Source of the DNA: Candidatus Magasanikbacteria bacterium RIFOXYD1_FULL_40_23 | GTDB taxonomy: Bacteria > Patescibacteriota > Patescibacteriia > Magasanikbacterales > GWA2-37-8 | DNA length: 64,000 nucleotides | Assembly (NCBI GenBank): GCA_001783215.1 | Contig: MFRA01000005.1 | Location: forward strand, 29,845-93,844 | Reading direction: 5' to 3' | Part shown: one piece after another, positions 1 to 64,000 of the stretch | Layout of the letters: each line of letters starts with the position of its first letter | How positions within the stretch are numbered: position 1 is the stretch's first letter | Position numbers and translations under genes: made by a program | Notes under the pieces: model-generated | Databases searched by the model: none | Seen by the model: the letters and a program-made list of their open reading frames with translations, nothing else | Told to the model about the DNA's origin: nothing

Positions 1-809
1 GCCGCAGTTGGCCAAACATAACCAGAAACAGTTGGTAGTTGTTTTGATGAAGGCGGCGTTGCAACTCTTGCCACATTACGTGGAGGCACAACTGTAGATT
101 TTTGTGCAGCTCGCACACCATTTGGAATCAAAATCTTTTCTCCAGAAACAAGATCGGAACCATCGGCTTTTAACTTGTTAAACTTCACGATCTCATCAAT
201 ACTTGCGCTATATAGCGCAGCAATCTTTTTCAAATTATCACCTTTCTTTATAGTGTGATTAAGACCGGTGATTGGCAAAATACGAAGCTTATCGCCAGGG
301 TGTAAATAAGAATTAATTCCAAGATTATTTTCCCAAAGAATTGTATTTATACTAATCTGGAATCTTGCAGCAATACTACCCAACGAATCTCCCGGCTCTA
401 CCATATAATCAACGGTCTTTTCTCTAACACCATTTACAATGGTGCCAGACAAAATTGTTGGCTTAGACAAAGCTGTGCCACCAGCCACTACCGTGCCTAA
501 TTCTATAGTCTCAAAACTATTATGGGTAAACTGATCCTGACTTAACACACCAGTTTTCCAAGCTGGGTTAGCGGTATTTTCAAAATCTGTTGCCACACTA
601 GCCGTTACTTCTTCTACGCTATAATCTTCGTCATTTGGAGTAAGAGAATAAGCCACAGTCTTTTGACCTGGCAAACTCACATCTTTTTTGGCATAAAGTT
701 TTGTTTGAGGTAAAGCTACTACAAACAAAATAATAAAAATTATAATCTGTAAATTGTCTCGTTTTACCAACTGACCATCTAGCCCGGCTACACCCGATAT
801 CTTTCGCAT
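1..809 (-). CDS. LysM-domain peptidoglycan-binding protein, N-terminal part; the C-terminus runs past the window start and may be an M23-type hydrolase. Not in the ORF track because it is open-ended.
   Basis: Manual minus-strand translation gives MRKISGVAGLDGQLVKRDNLQIIIFIILFVVALP (TM anchor), then two LysM motifs (DYMVEPGDSLGSIAARFQISINTILWENNL and HTIKKGDNLKKIAALYSASIDEIVKFNKL). No stop codon before the window edge. Confidence 0.6.
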   Translation of the reverse strand, partial: MRKISGVAGLDGQLVKRDNLQIIIFIILFVVALPQTKLYAKKDVSLPGQKTVAYSLTPNDEDYSVEEVTASVATDFENTANPAWKTGVLSQDQFTHNSFETIELGTVVAGGTALSKPTILSGTIVNGVREKTVDYMVEPGDSLGSIAARFQISINTILWENNLGINSYLHPGDKLRILPITGLNHTIKKGDNLKKIAALYSASIDEIVKFNKLKADGSDLVSGEKILIPNGVRAAQKSTVVPPRNVARVATPPSSKQLPTVSGYVWPTA

Positions 810-1050
810 CAGGTAGTCCAATTTATAATGAACAAGCCCAATAACTCGCCAACCAGGAGCGGCAGCCTTGCCCAAAACAAAAAAAATTTGGGTGCCAAAC
901 CACCAAAAAAACCTCTTTGTATATATCAATACTTTCAGGGTTTTTAACAGTATTTTATAGCGCATACAAATTAGCCCATTTAGCTGGGGACTTACGGGGT
1001 TGACCCCATTAAATCCGGCTTAGCCGGTGTGCTTTCAGCACAATTTAACA

Positions 1051-1083
1051 GGGGTTGACTTGGGAGCTATATTAACATATCAT
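1051..1083 (+). promoter_or_regulatory. sigma70-like promoter for hppA (GGGGTTGACT, 17-nt spacer, TATCAT)
   Basis: TTGACT at 1055-1060, 17-nt spacer, TATCAT at 1078-1083. A GGGG run precedes the -35, as at several other promoters in this window. Confidence 0.45.
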
Positions 1084-1169
1084 AATGATTAAAACAACCC
1101 GGTTGGACCCTACCACATTAGGGTAAACAACCGCTCTAATTAGCTAATTTAAGTATTAATTCTCAACAT

Positions 1170-3152
1170 ATGTCCGTCTTTCTCTACGCCATATTGCCAG
1201 CAGTTTTGGCAATAGTTTATGGGGTAATTTTAATTGCCTGGATAAACAAACAACCAGCCGGAGATGATCGCATGAAGGCAATTGCCAAAGCTATCCAAGA
1301 AGGAGCAAACGCTTATCTTGGCAGACAATATAGAACTATCGCGGTAGTGGCTCTAGCAGTTTTTGTCCTTATGGGTTTTGGAGTTAACTGGTTAACTGCT
1401 ATTGGTTTCTTGGTGGGCGCAGTGCTTTCCGGATTAGCCGGTATTATTGGTATGAACGTATCTGTAAGAGCCAATATCAAAACTGCAGAAGCTGCCAAAA
1501 AAGGCATGGTAGAGGCACTAAACGTAGCTGTGCGCGGCGGGTCCATCACCGGTCTTATGGTAGTTGGTCTTGGCCTACTAGGCGTAGCTGGTTTTTATTT
1601 AATTACAAAAGATTTATCTGCTTTGGTTGGTTTGGCATTTGGCGGAAGTTTGATTTCTGTATTTGCTAGAATCGGTGGCGGTATATTTACCAAAGCAGCC
1701 GATGTGGGTGCCGATCTTGTTGGTAAAGTAGAAAAAGGTATTCCAGAAGATGATCCACGCAACCCAGCTGTTATTGCCGATAATGTTGGTGACAACGTAG
1801 GAGACTGCGCTGGTATGGCTGCCGACTTATTTGAAACTTACGCTGTAACTGCTATCGCTACTATGGTGCTTAGCGGCTTACTATTTGTAGGCAATGAAAA
1901 AGCTGTTATTTATCCTCTAGTTTTGGGTGGGGTGTCTATCCTTGCTTCTATTGCCGGTACATTCTTTATTCGCTTGGGCAAAAAACAAAACATCATGCAA
2001 GCTTTATACAAAGGCTTGGCTGCATCTGGCTTGCTTGCACTAGTAGCTTTTTATCCTGTCACCAAATGGCTTATGAGCGACTTGGCTGGATACGATGTAA
2101 ACAAAATTTATGCTTCTTCTGTGGTTGGTTTAGTACTTGCTGCTATTATGGTTTGGATTACTGAATACTACACTTCTACCGAATACGCTCCGGTAAAACA
2201 AATTGCCAAAGCAAGTGAAACTGGTCACGGCACAAACGTAATTGCCGGTTTAGCCGTTTCTATGAAATCTACTGCTTGGCCAGTATTATTTATCGTAGCT
2301 GCCATTCTTTCTACATACTGGCTTGCTGGTTTATACGGCGTAGCAGTAGCTGCAATGAGTATGCTTTCTCTAGCAGGTATAATTGTTACAATTGATGCTT
2401 ACGGCCCTATTACAGACAATGCTGGCGGTATTGCAGAGATGAGCGAACTCCCAGAACACGTAAGAGAAATCACAGATAAATTAGATGCTGTAGGAAATAC
2501 TACAAAGGCTGTTACCAAAGGCTACGCAATTGCTAGTGCAGCTTTGGCATCTCTGGTTCTGTTTGCCGATTACACACACAAACTTCCAGAAAGCGTACAG
2601 TTCTTAATCAACGATCCAAAAGTTTTGGCCGGATTATTTATCGGTGGTTTACTGCCATACTTATTCGGTTCTATGCTTATGGAATCCGTTGGTAAAGTAG
2701 CTAGCCAAGTAGTAGAAGAAGTTCGCAGACAGTTCCGAGAAATTCCAGGAATTATGGAACGTACAAACAAGCCAGACTACGGCAAAGCTGTAGATATTGT
2801 TACTAAAGGCGCGATCAATCAAATGGTTCTTCCAGCTGTAATTCCAGTTCTTGCTCCAGTATTAGTTGGCTGGTTGTTGGGCGTAGAAGCTTTGGGTGGA
2901 TTATTACTTGGTACAATTATTACTGGATTATTCGTAGCAATCTCTATGACTACTGGTGGTGGTGCTTGGGACAACGCCAAAAAATATATTGAAAAAGGAA
3001 ACTACGGTGGCAAAGGATCTTTTGCTCATCAAGCAGCTGTAACTGGCGACACCGTTGGTGATCCATACAAAGATACTGCCGGCCCTGCTATCAACCCAAT
3101 GATTAAAGTTGCAAACATTGTTGCGTTGCTGATTGTTGGATTATTGATCTAA
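1170..3152 (+). CDS. hppA: membrane-bound H+(or Na+)-translocating pyrophosphatase
   Basis: 660 aa, polytopic. Carries the H+-PPase signature [20 protein letters not shown] and the DNVGDNVGD motif. Confidence 0.92.
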
Positions 3153-3168
3153 AACAAACTTAAACATA

Positions 3169-3196
3169 TTGACAAAACTATTAAATAATATAGTAT
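3169..3196 (+). promoter_or_regulatory. promoter-like TTGACA / 16-nt spacer / TAGTAT upstream of the GC-rich ORF at 3229
   Basis: TTGACA at 3169-3174, TAGTAT at 3191-3196. Confidence 0.35.
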
Positions 3197-3228
3197 TATT
3201 TTATCTAACCCAAGGTTAGGAGGATACT

Positions 3229-3627
3229 GTGCAAATTCTGCAACTCACCGAGTCCATGCTGACCCCGTTCGTTGGCGGACAACTTGAAATCATGGATCAT
3301 AAGAACTTTTGTGCATACTGCGGCGAAATAGAAAGTGTTAGGATTATAAGGGACTTTCTCGTCGTGAAATTCGCCTGGTGCGCAAGCAACGACGACAATG
3401 GCAACCAACAAGGGTTAGGCACAAACTGGACGTCAATCAATAAACTCACCTACAGCTGGATGCTTCCGGAAGGAATCATCTCTAAAGAGTACGGTGGAAG
3501 AATTACGGTAGGCTTCGGAATGCGTCTCGTCGAGCTTCTCATCTTCCTTCCAAAGGAGTGTGGGCCAAGCTACGAGGAATATAGACTTAATCGCAGCCAA
3601 GTCAAAGGGCTAGATGCCGTTCCATAG
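3229..3627 (+). CDS. hypothetical protein in a GC-rich islet; GTG start with a strong SD (AGGAGGA)
   Basis: AGGAGGATACT GTG. GC content is clearly higher than the flanks. A hairpin (GTGCGACC..GGTCGCAC) follows at 3646-3672. Confidence 0.45.
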   Translation: MQILQLTESMLTPFVGGQLEIMDHKNFCAYCGEIESVRIIRDFLVVKFAWCASNDDNGNQQGLGTNWTSINKLTYSWMLPEGIISKEYGGRITVGFGMRLVELLIFLPKECGPSYEEYRLNRSQVKGLDAVP

Positions 3628-3815
3628 GCTACAATTCAAGGCCAGTGCGACCAGTAGAGGGGGTCGCACACAACAACGACCATTCGTACCTCTACTTTAG
3701 ATCCTAAATAATTTGGGGCTTAAAGTAGTGCGAGTGGTTTTTTGTTTACAAAAGTCTCAATCCTATTTGACCTTCAAATTATTTTACAGTAAACTGCATG
3801 ATCAGGAGGAATACG

Positions 3816-4004
3816 ATGAAAATCTCTCTTCGAACAATATCAAAAGTATTAGCTTTTGGTGGAGCGTTTGCCGCCTCGGCACTTATTTGGCTCATAGCAG
3901 AGCATGCAAAATGGACACCCGTACCTACTGCAATAGTGGCAGTAATATCCGCTATCGTCTGTATCATGCTCCCACAAATATTGTTATCAACACGGAGAAA
4001 ATAG
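3816..4004 (+). CDS. small (62 aa) two-helix membrane peptide; SD-led, hypothetical, possibly toxin- or holin-like
   Basis: CAGGAGGAATACG ATG then MKISLRTISKVLAFGGAFAASALIWLIAEHAKWTPVPTAIVAVISAIVCIMLPQILLSTRRK. Convergent with the 4178-4444 gene. Confidence 0.4.
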   Translation: MKISLRTISKVLAFGGAFAASALIWLIAEHAKWTPVPTAIVAVISAIVCIMLPQILLSTRRK

Positions 4005-4117
4005 CTAGACTTTGCCCTGCGTTCAGTGTGTACCACCATGAAGCATGTTGAACAGATAAAATAATTCGTGGTTCATATAAAGCAGCTTTTACAAAGGCTG
4101 TTTTTAAATTTTTTGTA

Positions 4118-4166
4118 ATAAAAAAATACCGCCGAACCGGCTGCTTTATAGGCAGTGGTCGGCGGA
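4118..4166 (-). terminator. rho-independent terminator for the minus-strand gene ending at 4178
   Basis: Stem CCGCCGACCACTGCC/GGCAGCCGGTTCGGCGG followed by TATTTTTTTATT on the minus strand. Confidence 0.6.
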
Positions 4167-4177
4167 TAGAAACAGAG

Positions 4178-4444
4178 TCAGGAATTCTCCTTGGTTGCAT
4201 GGGCAGCATCATTTAGGCTCACAAGCCATTTGCGTAACTCGAGTTCATCGAACTTAAGAACATGGTTGGGGTCATCTGGGGGTATTACCCAAAAAATCTT
4301 GCCGAAGCGGCCAACCACACTAGATTCTCTAGCCCTTAGCAAAAGACTGCTAATACCATCGCGCGGGAAATCCGATTCTTCTAGAACGAGAACTTGAGGA
4401 GGGCAGGTCAGAGGCGCTGCGACAGGTCGGTCGCCCATGTACAT
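4178..4444 (-). CDS. hypothetical 88-aa protein; SD-led (AAGGAG), in a GC-rich islet
   Basis: AAGGAGTCGAGCC ATG TAC ATG GGC. The track ORF 4178-4492 is trimmed to the SD-supported start. A terminator lies downstream. Confidence 0.5.
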   Translation of the reverse strand: MYMGDRPVAAPLTCPPQVLVLEESDFPRDGISSLLLRARESSVVGRFGKIFWVIPPDDPNHVLKFDELELRKWLVSLNDAAHATKENS

Positions 4445-4684
4445 GGCTCGACTCCTTCTCTGTTGATGTCTGCATCGCTTCGAAAACTTCAAAGCAATGA
4501 AAAAACAGATAGATAATAGTATTATACTTTTTTACTATTATGTCAATACTTTTTTGAAAAAACTTGCAATAATTATTAAATTAAAAAATATAATTTTACC
4601 ATTAAGCTACATTGACAAAACCGCTTTATTATGATAGTGTTATTTTAATTCAAAAATTTTTCTCCTCCACATAAGGAGTCTGAA

Positions 4685-5041
4685 ATGGAATGGTCCCTGA
4701 AAATTCTAACGGGAATTGTCATTCTAATACTAGTAGCTATGCTTGGCTATGCCGGCATACAATGCTACGACTGTGTTGGAATAAAAACCTCGACCGGAGA
4801 AGCTACCGTAACAGGCTGTACATACAAAGCTCCATGGATACAGGTTACCATAGTGGGTAAAACACCTATGGTAATAAGTCACCCCGAAGAATGGTGGTTA
4901 TGGATGCGCATAGACGCCCAACAAGCCGCTCTTCACGTTACCGAAAGCACTTGCCACTCTCCCATTGGCACGGTATATAAAGTAAAATATGGTTATGGTC
5001 GTCGTAGTGGCGACTTAATTATCAAGGACTTTGCCCCCTAA
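4685..5041 (+). CDS. hypothetical small secreted or membrane-anchored protein
   Basis: N-terminal hydrophobic helix. AAGGAGTCTGAA ATG. Confidence 0.45.
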   Translation: MEWSLKILTGIVILILVAMLGYAGIQCYDCVGIKTSTGEATVTGCTYKAPWIQVTIVGKTPMVISHPEEWWLWMRIDAQQAALHVTESTCHSPIGTVYKVKYGYGRRSGDLIIKDFAP

Positions 5042-5121
5042 GCCCACCCCTAACAGATACACGTATAGTTCGCTGGCTACTAAAACAGCCGGCGTTTTTT
5101 ATAAATATAACCACTAAGACA

Positions 5122-5154
5122 GGGGTTGACATTTCGCTAATTTTAAACTAGTAT
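5122..5154 (+). promoter_or_regulatory. sigma70-like promoter for tig (GGGGTTGACA / 17 nt / TAGTAT)
   Basis: TTGACA at 5126-5131, TAGTAT at 5149-5154. Confidence 0.5.
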
Positions 5155-5181
5155 TACCTCGTTAAATATTTTAAAAAAGTT

Positions 5182-6471
5182 ATGCAATATACACTAAAAA
5201 ATCTAGAAAAATCCCAAGTAGAACTAACCATTACCGTAGAACCAAAGGATTACAAAAAACATTTAGAAGAGGCTGCTGTTCGCATTTCCGAACGCGCCGC
5301 TATTGCTGGCTTTCGCCCAGGCAAAGCCCCTTATGAAACCGTAAAACAACAGGTGGGTGAAATCCGAATCATAGAAGAAGCAATGCAAAGCATAGTAGAA
5401 AGAAATTTCTTTTTGGCTGCCAAAGAAGCTGCTTTAGATACTGTTGGCATGCCCCAAATTACTATTACCAAAATTGCTCCAGGCAATGATTTGGCCTTTA
5501 CTGCTACTGTAGCCCTGCTCCCAAAAATTAAATTGGGTGATTTGGCAACTGTAAAAGTAAAACATCAAGCCAAAGAAATTACCGACGAAGAAGTAGATAA
5601 AACTTTGAACGATTTAAAAAAGATGCAAACCAGAGAAATTCTAAAATCTGGTCCAGCTACCAAAGAAGATAAAATGGTAATTAACCTAGAAATGTTCTTG
5701 GACAAAGTACCAGTAGAAGGCGGACAAGCTCCAAACCACCAAGTATACTTGGGCGAACCTCACTATATTCCAGGACTAGCAGAACAATTAATTGGCTTAC
5801 AAAAAGATGAAACCAAAGAATTTACTCTCAAATTTCCAAAGGATCACTACCAAAAACATTTGGCTGGCAAAGATATTGAATTCAAAACAAAAGTACACGA
5901 TGTGTTTGAATTACAATATCCAGAAATAAATGAAGAATTTGCCAAATCTTTGGGCCAAGAAAGTATAGAAAAATTAAAAAATATTATAAAAGAAAACATG
6001 GCGGCTGAGCAGAAACACAAAGATGAACAAAAAATAGAAATAGAAATCTTGGATCAAATGATAGAAGCTAGTGAAATCTCCGAAATTCCAGACGTTCTAA
6101 TCAATACCGAAAAAAATAAAATCTTCCAAGAACTTCGCCGAAGTCTAGAAGCTCAAGGCATAGAGATGGAAAAATACTTAAAAGACTTAAAGAAAAGTGA
6201 AGAAGATATTTACAAGGACTTTACCGAACAAGCGATGCGCAGAGTAAAGGCCGCTCTTATCTCTCGCCAGATTGCGCTAGACAACAATATCAAAGCCGAG
6301 AAGTCCGAAATTGATGATGAAATAAAACAAATCAAAGCCGCATACCCAGATAATAAAAATGTAGAAGAAAATCTAAAAAAACCAGAAGTAATTGATACTC
6401 TAGCTCTAACAATTCAAAACAGAAAAGTAATGAGTTGGCTAAAGGAAAAAATTACAGATAAAAAATCCTAA
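5182..6471 (+). CDS. tig: trigger factor (ribosome-associated chaperone with PPIase domain)
   Basis: 429 aa. N-terminus MQYTLKNLEKSQVELTITVEPKDYKK...FRPGKAPYETVKQ is typical of trigger factor. Confidence 0.9.
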   Translation: MQYTLKNLEKSQVELTITVEPKDYKKHLEEAAVRISERAAIAGFRPGKAPYETVKQQVGEIRIIEEAMQSIVERNFFLAAKEAALDTVGMPQITITKIAPGNDLAFTATVALLPKIKLGDLATVKVKHQAKEITDEEVDKTLNDLKKMQTREILKSGPATKEDKMVINLEMFLDKVPVEGGQAPNHQVYLGEPHYIPGLAEQLIGLQKDETKEFTLKFPKDHYQKHLAGKDIEFKTKVHDVFELQYPEINEEFAKSLGQESIEKLKNIIKENMAAEQKHKDEQKIEIEILDQMIEASEISEIPDVLINTEKNKIFQELRRSLEAQGIEMEKYLKDLKKSEEDIYKDFTEQAMRRVKAALISRQIALDNNIKAEKSEIDDEIKQIKAAYPDNKNVEENLKKPEVIDTLALTIQNRKVMSWLKEKITDKKS

Positions 6472-6487
6472 ATCTCATATTCTCTAA

Positions 6488-6528
6488 AATAAAACAGTCC
6501 TGCAACAAGGATTGTTTTATTTTTTAAG
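6488..6528 (+). terminator. rho-independent terminator after tig
   Basis: ACAGTCCTGCAACAAGGATTGT hairpin followed by TTTATTTTTT. Confidence 0.5.
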
Positions 6529-6606
6529 CAATCAGTATTTTAAAAAGCGCCCTGCCAGAGAAAATCTCCGACAGAGCGCGCACCCTCCCCCTTACTACAG
6601 ACGAGC

Positions 6607-6834
6607 TCAGTCGTCTTGGCTCAGTCGCATCTCTCGGTCCCCCAACCGATCGGTGTCGAACAAGAACCCATCCTCGAGCCACGGCGACAACGGCAACGCC
6701 CGAAGCTGAACATCCACCTTGGCCTCCAAGGCAGCTTCGGGGTCAACTTTCGCACAGTCATCACAGACGGCAACGTCCTCGTCGTCGGTCTCGATCTCCC
6801 TCTCACAAAGAACACATTCGACAGTCTTCGGCAT
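6607..6834 (-). CDS. small acidic zinc-ribbon protein (CxxC-x13-CxxC) in a GC-rich islet
   Basis: MPKTVECVLCEREIETDDEDVAVCDDCAK. GGGGGA precedes the ATG. Local GC is well above the flanks. Confidence 0.45.
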   Translation of the reverse strand: MPKTVECVLCEREIETDDEDVAVCDDCAKVDPEAALEAKVDVQLRALPLSPWLEDGFLFDTDRLGDREMRLSQDD

Positions 6835-6922
6835 CCGGAATCCCCCATGTTGTTATCTGCGAATTTGCAGATAGTAGATTATACACTCCAAAACGGCTTT
6901 TTGTCAATCGTATGATATAATT

Positions 6923-6951
6923 TTGACTATAGGATTTTTAAATACTATAAT
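6923..6951 (+). promoter_or_regulatory. near-consensus sigma70 promoter for nfo (TTGACT / 17 nt / TATAAT)
   Basis: TTGACT at 6923-6928, 17-nt spacer, TATAAT at 6946-6951. Confidence 0.55.
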
Positions 6952-6971
6952 GACACTACTAAATAAACTAT

Positions 6972-7808
6972 ATGCTTTTTGGCGCACATGTATCCATTGC
7001 TGGCGGATTATTCAACGCCCCTATAAACGCGGCTGCTATTGGCTGTGAAGTATTCCAAATGTTTTCTCGTTCCCCTCGCGGTGGTTGGGTAGCTCCACTA
7101 GACAAAAACATTGCCAAACAATTTAAAGAAAACTGCGAAAAGCATAACCAAAAAGAATGGTATATTCATGCGCCGTATTTTATAAACTTTGCTTCTACCA
7201 ATCCACGCATCAAACATGGCTCTGTGGCTGTATTACGAGAAGAACTAGAGCGTGGCACAATGCTGGGCGCAAAATACATAATGACTCATTTGGGCAGCTA
7301 CAAAGATGTGGGCCAAAAAGAAGGTTATAAACAATTAATAGAGGGTTTAGAAAAAGTAATGAAGGGATATAAGGGCACAACCCAATTTCTAATAGAAATC
7401 TCTGCTGGTGCCGGTAATATCCTTGGGGACACATTTGAAGAGGTAGGCGCTGCCTTACATCACAAAAAAATAGAAAAATATAATATCGGTGTCTGCTACG
7501 ATACCCAACATGCATTTGCTAGCGGCTACGATTGCCGCACGCCCAAAGCATTTGATGAAACTCTAAAAAAATTTGATAAAGAAATTGGCCTGGATAGATT
7601 AAAAATGTTTCATTGCAATGATTCCAAACCAGAACTTGGATCTCACCGAGATCGTCACGAACATATCGGCAAGGGCCAAATAGGATTGGCTGGATTTAAA
7701 ACAATCTTAGGTGATAAAAGATTAAAAGATAAAAACTTTATAGCAGAAACCGAAGATGACGAAATCGTACAAGACTTAAAACTACTAAAAAAGATTAGGG
7801 ATAAATAA
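6972..7808 (+). CDS. nfo: endonuclease IV (AP endonuclease family 2)
   Basis: MLFGAHVSIAGGLFNAPINAAAIGCEVFQMFSRSPRGGW is the Nfo N-terminal signature. 278 aa. Confidence 0.88.
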   Translation: MLFGAHVSIAGGLFNAPINAAAIGCEVFQMFSRSPRGGWVAPLDKNIAKQFKENCEKHNQKEWYIHAPYFINFASTNPRIKHGSVAVLREELERGTMLGAKYIMTHLGSYKDVGQKEGYKQLIEGLEKVMKGYKGTTQFLIEISAGAGNILGDTFEEVGAALHHKKIEKYNIGVCYDTQHAFASGYDCRTPKAFDETLKKFDKEIGLDRLKMFHCNDSKPELGSHRDRHEHIGKGQIGLAGFKTILGDKRLKDKNFIAETEDDEIVQDLKLLKKIRDK

Positions 7809-7847
7809 ACGGTCGTAAAAAATATTTATATTAAATAATAATAAATT

Positions 7848-8285
7848 ATGGATGAAAACATGTTAAACACAGCCCCATCTACAAGCAAAACAAAACTAAT
7901 CGTTGGCGTTCTAGTTTTATTAGTTGTTTTGGGTGGTGCTGCTTTTGTCTGGTACTCAAAAACTAAACCAGAAAATAAAATCCCCGTACCAACCACAAAT
8001 AATAGCGGTGCAACTGAGCCAAACATAACCCAACCAAGTTCCGAAGAAAATAATGGCGCCTCTCCTAACCCAGCCGTTCCCGCCACACCAGACACCTCTG
8101 ATACAGACCACTCCAATCCACCTAGCACTACTACGCCTCCATCAACTTCTACTTCTACAATCCCAAGACAAGATACAGGAGTAGATACTTTTGACCCAGG
8201 AAACTTACCACCTACTACCTCTACACCTCCAAGACCACCTGGCACACAAACAAATCCAGACAGCAGCACGGTACTTTCTCAATAA
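7848..8285 (+). CDS. Pro/Thr/Ser-rich low-complexity protein with an N-terminal TM anchor
   Basis: TM helix LIVGVLVLLVVLGGAAFVW followed by a PT-rich tail. The antisense ORF 7826-8269 is judged artefactual. Confidence 0.4.
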   Translation: MDENMLNTAPSTSKTKLIVGVLVLLVVLGGAAFVWYSKTKPENKIPVPTTNNSGATEPNITQPSSEENNGASPNPAVPATPDTSDTDHSNPPSTTTPPSTSTSTIPRQDTGVDTFDPGNLPPTTSTPPRPPGTQTNPDSSTVLSQ

Positions 8286-8300
8286 TTAATAACGAAAAAC

Positions 8301-8330
8301 AAAAATACACCGCTTAATAGGTGTATTTTT
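8301..8330. terminator. bidirectional hairpin terminator
   Basis: AAAAATACACC GCTTAATA GGTGTATTTTT. Confidence 0.5.
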
Positions 8331-8333
8331 GTT

Positions 8334-8603
8334 TTAAGGGTTATCTATTCCACCCTTACTCCACGGATTACAGCGCAATATTCGCCAGGCCGCTAGTGCA
8401 ACACCCACCACTAAACCTCGTTTTCTTATTATTTCATATCCATACTCACTACAGGTGGGCGTAAACCTGCAATAGCCATAGGGGAATTGAGATTTAAACA
8501 GCCCATGATCTGGAGAAATTGTTTTTTGGTATATTTTTATCAAAAATAAGAGCGGCGTTCTTGGCAAGAATAAGAGAAAATCAAGGATTTTTTTTATTTT
8601 CAT
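8334..8603 (-). CDS. yidD: membrane protein insertion efficiency factor YidD
   Basis: [39 protein letters not shown]...[14 protein letters not shown]. The start may be 6 codons upstream at 8621. Confidence 0.8.
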
Positions 8604-8690
8604 ACAAAGTGAAGGAAACAAAAATTTATTTTTATTTCTGAGCGTGTATAGAAAATACCTTTAGTATTTTCATATTAAGCAAACTTTGGA

Positions 8691-8724
8691 TGTCATCCCG
8701 AGCGAGCCGTAGCGACGAGGGATC
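8691..8724. repeat. GTCATCC...GGATC palindromic repeat unit (family R, single unit) at the 3' end of rnpA
   Basis: TGTCATCCCGAGCGAGCCGTAGCGACGAGGGATC; ATCCC/GGGAT stem. Confidence 0.6.
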
Positions 8725-8742
8725 TACAATATAAAATAAATG

Positions 8743-9138
8743 TTATGCTTTCAAAACCTTCGCCTTACTTAATAAAACTTTTACTTCTTGGCTAATGGCT
8801 GCATAATCTTTGTTCAAAACATCCTTTTTGGCTACCACAAGTATATAGTAGCCGTTTTTTATAACCCCATCTTTGAGTAGAAGCCTTATTACCTCTCTTA
8901 TCTGCCTTCGCACCCTATTTCGCTTTACTGCACTTTTATGCACCTTTAACCCTGTAGAAATGGCTAGCTTTAGCTGATTTTGGAAATTAATTGGATCTTC
9001 TTTTTCTGGGAAGAACTTTGTATTTTTGGCTAATTCTAGTACTTTTATATCCAAAAACTGGCCATTTGCCCAATAGCCATGCTTTAGTACCAAGTTAAAA
9101 TCTCTAAGTTTTCGTAAACGATTGTCTTGTTGGAGCAT
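8743..9138 (-). CDS. rnpA: ribonuclease P protein component
   Basis: 131 aa, basic. The motif VHKSAVKRNRVRRQIRE is typical of RnpA. Synteny is rpmH-rnpA-yidD. Confidence 0.85.
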   Translation of the reverse strand: MLQQDNRLRKLRDFNLVLKHGYWANGQFLDIKVLELAKNTKFFPEKEDPINFQNQLKLAISTGLKVHKSAVKRNRVRRQIREVIRLLLKDGVIKNGYYILVVAKKDVLNKDYAAISQEVKVLLSKAKVLKA

Positions 9139-9274
9139 ATTATAAAATAGTATAACAAATTACCGTTGATTTGTCTTTGACAACACATCGCAGTCACGAC
9201 TCGCGTCGGGACGAGATCTGAATGCCCGAGTCATCCACAGATGGCGAGAGGCTGTTTGGCAAAGATAAATTAAT

Positions 9275-9325
9275 GGTAATTAAACATAAAACCCGCCTTT
9301 GAAGGGGGTTTTATGTTTAATTACC
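9275..9325 (-). terminator. 20-bp perfect inverted repeat hairpin between rpmH and rnpA (terminator or attenuator)
   Basis: GGTAATTAAACATAAAACCC ...GCCTTTGAAGGG... GGGTTTTATGTTTAATTACC. The minus-strand reading is followed by a U-rich stretch. Confidence 0.55.
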
Positions 9326-9499
9326 AGGTTTTTCTTGTTCTCTTGCCTTTGCGTTCGTTGGAAACTGTTAGTTTCTTTCTGCCTTTTGCACGTCTGCGGC
9401 TAAGAACTGCGCGTCCTCCCTTGGTTTTCATACGAGCACGGAAACCGTGGGATTTTGCTCTCTTGCGTTTTTTAGGTTGATAAGTTCGCTTTGTTGCCA
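9323..9499 (-). CDS. rpmH: 50S ribosomal protein L34 (below the 60-aa cutoff, so absent from the ORF track)
   Basis: Manual translation gives [59 protein letters not shown], with the L34 motif HGFRARM..GGR.VL..RR.KGR..L. Confidence 0.85.
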
Positions 9500-9697
9500 T
9501 ATATAAGACAGCTAATAATTACAAAACCAATTGTACATAATTACCCGTGTTTTGTCAAGGTAAGTGAGTTTTATCCCCAAAAACAATCTATCCACACCTT
9601 GTCCCCAGTCTTTCCCCCACCTGTTTTTGGCTAACTATTGGACACCTAGCTTTATTATGTTAAGATTAAAAAGTTAAATAATAAAGGTTCTAAAAAT

Positions 9698-11098
9698 ATG
9701 TCCAACCACGAAATATGGCAAGCTGTTTTGGCAGAATTGGAACTTACCATCTCTAAACCAAACTTTGTTACCTGGTTTAAGAATACAGATATCCTATCCT
9801 ACCAAGACAATTGCGCTGTATTGTGCGTACCCAATGACTTCAACCGTGCCTGGCTAGAGAAAAAATACCACCACATGATTGTAACTTCTCTAGAGAGAGT
9901 AACCGAAAAACCAATCAAACGACTAGAATACAAGATATATAATATAAAAAACATTGTTCCAGAAAGCGCTGTTGTAGAAACCAAAACAGAAAATGTTTCC
10001 CAAGAAACACCTGTGCTTTCTCCTGTTTTTACTTCTTCCGAAGTGTCTGCCCCTCCAAGAGTGGGTGAGTTTGGCTTAAATCCAAAATATGTTTTTGAAA
10101 CTTTCGTAGTTGGCGGTGGATCCGAACTTGCTTATGCAGCCGCTCAAGCCGTAGTAAACAAACCAGGCGAAGCCTACAACCCACTATTTATCTACGGTGG
10201 CGTAGGTTTAGGCAAAACCCACTTGGTACAAGCTATCGGCAACCATCTACTCAAAGCCAGACCAAATATAAATATCATGTATGCCAGCGCCGAAAAGTTC
10301 TCTAACGACTATATCTCTTCTGTTCGAGACGGCAATGCCAAAAACTTTCAAAACAGATACCGCAATATAGACGTACTTCTTATAGACGATATTCAATTTA
10401 TCTCTGGCAAAGACAAAACCCAAGAATCTTTCTTCCACACCTTCAACGAATTACACCAACAAAACAAACAAGTAGTAATGACTTCTGACCGACCACCAAA
10501 AGCTATTCCTGCCCTAGAAGACCGCCTAAAATCCCGTTTTGAATGGGGTATGATTGTAGATGTGGCTCCACCAGAACTAGAAACTAGAATAGCTATTCTG
10601 CAGAAAAAAAGCGTAGAAAAGAACTTTCATCTTAACCAAGACATTTTGCAATTGGTGGCCACCACTATCCACCGCAACATCCGCGAACTAGAGGGCGCAC
10701 TAAACAAAATTATCGCGGTTCACCAGCTAAAAAACATGGAACCTACTATGGAATCGGTAAAGGCACTACTAGCCAACACCGAAATGCGTTCGGCATACAA
10801 ATCTATTACCCCTCAACAGATTATAGACGCGGCCAGTGAATTCTTTACAATCAATACTTCCGATCTACTTGGCCAAAGCCGAGAAAAGAAATTCTCTCAC
10901 CCTCGCCAAATTATCATGCACCTAATGCGCAAAGAACTTAACATGTCTTATCCGGCTATTGGCAACGAGCTTGGCGGAAGAGATCATACAACCGCTATGC
11001 ATGCCGACAACAAAATAAGCACAGAGATAGAACAAGACCTAAAACTAAAACAAGAAGTAGAGCTAATAAAACAAAAGCTTTATATAAACATTACCTAG
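9698..11098 (+). CDS. dnaA: chromosomal replication initiator DnaA
   Basis: 466 aa. AAA+ Walker A GGVGLGKTHL, DnaA domain IV, and the MSNHEIWQAVLAELELTIS N-terminus. Confidence 0.93.
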   Translation: MSNHEIWQAVLAELELTISKPNFVTWFKNTDILSYQDNCAVLCVPNDFNRAWLEKKYHHMIVTSLERVTEKPIKRLEYKIYNIKNIVPESAVVETKTENVSQETPVLSPVFTSSEVSAPPRVGEFGLNPKYVFETFVVGGGSELAYAAAQAVVNKPGEAYNPLFIYGGVGLGKTHLVQAIGNHLLKARPNINIMYASAEKFSNDYISSVRDGNAKNFQNRYRNIDVLLIDDIQFISGKDKTQESFFHTFNELHQQNKQVVMTSDRPPKAIPALEDRLKSRFEWGMIVDVAPPELETRIAILQKKSVEKNFHLNQDILQLVATTIHRNIRELEGALNKIIAVHQLKNMEPTMESVKALLANTEMRSAYKSITPQQIIDAASEFFTINTSDLLGQSREKKFSHPRQIIMHLMRKELNMSYPAIGNELGGRDHTTAMHADNKISTEIEQDLKLKQEVELIKQKLYINIT

Positions 11099-11218
11099 TT
11101 GTCATTCCGACCGAGCCTTTAGGCGAGTGGAGGAATCCCTTAAACTTAGTATTTGCAACTACCAGGTATAAGGGATCCCTCGACGGAGTTTATGCCCCGA
11201 GGGGTGCTCAGGATGACA
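11099..11218. repeat. inverted pair of GTCATYC...GGATC repeat units (family R) immediately after the dnaA stop
   Basis: GTCATTCCGACCGAGCCTTTAGGCGAGTGGAGGAATCCCT ... AGGGATCCCTCGACGGAGTTTATGCCCCGAGGGGTGCTCAGGATGACA. Confidence 0.6.
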
Positions 11219-11225
11219 AATCCAC

Positions 11226-11517
11226 AGTTAATAATCAGTGGATAACCGATGTATAACTACCAAATATTTGCACCACTTATACACACTACTTACAACTTAT
11301 TCACAACCAATTACAAAATAATATTTTATCCCCACACCTTATTAGTCAAACACCAACAACTTACCCACAACACAAAAATCTAAAAACCCGTTTGGATAAA
11401 CAAGAATTCTGACTTATACACTTTATCCACTGCTATATAGTAACGATTGGAATTTATATATAAATATATAACGATATAATAATAGACAACTAAAAGTTTA
11501 CCCACTAGTTAAATTTT
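11226..11517. other. candidate oriC: DnaA-box cluster plus AT-rich unwinding region between dnaA and dnaN
   Basis: TTATCCCCA, GTTTATCCA (rc), TTATACACA x2, TTATCCACT and TTACCCACA x2, followed by ATTTATATATAAATATATAACGATATAATAATA. Confidence 0.6.
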
Positions 11518-12639
11518 ATGAAATTTTTCTGCACAAAGGAGAACCTATCAAAATCGTTGGCTCTAGTAATTGGAGTCGCTGGCAAAAACATTAACCTGCC
11601 AATCTTGGGTAATGTTTTAATTAAGGCTAGCGAACAAAAGGTAGAGTTTATGGCCACCAACCTAGAATTGGCTATAACTTCCAACCTTCGTGCCAAAGTA
11701 GAGGTACCAGGTACATTTACCGTGCCTGCCCGAACTCTAAACGATTTTGTAAACCTATTGTCGGAAGAAAAAGTAGAGTTGTCTTTAAAAGACAACGAGT
11801 TAGAAGTTGTATGTGGAAGGTCTTCTACACGCATAAAAGGCGCCCCAGCCGACGAGTTTCCTGTTGTGCCGGTAGTAGGTGAAGGTAAAGGTTATGTAGT
11901 AGATATAGAAGCATTCAAAAGTGGTTTGGGGCAAGTGTTCCAGGCTGCATCCAAAAACGAAATAAGGCCGGAATTAGCGGGTGTGCTGTTTAATTTCAAC
12001 GAAGATCAAGGAAGCCTAACAATGGCCGCCACAGACAGCTATAGACTGGCAGAGAAGAAGATAAAACTAATCCAAGGCGAAGAAAAATCCAGAGTGATTA
12101 TGCCAGCTCGCACAGCTCAGGAGATAAGTCATATTTTGATTTTGTCCAAAGGGTTAGAGAATGAAAGGAATGTACGACTGTTAGTTACAGAGAATCAAGT
12201 AATCTTGCGTTGTAACGACGTAGAGTTGGTATCTCGTCTGGTAGATGGCCAGTATCCAGATTACACTCAAATTATTCCAAAAGAGTTCAAAACTTCAGCC
12301 GAATTTTCTACCAATCAAATTACCAAAGAAATAAAAGCAGCTAGTTTGTTTACCACTATCGGTATAAACGCTGTAAGTTTTGATTTTGATCCAACCAGTG
12401 GTGTAGTTACGGTTTCTTCTGTGTCTACCCAAACCGGCGAACACAAATCCGAACTACAAGCAGAAATAAAAGGAGAGAAAAATAATACCCTTCTTAACCA
12501 CCGTTATGTGCTAGACGGCTTGGCTAATATAGATACAGAAAATGCAGTGCTCAAAGTAATTAATGCCGATAGCCCATGTGTACTTGCGCCAAAAGGCGAT
12601 CAAAGCTTTGTTTATATTGTGATGCCGATACGACAGTAA
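11518..12639 (+). CDS. dnaN: DNA polymerase III beta sliding clamp
   Basis: 373 aa, three-domain clamp. N-terminus MKFFCTKENLSKSLALVIGVAGKNINLPILGNVLI. Confidence 0.9.
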   Translation: MKFFCTKENLSKSLALVIGVAGKNINLPILGNVLIKASEQKVEFMATNLELAITSNLRAKVEVPGTFTVPARTLNDFVNLLSEEKVELSLKDNELEVVCGRSSTRIKGAPADEFPVVPVVGEGKGYVVDIEAFKSGLGQVFQAASKNEIRPELAGVLFNFNEDQGSLTMAATDSYRLAEKKIKLIQGEEKSRVIMPARTAQEISHILILSKGLENERNVRLLVTENQVILRCNDVELVSRLVDGQYPDYTQIIPKEFKTSAEFSTNQITKEIKAASLFTTIGINAVSFDFDPTSGVVTVSSVSTQTGEHKSELQAEIKGEKNNTLLNHRYVLDGLANIDTENAVLKVINADSPCVLAPKGDQSFVYIVMPIRQ

Positions 12640-12650
12640 AATATATAATA

Positions 12651-12684
12651 AAAAACCGCGGTAATAAGCTGCGGTTTTTTATTA
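12651..12684 (+). terminator. rho-independent terminator after dnaN
   Basis: AAAACCGCGGTAATAAGCTGCGGTTTTTTATT. Confidence 0.7.
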
Positions 12685-12745
12685 TATAGATTGACGAAAT
12701 AGGGTGGGTATGTTTAAATTATTTTTGTAAAGCATGGAGGTTGAA

Positions 12746-13369
12746 ATGGGTGAGCCACTCTCGTTGCTTGTTGTTGATGTGTCAGAAGATTGGGAAGAGG
12801 TGCTAAAAGCACAGGAACGAGGCTATGAGATAGACTTTGATAATAAGTGGCCGGGAAGCTACTTGCGAAATAGCCTTGATCCAAACAGGCTAATGAAACT
12901 TCATTATCCGCATGGATCTGTTCGTGCCGGATTCAATGCAGTTATTGATACTACGCGCATTGCGCACCAACTTTCCATTCCAATTTACGCAGCCGAATAC
13001 TATGATGGGTGGACGGATGGTGAGGAGCAAACTTGCTTTTCTTTACAGTGGTATATACCAAAAGTAAACCGCTACGAAAAAGGCCAGCTCAGTGCTTTTC
13101 GATCTAGTTTGGCAGAAAGGCTAAAGACGGAGAATTGCCAACATCTCATGGTTATTGGTTATGACAGGGATGATTGTGTGATGGCAACGATTCGCGATGC
13201 TGTTGAGCGAGGTATTACGGTAGTTACCTCAGAGCATTGTATGCTTACTACAAACCGCGACAATCGGCGCGATGCTTCGTTGGCTTATTTCAAGGAAAAC
13301 ACAGTGTTTTTGGAAACACTGGTTGATGTGTGGAATTATATTTCCAACTCTGTAATTAGAGGGAGGTAG
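12746..13369 (+). CDS. isochorismatase-family (cysteine hydrolase)-like protein; SD-led, moderately GC-rich
   Basis: GGAGGTTGAA ATG. LLVVDVSED (Asp) and GYDRDDCVMATIRDAVERGITVV (catalytic Cys region) fit the isochorismatase-like fold. Confidence 0.45.
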   Translation: MGEPLSLLVVDVSEDWEEVLKAQERGYEIDFDNKWPGSYLRNSLDPNRLMKLHYPHGSVRAGFNAVIDTTRIAHQLSIPIYAAEYYDGWTDGEEQTCFSLQWYIPKVNRYEKGQLSAFRSSLAERLKTENCQHLMVIGYDRDDCVMATIRDAVERGITVVTSEHCMLTTNRDNRRDASLAYFKENTVFLETLVDVWNYISNSVIRGR

Positions 13370-13372
13370 AGA

Positions 13373-13636
13373 ATGAAAAGATACGAGATTGATGATACGG
13401 ATTATAACAAGCTGGTTCGGCATTATGGTCGTGAAAATAAAATTCTTACCACGGTCGGCCCCCTTAGACGTATAAGTAGGGGTAGTGAAAATGTTTGGCG
13501 GAGAGTTGTTAGTGAGAAAATATGGTTTGTAATACAGAGTATGCTTCGAGTGTTGAACAAGCTTCCACGATCGGAGCAGAACAAACTCGCTTCTTCTAAG
13601 CCGAAAAAAGCAAAACAGAAGAAACGTCGGTGTTAA
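13373..13636 (+). CDS. hypothetical protein with a basic C-terminus (KPKKAKQKKRRC); translationally coupled to the upstream gene
   Basis: GGGAGGTAGAGA ATG. Its start overlaps the upstream stop. Confidence 0.4.
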   Translation: MKRYEIDDTDYNKLVRHYGRENKILTTVGPLRRISRGSENVWRRVVSEKIWFVIQSMLRVLNKLPRSEQNKLASSKPKKAKQKKRRC

Positions 13637-13663
13637 TCTGTGTGTTGTGTAAGGGGGAAGGTT

Positions 13664-13692
13664 GGGCAGCCGTTTATGGCTGTCTTTTTTTA
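13664..13692. terminator. hairpin plus T-run between the convergent genes (bidirectional)
   Basis: CAGCCGTTTATGGCTG TCTTTTTTTATT. Confidence 0.5.
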
Positions 13693-16539
13693 TTCCACCA
13701 CCACATTCAAAATCTTCTCCGTAGTCTTCCCCGCATTATCCGTCAGCACGGCCTTTAAAGAATGTTCGCCTACACCTGGAGAATTTTTCCAGGTAAATGT
13801 TAGGGCGCCATTTGCAAGTGTATCTTCTCGATGATTAAAGTTATAAATCAACTTCGGTGCTTTGTCGCCAACAGTTAAATATATATCTATCTTTTTCATA
13901 TCATCCCAGCGGAAAGGTGTCAGGCTAATCACGCGCGGGAAATCGCTGGCGGTGAGCGTCACCGATTCGCCATCAAACCACTCAAAATCTGGCGCATCAT
14001 ATTCTGCTTGCATTGCAAAGGTAATATTTTTTTGAGAACTGTTGCCAGCATCGTCTACTGCCACCACAGAAAGCATGTGTGGGCCTTTGAGAAGCGTTTT
14101 GGCGTAGTAGGAGAGATTAAATGGTACTTCTGTCGACTCGCCAATTGAATGGCCGTCTATTTGGTATTTTACTTTGGTTACTCCGCGCGGAGCCACAGCA
14201 GTAACTTGTATTTCCATTTGTCTGGAAGTAAGAATGGCGCCCTCTACTGGCGAAACAAATTCTATAGTAGGAGAAAGCTCCGAAGAGTGTGTGCCTTCGT
14301 ATTCGGTTGGCGGTTCAGCAAAAGAAGAGCCTAGTTGTTTATCCATCCAAACTTTCAAGGCCTTTTCCCAATTTTCGTATTGAGGATCATCGGCAGGATA
14401 TGCCGGCACTGGCCCACGAGGATCGGATCTATCTACGTAATGAAGAATATCGTGTGGAGGTAGATATGTACGCTGGACAATCAAACTTTCTGGAGTAGAA
14501 GAGTTGGCGATTTTGCCAGTCTCGGAATTTATATTTAGCACAATGCCGTCGTTGCCACCACGAAGAACTGGTTTGGTAGCATCGTTTGGTGGCGGAGTTG
14601 GGAAGTTTTCTACAGGCGTTCCCTTTAGCGCTTCTCTCATAAACTTGTTCCAGATTGTACCAGCCAAGGCATTACCACCAGCTTTCATAGGTGTGGGGAT
14701 TGTATTTCCAACCCAAACACCGGTAGCTAGAGATGGTGTATAGCCCAGAGTCCAAGCATCTTTGTTATCGTTGGTAGTACCGGTTTTTGCTGCTACTGGT
14801 CGGCCAGGCAAAGTTAAGTTTCCATTTGCACCAAAGATCCAAGAACGGGCTACGTCATCGGATAAAACGTCGGCAGTAGTGGCTGCAATTTCTGGTGTGA
14901 TTGCTTCTGTACCTTCGTTTTCTTCCCATTCATACAAAGTCTCGCCGGCATTGCTAGTTACTCTCAAAATACTAACTGGTTGGTGGTATATGCCGTTGTT
15001 TGCCAGAGTGGCATAGCCATTGGTGTGTTCTAACAGGTTTACTTCTCCGCCACCGAGCACCAAACTCAAGCCATAATCACCAGTAAAAGTGCTGTAGCCA
15101 AATCGTTTAGCAAAATCTATTGTGTCTTTTGTGCCAACCAGATAAAGAGCTTTAACTGCTGGAATATTTAGTGAGCCTTGCAAAGATTTGCGAATAGTAA
15201 CCAGTCCGTGTTCTTTACCATCATAATTTTTTGGAGTGTAATCTTCACCGGCGCGCGCATCAAAGTTGGTAATCACGTCGTAGATTACTGTATCTGGCGT
15301 ATATCCTTTTTCAAAAGCAAAAGTATAAACAAATGGTTTAAAAGAAGAACCAGGTTGGCGTTTGCCAAGAGTGGCTACATCAAATTGGCCGTTTATTTCA
15401 TCGTTGTTATAATCACGCGAACCAACCATTGCCAGTATCTGCGCAGTCTTTGGATCTAGTGCTACCAGCGCAGCGTTGTTGGCGTTGGCATCTTTTAGAT
15501 TTTTGTCACCAATTTCTTTTACAATCTTTTCGGCGATTTGTTGTTTTTCAAAATCAAGCGAAGTAATTATTTTGAGTCCGCCTTCGTCTATTGCTCTTTC
15601 GCCAAACTGGTCGGCCAACAATTGTTTTACATAAAGTACAAAGTGTGGGGCTTCCATTGGGCCAGCACTTTTGAATAATCGCAAAGCTACGCCTTGGGCT
15701 TCATTCTTTTGTTCTTCGGTTATCATGCCTTGGTCATACATTAGAGCTAACACAACATCGCGTCTATCTCGTAGAGCATCCAAATCTTTTAAGTATCGGC
15801 TTGGAGCTTTTGGAATCGCAGCTAGTGTTGCAGCTTCGGCAAGAGTTATTTCTTTGGCGGTTTTTTTAAAGTATGCCTGGCTGGCTGCTTCTATACCATA
15901 GTTGGTAGAGCCGTATGGGATTTCATTTAAATATAATTTTAAGATTTGTTCTTTGGTATATTTTTTCTCCAAACGAATAGCGAGAATGGCCTCTTTGATT
16001 TTTCTAAAATAACCGGCAAAACCAGTTCGCGCATCTCCAACAATAGTATTTTTAATTAACTGTTGGGTAAGTGTAGAACCTCCGCCCGAACCGGCTCTGC
16101 GGCCAATAAGACTATAAAATCTGGCGCGGAGAATGCTTTGGATTCGGATACCGCTATGTTCATAGAAATTTTTGTCTTCCACGGCCACAGTAGCTTTTTT
16201 GGCATAGTCAGAGATCTGATCCATTTCTACCAGAGTTCGTTTTTGGTTTTGGTAAACTTCATAAAGCAGATGTTCGCCTGTGCGGTCGTAGATTTTGGTG
16301 CTCTGGGATACTTGGCGTTCGTTTAGCTTGTTTGGGTCTGGTAGGTCTCGACTTATCCAGGCCACAGCAATAGTGCCCAAAATAAAACAAGCGCTAAAGC
16401 CAATAGCGATAGTTGTTAGTATGATTTTGAAGAATTTCTTCTTTTTTTCTTTGGGCGACAACGGTTCGTAGTCTGGCAGGTGTCCGTAGTGCCTTCTTTG
16501 GTTTAGTTGGGGGATTGGCATATTTGTTTCATGATACAT
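13690..16539 (-). CDS. mrcA: bifunctional class A penicillin-binding protein (glycosyltransferase GT51 plus transpeptidase) with a long C-terminal Ig-like extension
   Basis: GT51 motif GSTLTQQLIKN. Transpeptidase SSFKPF (SxxK), SLN and KTGTT. N-terminal TM. 949 aa. Confidence 0.88.
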   Translation of the reverse strand: MYHETNMPIPQLNQRRHYGHLPDYEPLSPKEKKKKFFKIILTTIAIGFSACFILGTIAVAWISRDLPDPNKLNERQVSQSTKIYDRTGEHLLYEVYQNQKRTLVEMDQISDYAKKATVAVEDKNFYEHSGIRIQSILRARFYSLIGRRAGSGGGSTLTQQLIKNTIVGDARTGFAGYFRKIKEAILAIRLEKKYTKEQILKLYLNEIPYGSTNYGIEAASQAYFKKTAKEITLAEAATLAAIPKAPSRYLKDLDALRDRRDVVLALMYDQGMITEEQKNEAQGVALRLFKSAGPMEAPHFVLYVKQLLADQFGERAIDEGGLKIITSLDFEKQQIAEKIVKEIGDKNLKDANANNAALVALDPKTAQILAMVGSRDYNNDEINGQFDVATLGKRQPGSSFKPFVYTFAFEKGYTPDTVIYDVITNFDARAGEDYTPKNYDGKEHGLVTIRKSLQGSLNIPAVKALYLVGTKDTIDFAKRFGYSTFTGDYGLSLVLGGGEVNLLEHTNGYATLANNGIYHQPVSILRVTSNAGETLYEWEENEGTEAITPEIAATTADVLSDDVARSWIFGANGNLTLPGRPVAAKTGTTNDNKDAWTLGYTPSLATGVWVGNTIPTPMKAGGNALAGTIWNKFMREALKGTPVENFPTPPPNDATKPVLRGGNDGIVLNINSETGKIANSSTPESLIVQRTYLPPHDILHYVDRSDPRGPVPAYPADDPQYENWEKALKVWMDKQLGSSFAEPPTEYEGTHSSELSPTIEFVSPVEGAILTSRQMEIQVTAVAPRGVTKVKYQIDGHSIGESTEVPFNLSYYAKTLLKGPHMLSVVAVDDAGNSSQKNITFAMQAEYDAPDFEWFDGESVTLTASDFPRVISLTPFRWDDMKKIDIYLTVGDKAPKLIYNFNHREDTLANGALTFTWKNSPGVGEHSLKAVLTDNAGKTTEKILNVVVE

Positions 16540-16653
16540 GATTCACACAGCATTATTCACTTGCATCATGTTGTGTGCATTATGAATTCATGTTTGTTAG
16601 GGATATTTTATACCAATGAGCGAAAATTTACCAGTCTGTTAGGTTGGGTTGGA

Positions 16654-16686
16654 AGGGTTGACAAAAAGGGCGATTTGTGATATATT
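16654..16686 (+). promoter_or_regulatory. sigma70-like promoter for the 3D-domain gene (GGGTTGACA / 17 nt / TATATT)
   Basis: TTGACA at 16658-16663, TATATT at 16681-16686. Confidence 0.5.
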
Positions 16687-16742
16687 TAGACGTTAATTCA
16701 TGAGGGTATCCTGTAAGGGATACTTTTAAATTAATTAAGAAT

Positions 16743-17294
16743 ATGAGCTTAAATAAGCCAAATTTGACCACAAAAGCCTTGAAAGTTGCAGTAAACTTGC
16801 CAATATTTATGGCTTTACTTAGCAATTTAGCCTTGCCATCTATCGTAAAAGCTGATATTGAGCAAGAAATGGCTAACTCTACACAAAAAATGGCCTTTAC
16901 CGGGATAAAAGCCCCAGAAGTGGCTAAGATGCCAAAAAAATTGGCTTCTGCTGCTGGTGGGTTAGCTCCGGATAAGGTATTGGATGCTGTAATTACAGCC
17001 TATACCAGTACCCCTGGCCAAACCGATGATACTCCGTTTATCGCTGCTAGCGGTAAAAGAGTGCACGACGGCATGATTGCGGCCAACGGTTTACCATTTG
17101 GTACTCAAATCGTAATTCCTGAGCTTTATGGTGATAAGGTCTTCGTAGTAGAAGATCGTATGAATCGCCGTTATGGCTTAGGCCGTATGGATATCTGGTT
17201 AGACACTACTCGCGCTGAAGCTATGAAATTTGGTGTAAAGCGTGTAGAAGTATTAATCTTCTATCCAAAAAAGGCTGTTGCCAAAGTTAAGTAA
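16743..17294 (+). CDS. 3D-domain (MltA/YuiC-like) cell-wall protein
   Basis: AYTSTPGQTDDTPFIAASGKRVHDGMIAANGLPFGTQIVIPELYGDKVFVVEDR carries the three conserved Asp of the 3D domain. N-terminal signal/TM. Confidence 0.7.
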   Translation: MSLNKPNLTTKALKVAVNLPIFMALLSNLALPSIVKADIEQEMANSTQKMAFTGIKAPEVAKMPKKLASAAGGLAPDKVLDAVITAYTSTPGQTDDTPFIAASGKRVHDGMIAANGLPFGTQIVIPELYGDKVFVVEDRMNRRYGLGRMDIWLDTTRAEAMKFGVKRVEVLIFYPKKAVAKVK

Positions 17295-17308
17295 GAATTT
17301 TAAAACAA

Positions 17309-17340
17309 AAAAGGCCCCAGAGATGGGCCTTTTTTGTTTT
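17309..17340 (+). terminator. rho-independent terminator
   Basis: AAGGCCCCAGAGATGGGCCTTTTTTGTTTT. Confidence 0.7.
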
Positions 17341-17360
17341 ATTTCTTTTCAATAATCTCT

Positions 17361-17775
17361 CCCCACTTCTTTAGTAGAAGTGGGCAAGAATCGCTCACGG
17401 TGGAAAGGTTCAGGAAATTTAGGACTCATTTTCTTTAATTTTCAAAACTCAACAGCTTTTTATTCGCAAAAAGCTGTCTCAAACATTGAAAATTTCCTGC
17501 GAAGGAACACTCAAACTCATCTCTAAATTTTAACTTCACCTTTCCAAAGTTCGCCTGGACAATCGACGGACAACGATTCGCTATCCGAGCACATGGTGAG
17601 TGATGCTACTGGCCACGGTGAGGGGGGGGCGGTGCCTTTTTTAAGGCACAGGTAGTCATAGGGTAGTTTGCTGATTGACTGCCTGAGTAAACCCGAACCG
17701 ATTGGCAGTAGCAGAGCGAGACATCAGCTCGGAAACTTTTCCCTCCAGCTTTTGGTTTCAAAAGGTGGAAAATGG
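17361..17775 (+). ncRNA. copy 1 of an unclassified ~430-nt structured repeat/ncRNA candidate (appears 3'-truncated relative to copy 2)
   Basis: About 80% identical to 61940-62355 over conserved blocks. The stem in the 5' hairpin differs between copies in a compensatory way (CCCACUUC/GAAGUGGG here versus CGCUUUC/GAAAGCG in copy 2) with an identical UUUAGUA loop. There is no ORF. Confidence 0.5.
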
Positions 17776-17776
17776 T

Positions 17777-18511
17777 TTATTTTTCTATAATCTCTAGTGA
17801 AAGAATTTTAACTGGACTTACTGGGCTAGACATTGCACCGTCTGCACCCATAGTAGTTGGAGCTGTGGCAATCTTGTCTACTACATCTAGTCCTTTGGTT
17901 ACTTTTCCAAAAATTACATAATCTTTTTGTAGAGGAACGTCGGCATGCATAATAAAGAACTGACTGCCGGCTGAATTTGGAGCAGCGGTTCGAGCCATAG
18001 CTAGAGTACCACGAGTATAATCTCCTTCAAAACTTTCATCTTTAATAGTATAACCAGGTCCACCACGGCCAGTTCCTTCTGGGTCGCCGCCTTGGATCAT
18101 AAATCCTTTAATTATTCTGTGGAAGATTACATTGTCGTAGAAATTTTTCTTGGCCAAGAAAACGAAATTGTTTACGGTGTTTGGAGTGGCGGCTGCATTT
18201 AGAGATATTTCCATTTCTCCGGCAGTTGTTTTCATTTTGGCGGTGTAGGTTTTGTTTTTGTCGATTATCATAATAGGTGTTTTATATTGCGATAAGTCTA
18301 GTGGCTTATCTGAATTAGATTTTGTAGCTTCTTTTGTTGTGGTAGCCAATTCTGCTGGCACTGGTGTTTCGCTGGTTACTTCTACCTGTGTTGACTCGCT
18401 ATATTTATCTGTTTTAGTTTCGGTAGTTGGTGTTGGGGTTGTCTTTGCGCAACCGGCGCCAGCTAGCATAACAACTGCTAGAAGTATCGCTAGAGATGAA
18501 ATTTTTTGCAT
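17777..18511 (-). CDS. ppiB: cyclophilin-type peptidyl-prolyl cis-trans isomerase, lipoprotein
   Basis: FHRIIKGFMIQGGDPEGTGRGGPGY. N-terminal lipobox LAGAGC. Confidence 0.85.
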   Translation of the reverse strand: MQKISSLAILLAVVMLAGAGCAKTTPTPTTETKTDKYSESTQVEVTSETPVPAELATTTKEATKSNSDKPLDLSQYKTPIMIIDKNKTYTAKMKTTAGEMEISLNAAATPNTVNNFVFLAKKNFYDNVIFHRIIKGFMIQGGDPEGTGRGGPGYTIKDESFEGDYTRGTLAMARTAAPNSAGSQFFIMHADVPLQKDYVIFGKVTKGLDVVDKIATAPTTMGADGAMSSPVSPVKILSLEIIEK

Positions 18512-18574
18512 ACAATTTTTATTAAATTTTTAAGTGCTAGAATTGTAGCAGAACTATAAATTTTGACAAGTTAT

Positions 18575-18898
18575 TTATTTTTTATCCATCTTATCCTGTA
18601 TCATTTTCCAATGATATATAGGTAAATCAGGCAGAGCTCTTGGATTAAAAACTTCATCAATAGAAAAAGTTCTTCCAAAATTTTTCATTGCCCAATCATT
18701 GTCTAGGAGTTCAGTTTTAAAATCCCAGCCTGGTCCGGCACCCATTTCTGGGGTGGAATGAGAATAAAACTGCCTTAGGGTGTAGCGTGATTTTTCGTAA
18801 TGATATGTTTTACCGTTTACAATTTTAATGTCGCCTTCTTTTGGGGCAATGTCGGTTTCCTTGGTAGAAGGGTTAAAACCACTTTCGTTTTCTGGCAT
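18575..18898 (-). CDS. hypothetical protein
   Basis: 107-aa ORF with no recognised motif. Confidence 0.35.
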   Translation of the reverse strand: MPENESGFNPSTKETDIAPKEGDIKIVNGKTYHYEKSRYTLRQFYSHSTPEMGAGPGWDFKTELLDNDWAMKNFGRTFSIDEVFNPRALPDLPIYHWKMIQDKMDKK

Positions 18899-18907
18899 AT
18901 ATTTATA

Positions 18908-20422
18908 TTATTCTATTTTAGCTCTAAATTGTAATGCTTCCGCCACATGTCCTAGTTGTATATTATCACTCTTTCCCAAATCGGCAATCGTACGGCTTAA
19001 TTTAAGAATACGATTATAGGCGCGAGCAGACAAATGCATTTGGGTAACCGCCGCACGTAGCAGATCTATAGATGCATCATCTAGTTTACAAAATTCTTTT
19101 ATTTCCGTATTGCGCATTTCGCTGTTGGCATGAGTATTAAAATCTTTAAATCTTGTAGTTTGGATTTCTCTGGCATCTTCTACCCTTTGGCGAATGCTCT
19201 CTGATTTTTCACCTAGTGTGTCGGAAGATAACTTTTCAAATTGTACGCGCGGTACTTCTACATGCAAATCTATGCGGTCTAGAAGCGGCCCACTAATTCT
19301 TTTTTGGTAGCGCGCAATTTGGGCGGGTCCACAAATACATTGTCTGTCTGGGTCGCTGAGTAGTCCGCAAGGGCAAGGATTTTGGCTGGCTACCAAAATA
19401 AATCTGGCGGGAAACATTAACACGCTTTGGATTCTAGAAATTGTAATCACGCCGTCTTCTAACGGTTGGCGCAAACTTTCTAGTACAGATCTAGGGAATT
19501 CTGGAAATTCGTCTAAAAATAAAACCCCGCGATGAGCAAGAGAAATTTCTCCCGGTCGTGGATATTTACCACCACCCACAAGCGATACACCTGAAGCCGT
19601 GTGATGAGGAGACCTAAACGGCCGTTCTTTTACAAATCCACTGGATAGTAGTCCGGCTACAGAATAAATTTTCGTTACTTCTAGTGCTTCGTCGGCAGTA
19701 AGTTTGGGTAATATAGATGGAAAGCTACGAGCCAGTAATGTTTTACCAGATCCAGGTGGTCCACTCATAAGTATGTTGTGAGCACCGCTAGCTGCAATCT
19801 CTAGCGCGCGTTTTACAAATTCTTGCCCCTTTATCATAGACATATCCAGTTCGTATTGGGGCGCGCTAAACTCGTTCCAGTTTTCTGGTCTATCGTATGG
19901 GGTTATAGTTTCTGGGCCAACCAAATGGTCTACCAATTGTTTTAAATTTTTAACCGGATAAATTTCTATGCCGTCTACCAAAGCGGCTTCCGGCGCATCG
20001 GCTTCGGGTAAGAAAATTCTTGTTAGTCCTATTTTTTTGGCAAAAATTGTAATAGGCAAGATGCCGTTGGTATGGCGCAGTGTTCCGTCTAGTGCTAGTT
20101 CGCCCACCAGCAGCGCGTCGTCCAAATTTATTTGTAAATCATTGCTAATTATTATTACTCCCAGCGCCATTGGTAAATCATAAGCAGGGCCTTCTTTGTG
20201 CAAGTCGGCCGGAGCAAGATTAACTAGAATGCGAAAGTTGAATGGATAATTAAAGCCAGAATTTTTGAGTGCCGAATGTATGCGATCTTTGGCTTCGTGG
20301 ATAGAAGTGTCTGGCAACCCCACAATATTGAAAGCGCTTTGTCCCTTGTTTATATCTACTTCTACATCTATAGGCAAACAATCTAGGCCAACCGCAGCGG
20401 CCGAATTTAATTTAAGAAACAT
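18908..20422 (-). CDS. comM: YifB/ComM family Mg-chelatase-like AAA+ ATPase
   Basis: 504 aa. N-terminal Lon-like domain (MFLKLNSAAAVGLDCLPIDVEVDI), Walker A GPPGSGKT, and a C-terminal ChlI-like region. Confidence 0.85.
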   Translation of the reverse strand: MFLKLNSAAAVGLDCLPIDVEVDINKGQSAFNIVGLPDTSIHEAKDRIHSALKNSGFNYPFNFRILVNLAPADLHKEGPAYDLPMALGVIIISNDLQINLDDALLVGELALDGTLRHTNGILPITIFAKKIGLTRIFLPEADAPEAALVDGIEIYPVKNLKQLVDHLVGPETITPYDRPENWNEFSAPQYELDMSMIKGQEFVKRALEIAASGAHNILMSGPPGSGKTLLARSFPSILPKLTADEALEVTKIYSVAGLLSSGFVKERPFRSPHHTASGVSLVGGGKYPRPGEISLAHRGVLFLDEFPEFPRSVLESLRQPLEDGVITISRIQSVLMFPARFILVASQNPCPCGLLSDPDRQCICGPAQIARYQKRISGPLLDRIDLHVEVPRVQFEKLSSDTLGEKSESIRQRVEDAREIQTTRFKDFNTHANSEMRNTEIKEFCKLDDASIDLLRAAVTQMHLSARAYNRILKLSRTIADLGKSDNIQLGHVAEALQFRAKIE

Positions 20423-20433
20423 AATTTACTCTT

Positions 20434-20883
20434 TTACACTTTTTTCAATCCAAACAATCTTAACATATAAATCCCCAATCCGAAAACAATCATTATATCT
20501 GCCAAGTTTATGATAGCTGTGCCGATTATAAAATAGTCTCGTACGTAGGAATAAAATAATCTATCTACAAAATTGGAAGTAGCACCGCAAAAAATTGCAG
20601 ACCAAGCTAGGAGTAAACGAAAATCACCCGCAGGTTTTTTTAATTCGGTAATAAGTAGATAAGCGACCAAAAATATTATTGGTAGGGTAATAAAAATAGT
20701 GACCTGGTTTGGTATGGGCAAACTAAAGGCGACACCGGTATTGGCAAACGGTTCCCAGCCCACACGGTTCCAGAGCAAATATGAAGCATTCCATTTGTGG
20801 ATAGAGAGCCATTTCAAAAATTGGTCAGAGAGCAAAAAAAGCCCACTGAGTAAAATAATCAAGTGGGCTTTTTTGATGGACAT
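20434..20883 (-). CDS. lspA: lipoprotein signal peptidase II
   Basis: Motifs NTGVAFSL, FVDRL and INLADIMIVFGLG. 149 aa, four TM helices. Confidence 0.85.
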   Translation of the reverse strand: MSIKKAHLIILLSGLFLLSDQFLKWLSIHKWNASYLLWNRVGWEPFANTGVAFSLPIPNQVTIFITLPIIFLVAYLLITELKKPAGDFRLLLAWSAIFCGATSNFVDRLFYSYVRDYFIIGTAIINLADIMIVFGLGIYMLRLFGLKKV

Positions 20884-20902
20884 ATCTTTTGTCGTGATGA
20901 GT

Positions 20903-21286
20903 TTATACTTCTTGAGTAATGGTTTTTTTGCAGCTCATGCAGGAACTAGAAGTTGGGCGAGCGAGAAGACGTTTTTCTTCGATTGGTTTTTTGCAGTATT
21001 TACAGATACCATAATCTCCCTTTTTCAATCGTTCCAAAGATTGGTTGGTGTCGCGCAAAGATTTCTCTAGGTTTTCTTCTAGCGATAGATTTACTACATA
21101 GTCTGCTACCTCGGCAGCGTTTTCATCTTCTTTGTCACCATAATCAGGGAAGGCAGTATCTCCATCCGCGGCATTATTTTTAGAAAATTTAGCCATTTCT
21201 CTGTCTAGTCTGGCTTTTTCTTCCAAAAGCAGAGCCTCTATTTTTTTGAGTAATTCTGCAGAATAAGGTGATTTTATCTTTGTCAT
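20903..21286 (-). CDS. DksA/TraR-family C4 zinc-finger protein
   Basis: C-terminal CKYCKKPIEEKRLLARPTSSSCMSCKK plus an N-terminal coiled coil. Confidence 0.7.
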   Translation of the reverse strand: MTKIKSPYSAELLKKIEALLLEEKARLDREMAKFSKNNAADGDTAFPDYGDKEDENAAEVADYVVNLSLEENLEKSLRDTNQSLERLKKGDYGICKYCKKPIEEKRLLARPTSSSCMSCKKTITQEV

Positions 21287-21469
21287 ATAGGTCTAACTTA
21301 ATATTTATATAATACCTTATATTTGAGGGTAAAGGAAATAGCCTAGGCTAGGCCACCCCCTACGGATTAAGATCGTATTTTATCAACGATTTGGCGGGGT
21401 GTCAATAATGTTATCTAAAATAAAGAAACCCTCAGGTATGGCCGATATTTAGGCCTAAACCCAAAGGTT

Positions 21470-21943
21470 TTAATCAAGTAGTGGTTTCTGGCGCATTACT
21501 AGCCACCCATACTCCTCGCCAAGCTTTGCATGTTCGTAGAATTGACGCATTGGTCTGGGCGCTAATCCCTGGTCAAATCCGAAGATATATGGTGTGTTTG
21601 TATGTTCTCGCTTAACCAAAACGATTATCGGGTGGTCAAGGTAGATTAGCCCCAAAGACAGAGCTATGAGATGGCACTGCTCAAAGGCAAATGCTCTGGC
21701 TAGATGTTCTTCATCTGGAGTCAGAAGCCTATAGCCAAGGCTTTGCAGCTTAAACGACGCTTCGCTTGGGGTGGTCTCGCTCTGGAAATGGTGTTCGTAT
21801 AGCTCCCATTCGGTGGCATGCAAAGGCACGTCTGGTCCAGGAATATTGAAAATAAGCCTTTGCGCCATAGGCTGGCGTGCACATCCTAGAGCCAGAAAGG
21901 CGAAAACGATGGTAGAAAGAGCAAGATTGATCCGGTGGCGCAT
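21470..21943 (-). CDS. hypothetical lipoprotein in a GC-rich islet; SD-led (GGAGGT)
   Basis: Lipobox FLALGCA. GGAGGTCCAAC ATG. GC content is elevated compared with the surrounding host DNA. Confidence 0.5.
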   Translation of the reverse strand: MRHRINLALSTIVFAFLALGCARQPMAQRLIFNIPGPDVPLHATEWELYEHHFQSETTPSEASFKLQSLGYRLLTPDEEHLARAFAFEQCHLIALSLGLIYLDHPIIVLVKREHTNTPYIFGFDQGLAPRPMRQFYEHAKLGEEYGWLVMRQKPLLD

Positions 21944-22389
21944 GTTGGACCTCCGTGTGTAGGGATTAAACAGCCTTTTTCAATTTCAAGCAAGTATATT
22001 GGCAATAGGGGGCTTCGCCGCATATATTCTCATTCACTCGGAAATAGTTTGGCAAACCAACTGTTTCACTCATTCACTTCGAATATTAAAAAAGGCGATC
22101 ACCCTCTAAATCAATTTGCATTGGTACAGAGGCGGATCGCCTTTACGTTGATACTACTAAGGGGAGGTACTTTCCCCTTTACGGGGAACATGTACTCTAC
22201 CTACCTTGGGTAGTATTAAAATTGACCTCAACCGCTTGTGGGTAGAGCCCTGGTGTCTTGACCCGAAGGTCTCGACTAATTAGGGTTGCCCGGGAAGAAG
22301 TTGGGCGTGCCATTGTTTCTCTGTTTTCTACAGATAACAGTTGCATACCCGCTTTCTCTTTTACAGTTTGAGAGTCATTATCTGCTTAG

Positions 22390-22640
22390 GAGCAGACTAG
22401 ATAAATTGTAGAATGAACTACATAAGTAAGTATACACTATTTTTAGTGTTTTGTCAACACGTTTGTATACACTAGTATACACAAATGCTTTTTTGGCTAA
22501 TCATAAACAAAATTATTATTTCTTATCCACATTGTAAGTGAGTTATACCCAGGCTTATCCACAGTTGTATAGACTTGTGTATACAAAAAAAGATTAGTTA
22601 TCCACTTTTCAGGTGTTTATAATTGACAAAATACAATTTT
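22390..22640. promoter_or_regulatory. dense secondary cluster of DnaA-box-like motifs (at least 7), 11 kb from dnaA
   Basis: TTATCCACA x2 (perfect), TTATCCACT, TTATACCCA, and TGTATACAC/TTGTATACA x3-4. Confidence 0.5.
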
Positions 22641-22682
22641 TCTTATAACAATACCTTACGCAAATCACAAAGAGGGGGATTT

Positions 22683-23216
22683 ATGGAAACTTGGAGTGTT
22701 TCCAGGGTGTTTGCTTCTACGCGAGTAGTTGGTTTGTTTCTTCCCGGACAAATATTTTCCGTAAAGGATAAGTTTGTTGTTGGGTGCGGTCCCAGTACAC
22801 CCATCAGGTTTAATTGGGTAGTTGACCGGTTCCTTTGGTACTTTGGTATGGTTCCTTATTTAGTAGAGCATGGAGTTGTGCTACTGGAATGCCATGTATT
22901 GGCGAAGGAGTTCACTAGCACCAAAGACATGTTCAAGGCTGTTGGTGGCCCAGGGGATCAAGATGCCTTTGTTACCGTTCCAGAGGTATATGCCCTGCTG
23001 TTGGGCCATGCTGAGGATAGAGAGAACTGCGCACTATCTAGTAATCATGGGAATATCTTTTTTCTTCAGGGAACGCACGAATCGTCTTGGATTTTGAATC
23101 TAACCTGGTGTGAGAACTCTGGCTGGATTGTTACCTTTTGTGAGAGCCTTATTCCTCACAATTGGCTAAAAAATCAGAGAGTCTTCTCTCGTCACAAGTT
23201 CAAGCCGGCAGTATGA
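22683..23216 (+). CDS. hypothetical protein in a GC-rich islet; SD-led (AGAGGGGGA)
   Basis: Start trimmed to the ATG that follows the strong SD (METWSVSRVF...). The track ORF begins at 22623. Confidence 0.45.
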   Translation: METWSVSRVFASTRVVGLFLPGQIFSVKDKFVVGCGPSTPIRFNWVVDRFLWYFGMVPYLVEHGVVLLECHVLAKEFTSTKDMFKAVGGPGDQDAFVTVPEVYALLLGHAEDRENCALSSNHGNIFFLQGTHESSWILNLTWCENSGWIVTFCESLIPHNWLKNQRVFSRHKFKPAV

Positions 23217-23251
23217 GTGCCAGCACCAGTTTATTAGACCTTTTTGTTGGC

Positions 23252-23290
23252 CGGCCGCCTTAATCCCTTCGGGATAGGGCGGCATTTTTA
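23252..23290 (+). terminator. rho-independent terminator
   Basis: GCCGCCTTAATCCCTTCGGGATAGGGCGGC ATTTTTAT. Confidence 0.7.
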
Positions 23291-23298
23291 TAATTGAA

Positions 23299-23465
23299 AT
23301 ATAGGTAAACCATATTTACTCGCACGCTCGGAAAAGTACATAAATGTACTTTTCGCTCACTTTGCTTGTAAATGAATGAGGAAATAGTTGGTTTACCAAA
23401 CTATTTCCGAGTGAATGAAATTATATGTAAAACTATATAATTGTAATATAGGTAAACCATATTTC
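23299..23465 (+). promoter_or_regulatory. copy G of the ~85-nt leader element family; not fused to a real gene and flanked by 19-bp perfect direct repeats
   Basis: ATATAGGTAAACCATATTT is repeated at 23299-23317 and 23447-23465. Between them are Box1 ACTCGCACGCTCGG, an 11-bp perfect IR GAAAAGTACAT/ATGTACTTTTC, Box2-like GCTCACTTTGC, then ATG opening a 22-codon ORF that contains a 10-bp IR GGAAATAGTT/AACTATTTCC. Confidence 0.5.
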
Positions 23466-23535
23466 TTATTTGATTATTATTTTGGTGGGGGATATACTTC
23501 AATGTGGGTTTTTTTAATCATTTTTACTCAATCGT

Positions 23536-24969
23536 ATGCGCAATATTCCTTTGGCTCTTACCTACGACGATGTATTAATTATTCCAAAACGCTCATCGCT
23601 TACATCTCGCAGTGAAGCCAACACCAAAACTAGATTAACGAAAAAAATAAATTTAAATATTCCAATTGTTAGTGCCAATATGGACACTGTTTCTGAATCA
23701 GAAATGGCAATTGCTTTGGCGCGATTGGGTGGTATTTCTTTTATCCACCGGTTCATGAGTATAGAGGATAACGTAGAGGAAATAAAACGAGTAAAGCGCG
23801 CGCAAAACTTTATTGTGGCTGATCCATATACCATAGAAGCTAGTGCCACCATTGGTGAAGCCAAAAAGTTTATAGCCGCTCACGGAGTAAGTGGTTTGTT
23901 AGTAGCAGACAGTAACAAAAAATTAAAAGGCATTTTATCTAAAAGAGATTTTGTTTTTGTAAAAGATGACAGTCAGACAGTGGAGCAAACCATGACTCCG
24001 CGAGAAAAATTAGTAGTAGGAGATAGAAATACCAGCTTTGTTCAGGCCAAAGAAAAAATGATCCAAAATAAAATAGAGAAGCTGCCGTTGGTAGATGAAA
24101 ATGACAATATAGTTGGTTTAATTACTGCAGATGATATTAAAAATTTAATTGAATATCCTTTGGCCAATGTAGATTCTGATGGGCGATTGATAGTGGGTGG
24201 GTCGGTTGGTGTGCACGGAGATTATTTAGAAAGAGCTCAAGCTTTGGTAAAAGCCGGAGTTGATGTGTTAGTAGTAGACATTGCTCATGGTCATTCGGAA
24301 ATGATGTTTAATGCTATTAAAAAAATACGAGAAGTGTGCGGCGATGTGCAAATTATCGCAGGCAATATTGCTACTGCCGAGGCCGCCAGAGATTTGTGTG
24401 AAGCCGGAGTGGATGCACTAAAGGTGGGTGTAGGCCCCGGTACGATTTGTATCACCAGGCTAGTAACTGGTTGTGGTGTGCCGCAATTAACTGCGGTGTT
24501 GTCTGTAGCCGAAGTGGCCAAGCAGTATGGTGTGCCAGTAATTGCTGATGGTGGAATACAAAAATCCGGAGATATTGTAAAAGCCATTGGTGCGGGCGCA
24601 GACACAGTAATGTTGGGTGGGTTGCTTGCTGGTACCAAAGAAAGTCCGGGGCAAATAATGAACAGAGGTGATAAAAAATATAAGGTATGCCGTGGCAGTG
24701 CTAGCTTTGCCGTAGCTCAACGCAGGCAAGCGGTTAGCCAAGAAGGCAAAAATTTAAATGAAGTAGTGCCAGAAGGTGTAGAGTCGGTGGTGCTGTACAA
24801 AGGGCCGGTAGCAGAATTAATAGGGCAGTTGGTAGGCGGAGTTAAATCCGGAATGAGTTATACCAATTCACGAACTATTTCTGATTTGCAAAACAATGTT
24901 GATTTTATGCAGATAACTTCGGCTGGTGCGCGCGAGAGCGGAGCGCACGATTTGATAGATGTTAAATAA
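23536..24969 (+). CDS. guaB: IMP dehydrogenase (with CBS pair)
   Basis: LTYDDVLIIPKRS, catalytic loop GVGPGTICITRLVTGCGVPQ, and 477 aa length. Confidence 0.88.
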   Translation: MRNIPLALTYDDVLIIPKRSSLTSRSEANTKTRLTKKINLNIPIVSANMDTVSESEMAIALARLGGISFIHRFMSIEDNVEEIKRVKRAQNFIVADPYTIEASATIGEAKKFIAAHGVSGLLVADSNKKLKGILSKRDFVFVKDDSQTVEQTMTPREKLVVGDRNTSFVQAKEKMIQNKIEKLPLVDENDNIVGLITADDIKNLIEYPLANVDSDGRLIVGGSVGVHGDYLERAQALVKAGVDVLVVDIAHGHSEMMFNAIKKIREVCGDVQIIAGNIATAEAARDLCEAGVDALKVGVGPGTICITRLVTGCGVPQLTAVLSVAEVAKQYGVPVIADGGIQKSGDIVKAIGAGADTVMLGGLLAGTKESPGQIMNRGDKKYKVCRGSASFAVAQRRQAVSQEGKNLNEVVPEGVESVVLYKGPVAELIGQLVGGVKSGMSYTNSRTISDLQNNVDFMQITSAGARESGAHDLIDVK

Positions 24970-24996
24970 GAAAAAGTATCCTTAATTTCTGTAGTT

Positions 24997-25005
24997 TGGT
25001 ATAAT
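24997..25005 (+). promoter_or_regulatory. extended -10 element TGGTATAAT upstream of the 25071 gene
   Basis: TGnTATAAT, 65 nt upstream of the ATG. Confidence 0.35.
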
Positions 25006-25070
25006 ATTTAGGTAACCTGTTAATTTTTAATTACCTTTATTTACTTTTTGTAGAAAAGTAAACTTTTTTT

Positions 25071-25706
25071 ATGCCAAAGGCTGCTGGGCCAGAAAAATAT
25101 TTGGCCTTTCCATTAGAAAAAATTAGAGGTGTGTTGCCGGAACTAAAAGAAGCAGACATAATCTTTGTTCATCACCACCGCAGCTTTATTAGGTATTTGC
25201 TGCGAAAGATTATGCATAGCTACTGGGATCATGTGGCGCTGGTTTTGTTTACAAAAGATGTTGAAAAAGGTCAGTATTATAACCAGATAATCGAAGCCTC
25301 TTATCCGCGTGGCATCGAAATCCACAAGCTAGAAAAATATTTACGCGATCCAAGCAAGTATGATATAGCCATAAAACGCGTGCCAAATTTGGATGCTCCT
25401 ACGCGTAGAAGAGTTACGGCATTTATGCTTATGAATGTAGATGCGCCATATTACAAAGCCTCACTTATCGGAATGATTTTGGCAGCATTTTCCAAAAAAT
25501 TTAGTTTAGCGTTTTTGGCGCAGCAAAGATTTTGTAGTAGCGGGTTTGTGCAAAAATCTTTTTATGAAGCTTCTAATTGGGACGAAAGAGAAAAGTTTAT
25601 TTTTAGAACCGACCACCTGTCTCCTTTGGAGTTAGAAGATTTAACCACGCCTGCCGATATCGCAAATAGTGACAAGACTGTTTGGGTATATAACAAAAGG
25701 GTATGA
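25071..25706 (+). CDS. permuted papain-fold (YiiX/DUF830-like) putative amidase, paralog 1
   Basis: His (SYWDHVALV) precedes Cys (FCSSGFVQKSF). Tandem paralog of the next gene. Confidence 0.4.
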   Translation: MPKAAGPEKYLAFPLEKIRGVLPELKEADIIFVHHHRSFIRYLLRKIMHSYWDHVALVLFTKDVEKGQYYNQIIEASYPRGIEIHKLEKYLRDPSKYDIAIKRVPNLDAPTRRRVTAFMLMNVDAPYYKASLIGMILAAFSKKFSLAFLAQQRFCSSGFVQKSFYEASNWDEREKFIFRTDHLSPLELEDLTTPADIANSDKTVWVYNKRV

Positions 25707-26326
25707 GAAAGAAAGAACTGAGAAAAATACGAGAAGAGTCTTGGGCAAAGATAGAGCCAAAACTGCAAGTAGCAGATATTATTTTATCTCAAGAAAAATC
25801 ATGGCTCTCTCGTAGCATACGAGATGCCACCAACAGTTATTGGAGTCATGTCTCTATTGTTTTTTCTGTGCCGGACAAACACTTTAGCAATACCTTGGTA
25901 ATTAGCGCCGAAAGATCTGGAATAGAGATTCACCGCCTTCAAAAATATACAAACAGGCTAGATTTCTATGATTTGGGCGTAAAAAGAATACCTGGCCTTT
26001 CGAGCAAAACACGCGGGATGGTTTTGTCTTATGTTCTAAACAACGTGGATCTGCCATATGACTATGGTCGGCTATTTGGTTTGTTTTTGGGGTATTTGGG
26101 TACTAGATTTTTGGGCAAGAAAATATATCACCCTGTTTGCAACGAGGGTGCTTTTATTTGTAGTGCTTTTATTCAGAAGGCTTTTTATAATGTTTTGCCG
26201 GAAAACAAAAAAGACTCAGTTGTGTTTAAGGCTAAAGATATAAATAAATTCTTTTTGGAAGAAGTAACGCCGGCCGATATTGCTCGCAGCAAAAATTGCG
26301 AGTGGTTGTATAATGAGCAGCCATAA
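25703..26326 (+). CDS. permuted papain-fold (YiiX/DUF830-like) putative amidase, paralog 2
   Basis: SYWSHVSIV ... FICSAFIQKAF. Overlaps the paralog 1 stop by 4 nt. The shared C-terminus is VTPADIA. Confidence 0.4.
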   Translation: MRKKELRKIREESWAKIEPKLQVADIILSQEKSWLSRSIRDATNSYWSHVSIVFSVPDKHFSNTLVISAERSGIEIHRLQKYTNRLDFYDLGVKRIPGLSSKTRGMVLSYVLNNVDLPYDYGRLFGLFLGYLGTRFLGKKIYHPVCNEGAFICSAFIQKAFYNVLPENKKDSVVFKAKDINKFFLEEVTPADIARSKNCEWLYNEQP

Positions 26327-26390
26327 ATCGGGCTATTTTCAAAATTTTTTCTTTATGATAGGGTAAGTTGAAATTATAAGATTTCAGCTT

Positions 26391-28934
26391 ATGGATTGGA
26401 AAAAATATTTATTAATTAATTTAATACTGCTCGGCAGTTTTTTTGTTTCTTATCAGGTTTTTGGCGCAAACACAGATGTTATTATAAACGAAATTGGCGC
26501 ATATGAAGCCTCTGGTCATGAATGGATAGAAATTTGGAATAAAGGAAGTGAGCCGGTAGATATTAGGGATTGGAAATTGTGGGAAGAAAACGCCACTTCG
26601 CAAAATCATAAATTAACTACTACAACTGATTCAGTTGTGTCGGTTGGTGAATATGCCGTAGTTACCCAAGATGCGGCGCAATTTATTTTGGATTATCCAA
26701 ATTTTATTGGTTCGGTTTTTGATTCTTCTTTTGTATTAAATGAAAGTGGAGAAGAGATTGGTTTGATAGACGATACTGGAAATGTTGTAGAAAAATTTAC
26801 ATATATTTCGGCATCTAGTTTTTCTTTGCAAAGACGTAGTTCTTTTTTGGCAGATTATACCAGCTCTAACTGGGCAGAACATATTAGTGGCAATACAGTG
26901 GGTGCAGTAAATTATTTTGCTAGTGTGCAAGCATCTTCAACTCCAATATTTTCGCCAGCGCCAGCAGCTTCGCAAAACACGCAACAAGCCTCGTCTCAAA
27001 TTAATGGTTCATCTGTTTTGCAATATCAGAATTTGGCAGCGTTAAAAATAAATGAATTGGTCGTAGATCCAGAGAGTGAAAATGAATGGGTGGAATTATA
27101 TAACACTTCTCAGGTGTCTGTAGATATAACTGACGCCATAGTCTGTGATGCGCGCAACACCACTTCTACTTGTAAAAAATTAGTGGGAGCAGTTGGGCCA
27201 AATGGTTGGCTGTTTGTAGATTTGCAAACTAGAAGTTTTTTGAACAATTCGGGTGATAGTGTGATTTTAAAAGATGCGCGTGGAGTGGTGGTAGATAGGA
27301 TAGATTATGAAGACGAACTTACCCCAGATGAAGGGCAGTCTTTGGCGCGAAAAGCAGACGGTGTAGACACAGACAGTGAAGTTGATTGGGTGGTAACGGA
27401 CACTATTTCTCCTGGGAAGCCAAATGTTATTGTGAGTGAAAATCAAGAAGAGGAAGGTCAAAAAATTAGCTCTACCACGGCCAAAATTACCAAGAAAATA
27501 CCGTCTATTTTTGTTTGGGATATTGTGGCACCAACTACAGCCGAGATAAATGAGCAGGTAATGATTAGCGCAGAAGACACAGCCGACCCTCGAGGAGGAA
27601 TAATTTCTTTTGTATGGGATATTGGTGGTAGTAAATTATTTGGTCCAGTAGTTACAACCAGTTTTGCTACTTCGGGAATTTATAATGTAATTGTATTTGC
27701 CACTAGCACTAGTGGTTATGGCGAGCAGAAAAATATAGAAATTACAGTTGGCAGAGGTTTAAGTCAAAATGCGGAAGTAGTTATTTCGGAAATTTTACCA
27801 AACCCAGACGGCGACGACAGTAGAGAATTTGTTGAGATAAAAAATAATTCAATAGGACAGGTAAATTTGTCTGGCTGGTCGATAAAGGTGCAAGATAAAA
27901 AATATATTTTTCCGGAAAATACGATAGTAAACCCGAGCGGTGTTTTGGTTTTTTATAAAGCAGTAACTAAAATTAGTTTGGTAAACACTGCTGGTAAAGT
28001 AGAGTTATTAAACAAAGATAAATCAGTGGTGGATTTGGTAAAGTATGATAAGCCCCAAGCAGGGCAGAGTTATTCGCTGGTAAATAATCAGTGGGTATGG
28101 ACTAACCCAAGTCCGGGCACAAGCTCAAACCCCGCTGGTTTAGTGGCAGGAGAAAAAATTACAAACATTGCCAAGATTGTAGGTAAATCTAGCAGGCCAC
28201 TTATTACAAAAATTGCCGATGCGCGCGGGGCGGTAAAAGGTCAGTATGCAAAGCTAAAGGGCGTTGTTTCGGTTTTGCCGGGTGTGTTTGGTAGCCAGTA
28301 TTTTTATTTAAATAATGACAACGCTGGAATACAAATATATCAGAACAAAAAAGACTTTCCGCCGTTGGCTGTAGGCGATAGCGTGGAAATACAAGGTGCA
28401 GTTTCGGAAGCAAACGGCATAAAAAGAATAAATATTAAAAACAGCCAGAGTGTAGATATTTTATCTATTCATAATCGTGTTACCAGTACAGAATTAAATT
28501 TGGATGAAATAGAAGAAAGTGGAGCCGGTGCGTTAGTGTGGGTAGAGGGACAGATTACAGAGATAAAATCTACCTTTATGTATGTAGATAATGGTGTAGC
28601 CGAGATAAAAGTATATTTTAAACAGGGCGCCAAAATTGATAAGCAAAGGTTGAAAGAAGGAGAGGGCGTAAAAGTGGTAGGTATTTTAGAAAATGTTAAA
28701 GACGAATGGCAGATTTGGCCAAGATCCAACGAAGATTTAGAGTCTTTGGGTATGCCAGATAGCTCACAAGACGAAGAAACAGCTAAATCTACAACTAGTC
28801 CAGGCGAAAAGTATCTTATGGTTACGGTTGGTGGAGTGATAGGGCTATTGTTGGCGTTTTTGGGTAAGGCCAAGGGGTTGGCGTTGGTAAGTTGGCTAAA
28901 AAAGATGTCTGAAAAATTGGTTAAAAAGCCATAG
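26391..28934 (+). CDS. large cell-surface protein with three lamin-tail (LTD) domains, a PKD-like domain and a C-terminal TM anchor
   Basis: LTD-like segments: VIINEIGAYEASGHEWIEIWNKGSEPVDIRDWKL, LKINELVVDPESENEWVELYNTS, and VVISEILPNPDGDDSREFVEIKNNSIGQVNLSGWSI. C-terminal helix LMVTVGGVIGLLLAFLG. Confidence 0.6.
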   Translation: MDWKKYLLINLILLGSFFVSYQVFGANTDVIINEIGAYEASGHEWIEIWNKGSEPVDIRDWKLWEENATSQNHKLTTTTDSVVSVGEYAVVTQDAAQFILDYPNFIGSVFDSSFVLNESGEEIGLIDDTGNVVEKFTYISASSFSLQRRSSFLADYTSSNWAEHISGNTVGAVNYFASVQASSTPIFSPAPAASQNTQQASSQINGSSVLQYQNLAALKINELVVDPESENEWVELYNTSQVSVDITDAIVCDARNTTSTCKKLVGAVGPNGWLFVDLQTRSFLNNSGDSVILKDARGVVVDRIDYEDELTPDEGQSLARKADGVDTDSEVDWVVTDTISPGKPNVIVSENQEEEGQKISSTTAKITKKIPSIFVWDIVAPTTAEINEQVMISAEDTADPRGGIISFVWDIGGSKLFGPVVTTSFATSGIYNVIVFATSTSGYGEQKNIEITVGRGLSQNAEVVISEILPNPDGDDSREFVEIKNNSIGQVNLSGWSIKVQDKKYIFPENTIVNPSGVLVFYKAVTKISLVNTAGKVELLNKDKSVVDLVKYDKPQAGQSYSLVNNQWVWTNPSPGTSSNPAGLVAGEKITNIAKIVGKSSRPLITKIADARGAVKGQYAKLKGVVSVLPGVFGSQYFYLNNDNAGIQIYQNKKDFPPLAVGDSVEIQGAVSEANGIKRINIKNSQSVDILSIHNRVTSTELNLDEIEESGAGALVWVEGQITEIKSTFMYVDNGVAEIKVYFKQGAKIDKQRLKEGEGVKVVGILENVKDEWQIWPRSNEDLESLGMPDSSQDEETAKSTTSPGEKYLMVTVGGVIGLLLAFLGKAKGLALVSWLKKMSEKLVKKP

Positions 28935-28985
28935 GTTAGCTCTTGATTATTGGCAATTTTTATGTTAGTCTATCGGTATTATTTT

Positions 28986-29021
28986 TGTCATCCCGAGCGA
29001 GGCTTTTACCGACGAGGGATC
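28986..29021. repeat. GTCATCC...GGATC repeat unit (family R) between the LTD gene and tRNA-Ser
   Basis: TGTCATCCCGAGCGAGGCTTTTACCGACGAGGGATC. Confidence 0.6.
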
Positions 29022-29039
29022 TGCGTTTACAATAAAATT

Positions 29040-29127
29040 GGAAGGGTGGCCGAGCGGTTTAAGGCAACAGTCTTGAAAACTGTCGTATCGAAAGGTACCG
29101 TGGGTTCGAATCCCACCCCTTCCGCCA
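29040..29127 (+). tRNA. tRNA-Ser (anticodon UGA), class II with long variable arm; CCA encoded
   Basis: GGAAGGGTGGCCGAGCGGTTTAAGGCAACAGTCTTGAAAACTGTC...GGTTCGAATCCCACCCCTTCCGCCA. The anticodon loop CTTGAAA gives UGA. Confidence 0.85.
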
Positions 29128-29300
29128 AATGTAGAGGGATGAGAAGTTTATTTTCAAGTTGAGCGAGAGGAAAGAAAATTTATCTTCTTTCCCGAGCGAA
29201 TGAAGAAAATACCTTAGTATTCCCCATAGCGGGGCGACGGGGCAAATTCCACCCCTTTTCTCTAGCGGTGTTAATAGCAAAAAGCTAACCCGATAACTTT

Positions 29301-30098
29301 ATGGGTATTGAAAATGGAAAAAATTTTAATCCGGAGGATAAAGTTTTGTCTTCGGAAACTAAAAAAGTAGAAAAAACAAAACAGCTTTTTGGGCATTGTT
29401 TTGAAATCTTAAAATTTAATGAAGGAGATCGTATACCTGTTGGTGGTGAGAGTGTTTTTTCTGATGAGGTTAACATAAAAGTTACTGGTGATTTTGAAAA
29501 TTTTAAACAATTTTTCGACCAAACTCACGAATTAGTAGATAATTATAACCTTCCTAAATTGAGAGAGTGGCTTGACTCACAAGGAATAGAAATAGATGAG
29601 AAGTTATTTGCTACACTTTTTGCTTTTACTAAAAAGTTTGAGGCAAATTATCCTAGTAACCCTGAAAGAGCAGAAGCGCGACGAAAAATTTATGGAGACA
29701 AGGGTAAAGAAGTTAATCTGAGCAAAATTTTTAGCGTTAACGCTGCTGAATGCGCAGAAATTGCCGCGCTAGCCCAAGCTTATTTACAGCAAGAAGGCGT
29801 TCCCTCGACTTACTTCAGTGGTGATGTGCTTTGGGATAAAGAATGGGAATTTTCCGAGGAGCATAGTTTTATTATTATTCGGCAAGGAGATAAGGTGTAT
29901 ATTTACGACCCTACCAATCCTACCAATACGACTTCCGGGAAGTTCCCTAGCATATACACTGCCGAGGCTAATTTTGATGAGGAAATGGCAAAAAAACAAA
30001 AACGATTTGTTACTGCCAAAAATATTTTGAGTAAGAAAGAGGCTTTTTACGGAACAAATAACGGGACTAATATTTGGGCTGAAAAACATGTTGTTTAG
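29301..30098 (+). CDS. transglutaminase-like / papain-like cysteine protease domain protein
   Basis: Cys-His-Asp spacing: NAAECAEIAALAQAYLQQEGVP ... EEHSFIIIRQGDKVYIYDPTNP. Confidence 0.45.
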   Translation: MGIENGKNFNPEDKVLSSETKKVEKTKQLFGHCFEILKFNEGDRIPVGGESVFSDEVNIKVTGDFENFKQFFDQTHELVDNYNLPKLREWLDSQGIEIDEKLFATLFAFTKKFEANYPSNPERAEARRKIYGDKGKEVNLSKIFSVNAAECAEIAALAQAYLQQEGVPSTYFSGDVLWDKEWEFSEEHSFIIIRQGDKVYIYDPTNPTNTTSGKFPSIYTAEANFDEEMAKKQKRFVTAKNILSKKEAFYGTNNGTNIWAEKHVV

Positions 30099-30112
30099 CA
30101 GCTAAAAAATCT

Positions 30113-30652
30113 ATGAACCAATTCATCTTAGTGTTAAATGGGCCAATTTGTTCTGGAAAAAGTACGGTAGTTGATCTACTTCTTGCTCGGCATGAAAAAC
30201 TTTTTCTAGCCTCTTATGATACAATAAAATGGTTAGTGTCTAATTATTCTTCCGATAAACATCTTGCTGTTGTGACAGATATAGTCCTACCATTGGCAGA
30301 ATCCGCTTTTGATAAGGGTTTTTCTATAGTTGCCGACGCCGTTACGCTAAAAACAACTCGTGAGCGATTTGCCGAGCTGGCACAGCGCAAAGGTGTAAAA
30401 TTTATCGAAGTTAATTTGGAAGCGCCTCTACCTGCGCTAGAAGAGAGGTTCAAAAAAAGAGTTGAAGACTCTATTAGAATGGGTACAAAAATCTCTATTA
30501 CCGATATGCAAGGTATGATGAAGATATTTACGCGTTATCAAGAGAATAAAAATTTTAATGCCCCGACATTTGATTCAAGTATCCTTTCTGCAGAACGAAT
30601 TGCAGCTGAAATAGAAAATTTAATTAATTTAAATGTTTATGTCAAAAGTTAG
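30113..30652 (+). CDS. P-loop kinase (AAA_33 / zeta-toxin-like small-molecule kinase family)
   Basis: Walker A LNGPICSGKST. Confidence 0.5.
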   Translation: MNQFILVLNGPICSGKSTVVDLLLARHEKLFLASYDTIKWLVSNYSSDKHLAVVTDIVLPLAESAFDKGFSIVADAVTLKTTRERFAELAQRKGVKFIEVNLEAPLPALEERFKKRVEDSIRMGTKISITDMQGMMKIFTRYQENKNFNAPTFDSSILSAERIAAEIENLINLNVYVKS

Positions 30653-31073
30653 TACCTATCTAAATTTCGTTCGTAATACCGAAGAAGCTTTTAATTTTTA
30701 TAAATCCGTATTCGGCGGAGAGTTTGAAGGAGGTATAAATCGTATGGGTGCTGTGCCACCACAACCGGGTATGCCGCCTATGGCCGAAGAAGACAAAAAT
30801 TTGGTGATGCATGTATCTTTGCCGATTTTGGGTGGACATATGCTTATGGGTACAGACGCTCCAGAATCTATGGGCTTTAAAGTTATGCAAGGAAATAACG
30901 TACATATTAGCTTGCACCCAGATACTAGAGAAGAAACAAAAAGATTGTTTGATACTTTGTCCGAAGGTGGCAAAGTGACAATGGAGCTTCAAGATATGTT
31001 TTGGGGAGATTATTATGGCGCTTTTACAGATAAATTTGGCGTGCAATGGATGGTTAATTGCTCAAGTAAATAA
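30639..31073 (+). CDS. VOC-family (glyoxalase/bleomycin-resistance, PhnB-like) protein
   Basis: MSKVSTYLNFVRNTEEAFNFYKSVFGGEF ... MELQDMFWGDYYGAFTDKFGVQWMVN. Confidence 0.6.
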   Translation: MSKVSTYLNFVRNTEEAFNFYKSVFGGEFEGGINRMGAVPPQPGMPPMAEEDKNLVMHVSLPILGGHMLMGTDAPESMGFKVMQGNNVHISLHPDTREETKRLFDTLSEGGKVTMELQDMFWGDYYGAFTDKFGVQWMVNCSSK

Positions 31074-31089
31074 AAATTTCAATAAAATA

Positions 31090-31126
31090 AAACAGGCCGT
31101 TAAGCTGGCCTGTTTTATTTTTTATG
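31090..31126 (+). terminator. rho-independent terminator
   Basis: AACAGGCCGTTAAGCTGGCCTGTTTTATTTTTT. Confidence 0.7.
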
Positions 31127-31161
31127 TTATACTATTCTTAGATTAATCCTTATATAAACAT

Positions 31162-31764
31162 ATGTACAAAAAATATCTCGCAGAGCTTGTTGGAACATTT
31201 GCCTTGTCGTTTGTCGTTTTGTCCGCTGTGGCATCTGGCGGAGGTTTGCCAATCGCCGTGCCTCTTATTGCCGCGCTTACTTTGGGTTTATTTGTTTATA
31301 CTATTGGTCCAGTTTCCGGCTGCCACATTAATCCGGCAGTTACTTTGGGGTTATTGTCGATCAAAAAAATATCTTCTATAGAGGCAGTTCGTTATATTTT
31401 AGCCCAGCTCTTGGGAGCTTTGGCCGCCATTCTGGTATCCAAAATTTTTGTTATCACCAGTCCAATGACTGCCTCGCCATTTAATAGTAGGGTGTTCTTG
31501 GCAGAAGGGCTAGGCACGTTTTTCTTTTGTTTTGGTATTGCTTCAGTTGTATATGGTCAGGCCAAAGAGCAAATGTCTGGGTTGGTGATAGGCGGTTCGC
31601 TTTTGTTGGGTGTACTCATCGCATCCTTGGTTGGTGCGGCGGGCATACTTAATCCGGCTGTAGCTTTTGCCCTAAATTCTGCTACAATTTTGTATACAGT
31701 TGCTCCGGTTGTGGGTTCGGTGCTTGGGTTTAAAACTTATAAATATATTGTAAACGTCCAATAA
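31162..31764 (+). CDS. aqpZ: MIP-family channel (aquaporin/glycerol facilitator-like, short 200-aa form)
   Basis: Two NPA motifs (HINPAVT, LNPAVAFA). Confidence 0.8.
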   Translation: MYKKYLAELVGTFALSFVVLSAVASGGGLPIAVPLIAALTLGLFVYTIGPVSGCHINPAVTLGLLSIKKISSIEAVRYILAQLLGALAAILVSKIFVITSPMTASPFNSRVFLAEGLGTFFFCFGIASVVYGQAKEQMSGLVIGGSLLLGVLIASLVGAAGILNPAVAFALNSATILYTVAPVVGSVLGFKTYKYIVNVQ

Positions 31765-31773
31765 TTTTTTATT

Positions 31774-32562
31774 ATGTTAACTAGAAATCTAGAAAAAGCT
31801 CGAGATGCCTTTCGCAAGAATGATCCGGAAGCAAGTCGTAAAGCCCACGATGGCGATAGTGCGCCTGAAGAGCACCAAACAGGGCATGGGCAATATCTAA
31901 AAAGTTTTGTTTACGGCGGGTTAGACGGAATCGTCACCACCTTTGCCGTAGTAGCTGGTGTGGCAGGCGCCAATTTGTCTTCTAGCGTAGTAATTATTTT
32001 GGGCGTGGCCAATCTTATTGCCGATGGTATTTCTATGGCTTTTGGTGATTATCTGGGCAGTAAAGCCGAAAACGAATATGCAGCTGCCGAGCGCGTGCGC
32101 GAAACTTGGGAAGTGCGCAATTATCCAGATGGAGAAAAAAGAGAGATGGTAGAATTGTATGTAGGAAAAGGTATTGCTGAGGTAGATGCCAAAATCGCAG
32201 TAGAAGCCTTGTCTAAAAACGAAAAAGCCTGGGTAGATATTATGATGGTAGAAGAATTGGGAATGATAGAAAACCAAGAATCTGCAATCAAAAATGCAAT
32301 GGTTACTTTTGGTTCATTTATTTTCTTTGGCTCTATCCCCGTTTTAATTTATGCAGTCGCTCGATTCATTCCATTTTTTGCAGAGCATACATTTATTACC
32401 GCCTGTGTTCTTACTGGTATAACTTTATTTATCCTTGGAACTTTAAAAATATATTTTACTCGTCAGCCATGGTACAAAGCTGGTACGGAAATGCTTTTGC
32501 TTGGTGGTTTTGCCGCTGGTGCCGCCTATATTGTTGGTATATTACTGGGCGGATTAGTTTAG
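31774..32562 (+). CDS. VIT1/CCC1-family iron/manganese transporter
   Basis: [19 protein letters not shown] ... [21 protein letters not shown]. Confidence 0.7.
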
Positions 32563-32594
32563 TTTAATTAAATTATAGGGGTTAAAGCCAACAT

Positions 32595-32930
32595 ATGAGG
32601 AACTTTTTTCGAGTAGCTGCAAGCTTGGTAGTTATCATGCTCATGATAAGCATAATCAATTGGGTGAGCGATGATTATATTTTGGCCGGTATTTATATCT
32701 TGATTATTTTGGCAGACATGGCAGTAAGGAAAAGAAAACACGATACAGTAGCTTTGGTGTTTGGATTTTTTGCAATGACAATGTTTGAATATCTATTTGT
32801 CACTACCGGCGTAGAAACTTTTACTCGCCAAAGTTTGCTAGGAGTAATGCCAATTTGGTTGCCGATTCTGTGGTCGTATGGATTTGTTTCTATAAAAAGA
32901 GCAGTAGAGATTATAGAGAAAGGTAAATAA
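32595..32930 (+). CDS. hypothetical small membrane protein
   Basis: 111 aa, three predicted TM helices. Confidence 0.35.
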   Translation: MRNFFRVAASLVVIMLMISIINWVSDDYILAGIYILIILADMAVRKRKHDTVALVFGFFAMTMFEYLFVTTGVETFTRQSLLGVMPIWLPILWSYGFVSIKRAVEIIEKGK

Positions 32931-32977
32931 AATTTTTAAATTAAAAAACGGAGCGTATAGCCCCGTTTTTTGTTTTG

Positions 32978-33364
32978 TTAAGATTTGTTTGCTTCCTGCG
33001 TATTTGCATAGTGTAGCATTCCATCTCGCATATATTCGGCCAGACCCACAGCCACATTTTCGTAGTTGGCTTTGAATCGCGGGTCGTCCACATACATTTT
33101 GGCCATGCCACGGTACATTTGTAAGTTTGGTTCATAAAATGCGCGCAGGCCGTCGTAGTGTCTGGTAATTAATTTTTGTACTTCTTCGCTTTTTGGAGCT
33201 AACCCATTTTTCATTGCGGCTGCAATTTCTTGGGTTAGCGCGCCAGCTTCTTCTAGTACTTTGGCCAGCCCAGCTTTGCCCATCTGTTTTACTCGTTCTT
33301 GGGATTGCTTAAAGGCCTCGGTATGGCCCCAGCGTTGTTTGGCTTCTTCGGTATATATTTCCAT
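32978..33364 (-). CDS. stand-alone TipAS-like antibiotic-recognition domain protein
   Basis: MEIYTEEAKQRWGHTEAFKQSQERVKQMGKAG... is a TipAS-like N-terminus. Leader element F immediately precedes it. Confidence 0.6.
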   Translation of the reverse strand: MEIYTEEAKQRWGHTEAFKQSQERVKQMGKAGLAKVLEEAGALTQEIAAAMKNGLAPKSEEVQKLITRHYDGLRAFYEPNLQMYRGMAKMYVDDPRFKANYENVAVGLAEYMRDGMLHYANTQEANKS

Positions 33365-33448
33365 ATTTGAAATGAGTGAAATAAGTAATCAAATGTTTTG
33401 GTTACTTATGAGCGAGTGAGAATATATGCGGCTTTAGCCCCTATCTCT
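33365..33448 (-). promoter_or_regulatory. leader element F (-10-like TATATT / Box1 CTCACTCGCTC / hairpin ATAAGTAA..TTACTTAT / Box2 CACTCATTTC / aaATG) in front of the TipAS gene
   Basis: Gene-sense reading: ATAGGGGCTAAAGCCGCATATATTCTCACTCGCTCATAAGTAACCAAAACATTTGATTACTTATTTCACTCATTTCAAATATG. Its distal part also encodes the last 12 codons of the MerR ORF. Confidence 0.6.
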
Positions 33449-33825
33449 TCTTTGGAGAAATTACCGTATAGTTCCTCGTCTTGCATAGTGGTTTCTTTGT
33501 TAATTTTTTTAATAGTCTTATCTATGGTGTTTATTAGTCCGTCTAGCCGGTTTCGCTTTAGTTGGATTAGGCCCCTTTGGTCATTTAGGGCTGTTTTCAT
33601 ATCAAAGCGAGGGGAGGATAAAATCCGCTTTATTTTCTCTATAGAAAAGTCTAATTCCCGGAAAAACAGGATTTGCTGTAATCTTAGCAATTCCGGTTCT
33701 TCATAGTGTCTATAGCCATTACCTTGTGTTCGGGCAGGGCTAAGCAGACCCACCTGATCATAGTAATGGAGGGTCCGGACGCTTACTTTGGCTAAATTGG
33801 CTAATTGTTGCACAGAATAAGACAT
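33406..33825 (-). CDS. MerR-family HTH transcriptional regulator with a coiled-coil linker but no effector domain (like the N-half of TipAL)
   Basis: MSYSVQQLANLAKVSVRTLHYYDQVGLLSPARTQGNGYRHY is a MerR HTH. Start trimmed from the track ORF 33406-33888. Confidence 0.65.
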   Translation of the reverse strand: MSYSVQQLANLAKVSVRTLHYYDQVGLLSPARTQGNGYRHYEEPELLRLQQILFFRELDFSIEKIKRILSSPRFDMKTALNDQRGLIQLKRNRLDGLINTIDKTIKKINKETTMQDEELYGNFSKEEIGAKAAYILTRS

Positions 33826-33889
33826 ATTGTAGATTTGAAATTGATAGGCGTCGACCCTGTATGTTGGCTTACATACACACCATACCACA

Positions 33890-33920
33890 AGTCTAAACTA
33901 TTACGCAACGTTAGAGTCAA
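33890..33920 (-). promoter_or_regulatory. MerR-type promoter with a 19-bp spacer (TTGACT-19-TAGACT) upstream of the merR-family gene
   Basis: On the minus strand: TTGACT at 33920-33915, a 19-nt spacer containing AACGTT, then TAGACT at 33895-33890. Confidence 0.4.
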
Positions 33921-33992
33921 GAGGGGGGGTGCTGATAGACAAAACCACGTCAGAATAGTATGATTTAAGGGGTAAATTAACTATAAAATTGT

Positions 33993-34409
33993 ATGTTGGA
34001 GTCCAAAACCGCTGGTGGAATAGTGTTAAACAAAGATGGGGTAATTTTGGTTGTAAACCAAAATGGTAATTCTTGGTCTTTTCCAAAGGGGCACATAGAA
34101 GAAGGGGAAGAAGTTTTGGTTGCAGCTAAACGAGAAATAGAAGAAGAAACCGGCATTACCCACTTAGAATATTTAGGGGAATTGGGAACCTATAGTAGAT
34201 ACAAAATAGGCAAAAATGTAGATGAAGAAGACAAATCAGAAATAAAATATATAACAATGTTTTTATTTCGTACCGACCAGATGAAATTACAGCCAATAGA
34301 TCCGGATAATCCAGAAGCTAGATGGGTCGCCAGAGAAGAGGTTGTAAATTTGCTAACACACAAAAAAGATAAAGAGTTTTGGCTGAGTGTAAAAGATAAA
34401 CTTGATTAG
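33993..34409 (+). CDS. Nudix hydrolase
   Basis: Nudix box GHIEEGEEVLVAAKREIEEETG. Confidence 0.8.
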   Translation: MLESKTAGGIVLNKDGVILVVNQNGNSWSFPKGHIEEGEEVLVAAKREIEEETGITHLEYLGELGTYSRYKIGKNVDEEDKSEIKYITMFLFRTDQMKLQPIDPDNPEARWVAREEVVNLLTHKKDKEFWLSVKDKLD

Positions 34410-35019
34410 CATGTCTGAATTTTCAGAAGCAATGAAATTTTTAAAAAAATCAGATCCGGTGCTGGCCAAATTATTTGGCAAAGTACAGCCTTCTGTTTTG
34501 CGACCAAGTAAAAATTATTTTGAATCTCTTACCGACGCAATAATTAGTCAGCAACTGTCGGGCAAAGCAGCGGCAACAATCTTTAAACGCTTTCAAGGTT
34601 TGTTTCCTGGGAACAAGTTTCCAACACCAGCACAAGTGTTGGCAAAAAGCGATATTGAGTTGCGAACAGTAGGAGTGTCTGGTTCCAAAGCATCTTATAT
34701 AAAAAACATTGCCGCTGGTTTTGAAGATGGCTCGCTAGATTTTAAACATATAAATAAAAAAACAGACGAAGAAATAGTAGAGATGTTGGTAAAGGTAAAA
34801 GGGATTGGTAAGTGGACTGCAGAAATGTTTCTTATTTTTTCTCTTGGCCGGCCAGATGTATTTTCTTTTGGGGATTTGGGTTTGCGTAATGGGGTAAAAA
34901 AAGTTTATGGTTTGCGCAAAGACCCCTCGCCAGCAAAACTAAAACAGCTCTCGGCGAAATGGCAGCCGTATCGTACGTGTGCCTCTTTGTATCTTTGGGC
35001 TAGTTTGGATAACAAATAA
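34402..35019 (+). CDS. HhH-GPD superfamily DNA glycosylase (AlkA / 3-methyladenine glycosylase II-like)
   Basis: VKGIGKWTAEMFLIFSLGRPDVFSFGDLGLRNG. Confidence 0.7.
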   Translation: MISMSEFSEAMKFLKKSDPVLAKLFGKVQPSVLRPSKNYFESLTDAIISQQLSGKAAATIFKRFQGLFPGNKFPTPAQVLAKSDIELRTVGVSGSKASYIKNIAAGFEDGSLDFKHINKKTDEEIVEMLVKVKGIGKWTAEMFLIFSLGRPDVFSFGDLGLRNGVKKVYGLRKDPSPAKLKQLSAKWQPYRTCASLYLWASLDNK

Positions 35020-35066
35020 ATTTATAATAAAAAACTCCCACATGGCAATATGTAGGAGCATCTTCT

Positions 35067-35558
35067 TCACTTATAAATAGATTGAAAGAAATCAAAGAGC
35101 TCTTTTTGTTTATGTAGTGGAAGCGCGGAGAGTGGCTTGTTGCTCTTTGGTGAATTTCCTCCCCATGGTTTGCCAGAAATCATAAGCGATGTGCTTGGGC
35201 CGTTTAGCGGACGCACATAGTGCGCTCCATTTGGCTCCGTCATTTCATATTCCGACCCAGCCACGAGAATTATGCGCGCCGCTATAGGCATATCAGAGGT
35301 CTCCGAGCCGTATCCGATACCCATCTCGTAGCTGCCATCCAAAACCTTCATTGCCGAAGGCCAGGGGTGGGTGTGAAACAGAGCTTCTTCTGGTTCGCAT
35401 GGGTGAATGCGGTGGAGGTAAATACGATTCCCTTGCCACTCGCACCACAGGCGCTCCACGAAGGGGTGGTGGTAATCAATAAATACATTTTTCCACCTCG
35501 CTTCATCGCGAAGCAGGGCAGGAAGAACAAGTTCGGCTTGGTGTAGAAGGTTGAGCAT
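35067..35558 (-). CDS. hypothetical protein (His-rich HTHPW motif); moderately GC-rich
   Basis: Start trimmed to MLNLLHQ. Its AAGGAAAAAA SD overlaps the upstream stop. Confidence 0.35.
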   Translation of the reverse strand: MLNLLHQAELVLPALLRDEARWKNVFIDYHHPFVERLWCEWQGNRIYLHRIHPCEPEEALFHTHPWPSAMKVLDGSYEMGIGYGSETSDMPIAARIILVAGSEYEMTEPNGAHYVRPLNGPSTSLMISGKPWGGNSPKSNKPLSALPLHKQKELFDFFQSIYK

Positions 35559-35559
35559 G

Positions 35560-35811
35560 TTATTTTTTCCTTTGACCAATAATAGACAAGATAATTGATG
35601 CAGCGAAGTTATCCATCTCGCCAAAATCTTGGCCTGTTTCTGACTCTCTATCTAAGTCACATTCCACATTTTTAGAACCACAGAATTTGCAAGTAGTTTC
35701 TTCTTTGCGCATTTCTTGAAGCTGTTCGGGAGTCTTGCCCAAACCAGTCTTGTAGCCAACCCAATTACGAGCCCGGCCACAGCTATTACATTTCATCTTG
35801 TAGGCTTCCAT
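35560..35811 (-). CDS. small zinc-ribbon protein (CxxC...CxxC)
   Basis: MKCNSCGRARNW ... CKFCGSKNVEC. Confidence 0.4.
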   Translation of the reverse strand: MEAYKMKCNSCGRARNWVGYKTGLGKTPEQLQEMRKEETTCKFCGSKNVECDLDRESETGQDFGEMDNFAASIILSIIGQRKK

Positions 35812-35904
35812 GGAATTTTTCCTTGTTGTTAAGGTGCGCTTTGCTGCTAGTATCTACCTTCTTGCATTTTTGTTCAATCTGTCGTACAATTACGACAACA
35901 ATCA

Positions 35905-36694
35905 TATGGAACAGTTAACTACACAATTAAAAAGCCTTGGGCTGGGGGAATACGAGTCCCTGGTGTATGGTGTCCTTTTAAGTGCTTCTCCGGCAAGCGC
36001 TACTTTTATAGCAAAAAAATGTAGTCTTTCTCGCAGTAGTGTATATACAACGCTTAGCAGTCTTATAGCCAAAGGATTAGTAGGCACAACTTACAAAAAT
36101 AATGTGAAGCAGTTTACAGTCCAGGACCAAACAGCCCTTGAGCAATTATTAAAGAAAGAAAAAGAAGCGTTGGATAAAAAATTTAAATTAGTGGAGTCTC
36201 TAAAAGATACGGCCAAGTTTTTTGGACGATCTGATATGCAAATACCACAGATTATATTTTTTGAAGGACAGGAAGGGCTAAAGAAAATATATTTGTCTAT
36301 GATGCGCCAGGCTCCAAAGAACTCCACACGTTATCTTTTGCGAGACGAGTTCGTGTGGCAGTCAGAATGGGAGTTTGTTTTTAAACAAGATTGGAACGAT
36401 ACAGTAAAACGATGGGCAGCAGAAAAGAAGATGAAGACAAAGCTATTGGTAAATTCGTCAAAACTAGAAAAGAGCAAAGCTAAATTTTATCAATCTCAAA
36501 AAGCTTTTGAATATAGATTTTTGCCTATTCAAAACGCTATTCAGCAGTTTGCCCAGTACATTATGGGAGACACTATTGCCATAATGTCCATGGAAAAAAA
36601 TAACTTCGTAGGTATTCAGATTACCAACAAGCATTTGGCCGATAATTTTAAAAATAATTTTGATACGCTTTGGAAAGCTTCTTCTGCTAAGTAA
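35905..36694 (+). CDS. TrmB-family transcriptional regulator
   Basis: MEQLTTQLKSLGLGEYESLVYGVLLSASPASATFIAKKCSLSRSSVYTTLSSLIAKGLV is a wHTH. Start trimmed from the track ORF. Confidence 0.55.
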
Positions 36695-36747
36695 GGGGCT
36701 TTGGTAATAGACAAAACGATTAGTTTTAGTTAGAATTGATTTTCAAT

Positions 36748-36832
36748 GGAGAGGTGTCTGAGTGGTTGAAAGTACCGCTCTCGAAAAGCGGTAGGCCGCA
36801 AGGCCTCGTGGGTTCAAATCCCACCCTCTCCG
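36748..36832 (+). tRNA. tRNA-Ser (anticodon CGA), class II; CCA not encoded
   Basis: GGAGAGGTGTCTGAGTGGTTGAAAGTACCGCTCTCGAAAAGCGG...GGTTCAAATCCCACCCTCTCCG. The anticodon loop CTCGAAA gives CGA. Confidence 0.8.
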
Positions 36833-37163
36833 CAGCGTAATGAAATGAAGCGAGGAAGAGGAGAGACCAAACTGCTTTGGTCGCGAGTGGGGTTTGAACG
36901 CCGGAGCGATGTTTGGCGACGCAGGCGAGCGAGCTAAACCGCGAGGCGGCCCGCCCGGATGAATCCGTTCGGACGGGTGGCTAGACAAAATTTTCGGAAG
37001 AAAATTTTAGTCGAAGCAAAATCCCACCCCCCCCCGCTTTTTAATAGTATTTTATAGGTTTATATAGTAAACTTATAAAATATCTTTAATCTTTATAGGT
37101 TTTATACTAAAAGTTATAAATTAACCTTGACTTTTATAGGTTTTTGTGGTATAATATTTTCAT

Positions 37164-37889
37164 ATGAATGAAATAAAATTACGAATAGGCGAAGCTGCAA
37201 AGATACTGGGAGTATCGGAGCAAACCATGCGAAACTGGGAAAAATCTGGCAAACTTCGTGCCGAGCGAAGTAGAGGGAATCAGCGCTTTTATTTATTAAA
37301 AGACCTCAAAATTTTTTCCCTTGATTTAAAAGTATTGGCTTTAGCATGGGCTACAAGTGCTTTACCACCAGAACTTCCTAGCGAATATTACTGTGAGCGA
37401 CCAGATCGTTTTACAAGTCGAGTGGCCAGGATGGGTGCCGAACTTCAGAAGGCTGGAGGAGTGTCAGAAGATTTAGCATCTCTTCTAACCCTTGTTGCTG
37501 GGGAAATTGGTGATAATTCTTTTGCTCACAATGTTGGTAATTGGCCGGATCTTGCGGGTGTGTTTTATGGATACAACATAGATAAGCGAATTATAGTAAT
37601 TGCAGACCGAGGACGTGGTGTGAAAACAACACTTCAGCAAGTCAGACCCAATCTTGCAACGGATATAGAAGCTCTTAATGTAGCTTTTACAGAAATTGTT
37701 TCTGGAAGAAATCCGGAAAAGCGTGGCAACGGACTCAAAGTGGTTCGTAAAGTGACAGAGTCAAAAGAAATCGGTCTTTTATTCCGTTCGGGTATCGGGC
37801 TCGTTACCATACCCATTCATCCCGGACCGATGCGAATAACGATGACTGATGGAAATGTTCGCGGAACATATGCTGTTATACAATTTTAA
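37164..37889 (+). CDS. fusion of a MerR/Xis-type HTH with a GHKL (HATPase_c, RsbW-like anti-sigma kinase) domain
   Basis: HTH: MNEIKLRIGEAAKILGVSEQTMRNWEKSGKL. ATPase N-box-like GEIGDNSFAHN and G-box-like IADRGRGV. Confidence 0.5.
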   Translation: MNEIKLRIGEAAKILGVSEQTMRNWEKSGKLRAERSRGNQRFYLLKDLKIFSLDLKVLALAWATSALPPELPSEYYCERPDRFTSRVARMGAELQKAGGVSEDLASLLTLVAGEIGDNSFAHNVGNWPDLAGVFYGYNIDKRIIVIADRGRGVKTTLQQVRPNLATDIEALNVAFTEIVSGRNPEKRGNGLKVVRKVTESKEIGLLFRSGIGLVTIPIHPGPMRITMTDGNVRGTYAVIQF

Positions 37890-37900
37890 ACATATTAAAT

Positions 37901-38215
37901 ATGCAAACCATCCAACTTAAAAAATTTGGCAACGTACTTGTTTCTCGACCAGCAGGCCTGGAAGCTTTTAATGCTATTCGCCCACAACTTAATCCTGATA
38001 CACCTATTGAAATTGATTTTGACCAAGTATTAACTGTAACGCCTTCATGGCTTGATGAATTTTTAACACAACTTACAGATTATAATGGAGGAAAGGTGGA
38101 GTTGCTTCCTACTAAAAACGCGTCCGTACTTGCGGCACTGCCAGTATTGGCAGAGGCACGTAAAGATTTTGTTGCCGCTACTGTTTTGCGAGCTCTTAAG
38201 CAAATGCAAGGTTAA
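37901..38215 (+). CDS. STAS-like (DUF4325-type anti-sigma-antagonist-like) small protein
   Basis: 104 aa. IEIDFDQVLTVTPSWLDEFLTQL resembles the STAS core. Immediately follows the GHKL gene. Confidence 0.4.
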   Translation: MQTIQLKKFGNVLVSRPAGLEAFNAIRPQLNPDTPIEIDFDQVLTVTPSWLDEFLTQLTDYNGGKVELLPTKNASVLAALPVLAEARKDFVAATVLRALKQMQG

Positions 38216-38306
38216 AATTATATATTAAGTGTTTTTATTTGAACACTTTGCTTTAATATATCTAATATTATAAACAAATATTTAAGAATATTTAACTTAA
38301 CAAATC

Positions 38307-38678
38307 ATGGAAGAGATTGATGTAATTTATAATAGGTATGGAACGCCAATGTTAAGGTTGCTAGAAGATGGCAGGCTTGTTTCGTTCACGGGCAAAAGTA
38401 TTGGATTTATAAAAGAAAGTAATTTGTTTAATTACTCAGGGGAATATTGTGGATGGTTTGAAAATGGAATAATGAGAGATCAAAATGGACATTGTGTTGG
38501 GTTTGGGGAAAACGCAAGTGATTTCCCAGCACCATTTTTTCCCTTTAAGCAGTTTAAACCCTTTCCGGGATTTGTAGAATTTGAACCATTCCGTCCTTTT
38601 ACAGGATTTATTCCTTTTAAGCCATTAAAAACTTTTTCTTGGTCAGAAAAAGACCCGATAAGTTTATTTTTTAAATAA
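38307..38678 (+). CDS. hypothetical protein with C-terminal Pro/Phe repeats
   Basis: PFFPFKQFKPFPGFVEFEPFRPFTGFIPFKPLKTF. Confidence 0.35.
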   Translation: MEEIDVIYNRYGTPMLRLLEDGRLVSFTGKSIGFIKESNLFNYSGEYCGWFENGIMRDQNGHCVGFGENASDFPAPFFPFKQFKPFPGFVEFEPFRPFTGFIPFKPLKTFSWSEKDPISLFFK

Positions 38679-38679
38679 T

Positions 38680-39036
38680 ATGTCGGGGAATAATAATGGA
38701 AAAAATAAGAATGATTTAACACCAAGGGAGCAAAAGACCACGGCTGCTTTTAAGATGCTTTCAGGTCAAAATGATACGCTTAAAAAATCACTAAAAAAAA
38801 CACAGGATGAGCTGGAGAAGATGCGTGCTGAAAAATTTCAGCACGAAAAAAGAAATGCAGTTTTAGAAAATAAACAAAAAACTTTAATTTGGATCGAAAT
38901 TTTTAAATTTTTGTCGAGTGCCGGAGTTGGTTTTGCCATCAATTATTATTTTATAGGAAATGTCAGCTATGCCCTTGTTGTCGGAATACCGTCACTTCTC
39001 CTTTTTATTGTAGTTGAATTTTTATCAAATAAATAG
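38680..39036 (+). CDS. hypothetical coiled-coil protein with a C-terminal TM helix
   Basis: N-terminal KKSLKKTQDELEKMRAEKFQHEKRNAVLENKQK. C-terminal hydrophobic segment. Confidence 0.35.
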   Translation: MSGNNNGKNKNDLTPREQKTTAAFKMLSGQNDTLKKSLKKTQDELEKMRAEKFQHEKRNAVLENKQKTLIWIEIFKFLSSAGVGFAINYYFIGNVSYALVVGIPSLLLFIVVEFLSNK

Positions 39037-39067
39037 TAACGAGGCCGTGCTAAAGCCTCGTATAGAC

Positions 39068-39877
39068 CTACTCATTCACCAGCCGCTTTGAGCGCTCTGC
39101 CAGCGCCAGAAGTTCGGCATTGGTATATTTCTTCCGCACGATTGGTTGCCAGTCGTGTCCGGCAAACGTCGGGTCGTACGGATTTACCGACCTAACCCAG
39201 CCAAGGTGTGGCAAAACTTCCATCGGGTCGTTTGGGTTTACACGCGTGTAGTGGATTACTTGGCAATTGCCGATTTTGAACCATTTCTGGTTTTCGCTTT
39301 CCACCGTATGGTAGGTATCTGCGGTCATGTGCTCCAAGATAATGCGAAAGGCCTGCATCAGGCCGCCGTGCGAGACAATAATCACCTGCTTGTCTGCCAT
39401 CTCGCGATGTAGTGTGCTGAGAATATTGGTGCGAAGTCGATCGCAAATCTCTGGAATGGATTCTCCATCGGGCCAAGGCGCGTAGAGTAGATGCTGTTGG
39501 CGCAGCCGCATATACCTTTGGAACTGTTCTTTCCGCGTACTGTTGGCAAGCATATCCACTTGGCCATGATCGCGTTCGCGAAGCTGGAAGTCCATATTCC
39601 AATCTGCATCTGGCAGATCCAGCAGTGCAGCCGTTTCTACGGCTCGTGTATATTCCGACACGTAGTAGCCGTCAAATCGGTCTAGTCCTTGGCTTTTTAG
39701 CCAGTCGCCAGCCATTTTGGCCTGCACTTTGCCTTTGTCAGTGAGTCGCAGTTTAGTGCTGTGCCTGTTTAGAAATTCTGGCGTGAAGTCGGAGTTGTCT
39801 CCTTTGCGCGAACGCCTGTTGGCAATGTTACCTTCGGATTCGCCGTGGCGAACAATTACAAGATTGAGGGGGAGCAT
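39068..39877 (-). CDS. histidine phosphatase (phosphoglycerate-mutase-like) family protein; GC-rich, likely horizontally acquired
   Basis: N-terminal RHG motif VIVRHGESEGN. Local GC is clearly higher than the host. Confidence 0.6.
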   Translation of the reverse strand: MLPLNLVIVRHGESEGNIANRRSRKGDNSDFTPEFLNRHSTKLRLTDKGKVQAKMAGDWLKSQGLDRFDGYYVSEYTRAVETAALLDLPDADWNMDFQLRERDHGQVDMLANSTRKEQFQRYMRLRQQHLLYAPWPDGESIPEICDRLRTNILSTLHREMADKQVIIVSHGGLMQAFRIILEHMTADTYHTVESENQKWFKIGNCQVIHYTRVNPNDPMEVLPHLGWVRSVNPYDPTFAGHDWQPIVRKKYTNAELLALAERSKRLVNE

Positions 39878-40038
39878 TTTGTTTTTCCTTGGTTTGGGTT
39901 GGTTGTTAATGAACTGTCTGAAAGTAATATAACAAGGAAATAAAAATTATGTATCAAAATAGATACTAAAGTGTATCTATGCATTTTTAATCTGGGCTAT
40001 TGACCCTTTGTTTAAAGAGGTTTATACTATAAATATAA

Positions 40039-40782
40039 GTGTATCTTTTTATATACAGTGTGAAAGAATTACTAATAAAACTCGGTCTATCTACAATAGA
40101 AAGTGCTCTATACGAAGCTTTGGTAACAAAAGGGTCTTTGTCTGTTTCGGCGCTTGCCGAAGCTAGTGGTTTGTATCGCCCACAGGTATATAAATACCTT
40201 CCAGGTTTAATAGACAAAGGTTTGGTTACAGAAACTCGACACGGAAGCAGAGTGGTATATATGGCTGAGTCGCCACGACATCTGGAAAAATTAATAGATA
40301 ACTTGAAAAGCGAAGTTTGCGGACAGATGCCACAACTGCTCAAACTATATTCCAATACAGAGAGCCGTCCGACTGTTAGTTATTTTGAAGGTGAAAAGGG
40401 AATTCGTCATATCTACAAAGATTTGGTAGCCACATGCAAAAAAGGCGATATTTTTTATCGATACGAATCACCACGCAACTACCATGCAGTCCGTAAATAT
40501 TTACCTCAAGAATACTATGATCGTTTTCGAGATAGCGCCGAGGTAGAACGCCTGATAATTACCAACGAAGTGACCAAGCAACAGAAAAAAGAACGTCTTG
40601 GCCGTATTATCAAGGTGGTTCCACCAAAGTACGATTTGTTTGACTATGATATTTCCCAATTAATTTATGGAGACAAAGTAGCGTTTATAGATTTTCGTTC
40701 CGAAACTGCCAGCCTAATAGAGAGTCCGCTATTTGCCCAGTTCCAGCGAAAAATATTTAAACTTTTGTTTGATAAACTGTAA
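40039..40782 (+). CDS. TrmB-family transcriptional regulator
   Basis: wHTH LGLSTIESALYEALVTKGSLSVSALAEASGLYRPQVYKYLPGLIDKGLV. The start may be an internal GTG. Confidence 0.55.
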   Translation: MYLFIYSVKELLIKLGLSTIESALYEALVTKGSLSVSALAEASGLYRPQVYKYLPGLIDKGLVTETRHGSRVVYMAESPRHLEKLIDNLKSEVCGQMPQLLKLYSNTESRPTVSYFEGEKGIRHIYKDLVATCKKGDIFYRYESPRNYHAVRKYLPQEYYDRFRDSAEVERLIITNEVTKQQKKERLGRIIKVVPPKYDLFDYDISQLIYGDKVAFIDFRSETASLIESPLFAQFQRKIFKLLFDKL

Positions 40783-40787
40783 AATGT

Positions 40788-41441
40788 ATGGAAGAAAATA
40801 TTCTAATCTCAAAAATAGTTGCCGAAGTGAAATTAAAAATGGAAGGCGAAGGCTCCGGCCATGACTGGTGGCATGTATATCGTGTTTGGCAAATGGCCAA
40901 GCGAATTGGCGAGCAAGAAAAAGCAAATTTACTCATTGTAGAATTAGGCGCGCTTTTGCATGATATTGCTGATTGGAAATTTCATGATGGTGACGATACG
41001 GTTGGTCCGCGCGTGGCCGAAGAGATTTTGGCAAAGAATGAAGCATCCCAAGAAATAATTGAAGCAGTAAGTAAGATTATCTCAGAAGTAAGTTTTAAAG
41101 GTGTGGGTGTAAAAACAGAGCCATCTACACTTGAAGGTAAAGCTGTGCAAGACGCTGATAGAATTGATGCTCTTGGTGCAATTGGTATTGCGCGAGCATT
41201 TGCATATGGCGGACATAAAAATAGAGTAATGTATGATCCGAATATAAAACCAGTTATACATACAACTAAAGAGGAGTATATAAAAAGCGAAGGTACAACA
41301 GTCAATCATTTTTATGAAAAACTGCTCTTATTAAAAGATTTATTAAATACCGAGACAGCAAAGGAGATTGCCCAAAGCCGCCATAAATTTATGGCAGAGT
41401 ATTTAGATAGATTCTATAAAGAATGGGAAGGTACTATGTAG
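40788..41441 (+). CDS. HD-domain phosphohydrolase
   Basis: HDWWHVYRV ... LLHDIAD. Confidence 0.7.
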   Translation: MEENILISKIVAEVKLKMEGEGSGHDWWHVYRVWQMAKRIGEQEKANLLIVELGALLHDIADWKFHDGDDTVGPRVAEEILAKNEASQEIIEAVSKIISEVSFKGVGVKTEPSTLEGKAVQDADRIDALGAIGIARAFAYGGHKNRVMYDPNIKPVIHTTKEEYIKSEGTTVNHFYEKLLLLKDLLNTETAKEIAQSRHKFMAEYLDRFYKEWEGTM

Positions 41442-41490
41442 TGTAGATAAAATTTAGAATGGTAGAATTATTATTAATTATAAAAATGTA

Positions 41491-41572
41491 TATAGGGGCT
41501 AAAGCCACATATATACTCATTCGCTCGTAAATAATAAAACAAGTTTGATTATTTAACTCACTCATTTCGTAT
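41491..41572 (+). promoter_or_regulatory. leader element A (TATATA / Box1 ACTCATTCGCTCG / hairpin / Box2 ACTCACTCATTTCG / tatATG) in front of the LUD-domain gene
   Basis: TATAGGGGCTAAAGCCACATATATACTCATTCGCTCGTAAATAATAAAACAAGTTTGATTATTTAACTCACTCATTTCGTATATG. Confidence 0.6.
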
Positions 41573-42190
41573 ATGCAATATAATGAATTAGCAACTAAAG
41601 AGGCCTTACAACAAACTATAGAAGCGCTTGGTAAAAAAAATATAGAAGCGTTTGCAGTAGAGAGTGGCGCAGACGCACTAGCAAAAGTAAAAGAATTGGT
41701 TCCGGCTGGTGCATCGATAATGAATGGCGCTTCTCGTACGCTAGAGCAAATTGGTTTTGTGGAACATCTAAAATCCGGCACTCATGGTTGGAACAATCTT
41801 CACGAAGGAATTTTGGCCGAAACAGATCCAGCCAAACAAGCAATGCTGCGCAAACAAGCAGTATTGTCGGATTATTATGTAGCTAGCGTGCATGCGGTAG
41901 CCCAAACCGGCGAATTACTTATTGCTTCTAACACAGGTAGTCAATTACCTCATATTGTTTTTACTTCTCCTAATGTTATTTTTGTCGTGGGAGCACAAAA
42001 GATTATGCCAACCCTAGCCGACGCTCTTAGTCGTTTGGAAGAATATGTAAAGCCGCTCGAAGACAAACGTGCGCAAGAGGCATATGGTTCCGGCACGGCC
42101 GACAATAAAATTGTAATCTTTAAAGGCGAAAATCCAATGATGGGCAGAAAAGTGAAAGTTATTTTTGTGAATGAAAAGCTTGGGTTTTAA
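41573..42190 (+). CDS. LUD-domain (lactate-utilisation LutB/C-like, YkgG family) protein
   Basis: 205 aa. The ASRTLEQIG ... VVGAQKI pattern is compatible with DUF162/LUD. Confidence 0.45.
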   Translation: MQYNELATKEALQQTIEALGKKNIEAFAVESGADALAKVKELVPAGASIMNGASRTLEQIGFVEHLKSGTHGWNNLHEGILAETDPAKQAMLRKQAVLSDYYVASVHAVAQTGELLIASNTGSQLPHIVFTSPNVIFVVGAQKIMPTLADALSRLEEYVKPLEDKRAQEAYGSGTADNKIVIFKGENPMMGRKVKVIFVNEKLGF

Positions 42191-42271
42191 GTATAAGGGC
42201 TTTGTCGTATACATACTCATTCGTTCGTATAAAGTTAAATATTTTTAACTTTATACTCACTCATTTCGAAT
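42191..42271 (+). promoter_or_regulatory. leader element B in front of the DUF45 metallohydrolase gene
   Basis: GTATAAGGGCTTTGTCGTATACATACTCATTCGTTCGTATAAAGTTAAATATTTTTAACTTTATACTCACTCATTTCGAATATG, with a perfect palindromic spacer AAGTTAAATATTTTTAACTT. Confidence 0.6.
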
Positions 42272-42841
42272 ATGCAAAACAGGATAGAGTTGGGTAAAAG
42301 AATTATAAATTATACTCTTCGTATAAGCAGGCGAGCTAGACATCTACGATTGGCTGTCTATAATGGCGGTGATTTTATCGTCACCGCCCCTCGGCACTTG
42401 AGCTTGCCCGCCATAGAGCGGTTTATTATTCGTAAATCCAAATGGGTGCTAGAAAAAATAGATAAACTGATTTCTCTGCCCAAGCCAGTAAAAATAAAAA
42501 GTTCCAGGATTGATTATATAAAATACAAAGCGGTAGCCAGAAAAATTGCCAGAGACAAGATGGGATACTTTAATAAGTTTTATGGGCATAGCTGGAAGAA
42601 TATTTCTATAAAAAATACAAAGACTCGCTGGGGTAGCTGTTCCAAGAAGGGGAATATTAACTTTAATTACAAAATAGCGCTTCTGCCTGAAAAGTTGGTG
42701 GATTATATAATCGTGCACGAGCTGTGCCATTTGGCGCAGTTTAACCACTCGCGAAAGTTTTGGAGTTTGGTAGCCCAAGCAGTCCCCGACCATAAACAGA
42801 TTAGAACAGAGCTTCGCAAGATTGGGCTAACTGCAGGCTAA
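42272..42841 (+). CDS. YgjP/DUF45-family zinc metallohydrolase (WLM-like HExxH)
   Basis: IIVHELCHLAQFNHS. Confidence 0.65.
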   Translation: MQNRIELGKRIINYTLRISRRARHLRLAVYNGGDFIVTAPRHLSLPAIERFIIRKSKWVLEKIDKLISLPKPVKIKSSRIDYIKYKAVARKIARDKMGYFNKFYGHSWKNISIKNTKTRWGSCSKKGNINFNYKIALLPEKLVDYIIVHELCHLAQFNHSRKFWSLVAQAVPDHKQIRTELRKIGLTAG

Positions 42842-42935
42842 AATAGTGATTTTTACTATAGAAAAGAACCCTGCAGGGGTTGCTTTTTTCTGTATTTGGT
42901 GGTAGTGTATGGCGAAGTGTTTTTAATGTAAAAAT

Positions 42936-43853
42936 GTGGTAAACAAAAAACTTTTTCATGTTACAGATATTGGCGTGCCCCACGGAAATGGGGTAGATTC
43001 CAACGTGCGTATTGCCAAACAATACCGCAGGCTTGGTGTTGATGTTTCTATTATCTCGGCCGGAGATTCACCTTGTCATATAGCTTTTGCTGGCTGTGCC
43101 GACCTTTCGCCAGATGCAGTAAAAAATGCCAACAACACAATGCTAAAATTAGGTTTAAAAATACCAGAGTCACTTCCAGTTTCTCTAAACAGCGCCCCTA
43201 GAAATAGTAAAACTACCCAGAACAATGCCAAAGAAGATTATATCTATCGTGTTAAATATACCGATAAGCCAGCTTTTCTTTTGTATGGTCCGGAAGTTCT
43301 AAAATGGGTTTTGGTTTTTTGTTCTAGAAAATGGGTACAAGTAGAAAAAATACTTTCTATTACAGATATTATCCCAGACACTTCTTGCGGGTCCCAGTTT
43401 AGATCTGCTCAACATTTGCCAATTGCTCACTTTTTGGAATCCGAAGGACGTTTGGAAGCAAACTCAAACAGAGAAGATGTAGATGTAAGTACCATTGCCG
43501 AAATTTTCCCTAACAGAGATAAAAATATTCTGGTTGTACCACCAGACGAATATGGTAATTGCAGATTGGTGGTAGATAAAATTTTGGCTGCCAAAATTTT
43601 GGCAAAAGGAAAAATTAAAATTGCCGGCATTAACAGTAAAGCGCTAAGCACTTGTGAATCTCTTACTTCGGTTGTTCCGGACAAGATTTCTATTTGGCCA
43701 AGCTCTAATTATCTTCCAGATACTACTCTGACTGTACTCAACATCGGTACAAGATGGAAGCCGGGTACAACCAAGACAACCAACAAAGAAGTAATTAAAC
43801 TCTCTCAAAAATTTGCCAAAGAAGTTGGTAAAACATACAAAATTAAAGTTTAA
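42936..43853 (+). CDS. hypothetical protein
   Basis: 305 aa with no secure motif. A weak resemblance to SAM-hydroxide adenosyltransferase-like N-termini ([14 protein letters not shown]) is not relied upon. Confidence 0.3.
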
Positions 43854-43855
43854 AT

Positions 43856-44224
43856 ATGCAACTCAACCAATTAACTCCAGAAGAGGAAAGAGTTATTGAG
43901 CATAAAGGTACCGAAGCGCCATTTACGGGCGAGTACGAAGATTTTTTTGTAGAAGGGACATATCTTTGTCGCCGTTGTAATACGCCATTATATACTTCGG
44001 ATAGTAAATTTCATTCTGGTTGTGGTTGGCCAAGTTTTGATCAAGAGATATCCGGAGCAGTAAAAAAGACTATGGATGCCGATGGAAGTCGTACCGAAAT
44101 TACCTGTGCTACCTGTGGCGGACATTTGGGCCATGTGTTTACCGGAGAAAAATATACACCCAAAGACACTCGTCATTGTGTAAACTCTCTTTCTCTAAAA
44201 TTTGTTCCAAAAGAAAAATTATAA
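43856..44224 (+). CDS. msrB: peptide-methionine (R)-S-oxide reductase
   Basis: [18 protein letters not shown] ... [17 protein letters not shown]. Confidence 0.88.
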
Positions 44225-44273
44225 TTCTTCAAACAAAAAATCGACCGTATGGCCGATTTTTTGTTTGGTAATT

Positions 44274-44660
44274 TTAATTGAAATTTATATTAAAACTAAA
44301 CATTCCCATAGAGCACATTCCGCGAATGCTGGTGCCGGCCTTTTGCGCGGGCACATCTACCAAAGTCTCTCCGGAAGGTGGTAAATTTTTTCTATAATTT
44401 AGTGCTGGGATTACGAGAGATGAAGAGCAATCGAAAGTTCCTCTGGTATCTATCTTTATTACCGTGGGCATATCGGCTTTGGCATTGGTAATTCGTGGAG
44501 TATATCCACCCTTGGCGTTTATAGTTATAATCTGTTTGCCGTCTTTGATTTTTATATTATTGGCGCTAGGACCGGTATCTTTTTCTCCGCCAGAAAATAG
44601 TATAGCGCCGGTAATTACGGCAGCCACGAAGATAAAAATGGCAATAAAAGTTTTTTTCAT
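44274..44660 (-). CDS. secreted cupredoxin-like (PF13473-like) protein, copper-island member
   Basis: Signal/TM, then IKIKDGKQIITINAKGG...IRGMCSMGMFSFNINF. Leader element C precedes it. Confidence 0.3.
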   Translation of the reverse strand: MKKTFIAIFIFVAAVITGAILFSGGEKDTGPSANNIKIKDGKQIITINAKGGYTPRITNAKADMPTVIKIDTRGTFDCSSSLVIPALNYRKNLPPSGETLVDVPAQKAGTSIRGMCSMGMFSFNINFN

Positions 44661-44750
44661 ATGCGAAGTGAGTGAGTAAAATATTTAGCTTACTAAAGTA
44701 TTTTCGAACGAACGAGTATGTATGTGGCTTCAGCCCCTATATTAAAAATT
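44661..44750 (-). promoter_or_regulatory. leader element C in front of the cupredoxin-like gene
   Basis: Gene-sense: AATATAGGGGCTGAAGCCACATACATACTCGTTCGTTCGAAAATACTTTAGTAAGCTAAATATTTTACTCACTCACTTCGCATATG. Confidence 0.6.
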
Positions 44751-45761
44751 AAATAATGGTGGAATGAGGCCAAATCCCACCAAGCTATTTATTAAATTAA
44801 AAATACCAAAAAATATTACTACTAAGCCGGCAGTTTTGAAAAATATTCCAGACTGCGCTTTTTTGTGGATGCCAAGCGAGCTAAAGCTGAGCAGTGCCAA
44901 AACTGGCAAAGTGCCCAAAGCAAAAGTAAACATTATGAATGCGCCAGTCCAGAAGTTGCCGGTAGTAAGTGTATAAATTTGCATTGATTGAGTAAACCCA
45001 CAAGGCAAGAAAAATGTAGCCACACCCACCAGCATCGGTGTAAGAGTGTGGTTTATATTTTTTAGACTATGTACGCGCTTGCCAATAAAAGTAGGCATTG
45101 CCGGTTGAAGTTTTTTTACCCAAGGAAAAATATCCAAAAGATTAATACCTAGAATTAAAAGCACAGATGCTACTAGCAGGTTGAGTATAAATGTGCCGGC
45201 GATACCTAGTTGAAAAGTAGAGCCAAGCGCGCCCACCACCCCGCCTAGAATAAAAAATGAAGCCAAGCGGCCCACATGAAAAAGTATTTGTGGTTTGGTT
45301 TTGTCTCCTTCTTTGGCAAAGTTGGCTGACATAGACAACACTAGTCCGCCCACTATAGCCATACAGGTAGAAACAGAAGCGATTAAGCCTATTACAAAAG
45401 CTGTGCCATAACTAACTTCGGAAGCGGTAACTAGGTTTACGATCCCCATTTTTTGTAGGGCAATAAATACAACTATAAATCCAGCCGCAATTGGTATAGC
45501 TTTATAAAAATCAGACCAGTTAATTATTTTGGTTTCTTTTTCTAAAGATAAAGTATATCCGTGCGGTTGTAGAGTCGTAGATAGTTCTGCAGCGATTTGT
45601 TCATTTGTTTTTTCGCCAAATTCTCCGGTAACCTCTACGCTTAAATCTGGTAAGCAAGCCTTTACTTGTTTAACTTGAGGCAAATCGCCTAGCTCGCTTT
45701 CTGTAAGCACTACGCACGAGTTGCAGTGCATACCGTTTACATGAAATTTATATGTTTGCAT
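44742..45761 (-). CDS. N-terminal heavy-metal-associated (HMA) domain fused to a DsbD_2/CcdA-like polytopic membrane domain
   Basis: GMHCNSC (HMA). Membrane Cys pair VSTCMAIVGG / FFLPCGFT. Confidence 0.55.
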   Translation of the reverse strand: MQTYKFHVNGMHCNSCVVLTESELGDLPQVKQVKACLPDLSVEVTGEFGEKTNEQIAAELSTTLQPHGYTLSLEKETKIINWSDFYKAIPIAAGFIVVFIALQKMGIVNLVTASEVSYGTAFVIGLIASVSTCMAIVGGLVLSMSANFAKEGDKTKPQILFHVGRLASFFILGGVVGALGSTFQLGIAGTFILNLLVASVLLILGINLLDIFPWVKKLQPAMPTFIGKRVHSLKNINHTLTPMLVGVATFFLPCGFTQSMQIYTLTTGNFWTGAFIMFTFALGTLPVLALLSFSSLGIHKKAQSGIFFKTAGLVVIFFGIFNLINSLVGFGLIPPLFNF

Positions 45762-45768
45762 ATTGTTT

Positions 45769-45840
45769 TGTCATCCTGAACGGAGTGAAGGATCCCTTAC
45801 ACCCAAATGAGAGGGATTCTTCGCTTTGCTCAGAATGACA
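45769..45840. repeat. inverted pair of GTCATYCTGA...GGATC units (family R) between copA and the HMA-DsbD_2 gene
   Basis: TGTCATCCTGAACGGAGTGAAGGATCCCT ... GAGGGATTCTTCGCTTTGCTCAGAATGACA. Confidence 0.6.
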
Positions 45841-45907
45841 GTTAAAGTTAATTTTTAAATCGATTTATCTACTACATAGTGTAGTAGCAATAATTATGTT
45901 TGTCAAC

Positions 45908-48241
45908 CTAAAGTTTTTTAGTTTTAATTCGTAAAGAATTTCCTACTACTGATACACTAGATAAAGCCATAGCTAATCCGGCAAAAATAGGGTTGAGCAA
46001 CCAGCCAAACAGTGGGTAGAATACTCCAGCGGCCAGTGGTATGCCAACTATATTGTATATAAACGCCCAGAAAAGATTTTGTTTTATTCCGCGCATTGTC
46101 ATTTTGGAAAGTTTGATTGCTTTGACTAGTTTGGATATATCTCCGCCAAGCAGAGTGATGCCGGCAGATTCTATGGCCACATCTGTGCCTGTGCCCATGG
46201 CAATGCCTACGTCGGCTTGAGCCAGTGCTGGCGCATCGTTTACTCCATCTCCGGCCATAGCTACCACTTTGCCTTGTGTTTGTAGCTCTTTTATTTTTAT
46301 CAGTTTGTCTTGTGGCAAAACATGTGCCATTACATCATCAATATCAACTAGAGAGGCAATATAGTTGGCGGCTCTTTGGTCATCACCTGTAACCATTACC
46401 ACTTTAATTCCTAATTTATGAAGATCATTTACTGCTTGTTTTGATTCTGCTTTTATTTCATCAGCCACCATTACAAATCCGAGCACTTTTTCTTTGGTAG
46501 CCAAAATTACCGGAGTTTTTCCTTGGGCAGTAAATTGTTCAATTTTTGTAGAATCAAAAGTTATGCCAAGATCTTGGATAAGTTTTGTGTTGCCGGCAAA
46601 ATATTGTATTTCGTCTACCAAACCTGTAACCCCCTTGCCTTGAAGTCCTTCAAAATCGTGAACATCTTTGGTGTCAATATTTTTTTCTGTTGTGTAATTT
46701 ACAATTGCGTGCGCAATTGGGTGTTCTGATTTTTTTTCGAGTGATGCCAGAATAGAAACAAGCTCGGCATCTTTTAGGTCTGATAAATTTTGAATATCAA
46801 CCAACGTTGGTTTGCCGATAGTAATTGTGCCGGTTTTATCTACAACTACAGTGTTTACTTTGTGAAGCTTTTCCAAGGTAGCCGCATCTTTTATTAAAAT
46901 TCCAGCGCGCGCGCCTTTGCCTACTCCAACTATAATAGCGGTCGGTGTAGCCAGTCCAAGTGCACAAGGGCAAGCGATAACAAGTACGCCGACAAAAGAT
47001 ACTAAACCGTATGATAATGCTTGAGAAAATCCAAGTGGGCCAGTACCAAATATAAGCCAAGCACCCAAGGATAAGACAGAAATAACAAGAACTATAGGAA
47101 CAAAGACGCTAGATATTTTGTCGGCCAGAGCTTGAATAGGTGCTTTGCTTCCTTGCGCATCTTCTACCATTTTTATTATTTGAGCTAGTAGAGTTTCGGA
47201 TCCTACTTTGGTAGCTTTAAAAGTAAATGACCCGCTTGTATTTATAGTGCCCGACACTACATTGTCGCCAACTTTTTTTTGCGCAGGCATTGGCTCGCCT
47301 GTTACCATTGATTCGTCTACAAAAGAAGCGCCTTCGGTAATAGTGCCATCTACCGGGATTTTTGTACCCGGTTTTACAATAATTAAATCACCGTGTTTTA
47401 CATTGTTTACGGGTACTTCTATTTCTTTACCGTCGCGAATAACCAAAGCTGTTTTGGCCTGCAAGTTAAGAAGTTTTTCTATTGCATCTCCGGTTTTTAT
47501 TTTTGATTTTGCTTCCAAATATTTACCAAAAGCTATAAATGCTATAACTATGATAGTCACATCATAATAAGTATTCTCAACATTTATATAAGGGCTTAAT
47601 CCTTTTTCGAAAGCAGTTACAGCAAAACTATATAAAAAAGCTACTGAAGTGCCAATACCAATCAAAGTGTCCATGTTGGCTTTGCCATAGCGTAAGAACC
47701 TATAAAATCCCAAGAGGTACGGCTTTCCTACTACAAATAACATGTAAGTAGCAATCAGAGGTAGTAAGTGATGAAAAAATTCCATTAGCGTTTCGTTGGG
47801 TGCGGCAATATATTTTAGTTCGGAAAAAATATCCCAACTCATGATAAAAGCGCTTAGTATGGTTAGCGGTATAGAAATTAAAACCATAGTTTGCATGTTG
47901 GCTATTTCGGCTAGCTTTTCTTTTTTTGATTGGTTCAATCCCAAGTGGGCAGCGTGCTCATCTGCAGACATTCCCATTTCTTCGGCTGACATGTCTTTAT
48001 GTTTGATTGGCATGCTCATTTCTTCATTTTCAGGTATAGAAAGCGTATATCCGAGGTGTTCTATTTTTTTGGAAAGATCGTGGGCGCTAGTTTTATTTTC
48101 ATCAAAAGAAATTTTGGTTGTTTCGGTACCATAGTTTACTTCGGCCGAGTGTACTCCTTCGGTTTTTTTGAAAGTTTTTTCTATAATGCCGGCGCAAGAG
48201 GCGCAATGCATTCCTTTTACCCGATAGGTCTGGCTTTGCAT
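45908..48241 (-). CDS. copA: copper-translocating P1B-type ATPase
   Basis: [17 protein letters not shown] motif [11 protein letters not shown], phosphorylation site DKTGTIT, and [10 protein letters not shown]. Confidence 0.92.
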
Positions 48242-48248
48242 ATATTTT

Positions 48249-48515
48249 TTATTTACGTTTTAATTTATACACCTTAAGAATTTCTTGTTTGGCTTTGTCG
48301 GTTTGGCCGGATTTTATTTGGTTTATAATACAACCACCCAAGTGGTTTTCTAAGAGTAAATCTTCTACATTTGAGAGGGCTTGTTTAGCTGCTGAGGTTT
48401 GAGTAATTACATCTATACAGTAAATATCGCCCGCAACCATTTTTTGCAGGCCACGAATTTGACCTTCTATTAGTTTAAGGCGGCGCATTATTTTGGGTTT
48501 ATTTTTATTATGCAT
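48249..48515 (-). CDS. csoR: CsoR/RcnR-family copper-sensing repressor
   Basis: 88 aa. [13 protein letters not shown], then Cys ... H-x3-C (DIYCID...ENHLGGC) matching the CsoR Cu(I) ligand spacing. Confidence 0.8.
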
Positions 48516-48538
48516 ATATTTTTATAATATACCATATG

Positions 48539-48555
48539 ATACCCTATGGGGGTAT
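48539..48555. promoter_or_regulatory. CsoR-type operator ATACCCTATGGGGGTAT overlapping the csoR-copA promoter
   Basis: GC-rich pseudo-palindrome TACCC-N5-GGGTA, 24-40 nt upstream of the csoR ATG. Resembles characterised CsoR operators. Confidence 0.6.
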
Positions 48556-48570
48556 TGTTAACAAGTCTTT

Positions 48571-48612
48571 ATAATAGGATGAGATTATTTATAAATAATC
48601 TCATCCTATTAT
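48571..48612. repeat. 42-bp perfect palindrome (ATAATAGGATGAGATTATTTA | TAAATAATCTCATCCTATTAT)
   Basis: Every position pairs with its partner. Sits between the Met-rich gene 3' end and the csoR promoter. Confidence 0.8.
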
Positions 48613-48630
48613 CGTATTTCGTAAAAATTA

Positions 48631-48969
48631 TTATTTACTCATCATATTTTTCATTGTCCCGCTGCTTTCTGATGCTTTTATATTTTCTTTCATATATTTT
48701 TCTCCCATCATTTCCATATCTTTTCCTTTGGAAACAGCCCCATCATTTTTTAATTCCATTCCCATTTCTTGCATCATTGAGCCGCCTGTTTTCATCATAG
48801 TAGCCATTGTTTGAATAGAGGCTGATTGTTCTTTCATCATGGCAATTGAATCCTGCAGCTCTTTGGTTTGAGCGCTATTATTATTTATATTTTTTCCAGA
48901 TGAATAACCAATGCCTCCGCCAACAGCGAGGGCAATAATTATTCCGATGGTGAATGTTGTAGTTTTCAT
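48631..48969 (-). CDS. Met-rich secreted protein (putative periplasmic Cu(I)-binding, MxM/MMxxM motifs)
   Basis: Signal peptide, then MMKEQSASIQTMATMMKTGGSMMQEMGME...MEMMGEKYM...MKNMMSK. Confidence 0.45.
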   Translation of the reverse strand: MKTTTFTIGIIIALAVGGGIGYSSGKNINNNSAQTKELQDSIAMMKEQSASIQTMATMMKTGGSMMQEMGMELKNDGAVSKGKDMEMMGEKYMKENIKASESSGTMKNMMSK

Positions 48970-49043
48970 ATGTGAAATGAGTGAATATAAAGTTAAATGT
49001 TTTTAACTTTATATGAGCGAATAAGTATATACCTTAGTATATT
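48970..49043 (-). promoter_or_regulatory. leader element D in front of the Met-rich protein gene
   Basis: Gene-sense: AGGTATATACTTATTCGCTCATATAAAGTTAAAAACATTTAACTTTATATTCACTCATTTCACATATG. Confidence 0.55.
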
Positions 49044-49056
49044 TAAGATAAGTTAA

Positions 49057-49278
49057 TTAAATAATTTTTCCTTGCTTTTCAAGCATCATATGATGAATCG
49101 TGCTGACTGCAAGCCAAATAGCGATTAGGATAAGAATGCCAGAGCAAAGCAGGGCATCTATTTTTGTAATTCCAAAAACGAGATTATCGCCTCCGCCAAG
49201 AATTGCCGTTGTAAATGTTATGATTCCGGTAGTTCCTACTACGACACTTGCAACGTGCATTAATTTTGATAGTTTCAT
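49057..49278 (-). CDS. small two-TM membrane protein, hypothetical
   Basis: 73 aa, downstream of the RND pump gene. Confidence 0.35.
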   Translation of the reverse strand: MKLSKLMHVASVVVGTTGIITFTTAILGGGDNLVFGITKIDALLCSGILILIAIWLAVSTIHHMMLEKQGKII

Positions 49279-49374
49279 ATGTGTGAATATATGTATTAAA
49301 TATTTAACTTCCGATTGTTGAGTGTAATTATATTACATATTTTATGGATTAATTAGTAAGTTTGAATCTTGTTA

Positions 49375-52300
49375 TTAAAACCCGGATGCCCCTGTTTCTT
49401 TATTTTGATTTTGCAATGCAGTTTTTTTGCCGAAACGATAGAATAATGCAGGTGTTAAGAATAAAGAAATGATAGTAGAAGAAATAAGTCCCCCAAATAT
49501 TACAACTGCCAATGGGTTAAGCATTTCTTTGCCCGGTTCTCCACCGGAAATGATAAGTGGGATAAGCGCAAGTGCAGCTACAAGCGATGTCATAAGTACT
49601 GGCACTACACGATCGAGGGTGGCTTTTACGATTGTTTCTGGCTCAAATGGTAATCCTTCTTTTTGTACTAGTGCTAAACTGCGTCCAATTAGCATGATTC
49701 CATTTCTAGAAACAATTCCAGCAAGTGAAATAAAACCAACCAAGTGCGCTAGACTTACGGATCCGCCGGTTAGCCAGACGCCAATCATTCCGCCTATTAA
49801 CACTGTGGGGATATTGGTCATTACCAAAAGTACAATTGGAATTGATCTAAAAGCATGGTACAACACGCCAAATATCATAATCATCCCGATAATAAACACT
49901 AGTGCCAGTCGCTGGGAATTTTCTTTTTGGCTTTTATAATTACCTTCAAAAGAAAGAGTTATTCCGGTAGGTAGTTTTTGGGACTCAAGTGCAGTTTTGG
50001 CTCTGCCAACAGCCCCAACCACATCTGTGCCCTGATAATTGGCAGAAACTACTAATACTCGTTTTCCTCCTTCATGGTTTTGGCTATTGCGGCCGCCTTC
50101 AACCAGAATATCTCCTACGCTTCCCAACGACGGCGCACCCATAAAAGGAAGCGATAAATCCCGTAATGATGCCATTGTGCCTTTTGATTCCGCGTCATAG
50201 CGTGCGATAACATCAACCGAAGCGGGGCCTAGACGGACTTGTCCTAAATTATCTCCCATAATTCCCATTGCCAAATCATTGGCAACTTCGCCGGGAGATA
50301 ATGCATATTCGGCTAAACGATTTCTATCAACATAAATACGAAATTCCGGTACAATGGTATTTTGCTGAATGCGTGGATTATCAATCCCCGGTTGTTTTTG
50401 CAGTTCGGCTAATACTTGTTTGGCCGCATGTTCCATATTTTCCGGATCATCACCAAATATTTTTACTACAATCGGCGATCGTACGCCCGATAGTAGCATT
50501 TCAACACGGTGTGTAATTGGCTGCCCCAAACTAAAGTCTGCGCCGCCAAACCGGTCAAGCACCGCTTGAATATCCTCGAGAATTTGATCGCGCTCACCCT
50601 CAAATTCTGGTTTAAGTGCAATCTGAACTTCGCTTGAATTTGCACTGCCTCCATGAGGGTCAGCCGATGCTCGTCCAGCAATATTACTTACTTGGCGCAC
50701 TCCTTCTACTTGCAGAATAGCCTTTTCAAGCTTGGCCATATAATCATTCGTTGTAGAAAGCGCCGTACCTGGCGGTAAGAAAACCATAGCCACCATTGAT
50801 CCTTCGTTAAATGGCGGAATTCCCTCTTTACCGGCAAAGAAATACATGCCTACGGTAAGAAAAAGCGCAACAATTGTAACACCAGTAATGATTTTTACAT
50901 TAATGATGCACCAGTTAATCCAAGGCGTTATATACTCCTTAATTTTTTGTACAACTTTAGTCTCCTTTTCATGCTTGGCTAGTGACTTGTCATTTAGCAG
51001 TAGTGCGGACAAAACCGGTGTTACTGTAAGTGATATTGCCATGGATGCAAAAAGAGATACAAGATAGGCAGAACCAAGAGCTATAAGCAAACGCCCTTCA
51101 ATTCCTGGCATAAAGAATATGGGTAAAAATACTACCGCGACAAGTATTGTTGCATATACGATTGAATTACGAACTTCTTGTGAAGCCAGTAAAACAACAT
51201 GTTCGCGATTTTCTTTTTTACCACCCAGCATCCACAAACGTAGACGACGAAAAATATTTTCCACATCAACAATTGCATCATCAACAAGTTCTCCCACTGC
51301 CACCGCGATACCGCCCAAGGTCATCACATTTACCGAAAGATCAAAAGCTTTAAATATGATAGCTGTGGCTAAAATAGATAGAGGAATTGCTGTTAGCGTA
51401 ATCATCGTCATTCTCATATTCATTAGAAATATAATGAGAACTAAAATGACAAGGACAGTACCGTCTAGAAGTGCTCGCTCTACATTGCTTAATCCGGCGC
51501 GAATGAAATTTTCTTGGCGGAAAAGATCTGGATGAAGCTCTACTCCGTTAGGAAGACTGGCCGAAAGGGAGTTGAATGTTTTATTGATTGCATCCGTAAC
51601 AGCAAGAGTTTGCGCATCTGGCTGGCGAATGATGCGTAAAATGACACCCTCTTTACCATCAATTGCTCCGCTGCCGCGAATAATACTCGCTCCTTCCACA
51701 ACCGATGCAATATCACCAAGTCGAAGTGGGCGTCCATCCATAATATTGCGTCCGATAGAAATATCTTCCAATTGCGAAGCTTCAGTTGGTGCGGTAAGAA
51801 TACGGATTACATATTCTTTTTCGTTCTCAGTAAGAAGACCACCGCTTTTATTCGTCAAAGTGTTTTCCACACTTTTGCGAACATCATCAATCATGATTCC
51901 ATAACGACGCATGCGTTCGGCATTAATATTTATCTGCCACTCACGCACATCACCGCCCATGACAAACACATTTGCGACTCCTGGCATTTTGAGCAGCGCG
52001 GGACGAATGGTCCAATCTGCAAGCGTTCGTAGTTCCATCGGAGTAATTTTTGCATCGGATGCTGTTATTCCAATCCAGGCGATTTCGCCCAAAAGAGATG
52101 TTGCCGGACCAAGAGTTGGCCTTACACCAAATGGCAACACTGCTTGTGTTAAACGTTCTTGCACTACTTGTCTGTTTCGCAATGTATCGCTCCCCCAAGC
52201 AAACTCCATATTAACGGTGGCTTGCGCGAATGAAGCGCTGCTTCGTATGCGATCAACTCCTGGCGCGCCCGCAACTGCCGCTTCTATTGGATTAAGAATG

Positions 52301-52491
52301 AGCCGCTCCACTTCTTCGGCCGCCATGCCTGGACTTTCCGCAAAGATGGTAACGGTTGGTTTATTTATATCTGGAAGAATATCCACTTTCATTGTGGCCA
52401 CGCTCCATAGACCTGTTATCGTCATAATTCCGGCCAGAACAAGTACGGTAATTTTATTTCCTAGAGCCCAAGATATTATCTTGTTAAACAT
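49375..52491 (-). CDS. cusA: HME-family RND efflux permease (CusA/CzcA-like)
   Basis: 1038 aa, 12-TM RND architecture. N-terminus MFNKIISWALGNKITVLVLAGIMTITGLWSVATMKVDILPDINKPTV. Confidence 0.85.
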   Translation of the reverse strand: MFNKIISWALGNKITVLVLAGIMTITGLWSVATMKVDILPDINKPTVTIFAESPGMAAEEVERLILNPIEAAVAGAPGVDRIRSSASFAQATVNMEFAWGSDTLRNRQVVQERLTQAVLPFGVRPTLGPATSLLGEIAWIGITASDAKITPMELRTLADWTIRPALLKMPGVANVFVMGGDVREWQININAERMRRYGIMIDDVRKSVENTLTNKSGGLLTENEKEYVIRILTAPTEASQLEDISIGRNIMDGRPLRLGDIASVVEGASIIRGSGAIDGKEGVILRIIRQPDAQTLAVTDAINKTFNSLSASLPNGVELHPDLFRQENFIRAGLSNVERALLDGTVLVILVLIIFLMNMRMTMITLTAIPLSILATAIIFKAFDLSVNVMTLGGIAVAVGELVDDAIVDVENIFRRLRLWMLGGKKENREHVVLLASQEVRNSIVYATILVAVVFLPIFFMPGIEGRLLIALGSAYLVSLFASMAISLTVTPVLSALLLNDKSLAKHEKETKVVQKIKEYITPWINWCIINVKIITGVTIVALFLTVGMYFFAGKEGIPPFNEGSMVAMVFLPPGTALSTTNDYMAKLEKAILQVEGVRQVSNIAGRASADPHGGSANSSEVQIALKPEFEGERDQILEDIQAVLDRFGGADFSLGQPITHRVEMLLSGVRSPIVVKIFGDDPENMEHAAKQVLAELQKQPGIDNPRIQQNTIVPEFRIYVDRNRLAEYALSPGEVANDLAMGIMGDNLGQVRLGPASVDVIARYDAESKGTMASLRDLSLPFMGAPSLGSVGDILVEGGRNSQNHEGGKRVLVVSANYQGTDVVGAVGRAKTALESQKLPTGITLSFEGNYKSQKENSQRLALVFIIGMIMIFGVLYHAFRSIPIVLLVMTNIPTVLIGGMIGVWLTGGSVSLAHLVGFISLAGIVSRNGIMLIGRSLALVQKEGLPFEPETIVKATLDRVVPVLMTSLVAALALIPLIISGGEPGKEMLNPLAVVIFGGLISSTIISLFLTPALFYRFGKKTALQNQNKETGASGF

Positions 52492-52501
52492 ATAACTTTA
52501 A

Positions 52502-54259
52502 TTACATTTCCATTCCACCCATATCTTTATCCTTGCCCGACTTAGCAGGAGTAGAACCGGCGCCCTCTTTTGGAGCAGTTTTTATAAGATCATCAAGAAA
52601 CATATTTTCTTTTATTTCCGGTGTGGGATTTTGTATATAACGGTCACCATTCTTAAGTCCGGCATATACTTCCACCACAGCTCCGAGAGTGCGGCCAATG
52701 GTTATTTCTTGCGCAAATATTCTATCGGCTTCTGATATTGCCCATACTACCGGTGTTCCTTTTTCGTTCCAAAGAATTGAGGAATATTTAATTAACTCAA
52801 CAGCAGAGCTAGAAGGAGAAAGTACTCTTATAGAGGATCCCACGGGCCATTTTGTTGATTCTATAAAAATAGCATCAGCCATATATGAACCATCATCAAG
52901 AGAACTACCCACGCCTACAAGCCGTACCTTTTTTATATCGGTTCCAAAACCGGGACGAACGATAGAAAGCAGCTCTCCGATTTTTGGTTTTTGTATATTA
53001 TTTGGCATGCTTATTCTTACTAGTTCATTGCCATTATCATTTGCAGTTACAGTAGCTACTGGCATGCCCGGACCCACAAACTCACCTGGTTTTTTCATAA
53101 TACTAGATATGACACCGCTATTTGGCGCAACTATGGAGTAGCCGCCGCTGATTGAGCCCCTAACACTCGCATAAGCTGTTTCATTGGCGACGACATCTCC
53201 TTCCGACATGGCTAATTCTTTTTCTAACTCGGCAATCATTGCGTCTATCTCAGCCAAGGTATCAATGGATTCTCTTTGTGTATTAACACTTTCCAGTTCC
53301 ATGCTTTTAATTTCACCAAGCATGGCGACAAATTCTGACTGATCTTCAACCAGCATTTTTTTGAGTGTTTCCAGATCGGCTTCCATTAATGTTTCCATAT
53401 CAGCAATAGATGCGTTTGCAAGTTTAATTGCGCTATCAAAGTATAGAGATCCCGAGCGCTCTATTTCTTTTAGATCAAACAATGCCTTGTAAGTAATGTT
53501 GGGGAAATTATTACGCAAATTTTGATCTAAGATTCCGAATGTAGGTTTAAGTGGGATGCTAAAAAATAATCCGGCGGAGGGAATTCTACTTTGGCCATAC
53601 ATCATCGAAAAAGTTTTTGTGATTGATCCATTCAAAACCACTTGCGCCAATTTCTTTTTTGATTCAATTGAAGATAGCAAAATATTTCCGCTTGCGGACG
53701 TGTTTGATCCGATTAAGCCTATTTTTTGTTTATTTGAGCTTTCTGTATCTATACGAAGCTTTTGCAGTTGTGCAATTCTTTTGGCTGTATAAGTGCGTAG
53801 AGCCTCTACGCTCGTACGTGCTTCGGATAACATCTGAGATTTTTCCGAGAGCATGCTTACCATCTCCGGTGTTTGTGGCGGTCGTGAAAGTTTTCCGATA
53901 ATTTGACCTGCGGTGACGCGCTCGCCAATACGCACATACCACCTAGAGATAGTTCCCTCACGATCGGGTTGCACCTGTAAATTATTAAGAGAAATAATTT
54001 CTCCGGGCCATGAATTGTTTGAGGTGCCAGTAATTGAAAAATCCTCTTTTCCAACTATGGCTACTACTGGGCTGTCTGTAATTAGGTTGCTACTAGCAGA
54101 TTTACTATCTGCTATATTTGCTGATGCGCTTTTGCTTATAGAATAGAAAGCAAAGACCCCGGTAGCTATAACTAGCAAGATTGAAACAGATGCTATTGTA
54201 AGCGCCCGTTTTTCTAGCAGCTTAACACTCTGTATTAGGTTTTTTATTTTTTCTTTCAT
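52502..54259 (-). CDS. cusB: RND periplasmic adaptor (membrane fusion protein, CusB-like) with a Met-rich C-terminus
   Basis: N-terminal TM, biotinyl/lipoyl-like GEIISLN...GQIIGKL, C-terminal ...KDMGGMEM. Confidence 0.7.
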   Translation of the reverse strand: MKEKIKNLIQSVKLLEKRALTIASVSILLVIATGVFAFYSISKSASANIADSKSASSNLITDSPVVAIVGKEDFSITGTSNNSWPGEIISLNNLQVQPDREGTISRWYVRIGERVTAGQIIGKLSRPPQTPEMVSMLSEKSQMLSEARTSVEALRTYTAKRIAQLQKLRIDTESSNKQKIGLIGSNTSASGNILLSSIESKKKLAQVVLNGSITKTFSMMYGQSRIPSAGLFFSIPLKPTFGILDQNLRNNFPNITYKALFDLKEIERSGSLYFDSAIKLANASIADMETLMEADLETLKKMLVEDQSEFVAMLGEIKSMELESVNTQRESIDTLAEIDAMIAELEKELAMSEGDVVANETAYASVRGSISGGYSIVAPNSGVISSIMKKPGEFVGPGMPVATVTANDNGNELVRISMPNNIQKPKIGELLSIVRPGFGTDIKKVRLVGVGSSLDDGSYMADAIFIESTKWPVGSSIRVLSPSSSAVELIKYSSILWNEKGTPVVWAISEADRIFAQEITIGRTLGAVVEVYAGLKNGDRYIQNPTPEIKENMFLDDLIKTAPKEGAGSTPAKSGKDKDMGGMEM

Positions 54260-54372
54260 AATCGAAGTGAGTGAATTAAATAATGTAGGAGAAAATAATG
54301 AGCTTGCTCAATTATTTTCGAGTGGATTATTTATGAGCGAATGAGATTATATGGGCCTTAGCCTCTATAAAT
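54260..54372 (-). promoter_or_regulatory. leader element E (perfect TATAAT / Box1 CTCATTCGCTC / long hairpin / Box2 CACTCACTTCG / attATG) in front of cusBA
   Basis: Gene-sense: TATAGAGGCTAAGGCCCATATAATCTCATTCGCTCATAAATAATCCACTCGAAAATAATTGAGCAAGCTCATTATTTTCTCCTACATTATTTAATTCACTCACTTCGATTATG. Confidence 0.6.
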
Positions 54373-54452
54373 AAATGAATAAGTAAAATTAGCAATATAA
54401 AAAAATCCCTTAGCGGGGATTTGAAAGACATAGCTTTTTATAAAGCAAGCAG

Positions 54453-54914
54453 CTATGTCTTATATGAAAAAGAAGGGCTGTTTTCAAAAAGTGCCAGCCA
54501 CTTGGTTATGTTATTTAGTTTACATGAAGGCGGCCATTGTTTTATGCGATGTTTGGCCAAAAAAGATAAGTACAAATTTAGTTTTAAGAGCATCTGTCTG
54601 CCAAATAACCAAAAAAGAATTGAGAACGTAATAGTTAGTAACATTACTAGTAAAATACTTTTTGAGAAAAGAATATTAGAAAAAGTTTGGTAAGCAGAAA
54701 TATGGTGTATCGTTACCGCTAAAGTGTTTGTAGGGCAAAACTCATTACCTGGTAGAGAAAAGGGGCATTTACTAGTCATGTATTGGTTAGTGTCCATGCT
54801 CATATCCATCATAAAGATAAGCCCAAAAATAACTACCCCAATAAAAATTACAGAGGTAAAAATGGATGTAAGTTTAATTTTTAGTTTTTTATTTATCATA
54901 TCTAAATTAAGCAT
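54453..54914 (-). CDS. hypothetical polytopic membrane protein at the head of the copper island
   Basis: 153 aa, TM-rich. A CsoR-type operator overlaps its annotated start; the real start may be the internal Met at 54899. Confidence 0.4.
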   Translation of the reverse strand: MLNLDMINKKLKIKLTSIFTSVIFIGVVIFGLIFMMDMSMDTNQYMTSKCPFSLPGNEFCPTNTLAVTIHHISAYQTFSNILFSKSILLVMLLTITFSILFWLFGRQMLLKLNLYLSFLAKHRIKQWPPSCKLNNITKWLALFENSPSFSYKT

Positions 54915-54934
54915 ATACCCCCAGGGGGGTATAT
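54913..54934. promoter_or_regulatory. second CsoR-type operator ATATACCCCC-AG-GGGGGTATAT (10-bp perfect arms)
   Basis: Perfect inverted repeat at the 5' end of the membrane-protein gene. Same TACCC/GGGTA core as the csoR operator. Confidence 0.55.
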
Positions 54935-55105
54935 GTCAAGTGTGGATAAATATATAAATAAAAAACAACTCCGTTAGGAATTGTTTTTTAAATTTGTAAT
55001 TTCATGGAGGAGGCATTAGTGGAGCCAATTGTTTAGCTTAACTAATGCGCGCTCCTCCATGAATGTATCTGTTAGAGCGCGCCGACAACTGTGTCGGGTG
55101 GCGTT

Positions 55106-55864
55106 CTAGGCCACGGCGGCCATGATGCTGGACTGCTCGAACTTGGGGTTCGTCAGCAGGGCGAAGATCCGGGCGAAGCGCTCGTGGCCGAGCTCGCTGG
55201 ACTGCCACCCCTTCTGGTCCAGCTCGGCCTGCGTGTACTTCTGGGCGCAGGAGCCGTTGCGGGCGATGGTGACGTTGCCGTCCTTGTCGATGTGGTAGAC
55301 GGTGGCGCTCTTCTTCTTGGCACCATCGAGGAACACCAGGGCGATCAGCATGCCGCCGCTGACCTTCCAGATGACGGGGGTCATCGCCATGTTGGTGGCG
55401 TTGAACTCGTCGGTGGCGGGGTCGTTCTCCATGACCTTCCCCTGGAGGGCGGGCAAGCTGCCCGGGTACTGGAGGGAGACCGTGGTCTCGCCGGCGGTGA
55501 TCTTGATGGTCTCCATCGGCTGCGCGTTGCGCTTCTTCTGGGCCTTGTCCAGCCGGTGACCCACCAGGAGCCAGTGCCGCATGTTGCGCAGCTCCTGCCG
55601 CTCCCAGTAGGGCGAGCATGCCTTCTGCCGGATGCCGAAGTTCAGCTCGATCTTCGCCGCGACCTCGGGGCACATCGGGCAGACGATCCCGCTCCGCTCG
55701 TTGTGCAGGAACGGGCGCTTGCCACCCATGCAGAGGAAGTAGCTGTAGTTCTCGAGCGCGTACAAGGCGCCGGTCTCGGTGATGGCCTTCGTCGTGAAGG
55801 TCTGGCGCATGGTGCGCGCGTGCGAGGGGGTGAGCTTGTACGAGTCCTGGCTCATGGTGATCAT
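55106..55864 (-). CDS. hypothetical Cys-containing protein encoded in a very GC-rich block; strong SD (AAGGAGA)
   Basis: AAGGAGACTGCT ATG ATC ACC ATG. Balanced amino-acid composition, whereas the overlapping ORFs 55038-56048(-) and 55091-55960(+) are Arg/Ala/Gly/Pro artefacts. Cys-containing motifs FLCMGG, CPMCPE and KACSP. Confidence 0.5.
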   Translation of the reverse strand: MITMSQDSYKLTPSHARTMRQTFTTKAITETGALYALENYSYFLCMGGKRPFLHNERSGIVCPMCPEVAAKIELNFGIRQKACSPYWERQELRNMRHWLLVGHRLDKAQKKRNAQPMETIKITAGETTVSLQYPGSLPALQGKVMENDPATDEFNATNMAMTPVIWKVSGGMLIALVFLDGAKKKSATVYHIDKDGNVTIARNGSCAQKYTQAELDQKGWQSSELGHERFARIFALLTNPKFEQSSIMAAVA

Positions 55865-56036
55865 AGCAGTCTCCTTGGCGGTCGAAACGTCGTGTTGGTA
55901 ACCCTGAAACAGGGTCACCTATGGAAAAAATGGGATTTCTCCCTGTTTTGGAGGCCCTAATTAAGGCATCTAAAGCAGGGAAAAACCGTGTTTTAGTGAT
56001 AAATTGTAAAGAAAATGTTGCATATAGCAACCAAAC

Positions 56037-56069
56037 AATATACCACAAAAAAGCCCTTTTGTCAACCCC
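56037..56069 (-). promoter_or_regulatory. sigma70-like promoter (GGGGTTGACA / 17 nt / TATATT) on the minus strand, reading toward the GC-rich gene
   Basis: rc of 56060-56065 is TTGACA; rc of 56037-56042 is TATATT. Confidence 0.45.
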
Positions 56070-56136
56070 TTAATCCAACACTCAACTATTGTTTTTGGTG
56101 CCTTTCTATGTTATATATACTCATATCATTTATATG

Positions 56137-56949
56137 TTTTTAGATATTATAAAAGCTATAACCTTAGGTTTGGTAGAGGGCATTACCGAGTTTCTGCCCA
56201 TTTCTTCTACCGGTCATCTTATTATAGTAAATAAATGGCTAAGTTTTGCGCCATCATTTACAGTTATGTTTGATGTGGTAATCCAGCTCGGCGCGATTTT
56301 AGCTGTAATAGTAGTATTTTGGAAAAAGCTTTGGCCATTCGGTAAAGATGAAGCAAGCAAGTCTACTACATTAAATGTGCTTAGTTTACATATCTGGTAC
56401 AAGACAATTTTGGCCGTGTTGCCGGCATTAGTTTTGGGAGCATTGTTTGGAAGTTTTATAGAAGAAAAATTATTTAATCCATTGGTAGTCGCTGTTGCTT
56501 TAATTTTGGGTGGTGTGGTATTAATTGTCATAGAAAAAAGAAGGGTTGCTACACCGGTAAAGTTTACTTCGGAAATTTCTTATCGCACTGCTTTTTTAAT
56601 CGGTCTATTCCAATGTTTGGCTATGGTGCCAGGCACATCACGCGCAGCCGCCACAATTATCGGGGCAATGCTCTTGGGTGCAAGCAGAGTGGTGGCGGTA
56701 GAGTTTTCTTTTTTCTTGGCAATACCTACAATGCTGGCCGCTACGGCATATAGTTTGCTTAAGTATAATGCCAGTATTGGTATCAGCGAAGTTATAATTT
56801 TAGGTGTTGGTTTTATGGCAGCGTTTTTTACCGCCCTAGCTGTAATTAAATTTTTGTTAAATTATATTCAGAATAATAATTTCAAAGCGTTTGGTTATTA
56901 CCGTATTGGTTTGGGAGTTCTCATATTATTATTTTTTACAATATTATAA
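56137..56949 (+). CDS. uppP: undecaprenyl-diphosphatase (BacA/UppP)
   Basis: MFLDIIKAITLGLVEGITEFLPISSTGHLII. Start trimmed from the track ORF at 56089. Confidence 0.85.
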   Translation, partial: FLDIIKAITLGLVEGITEFLPISSTGHLIIVNKWLSFAPSFTVMFDVVIQLGAILAVIVVFWKKLWPFGKDEASKSTTLNVLSLHIWYKTILAVLPALVLGALFGSFIEEKLFNPLVVAVALILGGVVLIVIEKRRVATPVKFTSEISYRTAFLIGLFQCLAMVPGTSRAAATIIGAMLLGASRVVAVEFSFFLAIPTMLAATAYSLLKYNASIGISEVIILGVGFMAAFFTALAVIKFLLNYIQNNNFKAFGYYRIGLGVLILLFFTIL

Positions 56950-56952
56950 TTT

Positions 56953-57885
56953 ATGAATAATTACGAAATACTTTTATATTATAAATACGTGCACATTTCC
57001 GATCCGGATGAGTTTGCAGAAAAACACAGGTTGCTTTGTGAGAAGTTAGGATTTAAGGGGCGAATAATAATTACTGAAGAAGGTATAAACGGAACGGTAG
57101 AGGGGTTAAAAGAGAACACTCAAAAATATATAGATGAAATAACCAAGGACGCCAGGTTTGCCGACATGAATTTTAAAAGAAGTGAAGGTACCGGTAACGC
57201 TTTTCCTAAACTGTCTGTAAAGTCTCGTACCGAAATTGTAAGTGCTCATTTGGGAGAAGATGATGTAAATCCAAATGTGATGACTGGTAAATATTTGCCA
57301 GTCGAAGAATTGCACAAATGGATTCACAGCGATAAAGAATTTTATATTGTAGACATGCGCAATGACTACGAGCATTCAGTTGGATTTTTTAAAGATTCTA
57401 TTTTACCGCCACTAAAAAACTTCCGTGATTTGCCAAAAATTTTGCCAACGCTTGCGCACCTAAAAGATAAAACAGTGGTTACGGTTTGTACCGGAGGAGT
57501 TCGTTGTGAGAAAGCCTCTGGGTTTTTGGTTAAACACGGCTTCAAGGATGTTTATCAACTCCACAACGGAATTGTGTCTTATATGGAAAAGTATCCAAAC
57601 GAAGATTTTTTGGGGAAGCTTTATGTTTTTGATGGGCGAGTAACTATGGGTTTTAATACTCCTGATAAAGAGCCTGTGGTAGTAGGGAAATGCCGAAAAT
57701 GCGGGGTGAGTAGCGAACACTTTGTAAATTGCTTCCAGCCAAGTTGTCATGATCACTTTATTTGTTGTGAAAAATGTTTGAGTAAGAACGGTCAAGCATT
57801 TTGTAATTGGAAATGTGCTTTTATCAAAAAGATGCGAGATACTTTTCCAATTTTTAGGCACAGTGTAAAGAAAAAGAAGGATTAA
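56953..57885 (+). CDS. trhO: rhodanese-domain tRNA U34 hydroxylase (YceA/TrhO, UPF0176)
   Basis: MNNYEILLYYKYVHISDPDEF...ITEEGINGT. Rhodanese active-site CTGGVRCEKAS. C-terminal Cys cluster. Confidence 0.75.
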   Translation: MNNYEILLYYKYVHISDPDEFAEKHRLLCEKLGFKGRIIITEEGINGTVEGLKENTQKYIDEITKDARFADMNFKRSEGTGNAFPKLSVKSRTEIVSAHLGEDDVNPNVMTGKYLPVEELHKWIHSDKEFYIVDMRNDYEHSVGFFKDSILPPLKNFRDLPKILPTLAHLKDKTVVTVCTGGVRCEKASGFLVKHGFKDVYQLHNGIVSYMEKYPNEDFLGKLYVFDGRVTMGFNTPDKEPVVVGKCRKCGVSSEHFVNCFQPSCHDHFICCEKCLSKNGQAFCNWKCAFIKKMRDTFPIFRHSVKKKKD

Positions 57886-57895
57886 CTGGTTTAGT

Positions 57896-57968
57896 TGTCA
57901 TTCTGAGTAAAGCGAAGAATCCCTCTTGTCCGAACGAAAGGGATCCTTCACTCCGTTCAGGATGACAG
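57896..57968. repeat. inverted pair of GTCATTCTGA...GGATC units (family R) after trhO, overlapping the 5' end of the next ORF
   Basis: TGTCATTCTGAGTAAAGCGAAGAATCCCTC ttgtccgaacgaa AGGGATCCTTCACTCCGTTCAGGATGACA. Same two arm sequences as at 45769-45840 but in swapped order. Confidence 0.6.
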
Positions 57969-57979
57969 CTTCAAATTAT

Positions 57980-58318
57980 ATGAAGATAATATCTGGAATA
58001 GTAATAGAAGGAAAAAAGAAGGGTAGAGAATTGGGTTTTCCGACCGCCAATATTATTTTATTAGAAAAAATGGATGGTGGAATTTATGCTGGCAAAACAA
58101 TTATTTCTGACAAAGAGTATTTGGGAGCGATATTTGTTTATCCGGGAGGAGATCTATTTGAAGTGCATATTTTGGATTTCGAAGGAGATTTATACGGGCA
58201 GGCGTTAAAAGTTCATGTAGGAGAAAAAGTAAGAGATTCCAAACAATTTGATAACGAAGAAGAGTTGAAGGTGCAGATTGTGGCGGATATTGATTATATT
58301 AAAAACTTAAAGTTTTAA
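57980..58318 (+). CDS. riboflavin kinase domain protein (monofunctional RibF C-terminal-like)
   Basis: GIVIEGKKKGRELGFPTANI. Start trimmed so it does not begin inside the repeat pair. Confidence 0.6.
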   Translation: MKIISGIVIEGKKKGRELGFPTANIILLEKMDGGIYAGKTIISDKEYLGAIFVYPGGDLFEVHILDFEGDLYGQALKVHVGEKVRDSKQFDNEEELKVQIVADIDYIKNLKF

Positions 58319-58320
58319 GT

Positions 58321-58905
58321 ATGTTTACAGGTATTATAAAGAAAACTTCTGTTATAAAAGATTTATATAAGAAAGGTGAGAACCTGTTTGCTTCTGTTAC
58401 TAAAGAAAAAGATTGGCCAGTAGAACTTGGGCAAAGCATTTCTATAAATGGTGTTTGTTCAACTGTAAAAAGTTTTGATAAAACAAGTTTTTTGGTGGAG
58501 TGGATGCCAGAGACCTTGAAAAAAACCAGTGTAAATAGTTTTAAAAAAGGCACAATGGTAAATTTGGAAACAAGTTTGAATATGAGCACCATGTTAGATG
58601 GTCATATTGTGCAGGGGCATGTAGATACGGTGGGTAAGGTGATAGAAATTAAACCAAAGAAAGATTCTAGAGTTATAAAAATAAAATTGCCGGCCAAATT
58701 TATGAAGTTTATTGCCGACAAAGGCTCGGTGGCAGTAGATGGTATAAGTTTAACCGTAGTAGATACTGGTCGAGATTGGTTTACAGTATCGCTTGTTAGC
58801 TACACAATTTCTCATACCAATTTTTTAAATACCAAAAAAGGCGATCTAGTAAATATAGAAACAGACGTGTTAGCGAAGTATATACACAAATTATTGAAGA
58901 AGTAG
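58321..58905 (+). CDS. ribE: riboflavin synthase alpha chain
   Basis: MFTGIIKKTSVIKDL, and two lumazine-binding repeats (ISINGVCSTV / VAVDGISLTV). Confidence 0.85.
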   Translation: MFTGIIKKTSVIKDLYKKGENLFASVTKEKDWPVELGQSISINGVCSTVKSFDKTSFLVEWMPETLKKTSVNSFKKGTMVNLETSLNMSTMLDGHIVQGHVDTVGKVIEIKPKKDSRVIKIKLPAKFMKFIADKGSVAVDGISLTVVDTGRDWFTVSLVSYTISHTNFLNTKKGDLVNIETDVLAKYIHKLLKK

Positions 58906-58908
58906 TTT

Positions 58909-60231
58909 TTAGAGCGCCAAATCGGCAATATCTTTTTTGTATTTATCGGCCTGAGCCATTACGTTGTCGCCATAGAAACGATAACGAGTATTGGTTCCTC
59001 CGGAGAAGTAGCGCATTGCTGCTTTCCATTCACCATCACGTGTGCCATCGGCACCGTTGTTTTTTAATAATAGCGCGGCACCCATAAATGCATCTCGGAT
59101 ATCCCAAGGATCGGCTGGTTTTTTGCCTGTAATGGCGCTAACTTTGTCTTTGTAACCTATCCAAGTGGAAGGAATAAATTGAGCTGGACCCATAGCGCCA
59201 CCCCAACCAAGCTGGGAGCCGTCTTTGTTTTTCATAGGGCAGGATACTGGAGTAACATCTGGATCACGGCCAAGTTCTTCTACGATTTTTACAAATGGCT
59301 CTTGGTCGCGAGTTGGTTTCATAATTACCTTCCAGCCTTTTTCAGGTGGATCGCCTGGGCGATTGCAGGTGCCGACATTTTTGCCCAAGTTTGATTCTTG
59401 AGTAAGGATAGCAAGAAGAAAAGCAGCCGATACGCCGGTTTGTTTGTCTGTGGACTCCGCTATTTCTACTGCTTGGCCAAAAGTAATTTGGGTGCCTACG
59501 CCTAATAGTTCGTAGATGCGGCTTCGTATTTGGGCTGCATGTTTTTTGCTATCTTGGAGAAGGTTTTGGAATGTGGTTTCCAAGCCCTTTGTTTGCTCTA
59601 GTAGTTGGCTTTGCTCTTGGAGTTTGCCGCCCAGAGCGTTTTGTTGAATTTTTACAACACTAAGCAGTTTTTCGGCGTCATCTTGCTGGTCTTCGAAGTC
59701 TACTTGTTGCTGGCCTAGCTTTTTTTGTATTCCCTTTGATTCTTGTACGAGGTCATTTATAGAGGTAGACAACTTTTCGTAATTAGTTGCTTCTATAAAA
59801 GCTTTGTTTAGGCCGCTCTCTGCAAGAATATTAAGCAAAAATAAATCATTATCTTTTTGTTGCATTATGCGCAAGAGTTTGGCCAGCTCTATTCGTAAGT
59901 GGGCAATTTTTGCTTTGTTTACATCTATAGCTTTGGAAGTTTTAACTAGCTTGGTTTCTAGATCGTTTATTTTTACATTGGTAGATTTTATCTGTAGACG
60001 GAGTCTGGCTTCTTCGTTTTTAAGCTGTTTGATTTTATTGGCCAGAGTATTTTTTTCGCCTTTGGTAACGCTTAGTTGTTTTTCTAGTTCAGTAATTTGG
60101 TTTTCTATTGCAGTTAGTTCTGTTTCTAGTTGCTTACGTGTTTCTGTGTCGGTTTGGGCATAAACTTTTATACAAAAAACCACGCCAATTAGCGTTAGGA
60201 TTAAAGCAAACTTTTTAAAGTGTGGAAACAT
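58909..60231 (-). CDS. secreted coiled-coil protein with a C-terminal lytic-transglycosylase-like (SLT-like) domain
   Basis: About 230 aa of heptad-rich sequence, then AILTQESNLG...GGAMGPAQFIPSTW. Confidence 0.4.
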   Translation of the reverse strand: MFPHFKKFALILTLIGVVFCIKVYAQTDTETRKQLETELTAIENQITELEKQLSVTKGEKNTLANKIKQLKNEEARLRLQIKSTNVKINDLETKLVKTSKAIDVNKAKIAHLRIELAKLLRIMQQKDNDLFLLNILAESGLNKAFIEATNYEKLSTSINDLVQESKGIQKKLGQQQVDFEDQQDDAEKLLSVVKIQQNALGGKLQEQSQLLEQTKGLETTFQNLLQDSKKHAAQIRSRIYELLGVGTQITFGQAVEIAESTDKQTGVSAAFLLAILTQESNLGKNVGTCNRPGDPPEKGWKVIMKPTRDQEPFVKIVEELGRDPDVTPVSCPMKNKDGSQLGWGGAMGPAQFIPSTWIGYKDKVSAITGKKPADPWDIRDAFMGAALLLKNNGADGTRDGEWKAAMRYFSGGTNTRYRFYGDNVMAQADKYKKDIADLAL

Positions 60232-60293
60232 ACTGCTTATATATAACTATACCCATTTGGTGAGCTTTCGTTACTGATAGAATATCAGTTTCG

Positions 60294-61697
60294 GTGCTAT
60301 TTTTCAACGGCAACAAGGCAATATTTAATGATTTTTGTTTCGTAGACAGTCGCAAGCTTTCTTGTTATAGTATGGTAGTTATTTATGGGTTTATGTTGAT
60401 TTTGGCAGTGGCTTATTTTTTACTTTTTACCTGTGTAGCTTTGCATAATTTTCGCTGGGCTATTTTTGCTTTTATCCTCTTACTACCTTCGTATCTTATA
60501 CGTTTTGATGTTTTTTATTTTAAAAAGATAGTTTTTCCTTCCACAGTTTTGGAACTGTCTTTTGGGGCGATTTTCTTGGTTTGGCTTATCAAATATAGTA
60601 GGACAGATTGGTCAAAAATTTGGGCTATAGCCAAAAAACATATCTGGTTCTTTGTCGCCTTTGATTTATTTTTTATATCCTCTGTAGTGAGTATTTTTGT
60701 TAGTGATATGCCCATACCATCGCTGGGCGAGTGGCGCGCGTTTTTCTTGGAGCCAATGATTTTCTTTTTAATTTTAATTGGAAGAAAGGAAATTTTTAAA
60801 ACAAAAGATTTATTTTTGGCTTTGGCTTTTTCTACCCTGAGTATTAGTGTTTTTGCAGTTGCGCAAAAGTTTACTGGTTGGGGGATAGCTACGCCAGAAT
60901 GGTCGGCTGCAGCCACACGACGAGTAACTGCGTTTTTTAGTTCCCCCAATGCAGTTGGTTTGTATCTGGCACCTGTTTTTATGTTAATAGTCGCAGTAAT
61001 AGCTTCTTATGGACGAGACATTAAAGGTTTATTACGACGTCCATCGTATTTGGGGATTGTTGCGACAGCACTTTTTTGTGTATTAGCCATAACGTTTACC
61101 AAATCTCAGGGTACGTGGATAGGTTTGGGTGCGGGAATGCTGACATTTTTGTTTTTTGTAGATTATAAAAAATTGGCTATTGCTTTGGCTGTGGCTGGTG
61201 CAGTGTTTGCTTTGGTGGTGCCATCTATGCGACAGGCAGTCTTGTTTCAAGACCAAGCAAATCAGAATCGCCTAAGACTTTGGGGTTACTCCTGGACATT
61301 TTTGGAAGCATCTCCAAAAAACTTTGTTTTGGGTACAGGAGTGCGTCAGTTTTTTAGAAAAATACAAAAACCGTACTATGACAAGTATGTTATGGAGCGA
61401 CTTATCTATCCGCATAATATATTTCTTAATTTTTGGACAGAGATCGGTTTGGTGGGCATGCTAGCAGTTATGGGGGTACTTGCCTATGTTTTTTGTTTGG
61501 CAAATAGAATCAGAAAAAATAATAAATTAATTGGAGCTGGGCTTATGTCTGCGCTTGTTGTTTTGGTAGTGCATGGGCTAGTCGATGTGCCTTATTTTAA
61601 AAACGACTTAGCGTTTTTGTTTTGGATTTTAATGACGACGGTGTTTATCTTGTATGAAAATATATATAAAAGCGAAGCCGAACTCATACGAGGATAA
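60294..61697 (+). CDS. O-antigen ligase / Wzy_C-family polytopic membrane protein
   Basis: 12+ TM helices. Periplasmic loop ...RLWGYSWTFLEASPKNFVLGTG... and YPHNIFLNFWTEIGLVG. The start may be an internal Met. Confidence 0.6.
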   Translation: MLFFNGNKAIFNDFCFVDSRKLSCYSMVVIYGFMLILAVAYFLLFTCVALHNFRWAIFAFILLLPSYLIRFDVFYFKKIVFPSTVLELSFGAIFLVWLIKYSRTDWSKIWAIAKKHIWFFVAFDLFFISSVVSIFVSDMPIPSLGEWRAFFLEPMIFFLILIGRKEIFKTKDLFLALAFSTLSISVFAVAQKFTGWGIATPEWSAAATRRVTAFFSSPNAVGLYLAPVFMLIVAVIASYGRDIKGLLRRPSYLGIVATALFCVLAITFTKSQGTWIGLGAGMLTFLFFVDYKKLAIALAVAGAVFALVVPSMRQAVLFQDQANQNRLRLWGYSWTFLEASPKNFVLGTGVRQFFRKIQKPYYDKYVMERLIYPHNIFLNFWTEIGLVGMLAVMGVLAYVFCLANRIRKNNKLIGAGLMSALVVLVVHGLVDVPYFKNDLAFLFWILMTTVFILYENIYKSEAELIRG

Positions 61698-61872
61698 AGT
61701 AGAAAAGATAGATGATACGCATTTTGTAGTGGCAGTAAAAGAGCCACCGCAAAATGGGTTGGCCAACAAAGGCATATGCAGAACCTTGGCAAAATATTTT
61801 GAGGTATCGCAATCAATGGTGGTGGTAAAAAAAGGATTTACGAGTAAAAATAAAATTATTGAGATATTGTGA
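61654..61872 (+). CDS. DUF167/YggU-family small protein (UPF0235)
   Basis: IKAKPNSYEDKVEKIDDTHFVVAVKEPPQNGLANKGICRTLAKYFEV. Overlaps the preceding gene's 3' end in another frame. Confidence 0.55.
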   Translation: MKIYIKAKPNSYEDKVEKIDDTHFVVAVKEPPQNGLANKGICRTLAKYFEVSQSMVVVKKGFTSKNKIIEIL

Positions 61873-61879
61873 TTTACAT

Positions 61880-62390
61880 TAATCCACCTTTTGTAACTAC
61901 AACTCATCACCCCATTTTGTCAGCAAAAACATCTTTGCCGCTTTCTTTAGTAGAAAGCGGCGGAAAGAATCGCTCACGGTGGAAACTATCGGATAATTTA
62001 TGACTCATTGTCTCTTCCGCCCTAAACTCGCTTGCGAGCTCAAGCATAGGGCGGATTCCGCCAAGGAACCGTTCCAATTCACCTATAAATTGCACCGCTA
62101 GTTTCCAATGTTCGCCTAGACAATCGACGGACAACGGCTCGCTATCCGAGCATATGGCGAGCGATGCTACTGGCCACGGTGAGGGTGAGCAGTGCCTTCT
62201 TTAAGGCACAGGTAGTCATAAGGTAGTTTGCTGATTGACTACCTGAGCGAACCTGAGCCGATTGGCAGTAGCGGAGTGAGACATCAGCTCGGAAACTTTT
62301 CCCTCCAGCTTTTGGTTACAAAAGGTGGAAAACGTACTTCTACTAAAGAAGTGACAAGTAAAAGGTTTTTGGTTCCAAAAGGTGGAAATG
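61880..62390 (+). ncRNA. copy 2 (apparently complete) of the unclassified ~430-500-nt structured repeat/ncRNA candidate
   Basis: Conserved blocks shared with 17361-17775. 5' hairpin CGCUUUC-UUUAGUA-GAAAGCG. A 3' segment CUUCUACUAAAGAAG is complementary to the 5' hairpin arm. A flank CCACCTTTTGTAAC (61884) is complementary to GGTTACAAAAGGTGG (62320). Internal hairpins are preserved with a G-U to A-U change between copies. Confidence 0.5.
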
Positions 62391-62435
62391 AGGGTTTGTT
62401 AAAAAGAAAAAGATTTAAATTTTAATTGAAATAGT

Positions 62436-63575
62436 ATGGATAAAGTATATAAAGACTCGCTCAAGCTCCACAAAAAATTCCATGGAAAATTGGAATTGAA
62501 AAGTAAAGTACCAATAAAAAATAAAGCAGATCTTTCTCTTGCTTATACTCCAGGAGTAGCGCAGGTATGCCGTGAAATTGGCAAAGACAAAAGTTTGGCG
62601 CGTGAATATACTATAAAGAAAAATACCGTAGCTGTAATTTCTGATGGCTCGGCAATTTTGGGTTTGGGAAATCTGGGCCCAGAAGCAGCTATTCCAGTAA
62701 TGGAAGGTAAGGCTGTGCTATTTAAAGAGTTTGGGGGAGTGGATGCGTTTCCAATTTGTTTGGATACTCAGGATACGGAAGAGATTATTAAAACTGTAAA
62801 ATATTTGGCGCCGGTATTTGGTGGTATAAATCTAGAAGATATCTCTGCGCCAAGATGTTTTGAAATAGAAGAAAGATTAAAAAAGGAAATGTCTATTCCG
62901 GTAATGCACGACGATCAGCACGGTACAGCGGTGGTGGTGCTTGCTGCTATGATAAATGCGTTAAAGATAAAAAGATTAGATAAAAGCAAGGCTAAAGTAG
63001 TAATTAGCGGCGCGGGTGCAGCAGGTACAGCTGTAGCCAAAATTTTGATGAACTATGGTTTTAAAAATGTATCTGTTTGTGATAGCAAAGGTTTAATTTA
63101 CAAAGAGAGAGGGGATTTAAATAATGCAAAGTTGGACTTGGCTATTCTTACCGGCGCCAGCGCAGTACCGGATATTAGTCTAAAGGGTGTGTTGAAAAAT
63201 ACGGATGTATTTATTGGGGTAAGTGGTCCAAATATCATAACTCGTGCCGAAGTGAAGAGTATGAATGCAAAGCCGATTATTTTGGTGCTCGCCAATCCGG
63301 TGCCGGAAATTATGCCAGATGAAGCTAGGGCAGGTGGCGCATTTATTATTGGTACTGGCAGATCCGACTTTCCTAATCAAATAAATAATGTGTTGGCCTT
63401 CCCGGGAATATTTAGAGGGGCGTTGGATAATAAAGTAACTCAGATTACAGAAGAGATGCTGGTAAAAGCGGCCAAGAATTTGGCAAACTATGTAAAGAAA
63501 CCAAGCAGAGAAAATATTTTGCCAAAGCCGTTTGATAAAGGTGTGGCCAAGGCGGTGGCTAAAGCCATTAGGTAA
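62436..63575 (+). CDS. maeA: NAD(P)-dependent malic enzyme (short ~380-aa form)
   Basis: AYTPGVAQVCREI, and the NAD-binding VISGAGAAGTAVAKIL. Confidence 0.8.
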   Translation: MDKVYKDSLKLHKKFHGKLELKSKVPIKNKADLSLAYTPGVAQVCREIGKDKSLAREYTIKKNTVAVISDGSAILGLGNLGPEAAIPVMEGKAVLFKEFGGVDAFPICLDTQDTEEIIKTVKYLAPVFGGINLEDISAPRCFEIEERLKKEMSIPVMHDDQHGTAVVVLAAMINALKIKRLDKSKAKVVISGAGAAGTAVAKILMNYGFKNVSVCDSKGLIYKERGDLNNAKLDLAILTGASAVPDISLKGVLKNTDVFIGVSGPNIITRAEVKSMNAKPIILVLANPVPEIMPDEARAGGAFIIGTGRSDFPNQINNVLAFPGIFRGALDNKVTQITEEMLVKAAKNLANYVKKPSRENILPKPFDKGVAKAVAKAIR

Positions 63576-63595
63576 TAATTATAAACTTAGTTAAA

Positions 63596-63632
63596 ACAAA
63601 AAACCAAGCACAAGACTTGGTTTTTTGTTTTA
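63596..63632 (+). terminator. rho-independent terminator
   Basis: AAAACCAAGCACAAGACTTGGTTTTTTGTTTT. Confidence 0.7.
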
Positions 63633-63646
63633 TGTTTGGATTAATT

Positions 63647-64000
63647 TTATACTTCTGATTTTGGCGATTCTATTTCTTGTTCTTGCAGAGAGGTATTTTT
63701 ATTTTTTCTCAACGAGAATAGGCTCATACTAAATAGTAGGGTAGAGGTAGTAGCAGAAACCATGCAGTATATACACAAAGCTTTGATAACAAATATTTGT
63801 AGATATACGAATCGTGCGGAGACTAAGAATCCAAAGAAAGTAAGAATATTTGCGAGAAGGAAAAATGTTCTGTTTTTACTCTCTAGGTATATAGCGGTAA
63901 GTAATAAAACAGACAGGTAATAAAGAGATCCTGCCAACGCTACAGGTTGTCCAAAAAACAAAGAGTAGTGGCTAGTAGTTACTTGTTCGCAACCTTTTAG
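63647..64000 (-). CDS. VKOR-like (CxxC in TM) membrane protein, probably 5'-partial at the window edge
   Basis: ALCIYCMVSA in a TM helix. The ORF is open toward the window end. Confidence 0.3.
   Translation of the reverse strand, partial: LKGCEQVTTSHYSLFFGQPVALAGSLYYLSVLLLTAIYLESKNRTFFLLANILTFFGFLVSARFVYLQIFVIKALCIYCMVSATTSTLLFSMSLFSLRKNKNTSLQEQEIESPKSEV

Follow-up and report, generated by a model that had tools for sequence, protein, structure and literature searches.

A gene for a TipA-class transcriptional regulator has been split in two by insertion of a short repeat element in the 64,000-nucleotide stretch of Candidatus Magasanikbacteria DNA analysed here (the window). Sequence comparison strongly supports an ancestral regulator of ~255 aa (HTH, coiled coil, linker and TipAS domain) that was divided by an 80-bp insertion. 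Judged by alignment, the insertion point is the alpha6–alpha7 linker, directly 5' of an existing in-frame Met codon. The outcome is probably a fission made by the insertion that left two cistrons, one for a MerR-type N-terminal fragment (MerR-N) and one for free TipAS.

The upstream ORF (33406–33825, minus strand, 139 aa) has the N-terminal MerR-type HTH and the following coiled-coil dimerisation helix of the TipA class. Pfam assigns it MerR_1 (6e-18), MerR (4e-12) and, over residues 48–108, MerR-DNA-bind; residues 1–108 align with residues 1–108 of MtaN, and the ORF also aligns with TipAN. Its native part, codons 1–127 (33445–33825, minus strand), runs from the HTH through the coiled coil into the first part of the linker (alpha6 region), and is 85% identical in amino acids to the fused protein P0001. 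The final 12 codons and the TAA (33406–33444, minus strand) are repeat sequence, so that the C terminus reads ...KEE followed by IGAKAAYILTRS and the stop; this tail is missing from the intact ortholog described below. The downstream ORF (32978–33364, minus strand, 128 aa) carries a complete TipAS domain (Pfam, profile positions 1–117 of 117, 4e-37); its alignment to the TipAS structures 2MBZ and 1NY9 begins at about residue 22 of those chains. It contains no cysteine, and hence lacks the reactive Cys of the thiopeptide-responsive TipA proper. At this locus the TipAS effector domain does not reside on the HTH polypeptide as it does in the TipA class.

A first-pass annotation had described this arrangement as a MerR HTH/coiled-coil ORF and a separate TipAS ORF with a repeat between them, which the Pfam assignments and ORF coordinates confirm, and reading the junction showed that the repeat does supply the last 12 codons of the MerR ORF, as had been claimed. 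The MerR stop and the TipAS ATG are separated by 41 nt, and the 44-nt stop–ATG offset places the two ORFs in different frames. Because the inserted element has stop codons in all three frames, inside its first 39 nt by direct reading, the upstream half ends after 12 element-encoded residues. The TipAS ATG (33362–33364, minus strand) forms the 3'-terminal three bases of the repeat. The annotation's assignment of the TipAS start to the ATG of the element is therefore exact in position, but this ATG does not belong to the element alone: it coincides with an ancestral in-frame Met codon that was already in the gene.

This conclusion rests on comparison with relatives. All 120 of the 120 best homologs are fused single proteins of ~250–255 aa, in which the junction reads ELYGNFSKEEMDKYTEEAKQRWG. 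One syntenic relative, locus L001, has the same neighbours (HhH-GPD, NUDIX, tipAL, VIT1, MIP) and an intact tipAL of 255 aa, with 88% DNA identity to the window in the alignment. The only indel inside the gene is a clean 80-bp gap with collinear flanks, directly 5' of a Met codon that is present in L001. In the closest fused homologs (...NFSKEEMDKYTEE...), the residue opposite the TipAS ATG is the M of ...KEEMDKYTEE..., so the net gain amounts to 80 bp, the exact junctions being ambiguous by 2 bp (AT). Insertion into an ancestral tipAL-like gene, one of two origins proposed in the annotation, is thus borne out by the fused homologs and by an ortholog without exactly these 80 bp. Two genes without the element were not found in the relatives examined, and the element-encoded MerR tail is confined to this lineage, so neither an older two-gene arrangement nor a conserved MerR C terminus accounts for the locus. 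In the comparison with TipAL that the annotation suggested, the break falls in the alpha6–alpha7 linker, but it does not coincide with the TipAS start: the break site lies ~13 codons 3' of M114, a Met invariant among these homologs which by pairwise alignment lies near the start of the S. lividans TipAS chain. Elsewhere, a stand-alone TipAS gene is present in relative L129. Distant tipAL relatives (L003–L007, L123–L136 and L158, ~190 kb) contained no element copies, and these loci therefore provided no extra pairs of filled and empty sites.

The inserted element (33365–33444, minus strand; covariance-model match 33362–33448, 75.9 bits, E = 1.8e-11) comprises a P1 hairpin (33444–33423), a conserved box CTCACTCGCTC (33420–33410), a P2 hairpin (33409–33381) and a CU-rich tail TTCACTCATTTCAAAT (33380–33365). 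In the predicted fold of this copy, the 3' tail and the AUG are unpaired. Across 74 aligned copies, P1 and P2 are 88% paired, with changes on both sides in 19 of 22 pairs and a covariation score of 0.41, against at most 0.10 with partners slid, on an alignment that was itself fitted to the model. A third covarying helix, which lies outside the model, pairs with the start codon (0.265 against at most 0.116; 0.232 on a MAFFT alignment). The element has two mutually exclusive pairings, one of which, the anti-start helix, occludes the AUG. RNAalifold on a MAFFT alignment of 50 copies returned no pairs, the gaps in P2 being placed inconsistently, and the covariance-model alignment with explicit pair counts was used in its place. 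The stretches CUCACUCAUUUCG and CUCAUUCGCUC are candidates for complementarity to 16S rRNA; the 16S rRNA 3' end, sought for pairing with the CU-rich boxes, was absent from all fetched loci.

The covariance model finds 11 copies in the window, about one per 6 kb, and the 74 aligned copies come mostly from Magasanikbacteria-type Patescibacteria. Of 81 copies, about 70 have their 3' boundary precisely on the ATG of an ORF that is 50 codons or longer. A co-directional ORF precedes 63 of the 81, and the gap between the co-directional genes is usually filled by the element. Both the conserved, covariation-backed secondary structure and the fixed place and orientation directly 5' of coding sequence are those of a structured cis-regulatory leader RNA. 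An Rfam search of the whole 64-kb window at gathering thresholds yielded two tRNAs only, permissive Rfam scans over element copies (three sub-regions) gave chance-level matches only, and literature searches on Patescibacteria leaders and motifs, and on the motif strings themselves, brought up no relevant work; the family thus matches nothing in Rfam or in the literature searched. Resemblances to integron attC sites, ECF-sigma promoters and T7-like promoters were considered and rejected on spacing or conserved bases. A Shine–Dalgarno-like tetramer lies upstream of 2 of 18 genes in L001, and the lineage rarely uses Shine–Dalgarno sequences.

Other copies show how the element is placed and how it turns over. 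The best-scoring sister copy (41488–41575, plus strand, 89.9 bits) precedes a LUD-domain ORF (41573–42190, Pfam) and, at 81% identity, is the nearest sampled copy to that in tipA. Another (42189–42274, plus strand) occupies the entire gap from the LUD-domain ORF to a YgjP-like ORF (42272–42841). A third (44658–44744, minus strand), which fills the gap between a DsbD_2/HMA ORF and a cupredoxin ORF, is missing at the orthologous site in L001. Beside the TipAS gene, a remnant consisting of the P1 hairpin only (TATAGGGGTTAAAGCCAACATATG, 32574–32597, plus strand) is fused to the ATG of a 111-aa ORF; at this position L001 carries a complete copy, and the ORF behind it is another one, of 21 aa. Element presence thus differs between the window and L001 at three sites, tipA and two more. 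Such dispersed copies with presence/absence variation resemble MITEs, but the ends of the inserted 80 bp (ATAGGGGC... and ...TTTCAAAT) are not inverted repeats, and the inverted repeats of the element (P1, P2 and the anti-start helix) are all internal. The tipA junctions have only the 2-bp AT in common, and at the cupredoxin site there is an additional difference of 4 bp. A TA target duplication of the Tc1/IS630 kind was rejected: the empty site would read GAGATATGG, whereas L001 reads GAGATGG. Copies in one genome are only ~80% alike, and there is therefore no sign of a recent burst. ORFs running into the element at L090, L043 and L041, considered as further gene splits, proved to be ordinary neighbouring genes.

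Upstream of the MerR ORF, direct reading locates the MerR-type promoter (33890–33920, minus strand) that the annotation had reported: a −35 box TTGACT (33920–33915) and a −10 box TAGACT (33895–33890), separated by 19 nt that hold a pseudo-palindromic operator, TAACGTTGCGTAA. The promoter core CTAACGTTGCGTAATAG is kept upstream of the fused tipAL genes in four relatives (L001, L003, L005 and L006), and in L006 the operator is a perfect palindrome, TGACGTTACGTCA. An over-long 19-bp spacer with a palindromic operator is the promoter kind of the TipA class. Between the two cistrons, no terminator-like hairpin with a T run was seen by eye, and a consensus terminator scan of 32800–34100 listed none; that scan also missed a hairpin after TipAS. 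The latter (32936–32976), read directly, has T runs on both sides and is common to TipAS (minus strand) and the 111-aa ORF (plus strand). It belongs to a repeat family of terminator-like hairpins (D2) and is conserved in L001.

The second origin proposed in the annotation was a lineage-specific way of giving TipAS its own promoter and leader. The leader part stands in so far as TipAS now lies behind a leader that precedes ~70 other ORFs, as a consequence of the insertion and not as an alternative to it. The promoter part is unsupported, and we consider it unlikely that the element carries a promoter, with CATATAxx as the −10 box, from which TipAS is transcribed apart from the MerR promoter. 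The P1 3' arm reads TATATT, TATATA, TATAAA or TATAAT depending on the copy, 18 of the 81 copies lack a co-directional ORF on their 5' side, and for one copy (22001–22087), which lies behind a divergent gene, direct reading places TTGGCA 18 nt before TATATT, all of which would suit a promoter. Yet no −35 box is conserved, the sequence 5' of the element is variable, a sigma-70 consensus scan finds no promoter inside the element, and most copies take up all of the space between two co-directional genes. At the final position of the would-be −10 box, where a promoter would critically need T, 38 copies have A and 33 have T; the base there covaries with one next to the start codon, a pattern accounted for by an RNA helix but not by a promoter. 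CATATAxx as a −10 box was accordingly dropped as the main reading.

Three further explanations concern the split itself. That a repeat was wrongly joined into the gene during assembly or binning has a negligible probability, even though the source organisms are uncultured and repeats are a hazard in assembly. The five contigs fetched come from as many metagenome samples in different collections (two JGI metagenomes, one Logan run and two ENA assemblies) and are 100% identical to the window across the split region; they are among 18 contigs in all that encode the identical TipAS protein, and the insertion is clean, with flanks perfectly collinear with L001. Identity among independent samples means that the split allele is not an assembly artefact. 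It is also highly improbable that full-length TipAL is still made by translational bypass or by RNA removal of the 80 nt. The ATA codons at the take-off (GAG ATA GGG) and landing (GAA ATA TAT) sides of the insert loosely recall the hop in phage T4 gene 60, but the take-off codon is not directly followed by a stop codon, the 80-nt insert has stops in every frame, Rfam shows no resemblance to an intron family, and the same element lies between unrelated genes at dozens of places where bypass would be meaningless. More weight, although still little, falls on recent pseudogenisation, in which tipAL would simply be broken and the two intact ORFs would be undecayed remnants with products of no selected function. 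TipA-class regulators are accessory genes, the C-terminal half has decayed in the distant relative L133, and the sampled split alleles are all identical, so that selection after the split is not evident. Against this, the insertion point immediately precedes an in-frame ATG and leaves the Pfam TipAS domain whole, neither half has disabling changes, the allele occurs in at least five samples, and stand-alone TipAS genes and N-terminal fragments are known functional forms. Lineage-specific replacements are also fewer in the split than in the intact L001 lineage (2 versus 7 in the MerR half, 4 versus 11 in the TipAS half). By dN/dS relative to L001 (0.14 for the MerR half, 0.11 for the TipAS half) both halves appear intact and constrained, although the low values may largely pre-date the insertion and, because all sampled split alleles are identical, are not a gauge of post-split selection.

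Under the favoured reading of a fission into two cistrons, both would be transcribed from the conserved 19-bp-spacer MerR promoter. Translation of MerR-N would finish at the foot of hairpin P2, and TipAS would be initiated independently at the leader provided by the element, with the CU-rich tail before the ATG. The same tail precedes dozens of other ORFs in the lineage. TipAS would then exist as a ligand-binding protein in its own right, much as the separate TipAS product does in Streptomyces. Streptomyces lividans TipA and its class (Mta, SkgA, Lmo0526) have the same set of MerR HTH, coiled coil and TipAS domain, with full-length alignment to the solved structures 3QAO and 7CLA. What would result here, a regulator accompanied by a TipAS domain made on its own, is comparable to the S. 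lividans TipAL/TipAS pair (PMC7762955). In S. lividans, however, the pair arises from two in-frame starts in one ORF, whereas here there are two ORFs in different frames with an inserted element between them, and the split locus, unlike TipAL, cannot make a full-length ligand-responsive form. Covalent thiopeptide capture as in TipA is excluded because the TipAS half has no cysteine.

MerR-N may act like the TipAN and MtaN fragments, which are reported to be constitutively active, alpha6–alpha7 being autoinhibitory (PMC7762955). Engineered N-terminal fragments of this kind are dimeric and bind DNA more tightly. Residues 1–108 of MtaN are wholly covered by the MerR half, and constitutive activity would be expected because helix alpha7 and the rest of the effector domain are lost. 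Compared with these fragments, the predicted natural one is longer (to about TipAL residue 130), keeps alpha6 and ends in 12 foreign residues. It retains roughly two thirds of the alpha6–alpha7 region, and TipA constructs that retain alpha6–alpha7 bind DNA about as weakly as the full-length protein; full de-repression of MerR-N is for that reason not certain.

Several classes of bacterial repeat offer precedents for the element. The small Rickettsia palindromic elements enter protein-coding genes in frame and become a translated part of the host protein. The element is likewise a short, structured, multi-copy repeat inside coding sequence that presumably stays expressed, but its 80 nt are not a multiple of three and are not read through; it has stops in all frames, ends in a start context and splits the gene. 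ERIC/IRU of enterobacteria, Correia elements of Neisseria and REP/BIME are transcribed intergenic repeats that alter the expression of their neighbours. They share with the element dozens of copies per genome, location between co-directional genes, hairpins and presence or absence at individual sites. The element differs in that its termini are not inverted repeats, it shows no TA target duplication, and its 3' end is fixed at the start codon of the following ORF, with which a covarying helix pairs. Translational riboswitches and RNA thermometers resemble it in covarying structure, in placement immediately before ORFs and in mutually exclusive pairings, with the AUG hidden in one of them. The very high copy number, the unrelated downstream genes and the lack of an Rfam match would set the putative leader apart from these. 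We tentatively suggest, giving the idea rather less than even weight, that the element is a portable 'stop-and-restart' cassette of an undescribed family in Magasanikbacteria-type Patescibacteria. It would act as a ~85-nt RNA in which the P1 hairpin and the start-codon region compete for the same AUAU strand, and would give translation initiation, possibly regulated, to downstream cistrons in genomes without Shine–Dalgarno sites. The cassette would have spread to sites directly 5' of ATG codons, and landing before an internal Met at a domain boundary would create a new cistron, which would make the cassette a general mechanism for gene fission and operon remodelling in these reduced genomes.

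The locus offers a gene fission for which the states before and after are both available and the agent is identified, in an uncultured groundwater bacterium; we know of no available isolates for this clade. The DNA-binding half of a TipA-class multidrug regulator has here been parted naturally from its effector half, a separation that structural work predicts to remove autoinhibition, and the case indicates that a short repeat can both divide a gene and give rise to a new start site. It also exposes a new, abundant family of structured RNA elements in Patescibacteria, in which translation initiation is poorly understood and Shine–Dalgarno sites are rare. If the element is a switchable initiation cassette, it would help to explain how polycistronic expression is organised and regulated in these reduced genomes.

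The TipA-like locus comprises two minus-strand ORFs. The MerR ORF (33406–33825; 139 amino acids, beginning MSYSVQQLANLAK) matches the Pfam families MerR_1, MerR and MerR-DNA-bind, and the TipAS ORF (32978–33364; 128 amino acids, beginning MEIYTEEAKQRWGHTEAF) covers the whole Pfam TipAS profile (positions 1–117 of 117). The MerR ORF ends in NFSKEE-IGAKAAYILTRS and a stop codon; its TAA (33408–33406) lies 41 nt from the TipAS ATG (33364–33362), and the reading frames differ. The stretch running from ATAGGGGCTAAAGCC to CACTCATTTCAAATATG (33444–33362) is found again elsewhere in the window, each time finishing at or beside an ATG, and a covariance model built later scores the tipA copy of this ~80-nt element at 75.9 bits (E = 1.8e-11). 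ORF domains, junction, recurrence and score all agree, confirming the first-pass annotation of a module split into MerR and TipAS ORFs in different frames, with a leader element between them.

Removing the element in silico yields an open reading frame of 254/255 amino acids. This reconstructed protein was searched against 5.8 billion sequences, and the best 120 matches all contained both MerR and TipAS Pfam domains, bar one truncated entry; the top matches were 85%, 84% and 82% identical over 98–100% of the query. The fused proteins read ELYGNFSKEEMDKYTEEAKQRWGHT at the junction and the window reads KEE[element]MEIYTEE, so that the TipAS ATG corresponds to a Met codon already existing in the closest relatives, and the break precedes it. 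The best match is encoded on a contig of GCA_964734585.1 (L001), which shares the neighbours HhH-GPD, NUDIX, tipAL, VIT1 and MIP with the window. At 88% DNA identity, the two align with one 80-bp gap within the gene, AAAGAAGAG[ATAGGGG...TTTCAAAT]ATGG, whose boundary can be moved by two bases, AT. Because the 120 outgroups are fused, the event is, as judged from sequence comparison, an insertion in the window's lineage and not a deletion or fusion elsewhere. Insertion into a tipAL-like gene had been one of two origins proposed at first pass, and the intact syntenic gene lacking the 80 bp, together with the fused homologs, bears it out: an element copy of 80 bp entered a fused tipAL ahead of an internal Met codon, leaving two intact ORFs. 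Eighteen contigs encode exactly this TipAS protein. Five of them, each taken from a separate sample (two from JGI metagenomes, one from a Logan run and two from ENA assemblies, of which one is labelled groundwater), were compared with the window; all five have the MerR-139/TipAS-128 layout and show 100% identity to it across the 1,021 bases aligned. This rules out an artefact; in a natural population, the split allele has gone to fixation.

Over its whole length, the reconstructed protein can be aligned to two solved TipA-class structures, 3QAO and SkgA (7CLA). Its residues 1–108 align with residues 1–108 of MtaN, and residues 116–246 with residues 10–138 of the TipAS chains 2MBZ and 1NY9. These alignments place the break (127/128) at about TipAL residue 130/131, within the alpha6–alpha7 region, which Jiang et al. 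2020 (PMC7762955) describe as autoinhibitory. According to that paper, TipAN and MtaN, which lack the TipAS domain, show constitutive activity, and in S. lividans TipAS is made from an alternative start. The break lies 13 codons downstream of Met114, which is invariant among homologs, at the N-terminal boundary of the Pfam TipAS match. Cysteine is absent from the TipAS half, which excludes TipA-style covalent thiopeptide capture. A stand-alone 140-aa TipAS gene, 76% identical, occurs in a relative (L129, 2761–3183); its first codon is the M114-equivalent Met, and neither a MerR half nor the element lies upstream.

One genome per species was scanned for the element's pattern, giving 110 stretches. 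True copies, as recognised by an nhmmer profile and then the covariance model, number 74–81; pattern matches in Psychrobacter, Rufibacter and similar genomes were not recognised by the model. Nearly all copies come from MAGs whose titles name Candidatus Magasanikbacteria/Magasanikiibacteriota, 'Patescibacteria group', Parcubacteria or Portnoybacteria; the labels of some third-party MAGs are implausible. The window has 11 copies by the covariance model. The consensus is TATA(T/G)GGGC-loop-GCCCATATAxxCTCATTCGCTCGG-[AT-rich hairpin]-CTCACTCATTTCGx'x'TATG. Its two hairpins, P1 and P2, are 88% paired with two-sided changes in 19 of 22 pairs, and they covary with a score of 0.41, where slid partners give 0.10 at most, in an alignment that leans towards the structure because it was fitted to the model. 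A third helix joins U-A-U-A-x-x-C, immediately 3′ of P1, to G-x'-x'-U-A-U-G, start codon included. This helix is 92.5% paired in the model-fitted alignment, with variable pairs UA 41/AU 28 and UA 31/AU 25; none of 500 shuffles matched its score, and slid controls reached at most 0.116. The covariance model contained no third helix, and a plain MAFFT alignment gave the same result. Since AUAU is common to the third helix and the P1 3′ arm, the pairings are mutually exclusive: full-length copies are predicted to fold as P1 and P2 with the AUG free, and copies without the P1 5′ arm to form the AUG-sequestering helix. The element has no Rfam match and its motif strings are absent from the literature searched; as far as these searches go, the family has not been described before.

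The ATG of an ORF is the exact end of ~70 of the 81 copies, and a co-directional ORF precedes 63, ending −200 to +45 nt from the element start (~40 of them within 25 nt); several, like MerR, stop inside the element. Among 18 called L001 genes, an SD-like tetramer lies upstream of two and T at −1 (TATG) occurs in 15, pointing to a lineage-specific start context that is also present at the element's 3′ end. Because copies end at ATG and follow co-directional ORFs, SD motifs are rare and the helices compete, the most fitting reading of the element is a leader RNA, intercistronic or 5′, that serves SD-independent initiation and has competing helices built in. The copies may, as a more novel possibility, constitute a family of start-codon-targeted initiation cassettes.

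Elsewhere in the window, copies precede three genes of what is probably a cluster for handling copper or other metals (44274–54372, minus strand): a cupredoxin (44274–44660), a Met-rich, secreted-looking 112-aa protein (48631–48969) and an HlyD-like 585-aa protein (52502–54259), whose copy has a ~30-nt internal insertion. Next to them are an HMA/DsbD_2 protein and a 777-aa ORF, possibly the counterpart of the L001 HMA/E1-E2 ATPase. The copy at 22001–22087 (+) ends in ATATT rather than ATATG and is followed by ~540 nt without a convincing ORF; a permissive Rfam scan of this region (22001–22622) found nothing, and the flanking ORFs (21470–21943, minus; 22623–23216, plus) are G+C-richer by eye. 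Two weak copies overlap in opposite orientation (23295–23374, plus; 23365–23442, minus), bracketed by a 29-nt direct repeat at 23289 and 23436, upstream of a 477-aa ORF (23536–24969) that is IMPDH-like by eye. Divergent members with a different 5′ hairpin (AATACTAAGGTATT) score 40 and 25 bits at 29149–29228 (−), just downstream of and antisense to tRNA-Ser (29040–29127), and at 8601–8671 (−), preceding a YidD-like ORF.

Window and L001 differ at two sites besides tipA. In the DsbD_2–cupredoxin gap, the window has a copy (44658–44744) and L001 only TTTTTAACTTGTATG. After VIT1, L001 has a full copy (10911–11002, minus) and then a lysine-rich 21-aa ORF (MAKGNNAQNKNIKKPKKDKKK); the window has a P1 remnant (32574–32597, plus), whose CATATG supplies the start codon of a different, 111-aa ORF (32595–32930). 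The VIT1–tipA slot is a hot spot for change. About 190 kb of more distant tipAL relatives contained no copy. No sampled copy exceeds 81% identity to the one at tipA, and copies in the window resemble each other no more than they resemble those of other genomes, giving no evidence of a recent burst or nearby donor. Only AT is common to the insert junctions at tipA, and in tandem pairs (L038 4073–4268, L101 2215–2377, L029 2793–2938, L091 5702–5858) the first unit's 3′ TTTCGxxTAT(A) doubles as the next unit's P1 5′ arm. Both features would be compatible with insertion at AT|G, or with copying beside ATG through microhomology. Separately, a ~390-nt non-coding direct repeat (17383–17772 and 61962–62332; 83–92% identical in three collinear blocks), which has neither a convincing ORF nor an Rfam match, may represent a duplicated regulatory region or non-coding RNA.

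The MerR-type promoter with a 19-bp spacer proposed at first pass is present upstream (33890–33920, minus; TTGACT at 33920–33915, TAGACT at 33895–33890). Its CTTGAC(C/T)CTAACGTTGCGTAATAG block is kept upstream of the fused genes in four relatives (L001, L003, L005 and L006); the −10 box is better in L003 and L005 (TATAGT), and L006 carries a perfect palindrome, TGACGTTACGTCA. A GGTCGAC(G/A)CC box in the tipAL 5′ UTR, ~20–35 nt before the ATG, is kept in all five sequences (window 33826–33860, minus). On reading the sequence, no hairpin with a T run was seen between the cistrons; the first such terminator-like hairpin follows TipAS (32936–32976) and is conserved in L001, so we infer co-transcription from the MerR promoter as the simplest reading. 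A consensus terminator scan of 32800–34100 listed nothing, missing this hairpin too.

The first-pass suggestion that the element gives TipAS its own promoter would make CATATAxx a −10 box. This is a weak alternative to a leader RNA: there is no conserved −35, a promoter scan of the element found none, and the would-be last −10 base varies between A and T at similar frequencies, in covariation with the start region. The main rival account of the split itself is recent pseudogenisation, with decay not yet begun. Disabling changes were sought in both halves and none was found. Between window and L001, the MerR half has a dN/dS of 0.14 and the TipAS half one of 0.11; when the differences were polarised with eight outgroups, fewer lineage-specific replacements fell on the split lineage than on the intact one (2 versus 7 and 4 versus 11, respectively). 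These values give no sign of relaxed constraint, and as all split-allele copies are identical, selection after the insertion is not separately measurable.

The core of the finding, the splitting of tipA by the element, is well supported. The element resembles the transcribed intergenic repeats ERIC, Correia and REP and the Rickettsia palindromic elements in abundance and entry into genes; unlike them, it has no inverted repeats at its termini, is tied to start codons, has an anti-start helix and splits its host protein instead of extending it. In our working model, both ORFs would form one operon under the MerR promoter. The N-terminal half (HTH, coiled coil, alpha6 and 12 foreign residues) would dimerise and bind the operator free of the alpha7/TipAS steric block, and would therefore be more or less constitutive, while the element's leader would drive translation of TipAS as a free binding protein. 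Transcriptional control by ligand would probably be lost, unless the halves re-associate. The outcome would be that of the Streptomyces TipAL/TipAS pair, reached here by gene fission; as the single polypeptide that defines TipA-class regulators is absent, the locus is a split derivative of the class and not a standard member.

Follow-up and report, generated by a model that had tools for sequence, protein, structure and literature searches.

Background

The closest described counterparts of the locus studied here are the partner-switching pairs RsbW-RsbV and SpoIIAB-SpoIIAA, in which a small GHKL protein with N, G1 and G2 boxes stands beside a partner of roughly 100 aa with an alpha/beta fold, whose invariant serine begins a helix. 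A second group is formed by the DNA-binding proteins of the MerR, excisionase and IS607-TnpA type; in the MerR family the HTH is joined to a coiled-coil/effector-binding domain, and the dyad repeats lie central in an over-long promoter spacer of 19-20 nt. Integrative elements that target tRNA genes are a third; in these, a second copy of the tRNA sequence from the T-loop to the 3' end follows the intact gene immediately. A repeat that runs from the T-loop to the tRNA 3' end is typical of T-loop-targeting integrases. Finally, type II toxin-antitoxin modules and PIN.4-DUF4325 pairs are mobile units of two genes in variable contexts. Transcriptional coupling of DUF4325 genes to a VapC-like PIN group has been described (PMC5499597), and in a Francisella prophage the genes for a 293-aa protein and a DUF4325 protein form a pair between the repressor and the integrase (PMC7924643).

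Here we describe a locus from Candidatus Magasanikbacteria bacterium RIFOXYD1_FULL_40_23, a tiny groundwater bacterium. The window, meaning the whole stretch of DNA that was analyzed, comprises 64,000 nt of contig MFRA01000005.1 (positions 29,845-93,844). A first-pass annotation, made from the letters of the window, had described a candidate small genomic island at tRNA-Ser(CGA) with five genes, here called P1 to P5 (Table 1). The tRNA gene was placed correctly, and the promoter scan gave it a promoter-like site of its own (TAGACA-17-TAGAAT, 36708-36736).

Table 1. Features of the tRNA-Ser(CGA) region, in window positions
Feature	Position	Strand	Basis
tRNA-Ser(CGA)	36748-36833	+	ARAGORN; Rfam tRNA model (56 bits)
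GC-rich structured element, candidate ncRNA or recombination site	36850-37042	+	Fold z-score, covariation
Direct repeat of tRNA-Ser 3' end (AAATCCCACCCcCcCC; source 36816-36831, AAATCCCACCCTCTCC)	37019-37034	+	Repeat search
Operator-promoter of cassette	37043-37163	+	Repeat search, promoter scan
P1, MerR/excisionase-type HTH, linker and GHKL (Bergerat-fold) ATPase/kinase-like domain	37164-37889	+	Pfam, alignments, model, Foldseek
P2, 104 aa, DUF4325 ("STAS-like" in Pfam naming)	37901-38215	+	Pfam, 72-sequence conservation, model
P3, 4-fold beta-flower protein (PF21784)	38307-38678	+	Pfam
P4, small protein	38680-39036	+	ORF list; weak coiled-coil Pfam matches only
Hairpin terminator-like site between convergent P4 and P5	39039-39061	.	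Sequence scan
P5, histidine phosphatase (His_Phos_1)	39068-39877	-	Pfam (92.2 bits); phrog_12933 (83 bits)
TrmB-type regulator, right flank	40039-40782	+	Pfam
HD-domain protein, right flank	40788-41441	+	Pfam

Domain composition of P1 and P2

P1 consists of an HTH (residues 1-64), a linker and a GHKL domain at about residues 75-241. Its N-terminal 50-60 residues match MerR (PF00376; 43.5 bits against a cut-off of 28.2), HTH_17 (35 bits) and excisionase models, and CueR and GlnR are the top PDB sequence matches. Unlike in the MerR family, what follows is the GHKL domain, with neither a coiled-coil/effector-binding domain nor a recombinase domain. HATPase_c_2 scored 17.2 bits, under its Pfam cut-off of 27.4, but the GHKL fold is upheld because the N, G1 and G2 boxes are invariant in an alignment of 38 sequences (E114/N118, D148xGxG152, G188xG190) and the AlphaFold model (pLDDT 85.7) resembles the ATPase domains of Hsp90/TRAP1, GyrB and topoisomerase II at a Foldseek probability of about 1.0. 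The proposed fusion of a MerR/Xis-type HTH to a GHKL ATPase is therefore borne out. In structure P1 comes closest to ATPases (Hsp90, GyrB) and not to protein kinases, and in this clade it has an HTH of its own; in both respects it differs from RsbW and SpoIIAB.

The relatives of P1 number 3724 representatives at the 50% identity level. Some carry a winged HTH in place of the MerR HTH and are likewise paired with DUF4325, which argues that the DNA-binding part is an added module for regulation or output. Others have no HTH at all, again with a DUF4325 gene directly downstream, and since these versions cannot bind DNA, the family's core activity is something else.

P2 had been called a STAS-like protein of the DUF4325 type. 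The DUF4325 part stands: the model scores 22.6 bits on P2, just under its cut-off of 23, and recognizes 19 of 22 close relatives. Likeness to solved STAS structures, in contrast, was not found. Foldseek with the P2 model (pLDDT 89.6) returned no solved STAS protein, the best match being a BCH domain (E 0.02); a PDB-sequence profile search gave no STAS match; and hhalign detected no similarity to an approximate SpoIIAA sequence. The label "STAS-like" thus goes back to the Pfam name of PF14213, and P2 differs here from RsbV and SpoIIAA. Ser49 of P2 is invariant in 72/72 sequences and, in the predicted model, lies within T-x-[TS]-P-S-W-x-D-E-F where a helix begins after a strand, which makes it a candidate phospho-acceptor.

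Promoter and operators of the cassette

The GC-rich stretch described after the tRNA (GC 0.555 in 36840-37030 vs 0.40 window-wide), the C9 run at its end (37027-37035) and the AT-rich, promoter-like DNA 3' of it (GC 0.17 in 37041-37163) are all present. The AT-rich DNA holds half-sites TTATAGGTTT at 37052, 37093 and 37134 and inverted copies at 37069-37078 and 37111-37120. Its promoter agrees with the consensus at 11/12 positions, with a -35 of TTGACT (37127-37132), a 17-nt spacer and an extended -10, TG-TATAAT (37150-37155). The ATG of P1 follows only 8 nt past the -10, so that the mRNA is probably leaderless. Dyad repeats of this kind recall the MerR family, but the spacer is not of the over-long type and a half-site abuts the -35 instead of lying centrally.

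Within the 64-kb window, exact TTATAGGTTT is confined to the cassette promoter, and one-mismatch matches elsewhere are near chance. The upstream repeats of clade A are TTATAGGTTT/AAACYTATAA, and TTGACTTTTATAGGTTT occurs in 48/51 clade-A loci with the same layout as in the window. In clade B, 21/26 loci have at least three TGCATAGWTTT repeats. Upstream DNA holds 3.8 half-sites per 210 nt, compared with 0.38 in background DNA, and the operator repeat type changes together with the protein clade. A near-consensus promoter packed with repeats points to autoregulation, with P1 as the predicted regulator of its own promoter.

Linkage of P1 and P2 and their possible mode of action

P1 and P2 are a real, tightly linked unit, as the first-pass annotation had supposed. 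They are adjacent in 78/80 loci of other Patescibacteria (CPR) species, the other two ending at a contig edge, and are separated by 5-66 nt across loci. Only P1 and P2 travel together; no neighbor gene recurs in more than 8/81 loci. The whole family, which is uncharacterized, looks restricted to CPR. Compared with RsbW-RsbV and SpoIIAB-SpoIIAA, the gene order is kinase-like protein first and partner second, no sigma factor gene is linked to the pair in the inspected loci (an HTH is fused to P1 instead), and neither a PP2C nor any other phosphatase is conserved near it across the loci examined.

We see about an even chance that the region 3' of tRNA-Ser(CGA) is a variable hot spot with unrelated cargo whose core, P1-P2, is a self-contained, autoregulated, CPR-specific and horizontally spreading cassette. 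A P1 dimer would sit, via its MerR-type HTH, on the TTATAGGTTT/AAACYTATAA sites that flank and overlap its strong promoter, and would thereby repress the leaderless P1-P2 transcript. The GHKL domain would take ATP and engage P2 as RsbW and SpoIIAB engage RsbV and SpoIIAA, and P1 may phosphorylate Ser49. The state of the P1-P2 complex, and through it perhaps a sensed signal, would then set how tightly P1 holds the operator. The net result would be a minimal partner-switching circuit with DNA binding, rather than sigma-factor sequestration, as its output.

CPR bacteria have tiny genomes with few recognizable regulators, and most of their conserved proteins without an assigned role are unexplored. 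With thousands of relatives, P1-P2 offers a concrete entry into CPR regulation or conflict biology, and it stands out for its strong conservation, its interchangeable DNA-binding heads and its operators that vary with the protein. It is also open to simple biochemistry, because the predicted operator, the ATP site and the candidate phospho-acceptor serine are all specified.

Another possible, though rather doubtful, reading is that P1-P2 is a toxin-antitoxin-like or abortive-infection/defence module, with the GHKL protein as an ATP-dependent effector or sensor, the DUF4325 protein as its neutralizer and the HTH providing tight autoregulation. The cassette shares with type II toxin-antitoxin and PIN.4-DUF4325 pairs a compact, apparently autoregulated two-gene design, mobility, variable contexts and, with the latter, the DUF4325 partner; the published PIN-group coupling and Francisella prophage pair cited above also speak for this reading. 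Some neighborhoods, which hold genes of defence type or mobile genes, would suit it as well: L090 has DUF4238, SLFN-AlbA_2/HATPase_c_4, DUF2726 and nSTAND3 neighbors, HepT/MNT and HigB-like genes lie near the L108 cassette, and L106 has an rve integrase. In addition, two orthogonal operator types occur in one genome, and residues 93-215 of P1 match phrog_3364. However, P1-P2 has no recognizable toxic effector domain, and its DNA-binding domain is on the larger, enzyme-like protein. Its conservation is unusually high for a conflict system, P2 being up to 90% identical across CPR classes, and the cassette is absent from the IMG/VR contigs and phage records searched. A match in defence catalogues had been envisaged, but PADLOC shows no defence system: its single match is a generic one between the HTH of P1 and mad1, an HTH model of 60 aa, and PADLOC-DB 2.0 has no matches to P2 through P5.

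The GC-rich structured element

Between the tRNA and the operators lies a non-coding element of about 190 nt with seven covarying helices. Its 5' GGAGAGA (36860-36866) equals the 5' strand of the tRNA acceptor; hairpin 1, with a CUGC loop, spans 36865-36882; a long-range helix pairs 36887-36895 with 37019-37027; one of the inner hairpins has a GGAA loop; and the 3' end consists of the C9 run followed by a T tract. The fold z-score is -4.6. The window copy is homologous to that of L119, with 13 compensatory pairs, and in the covariance alignment 94.4% of cells are paired and 33/44 pairs covary. Covariance-model matches were found in further loci; these homologues follow other tRNA-Ser genes on the 3' side, neighbor other P1-P2 cassettes or immediately precede the HD gene of the right flank. 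Rfam 15 returned only the tRNA and chance-level matches (E up to 10) on the window copy, and nothing overlapping the copies in L119, L085, L118 and L014 (E up to 0.1). The element adds a candidate structured RNA family missing from Rfam; its link to tRNA-Ser 3' ends and to the boundaries of variable regions bears on how genes may be acquired without obvious integrases.

The first-pass annotation had read a minus-strand tRNA-like remnant here. The strings on which it relied, GTTCAAACC and CCACTCGCGACCA, are present, but a pseudo-tRNA was rejected, as no tRNA model supports it (ARAGORN, Rfam) and the signal is on the plus strand.

A broader claim joins the two parts of the locus: in the element, CPR bacteria would have a novel type of structured RNA or of folded-DNA recombination site; its ends would imitate the acceptor and T-arm strands of the adjacent tRNA-Ser, and it would mark or even mediate cassette insertion 3' of tRNAs; and P1-P2 would be an unrecognized, CPR-wide GHKL-DNA-binding signaling or conflict system. 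Taken jointly, these proposals are in our view unlikely.

Alternatively, the element could be no more than a functionless attR scar, left at the tRNA-Ser T-loop by an integrative element that has since decayed. The repeat of the tRNA 3' end, which begins within the T-loop and extends to the tRNA 3' end, would fit. It is 16 nt long with 14/16 matching, 11 of them as an exact 11-mer found at these two places only in the window, and it also forms the 3' strand of the long-range helix. Similar repeats occur 150-185 nt past tRNA-Ser or tRNA-Trp in L109, L119, L121 and L016 and near the other tRNA-Ser of the window, and past its repeat the L109 sequence rejoins the flank that directly follows the tRNA in L112. 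However, the seven helices are kept by compensatory changes in copies of different organisms, and such retained structure argues that the element is not a dead scar. Copies also occur away from any tRNA (L085, L014), the L085 copy ending in a hairpin and T tract. With its bounded, covarying fold and no integrase nearby, the element departs from tRNA-targeted integrative elements, and we regard the scar as improbable.

Inheritance of the cassette

It could also be argued that CPR bacteria inherit P1-P2 vertically, as an ordinary housekeeping regulator, and that its apparent mobility reflects poor synteny in their genomes. The cassette does recur in hundreds of related bacteria across CPR classes, with a mean column identity of 75-77% in the P1 alignments, and four further loci (L016, L017, L034, L037) likewise have tRNA-Ser shortly before P1. 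Similarity does not track taxonomy, however: the window's P2 shares 90% identity with an Adlerbacteria copy but 80% with the copy of another Magasanikbacteria genome. One MAG has two paralogous types, each with its own operator type (L048, L086), a 1.9-kb duplicate in L080 carries the cassette, and even loci where P1 is about 80% identical share no neighbors. The pattern scan, which reaches close relatives only, found the cassette in 286/185,579 species. Vertical inheritance of this kind is, in our judgment, a quite unlikely explanation.

Variability of the interval and the remaining genes

The interval from tRNA-Ser to the HD gene is a hot spot of variation, and its cargo is mixed. In relatives, the HD gene neighbors either tRNA-Ser or the RNA-like element: tRNA-Ser lies about 100 nt from HD in L112 and L110, and the element is directly upstream of HD in L118 and L120. 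These four cargo-free arrangements come from distant relatives, with HD 66-75% identical and different upstream flanks. L109 has a 170-nt insert and a single small gene between tRNA-Ser and HD.

The proposed island thus survives in part, in that the interval varies between relatives, but an integrase is absent from the annotated neighborhood, and no direct repeat of the tRNA 3' end was found near 39900-40040, where a distal one had been expected; the only repeat in place is that within the element. A single island of five genes was rejected, as their GC ranges from 0.33 to 0.52, integrase and distal att are lacking, and each part has its own phyletic pattern. The gene arrangement of the window was found in 0/80 other loci, and P3, P4 and P5 are neighbors of the cassette in this window only.

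The minus-strand P5 is the convergent, GC-rich PGAM-family phosphatase that had been predicted, and its catalytic motifs are intact in translation (RHGESEGN, with RHG, and VSHGG, with SHG). That it completes a three-part partner-switching system of GHKL kinase, STAS protein and PGAM-type histidine phosphatase on one tRNA-Ser-integrated island is extremely unlikely: all three genes lie within 2.7 kb and a His_Phos_1 gene or fragment is directly upstream of P1 in 2/80 other loci (L020 and L028, the latter the same contig as L093), but the phosphatase is absent beside the pair in at least 77/80, three adjacencies in 81 loci including the window are close to chance for a common enzyme family, two unrelated genes and a terminator lie between the pair and P5 (GC 0.52 vs 0.42 for P1), and the att repeat and integrase of such an island are wanting.

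Two unknowns, one with PF-repeats, had been noted between P2 and P5. The latter, P3, belongs to a described family: PF21784 scores 88.7 bits against a cut-off of 25 over residues 6-116 of 123. P3 matches the beta-flower proteins (PF21784; Durairaj et al. 2023; fold described in PMC10584680) over their full length, including the F/P-rich hairpin tips, and nothing sets it apart from them. Neither the P3 family nor a P4-like small membrane protein occurs beside P1-P2 in the 80 other loci. P4 starts 2 nt past the P3 stop and has a coiled-coil-like N-terminal region and a hydrophobic C-terminal half, which probably forms two membrane helices.

An uncharacterised GHKL-DUF4325 gene pair in the CPR

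Two outcomes of this analysis are the most valuable: an uncharacterised, CPR-wide and probably autoregulated cassette of two genes, P1 (an HTH joined to a GHKL domain) and P2 (a DUF4325 protein), which varies the theme of partner switching or of two-gene modules, and a structured element, unexpected and without a counterpart in Rfam, whose ends resemble tRNA-Ser. Both lie 3' of tRNA-Ser(CGA), in a locus also found in GCA_001783315.1 and several groundwater assemblies. The first-pass annotation had read the five ORFs here (P1-P5) as a candidate small tRNA-borne island built around a GHKL, STAS and phosphatase trio. What it observed is partly confirmed, and its interpretation is supported in part.

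Features of the window from tRNA-Ser(CGA) to the HD-domain gene
Feature	Coordinates	Strand	Description
tRNA-Ser(CGA)	36748-36833		Found by ARAGORN and Rfam
GC-rich stretch	directly 3' of tRNA-Ser(CGA)		GC 0.555, vs 0.40 for the window
Structured element	36850-37042	+	GC-rich; between tRNA-Ser(CGA) and the P1 promoter
Very AT-rich segment	after the GC-rich stretch, before P1		GC 0.17
P1	37164-37889	+	N-terminal MerR/HTH_17; HATPase_c_2 below threshold
P2	37901-38215	+	DUF4325, slightly below the Pfam cut-off
P3	38307-38678	+	Clearly one of the 4-fold beta-flower proteins (PF21784)
P4	38680-39036	+	Small; coiled-coil-like N-terminus, hydrophobic C-terminus
Terminator-like hairpin	between P4 and P5		Site between the convergent genes
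P5	39068-39877	-	Branch-1 histidine phosphatase, catalytic motifs intact; GC 0.52
TrmB-type regulator gene	40039-40782	+	Beyond P5
HD-domain gene	40788-41441	+	After the TrmB-type gene

The GHKL assignment of P1 does not depend solely on a weak Pfam match, since the N, G1 and G2 boxes are invariant in an alignment of its relatives and the AlphaFold model (pLDDT 85.7) matches the ATPase domains of Hsp90/TRAP1, GyrB and topoisomerase II. P2 is named a DUF4325 protein in UniProt, and 19 of its 22 close relatives match that family. Its Ser49 is invariant (72 of 72 sequences) in the context T-x-[TS]-P-S-W-x-D-E-F, where a helix starts after a strand, a position which we take to be of the same kind as that of the phosphorylated serine of SpoIIAA/RsbV. 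This likeness is a lead only, because three tests detected no similarity between P2 and solved STAS proteins and because the nearest structural matches of P1 are ATPases, not kinases. The neighbouring P3 has a fold known from AlphaFold models and without known function (PMC10584680).

Scanning one genome per GTDB species for P1 relatives gave 286 species, from which 80 loci were fetched. A P2 homologue follows P1 at a gap of a few to ~66 nt in 78 of these, and the remaining two end at a contig end. None of the 80 carries homologues of P3, P4, P5 or the window flanking genes in the window arrangement, and when all neighbouring ORFs were clustered, the commonest neighbour family occurred in only 8 of 81 loci. 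Of the other loci, just L020 and L028 (a contig fetched again as L093) have a His_Phos_1 gene beside the pair, so the phosphatase falls outside any conserved trio.

Searching 1.84 billion representative proteins with HMMER returned 3724 P1-family matches at E up to 1e-3, with source names that are all CPR (Peregrinibacteria/Peribacteraceae, Torokbacteria, Gottesmanbacteria, "Patescibacteria group"). Many are proteins of ~190 aa without the HTH, while in others a winged HTH or a cytidylyltransferase-like domain takes its place. In all three of the HTH-less examples looked up, a DUF4325 gene comes next. Judged from these family members, the conserved core is thus GHKL plus DUF4325, with the DNA-binding head an interchangeable addition.

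Conservation of the pair is unusually high: across the loci, identity ranges from 47 to 85% for P1 and reaches 90% for P2. The similarity of the pair does not track taxonomy. For example, the window P2 shares 90% identity with its counterpart in an Adlerbacteria genome, vs 80% with that in another Magasanikbacteria genome. Two sequence clades, A and B, occur side by side in the same lineages and even within one MAG, CAYHXC01, which holds a cassette of each (L048, L086), and the annotated contexts of the pair run from housekeeping to defence-like and mobile genes. Together these patterns point to horizontal spread of P1-P2. Contig L080 carries the complete cassette twice, once in each copy of a direct repeat at least 1.9 kb long (1849-3746 and 6846-8743; 99.4% identical, 4997 nt apart), perhaps through segmental duplication or as an artefact of assembly.

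Promoter organization and a possible mode of action

Of the promoter matches in this region, the best lies in the AT-rich DNA 5' of P1 (TTGACT, 17-nt spacer, TG-TATAAT; 11 of 12 positions). With the P1 ATG only 8 nt past the -10, the mRNA probably has no leader. The TrmB-type gene likewise has a GTG start 11 nt past a promoter-like site, TTGACC-17-TATACT (window 40000-40041); its mRNA too would lack a leader, so such mRNAs may be common in this genome.

The P1 promoter carries three exact copies of TTATAGGTTT and two inverted ones, forming two dyads and a half-site that abuts the -35, and no further exact copies were found elsewhere in the 64-kb window. Among clade-A loci, TTGACTTTTATAGGTTT is present in 48 of 51, with 3.8 half-sites per 210 nt vs 0.38 in background DNA. 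Clade-B loci have instead at least three direct TGCATAGWTTT repeats, spaced ~21-22 nt apart (21 of 26). Repeats that vary with the protein clade are what would be expected if P1 binds its own promoter, and P1 is probably autoregulatory on this sequence evidence. A P1 dimer would bind the operators and repress its promoter, and an ATP-dependent contact of the GHKL domain with P2 would modulate that repression. The two cassettes of MAG CAYHXC01 each carry a different operator type, suggesting that their specificities are orthogonal.

The main rival to such a regulatory role is that P1-P2 is a toxin-antitoxin-like or defence module, which we consider less likely. DUF4325 genes are transcriptionally coupled to a VapC-like PIN group (PMC5499597), and a Francisella prophage encodes a 293-aa protein paired with DUF4325 near an integrase (PMC7924643). 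At the window locus PADLOC recognises no system, its sole match being the small HTH model mad1 on the P1 HTH. A literature search found nothing on the GHKL-DUF4325 pair or on partner switching in Patescibacteria. A phage origin was rejected: IMG/VR contained no P1 relatives, and INPHARED matches were only at the HTH level, to IS607-type transposases.

A structured element with tRNA-Ser-like ends

The GC-rich stretch directly 3' of tRNA-Ser(CGA) is as first described, and the minus-strand pseudo-tRNA proposed within it is unsupported by ARAGORN or the Rfam tRNA model. On the plus strand, 37019-37034 repeats the last 16 nt of the tRNA T-arm/acceptor region (14 of 16 identical, 11 nt exact), and that exact 11-mer occurs nowhere else in the window. 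The fold of the intervening 207 nt (+) is much more stable than that of shuffled controls (z = -4.6).

A blastn search of the first 86 loci matched nothing but identical sequences of the same population; homologues surfaced only once the HD-gene loci had been fetched and a covariance model built. The element is homologous to a segment 3' of tRNA-Ser(TGA) in an unrelated contig, L119, and the two share the same order of parts: a copy of the tRNA 5' acceptor strand, a CUGC-loop hairpin, and a long-range helix enclosing 100-125 nt of inner hairpins. In each case the copy matches the local tRNA, both in the acceptor strand (GGAGAGA in the window, GGATGGG in L119) and in the helix strands, which correspond to the local T-stem with half T-loops (GTGGG...CCCAC and GTGAG...CTCAC, respectively). 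Further members found with the model are a second L119 copy after another tRNA-Ser, one ~190 nt 5' of P1 in L085 with a terminator-like end and no tRNA nearby, one ~160 nt 3' of P2 in L014, and two directly 5' of the HD gene (L118, L120); weaker matches occur in L114, L047 and L030. The L014 contig (Adlerbacteria) also carries a LOOT RNA (Rfam RF03000, 70 bits) at 1548-1677, ~4.3 kb 5' of P1-P2.

Over 44 pairs in the six non-window copies, 94.4% of cells pair in the standard way and compensatory changes occur at 33 pairs, vs 35-51% paired and at most 12 compensatory pairs in a slid-partner control; fitting the alignment to the model biases these counts towards structure, but the margin is still large. 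None of the copies matches a family in Rfam 15, and the pattern is absent from IMG/VR. Given the fold, the covariation and the lack of an Rfam match, we propose the element as a candidate for a new structured RNA, or else for a folded site of recombination, tied to tRNA-Ser 3' ends and the boundaries of variable regions.

Other inserts also follow tRNA genes. Exact repeats of 10-19 nt of the tRNA 3' end lie 150-185 nt downstream of three tRNA-Ser and one tRNA-Trp, in L109 (7132-7319), L121 (5455-5640), L016 (5671-5860) and L119 (7555-7739); the inserts of the first three, with this same kind of repeat, are unrelated in sequence. In the window, part of the 3' end of tRNA-Ser(TGA) (29040-29127) recurs ~120 nt downstream of that gene (29244-29254, AAATTCCACCCCTT vs GAATCCCACCCCTT in the tRNA; repeat offset ~136 nt). 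The covariance model matches neither this insert nor those of L109, L016 and L121, which are of a different kind, or several kinds.

The tRNA-Ser-HD interval as a variable hot spot

Three arrangements occur at relatives of the HD gene (66-75% identity): a tRNA-Ser ~100 nt 5' of HD (L110, L112), the element immediately 5' of HD (L118, L120), or tRNA-Ser(CGA) followed by a 170-nt insert, one small gene and then HD (L109). Past the repeat, L109 picks up again the flanking sequence that in L112 comes straight after the tRNA, a hallmark of insertion at the tRNA 3' end. With 3.75 kb of cargo between element and HD in the window, the interval qualifies as a hot spot, which upholds part of the island proposal. 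The remainder does not hold: the cargo is composite (the P1-P2 cassette, the P3-P4 pair, the GC-rich phosphatase gene and the TrmB regulator gene), the annotated neighbourhood contains no integrase, and a search near 39900-40040 for a distal att repeat of the tRNA 3' end found none. The genomes compared are too far apart for an insertion event to be defined, and islet-free strains of the same species were sought in vain, as every contig with the exact flank proteins has the same locus.

Two low-coverage metagenome contigs (L095 1-1153, L096 1-352) are identical to the window up to 39369 and 39546, inside P5, and unrelated thereafter; they are probably chimeric assemblies, the alternative being real strain variation. 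A conserved GGGATTCGAAC motif, which in reverse complement reads as a tRNA T-arm sequence, closely precedes or overlaps the HD gene start (L112 7960-8005) and that of a 119-aa gene (L109 7388-7420), and may be another tRNA-derived fragment at the hot spot. A 185-aa ORF at window 35067-35624 (minus strand; GC 0.48, up to 0.54 in local 300-nt windows), with no Pfam match and, in PHROG, only a weak similarity to cysteine-dioxygenase-like (cupin) proteins, looks compositionally foreign, as does the P5 gene.

Follow-up and report, generated by a model that had tools for sequence, protein, structure and literature searches.

Within a 64,000-nucleotide stretch of DNA from Candidatus Magasanikbacteria (the window, meaning the whole stretch that was analysed), one short segment recurs directly before the start codons of genes with different products, and the question is what this segment is and how it came to stand there. 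It is an undescribed repeat of ~70–95 nt, here called the module, that is abundant in some genomes of the Patescibacteria (CPR), a group that holds a large share of bacterial diversity, is almost uncultured and has reduced ribosomes. A literature search for the box sequences of the module, or for MITEs in Patescibacteria, returned nothing relevant. The first-pass annotation of this DNA had suggested that the module is the dedicated leader of a stress regulon.

Anatomy and copies of the module

From 5′ to 3′, the module consists of a mini-hairpin (HP1), CATATAWW, Box1 (CTCATTCGYTCR), a variable hairpin (HP2), the pyrimidine-rich Box2 (TCACTCATTTCG, also given as CGAAAUGAGUGAG) and NNT-ATG, with a core of ~70 nt that extends to ~80–95 nt when HP1 is included. 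A covariance model run on the window with filters off returned ten strong copies (34–84 bits, E < 1e-6) and one weak copy (24.7 bits), and the family was also recovered by an unbiased repeat search of the window. Box1 with at most two mismatches occurred 19 times in the window compared to 4.5 ± 2.0 times in shuffled sequences, with 19 reached in 0 of 100 shuffles. All seven copies reported earlier were found again at their positions and with the anatomy described for them, but that count had missed copies G, I, J and K, and the window total is 11. The copies, and one related hairpin, are as follows.

41488..41575, + strand: copy A, before the LUD-domain gene, ATG 41573-41575; 83.9 bits
41488-41515, + strand: HP1 of copy A, GTATATAGGGGC-TAAA-GCCACATATATA
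41516-41527, 41528-41556 and 41557-41569, + strand: Box1, HP2 and Box2 of copy A, then TAT
42191..42274, + strand: copy B, before the YgjP/DUF45 gene, ATG 42272; 67 bits
42216-42227, 42228-42255 and 42256-42268, + strand: Box1, HP2 and Box2 of copy B
44658..44741, − strand: copy C, before the cupredoxin-like gene, ATG 44660; 74.5 bits
44716-44705, 44704-44677 and 44676-44664, − strand: Box1, HP2 and Box2 of copy C
48967..49042, − strand: copy D, before the Met-rich ORF, ATG 48969; 62.9 bits
54257..54369, − strand: copy E, before the cusB-like gene, ATG 54259; 60.6 bits
33362..33444, − strand: copy F, inside the TipAS coding sequence, start codon 33364
22005..22087, + strand: copy G, orphan, boxes intact, ATT in place of ATG; 74.1 bits
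23299..23375, + strand: copy H, degenerate, the "orphan" of the first-pass annotation; 39.3 bits
23366..23447, − strand: copy I, orphan without ATG; 46 bits
29148..29222, − strand: copy J, degenerate orphan; 42 bits
8601..8670, − strand: copy K, weak and degenerate, ends at ATG 8603-8601; 24.7 bits, E about 5e-4
32574..32597, + strand: HP1-like hairpin TATAGGGGTTAAAGCCAACAT, abuts ATG 32595; without Box1, HP2 or Box2 (read from the sequence)

In copies A–F exactly 3 nt (NAT) separate the module from the ATG of an ORF, and the Pfam identities of these six ORFs agree with the labels they had been given on first reading. Copy B occupies all of the space from the LUD stop codon (42188-42190) to the YgjP/DUF45 ATG, and copy C that from the DsbD_2/HMA stop codon (44744-44742) to the cupredoxin-like ATG. 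The mini-hairpin, previously described as a shared GGGGCTAAAGCC-like element, is conserved in structure but not in sequence; copy D carries TATACTAAGGTATA, with HP1 reading ATATAC-TAAG-GTATAT. Near-identical HP2 sequences were found in unrelated copies (96% identity between D and B, 91% over 47 nt between I and G), and HP2 subtypes are common to several genomes. Copy E contains an additional nested hairpin in HP2 (54333-54276), while its outer stem is the same as that of copy A.

Copies H and I lie head-to-head and overlap at Box2, copy J and tRNA-Ser (29040-29127) are on opposite strands, with the tRNA 3′ end ~20 nt away, and copy K is downstream of rnpA. The HP1-like hairpin at 32574..32597 may be a relic or a mini-variant. 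Directly after copy G there is a strongly structured 260-nt stretch without an ORF, for which Rfam gave no match.

The first reading had not recognised the module as a described motif, and it matched no Rfam family. At the gathering threshold, Rfam reported two tRNAs only in the window, and on 20 module loci it reported tRNAs, one 23S rRNA and one L10 leader but no module family; in E-value mode, copies A/B and G–I gave chance matches only (mir-626, E = 4.3; RF_site2, E = 0.88). A phage-borne element was rejected, as the four viral pattern matches were chance matches without hairpins.

Folding and transcription of the module

Pairing was assessed on a MAFFT alignment of 68 module copies. Paired cells amounted to 90.3% compared to 74.5% in shuffles (reached in 0 of 500) and to 35–50% with partners slid, while double changes were found in 16 of the 20 module pairs and both sides had changed in all 12 HP2 pairs. 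Covariance-supported pairs are thus present, and the earlier observation that stems differ between copies yet stay complementary was borne out. On this point the first reading, of a real, non-random module at start codons that conserves structure, is supported.

We also found an outer helix, P1, that was absent from the first reading, in which ATAWWC 5′ of Box1 pairs with GWWTAT(G) 3′ of Box2, such that the start codon is paired with TAUA upstream of Box1. P1 covaries, GC-rich variants included (loci L050, L053 and L064), and consists of seven weak pairs that are seldom part of the minimum-energy fold and are predicted in some copies only. A robust riboswitch-like alternative pairing of HP1 and P1 was rejected, as the two overlap in ATAT only and P1 is seldom in the minimum-energy fold. 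Box2 and the AUG were mostly unpaired in the predicted RNA folds.

That covariation identifies the module as an RNA element, as had been argued, does not follow from these data. HP2 folds equally well on both strands (−7.82 kcal/mol sense, −7.85 kcal/mol antisense), and G·U pairs are few and show no clear strand bias (40 vs. 25 of about 1340, ~3%), such that maintenance of a palindrome at the DNA level is equally possible.

The earlier proposal that TATAWT is a −10 box with transcription starting in Box1 was likewise not upheld. Although positions 1–4 of the TATAWW hexamer are nearly invariant, A and T are about equally frequent at position 6, which makes for a poor fit to a −10 box, and position 6 covaries with the distal arm (column 64); the last two bases of the hexamer covary with the bases before the ATG. 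No full sigma-70 match using the module hexamer, with a −35 box at 16–18 nt, was found in copies A–E, and there is no conserved −35. Instead, −10 boxes are enriched just 5′ of HP1, with an independent TATAAT or TGnTATAAT just upstream of the module in L058 (where it reads TGGTATAAT), L012, L090, L092 and ~13 others, and canonical TTGACA/TATAAT-type promoters exist in the clade. Most window genes lack a Shine-Dalgarno (SD) sequence, and initiation in the clade seems to be SD-less, on leaderless mRNAs or on short leaders. Pairing of the boxes with an altered 16S 3′ tail would be conceivable; none of the loci analysed contained a 16S gene. The idea of a shared 5′ UTR therefore survives in part: with canonical −10 boxes of the host just upstream of HP1, the module is probably transcribed as an SD-less 5′ leader in many copies. 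Sigma-54, ECF and T7-like promoter readings of the boxes were rejected by reasoning from the sequence, since spacing or register was wrong, and a terminator scan reported no intrinsic terminator at the modules scanned, where HP1 is followed by CATATAWW and not by a T-run.

These observations bear on whether the module is a portable promoter, in which CATATAWW as a −10, or another feature, recruits RNA polymerase and Box1-HP2-Box2 forms the 5′ UTR. The near-invariance of the first four hexamer positions and the presence of one module before unrelated genes, as in putative mobile promoters, would fit such a role, as would the positions that need a promoter, namely the 16 of 87 copies that face a divergent gene and the 23 of 87 that come after a gap of more than 60 nt. 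An internal promoter is plausible in copy E alone, where a perfect TATAAT lies 5′ of Box1 and a terminator (54422-54403) lies ~30 nt upstream of HP1. The variable and covarying sixth position, the missing −35 and sigma-70 matches and the independent upstream boxes speak against it for the family, and a promoter would be needless in tandem arrays and in copies that are flush between cistrons; we regard a portable promoter as improbable.

Placement and presence in CPR genomes

A pattern that did not include the ATG matched at least 106 loci, almost all of them in CPR MAGs among the matches listed, and the ATG was found exactly 4 nt after ...TTC in 73 of 110 pattern matches, again among those listed. 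Consistent with this, 92 of 127 covariance-model matches (72%) had an ATG at the exact model position and 89 of these 92 opened an ORF of at least 50 aa, which upholds the earlier claim of a non-random tie to start codons. Just over a third of the copies (32 of 87, 37%) were wedged against or into the end of an upstream ORF on the same strand. Two tRNA genes are also headed by the module (L050 and L093), with its 3′ edge at tRNA nucleotide 1, and these were the only known RNA genes found after ATG-less copies. Most surviving copies directly precede the ATG of a gene or adjoin the first tRNA base. Tandem arrays exist, such as three copies with a 72-nt period before ftsA in L092, as do degenerate relics and Box2-only remnants; orphan and tandem copies retain intact boxes. 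Several CPR phyla have essentially the same boxes, and orthologous module copies can be better conserved than the adjacent coding sequence (L001/L071).

The genes downstream in CPR genomes include glycosyltransferases, response regulators, ssb, recA, glpX, topA, pgk, eno, ligA, frr, atpB, rpsK and ftsA, and 67 downstream proteins were assigned to 104 different Pfam families with no theme. The first-pass annotation had proposed a copper or stress regulon whose leader acts as a thermosensor, metal sensor or regulator site, which in terms of the present anatomy would sequester the AUG in P1. Within the window, metal-resistance genes do follow four of the six fused copies, and since P1 can pair the AUG and competes with HP1 for ATAT, a switch could formally exist. 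The evidence already contradicts this reading: there is no common function across the family, which extends to housekeeping genes and two tRNAs, orphans and tandem copies keep intact boxes, P1 has only seven weak pairs that rarely enter the minimum-energy fold, and the module is not conserved with its gene. We consider it very unlikely.

The coincidence of the module's 3′ edge with functional RNA 5′ ends (AUG at +4; tRNA nucleotide 1 in L050 and L093) would also be expected if the module (P1, the Box1/Box2 internal loop and HP2) were an RNA-processing signal or insulator, RNase III-like or self-cleaving, where a cut at the 3′ edge frees near-leaderless mRNAs and tRNA 5′ ends from longer transcripts. 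The intercistronic copies flush with an upstream stop codon (37%) and the covariation of P1, GC-rich variants included, agree with such a role, and two helices around a conserved internal loop resemble phage T7 RNase III sites. Initiation in the clade is apparently SD-less with absent or short leaders, which fits as well. Roughly half of Parcubacteria lack the anti-SD motif, and how translation starts in them is an open question (Tsurumaki et al. 2022, PMC9297842). However, no Rfam ribozyme or processing motif resembles the module, its conserved loop is made up almost wholly of pyrimidines, an unusual composition for a catalytic core, the weak P1 is predicted by folding in some copies only, and G·U usage has no clear strand bias; with an RNase P protein present, tRNA ends need no special device. 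Processing is in our view an unlikely main role, and it could coexist with mobility by keeping an insert harmless.

We then compared orthologous loci with and without the module. At LUD orthologues the module was present at the gene in 0 of 80 loci, and among orthologue pairs ~25 were discordant for the module compared to ~6 that were concordant, with discordant pairs including proteins of 96, 85, 83 and 83% amino-acid identity. The module is thus present or absent between close relatives, and a stably inherited regulatory leader, as previously assumed, is not what we found. Gene order around the LUD gene is not conserved either.

Base-level comparisons of filled and empty sites were made for four pairs. 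Between L058 and L092 the flanks are ~99% identical and ~95 nt lie between TGGTATAAT and TATGG, and L075 vs. L039 is a further pair. The other two involve the window, one being an empty site and the other copy F at TipAS, compared with L187 and L188.

61645..61656, + strand: empty site ...ATCTTG|TATG, with ATG 61654 inside the 3′ end of ORF 60294..61697
33445..33486, − strand: 14 stranded N-terminal TipAS codons, MQDEELYGNFSKEE, identified by comparison with relatives

The homologues of the empty start at 61654 are filled exactly there in L023 and L062, by different subtypes. In these pairs ~80–95 nt have entered immediately 5′ of TATG, where they separate the ATG from a −10 box that was already there, lie within overlapping genes or, for copy F, lie inside TipAS, and the gene stays put while the module alone differs. 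The right junction always reads ...TTTCG(WW)|TATG, |ATATG or |ATTATA, while in AT-rich pairs TAT alone is common to both junctions. At the level of aligned sequences, these comparisons establish that the module is inserted DNA, landing immediately 5′ of (W)TATG or TATA. A 6-nt flanking repeat was found in 11 of 78 copies compared to ~4.7 expected, and the two tRNA insertions are flanked by direct repeats (CGGTCTG, 76 nt apart, in L050; GGCTCT(T)AG, 78 nt apart, in L093). Arm a and arm a″ as a general 6–7-nt target-site duplication have weak support.

Polarity can be read from copy F, an 80-nt insertion directly 5′ of the former internal Met15, whose codon at 33364 now starts the gene. The 14 stranded codons are conserved in at least eight relatives, where they are contiguous with the rest of the gene, and in the window they read into copy F and stop at TAA 33408-33406. 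Codons stranded upstream in this way indicate that copy F is the filled state and arose by insertion, and comparison with the relatives establishes that it turned an internal ATG into the TipAS start codon. One protein, P0014, starts at the same Met without a module. A split MerR-TipAS fusion was rejected for copy F, as TipAS genes usually stand alone (~140 aa) and L188 has MerR as a gene of its own upstream.

Different HP2 versions at one site in relatives (L023/L062, L094/L041) could be taken as exchanged cassettes, with the module as a site-specific recombination site (integron attC/dif-like) and the boxes as recombinase-binding sites. Hairpins conserved as structure and not as sequence, the span of copies B and C from stop codon to next start codon and the lack of conserved gene order around LUD are compatible with this. 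We nonetheless hold it to be highly improbable: the boxes are direct and not inverted repeats, no RYYYAAC/GTTRRRY cores were seen in the alignment, spacing is fixed to the downstream ATG and not to the upstream stop codon or cassette 3′ end, housekeeping genes carry the module in otherwise syntenic contexts, the gene stays in filled/empty pairs while the module alone differs, and no integrase was found among the ~50 window ORFs scanned with Pfam.

Probable mobility and comparison with known systems

Given these results, we think it probable that the module is a small, non-autonomous, orientation-specific mobile repeat of Patescibacteria that becomes an SD-less 5′ leader. As many genes of the clade are SD-less with very short leaders, an insert would be read from the promoter of the host, or as part of an operon transcript, and form the 5′ leader, in which the two stable hairpins, HP1 (at or near the 5′ end) and HP2, would fold independently and leave Box2 and the AUG unpaired. 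With these unpaired, SD-independent initiation would continue, and the insertion would be tolerated or even useful. A putative mobilising enzyme, acting on single-stranded DNA or RNA, most likely recognises the module by its invariant boxes and folded hairpins, and the internal TATA(WW)C, which can pair with the target TATG, may guide target choice.

No transposase, integrase or reverse transcriptase was found beside the copies or among the ~50 window ORFs scanned with Pfam (mostly within 21–60 kb), and a search of ~1.2 Mb found no autonomous parent with a gene between Box1 and Box2. Terminal inverted repeats are absent, as the HP1 arm (TATAGGGGC-like) is not complementary to the 3′ end ...CATTTCGWW, and the sole inverted repeat near the module ends is P1, internal to HP1. 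Gene conversion or illegitimate recombination, and not transposition, may have spread the copies. Boxes that are invariant across CPR phyla, together with the conservation seen in L001/L071, are what one would sooner expect from a function selected by the host than from a purely selfish element, and function, not targeting, might explain why 72% of copies are in register with the ATG to the nucleotide.

A more far-reaching version of the mobile repeat, possible but doubtful in our view, is a guide-directed "gene-start cassette" that pairs with the start of a gene or RNA, inserts there and supplies an SD-less leader, co-opted by Patescibacteria that lack the anti-SD. Its target, TATG or a tRNA 5′ end, would be recognised via an internal TATA(WW)C-type segment, and cleavage at the module 3′ edge would possibly restore a leaderless 5′ end. 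It would offer a general means to create, separate or re-head cistrons, with copy F as an example.

The module provides a natural experiment on initiation in CPR, as the same 70–95 nt stand before unrelated essential genes (recA, eno, pgk, topA, ftsA and others). These genes evidently still work, which indicates that the Box2-AUG arrangement marks a leader accepted by CPR ribosomes. The module also illustrates a route of gene-structure evolution by which genes are re-headed or split at internal ATGs, and it is an annotation hazard, since it leads to mis-called starts and to proteins whose annotated C termini run on into the repeat. As a sequence marker of some CPR lineages it is compact and highly specific, and if the mobilising enzyme does find its target by base pairing, it would be of interest to biotechnology.

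Among known systems, the module shares with Correia elements (CREE, Neisseria) and MITE-like repeats (ERIC/IRU, RUP and BOX) that it is short, non-coding, multi-copy and polymorphic between strains, which are classical features of MITEs; it differs in having no terminal inverted repeats and no clear TA duplication. Its orientation is fixed towards the gene, in 72% of copies it is in register with the ATG to the nucleotide, its hypervariable hairpin is enclosed by two invariant, pyrimidine-rich boxes that are direct repeats, and it is found almost entirely in CPR genomes. CREE supply promoters and RNase III sites, and CREE, ERIC/IRU, RUP and BOX often lie between promoter and gene or between cistrons as transcribed hairpins that can alter expression.

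PATEs derived from IS200/IS605 and REP/REPIN sequences are mobilised by HUH Y1 transposases (RAYTs), their non-autonomous copies outnumber the enzyme genes, and part of their interior pairs with the target or cleavage site. The module resembles them in its sub-terminal hairpins, lack of terminal inverted repeats and oriented insertion beside a short fixed target, and the predicted pairing of TATA(WW)C with TATG is comparable to theirs. In contrast, no Y1 transposase or RAYT was found among the ~50 window ORFs scanned with Pfam, the conserved flank of the module lies 3′ of the element on the gene sense strand, there is no GTAG-type REP head, and flanking direct repeats of 7–9 nt, as at the tRNA copies, are not expected for IS200/IS605.

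Putative mobile promoters, reportedly described by Matus-Garcia and colleagues in 2012 as homologous upstream segments before non-homologous genes, resemble the module in that one upstream segment is common to unrelated genes within and between genomes, but a host −10 often lies upstream of the module, its own hexamer is a poor −10, and the fixed ATG junction and hairpin architecture are features of the module only. The RNase III signals in phage T7 early mRNA are intercistronic, with a conserved internal loop between lower and upper stems just before the next cistron; the loop sequences of the module are unrelated, cleavage of the module is hypothetical, and the module is chromosomal, CPR-wide and probably mobile. 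Rickettsia palindromic elements (RPEs) are small palindromic repeats that lie within genes without destroying them and are part of the expressed product. Whereas RPEs are inserted in frame and translated, the module splits or heads the gene and makes a new start, as in copy F.

Module anatomy and copies in the window

Read towards the gene, the module consists of the mini-hairpin HP1, CATATAWW, Box1 (CTCATTCGYTCR), HP2, Box2 ((A)CTCACTCATTTCG), NAT and the ATG, with HP2, a hairpin of variable sequence, lying flush with Box1 on one side and Box2 on the other. The window has 19 matches to Box1 with at most 2 mismatches, where 4.5 would be expected; 0 of 100 shuffles reached 19. A repeat finder independently recovered the same family. 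We searched the window, filters off, with a covariance model of the module (R1; 68 copies as input), which gave 10 strong copies and one weak copy. All seven copies in the first-pass annotation were present where it had placed them, but its list was incomplete and R1 added four.

Module copies added by the R1 search
22005-22087, + strand: copy G
23366-23447, - strand: copy I, head-to-head with copy H
29148-29222, - strand: copy J, adjoining tRNA-Ser
8601-8670, - strand: copy K

Pfam agreed with the gene labels assigned earlier (LUD, YgjP/DUF45, cupredoxin, AcrB-type CusA with an HlyD-type partner, and TipAS). Copies B (YgjP/DUF45) and C (cupredoxin-like) each fill the whole 81 nt from the upstream stop codon to the downstream ATG. 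A direct repeat of 29 nt (TATAATTGWAATATAGGTAAACCATATTT; 23289-23317 and 23436-23464, with 97% identity) flanks the head-to-head orphan pair H/I, and the whole arrangement lies upstream of an IMP dehydrogenase gene (23536). At 32574-32597 (+), an HP1-like hairpin (TATAGGGGTTAAAGCCAACAT) abuts the ATG of gene 32595..32930. Box1, HP2 and Box2 are all absent here, and the hairpin could be what remains after core loss between TAT repeats, or a mini-variant.

Several other repeats and structures were seen in the window. Directly after orphan copy G, 260 nt at 22086-22345 (+) contain no ORF, with GC reaching ~50% where the genome has 40%, and have a folding energy of -108.9 kcal/mol (z = -7.5; equalled by 0 of 200 shuffles). 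This segment had no Rfam match and no homologue among the fetched loci, and is a candidate novel structured RNA, as predicted by folding, starting at the module 3' edge. A second palindromic family of ~75 nt (GTCATCCTGAACGGAGTGAAGGATCCCT ... AGGGATTCTTCGCTTTGCTCAGAATGAC), unrelated to the module, has two intergenic copies in inverted orientation (45769-45846 and 57890-57967; 86% identical). There was also an inverted pair, TTTGTATACACTAGTATACACAAATG, at 22462-22487 and 22562-22587, its arms 74 nt apart. A tandem-like direct repeat of 35 nt (37069-37144) lies upstream of the MerR-type gene 37164, and 48571-48612, just 3' of the Met-rich gene, is a perfect palindrome of 42 nt (ATAATAGGATGAGATTATTTA/TAAATAATCTCATCCTATTAT).

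Placement at gene starts and insertion between relatives

We scanned one genome per species with an ATG-free pattern, CTCATTCGYTCR-N18-48-TCAYTCAYTTC, and found at least 106 loci. Among the matches listed, ~95 were true copies, from Magasanikbacteria, Parcubacteria, Uhrbacteria, Portnoybacteria, Berkelbacteria and unclassified Patescibacteria MAGs; several genomes had at least 5-9 loci apiece, and ATG lay exactly 4 nt after ...TTC in 73 of these 110 pattern matches. By a 100% protein match, the window itself was assigned to Candidatus Magasanikbacteria bacterium RIFOXYD2_FULL_39. R1 gave 127 hits over 748 kb; in 92 the ATG fell where the model places it, and 89 of the 92 opened an ORF of 50 aa or longer (median 191 aa). 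The proposed tie to gene starts was thus borne out: placement relative to genes was extremely non-random, and the random placement set beforehand as speaking against the tie was not seen. Some module contigs are labelled 'uncultured Gammaproteobacteria' (L010, L013, L015, L019, L025, L033) or 'Candidatus Udaeobacter' (L014, L045, L048); they carry typical modules and CPR-like gene starts at 38-51% GC, mostly 38-43%, and these MAGs are probably mislabelled, or their bins mixed.

Comparison of relatives showed that the module is inserted DNA, gained or lost between relatives, that insertion occurs 5' of TATG/TATA, and that it is independent of gene function. Loci with orthologues of the copy-A (LUD) gene (n = 80, 56-81% identity, 400 kb) contained two modules in total and 0 at that gene; in L107, the closest of them, an ordinary AT-rich leader precedes that gene and the module lies on another one. 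Among orthologous pairs within module-bearing loci, ~25 differed in module status and ~6 shared the module, the discordant pairs including ones at 96, 85, 83 and 83% aa identity. In L058 vs. L092 the flanks match at ~99%. The sequence of the empty site is TGGTATAAT-TAAGAGGC-TATGG; in the filled one, ~95 nt (HP1, Box1, HP2, Box2, GAT) separate that extended -10 box from that TATGG. Window position 61654 is an empty site (ATCTTG/TATG) with its ATG inside the 3' end of the upstream ORF, and its exact counterpart is filled in L023 and L062 by different module subtypes; L075 vs. L039 shows an 86-nt insert before ATTATAA, without an ATG. Relatives of the copy-F gene (TipAS) read uninterrupted, ATG CAA GAC GAA GAA TTA TAC GGC AAT TTT TCC AAA GAA G/AT ATG GAT, whereas the window retains those 14 codons (33486-33445), followed by the 80-nt module and ATG GAA ATA. 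The stranded codons establish the polarity: the module is the derived state, and it turned the internal Met15 into a start codon.

In the same region, the MerR-family ORF 33406-33888 (-) has lost the stop codon present in relative L188 via one extra A in an A-run, and now continues in frame through the stranded TipAS codons into copy F (160 aa vs. ~107).

The first-pass annotation had proposed a copper or metal stress regulon, which downstream genes did not support: proteins behind 67 copies matched 104 Pfam families with no common theme, and products included glycosyltransferases, response regulators, SSB, RecA, GlpX, TopA, PGK, enolase, LigA, TatD, RRF, AtpB and S11. The association with metal genes does not extend beyond this window. 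An ftsA-like gene is preceded by three tandem copies, and in two cases the module adjoins the first nucleotide of a tRNA gene (tRNA-Ile in L050, tRNA-Val in L093). The module matched no Rfam family, permissive thresholds included. Unthemed downstream genes, tRNA targets and the absence of an Rfam match argue strongly against a regulon or riboswitch.

Structure and transcript context

The core alignment was made with MAFFT from sequence alone and was therefore not fitted to any structure. Pairing on it reached 90.3% of cells, compared to 74.5% when shuffled (0 of 500) and 35–50% with slid partners, and all 12 HP2 pairs had changes on both sides, in agreement with the initial observation that stem sequences differ yet stay complementary. 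That observation had missed an outer helix, P1, in which UAUAWWC before Box1 pairs with GWWUAUG after Box2; its variable positions were paired in 75% and 91% of copies (42% and 47% shuffled), and pairing ends exactly at the G of AUG. With P1 included, Box1 and Box2 form the opposite sides of an internal loop, conserved and pyrimidine-rich, that is flanked by covarying helices. The HP1 3' arm and P1 5' arm overlap over ATAT. In most minimum-energy RNA folds HP1 and HP2 formed independently of each other, and the boxes and AUG were left unpaired. Conserved structure with changing stems had been taken as the signature of an RNA element, but the two strands of HP2 fold with the same stability (-7.8 kcal/mol each), and G.U makes up only ~3% of its pairs. 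HP2 covariation is no proof of RNA function, as near-perfect palindromes can be kept at the DNA level.

Canonical promoters occur in the clade (TTGACA-N17-TAGTAT before window gene 5182; TGGTATAAT in L058 and L092). Boxes of the -10 type, often extended, were enriched just 5' of HP1, such that in those copies the module is probably the 5' UTR with HP1 at or near the transcript 5' end. In 32 of 87 copies the module butts up against the end of an upstream same-strand ORF or runs into it, which places these copies inside operons. The module's own hexamer TATAWW, earlier suggested as the -10, is a poor candidate in general, its position 6 covarying with the far arm and copies A–E having no full sigma-70 site; copy E (cusB-like), with a perfect TATAAT and a terminator ~30 nt upstream, may use an internal promoter.

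Most window genes had no Shine-Dalgarno site, and several had a TATAAT-like -10 box 7–12 nt before ATG (for example 37140-37166, 8743-9160 and 5130-5184; GGTATAATATTTTCAT-ATG at 37164), which suggests that leaderless or short-leader mRNAs are widespread in the window. The SD-less genes are in line with a published study in which about half of Parcubacteria had lost the anti-SD motif (PMC9297842). Since the insert is tolerated in front of essential genes, the Box2-AUG arrangement would be compatible with, or promote, SD-independent initiation.

Probable mobilisation and comparison with known systems

The module occurred in tandem arrays, as degenerate relics and as Box2-only remnants. HP2 was nearly identical between copies on unrelated genes (B/D, G/I) and its subtypes were common to different genomes. 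In the otherwise orthologous copies of L094/L041, divergence of HP2 far outpaced that of the flanks. Some complete copies had a Box2-only remnant or a whole further module directly upstream (L094/L041, L005, L015, L019, L055, L091), with the junction Box2-GWW-TAT-HP1, as expected for head-to-tail multimers or a circular intermediate. At both tRNA copies, the first 7–9 nt of the tRNA recur at the element's opposite edge (P ~0.007 and 0.03); in AT-rich copies the two junctions share only TAT, and a longer repeat was only weakly enriched.

We infer with moderate confidence that the insert is transcribed as a leader. More speculatively, a putative enzyme might recognise the boxes and hairpins while the single-stranded nucleic acid is folded, and cleavage at the module 3' edge might restore the short leader. 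Target choice might be guided by the internal TATA(WW)C through pairing with TATG or a tRNA 5' end, as CTAGACC would pair with GGTCTG in L050. The scan of ~50 window ORFs revealed no transposase, integrase or reverse transcriptase, a search of ~1.2 Mb no autonomous parent element, and viral contigs no module.

The module fails the defining tests of an attC site, a sigma-70 promoter, a terminator and every Rfam family. To our knowledge, no bacterial repeat described so far keeps register with start codons to the single nucleotide, and a literature search found none. The module behaves like MITE, REP or Correia-type repeats, although it has no terminal inverted repeats and so fails the defining test of a classical MITE, and it resembles IS200/IS605-derived hairpin elements in some respects. 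It is best classed with small mobile palindromic repeats, and there is a real, though smaller, chance that it represents a new kind of guide-directed 'gene-start cassette'.
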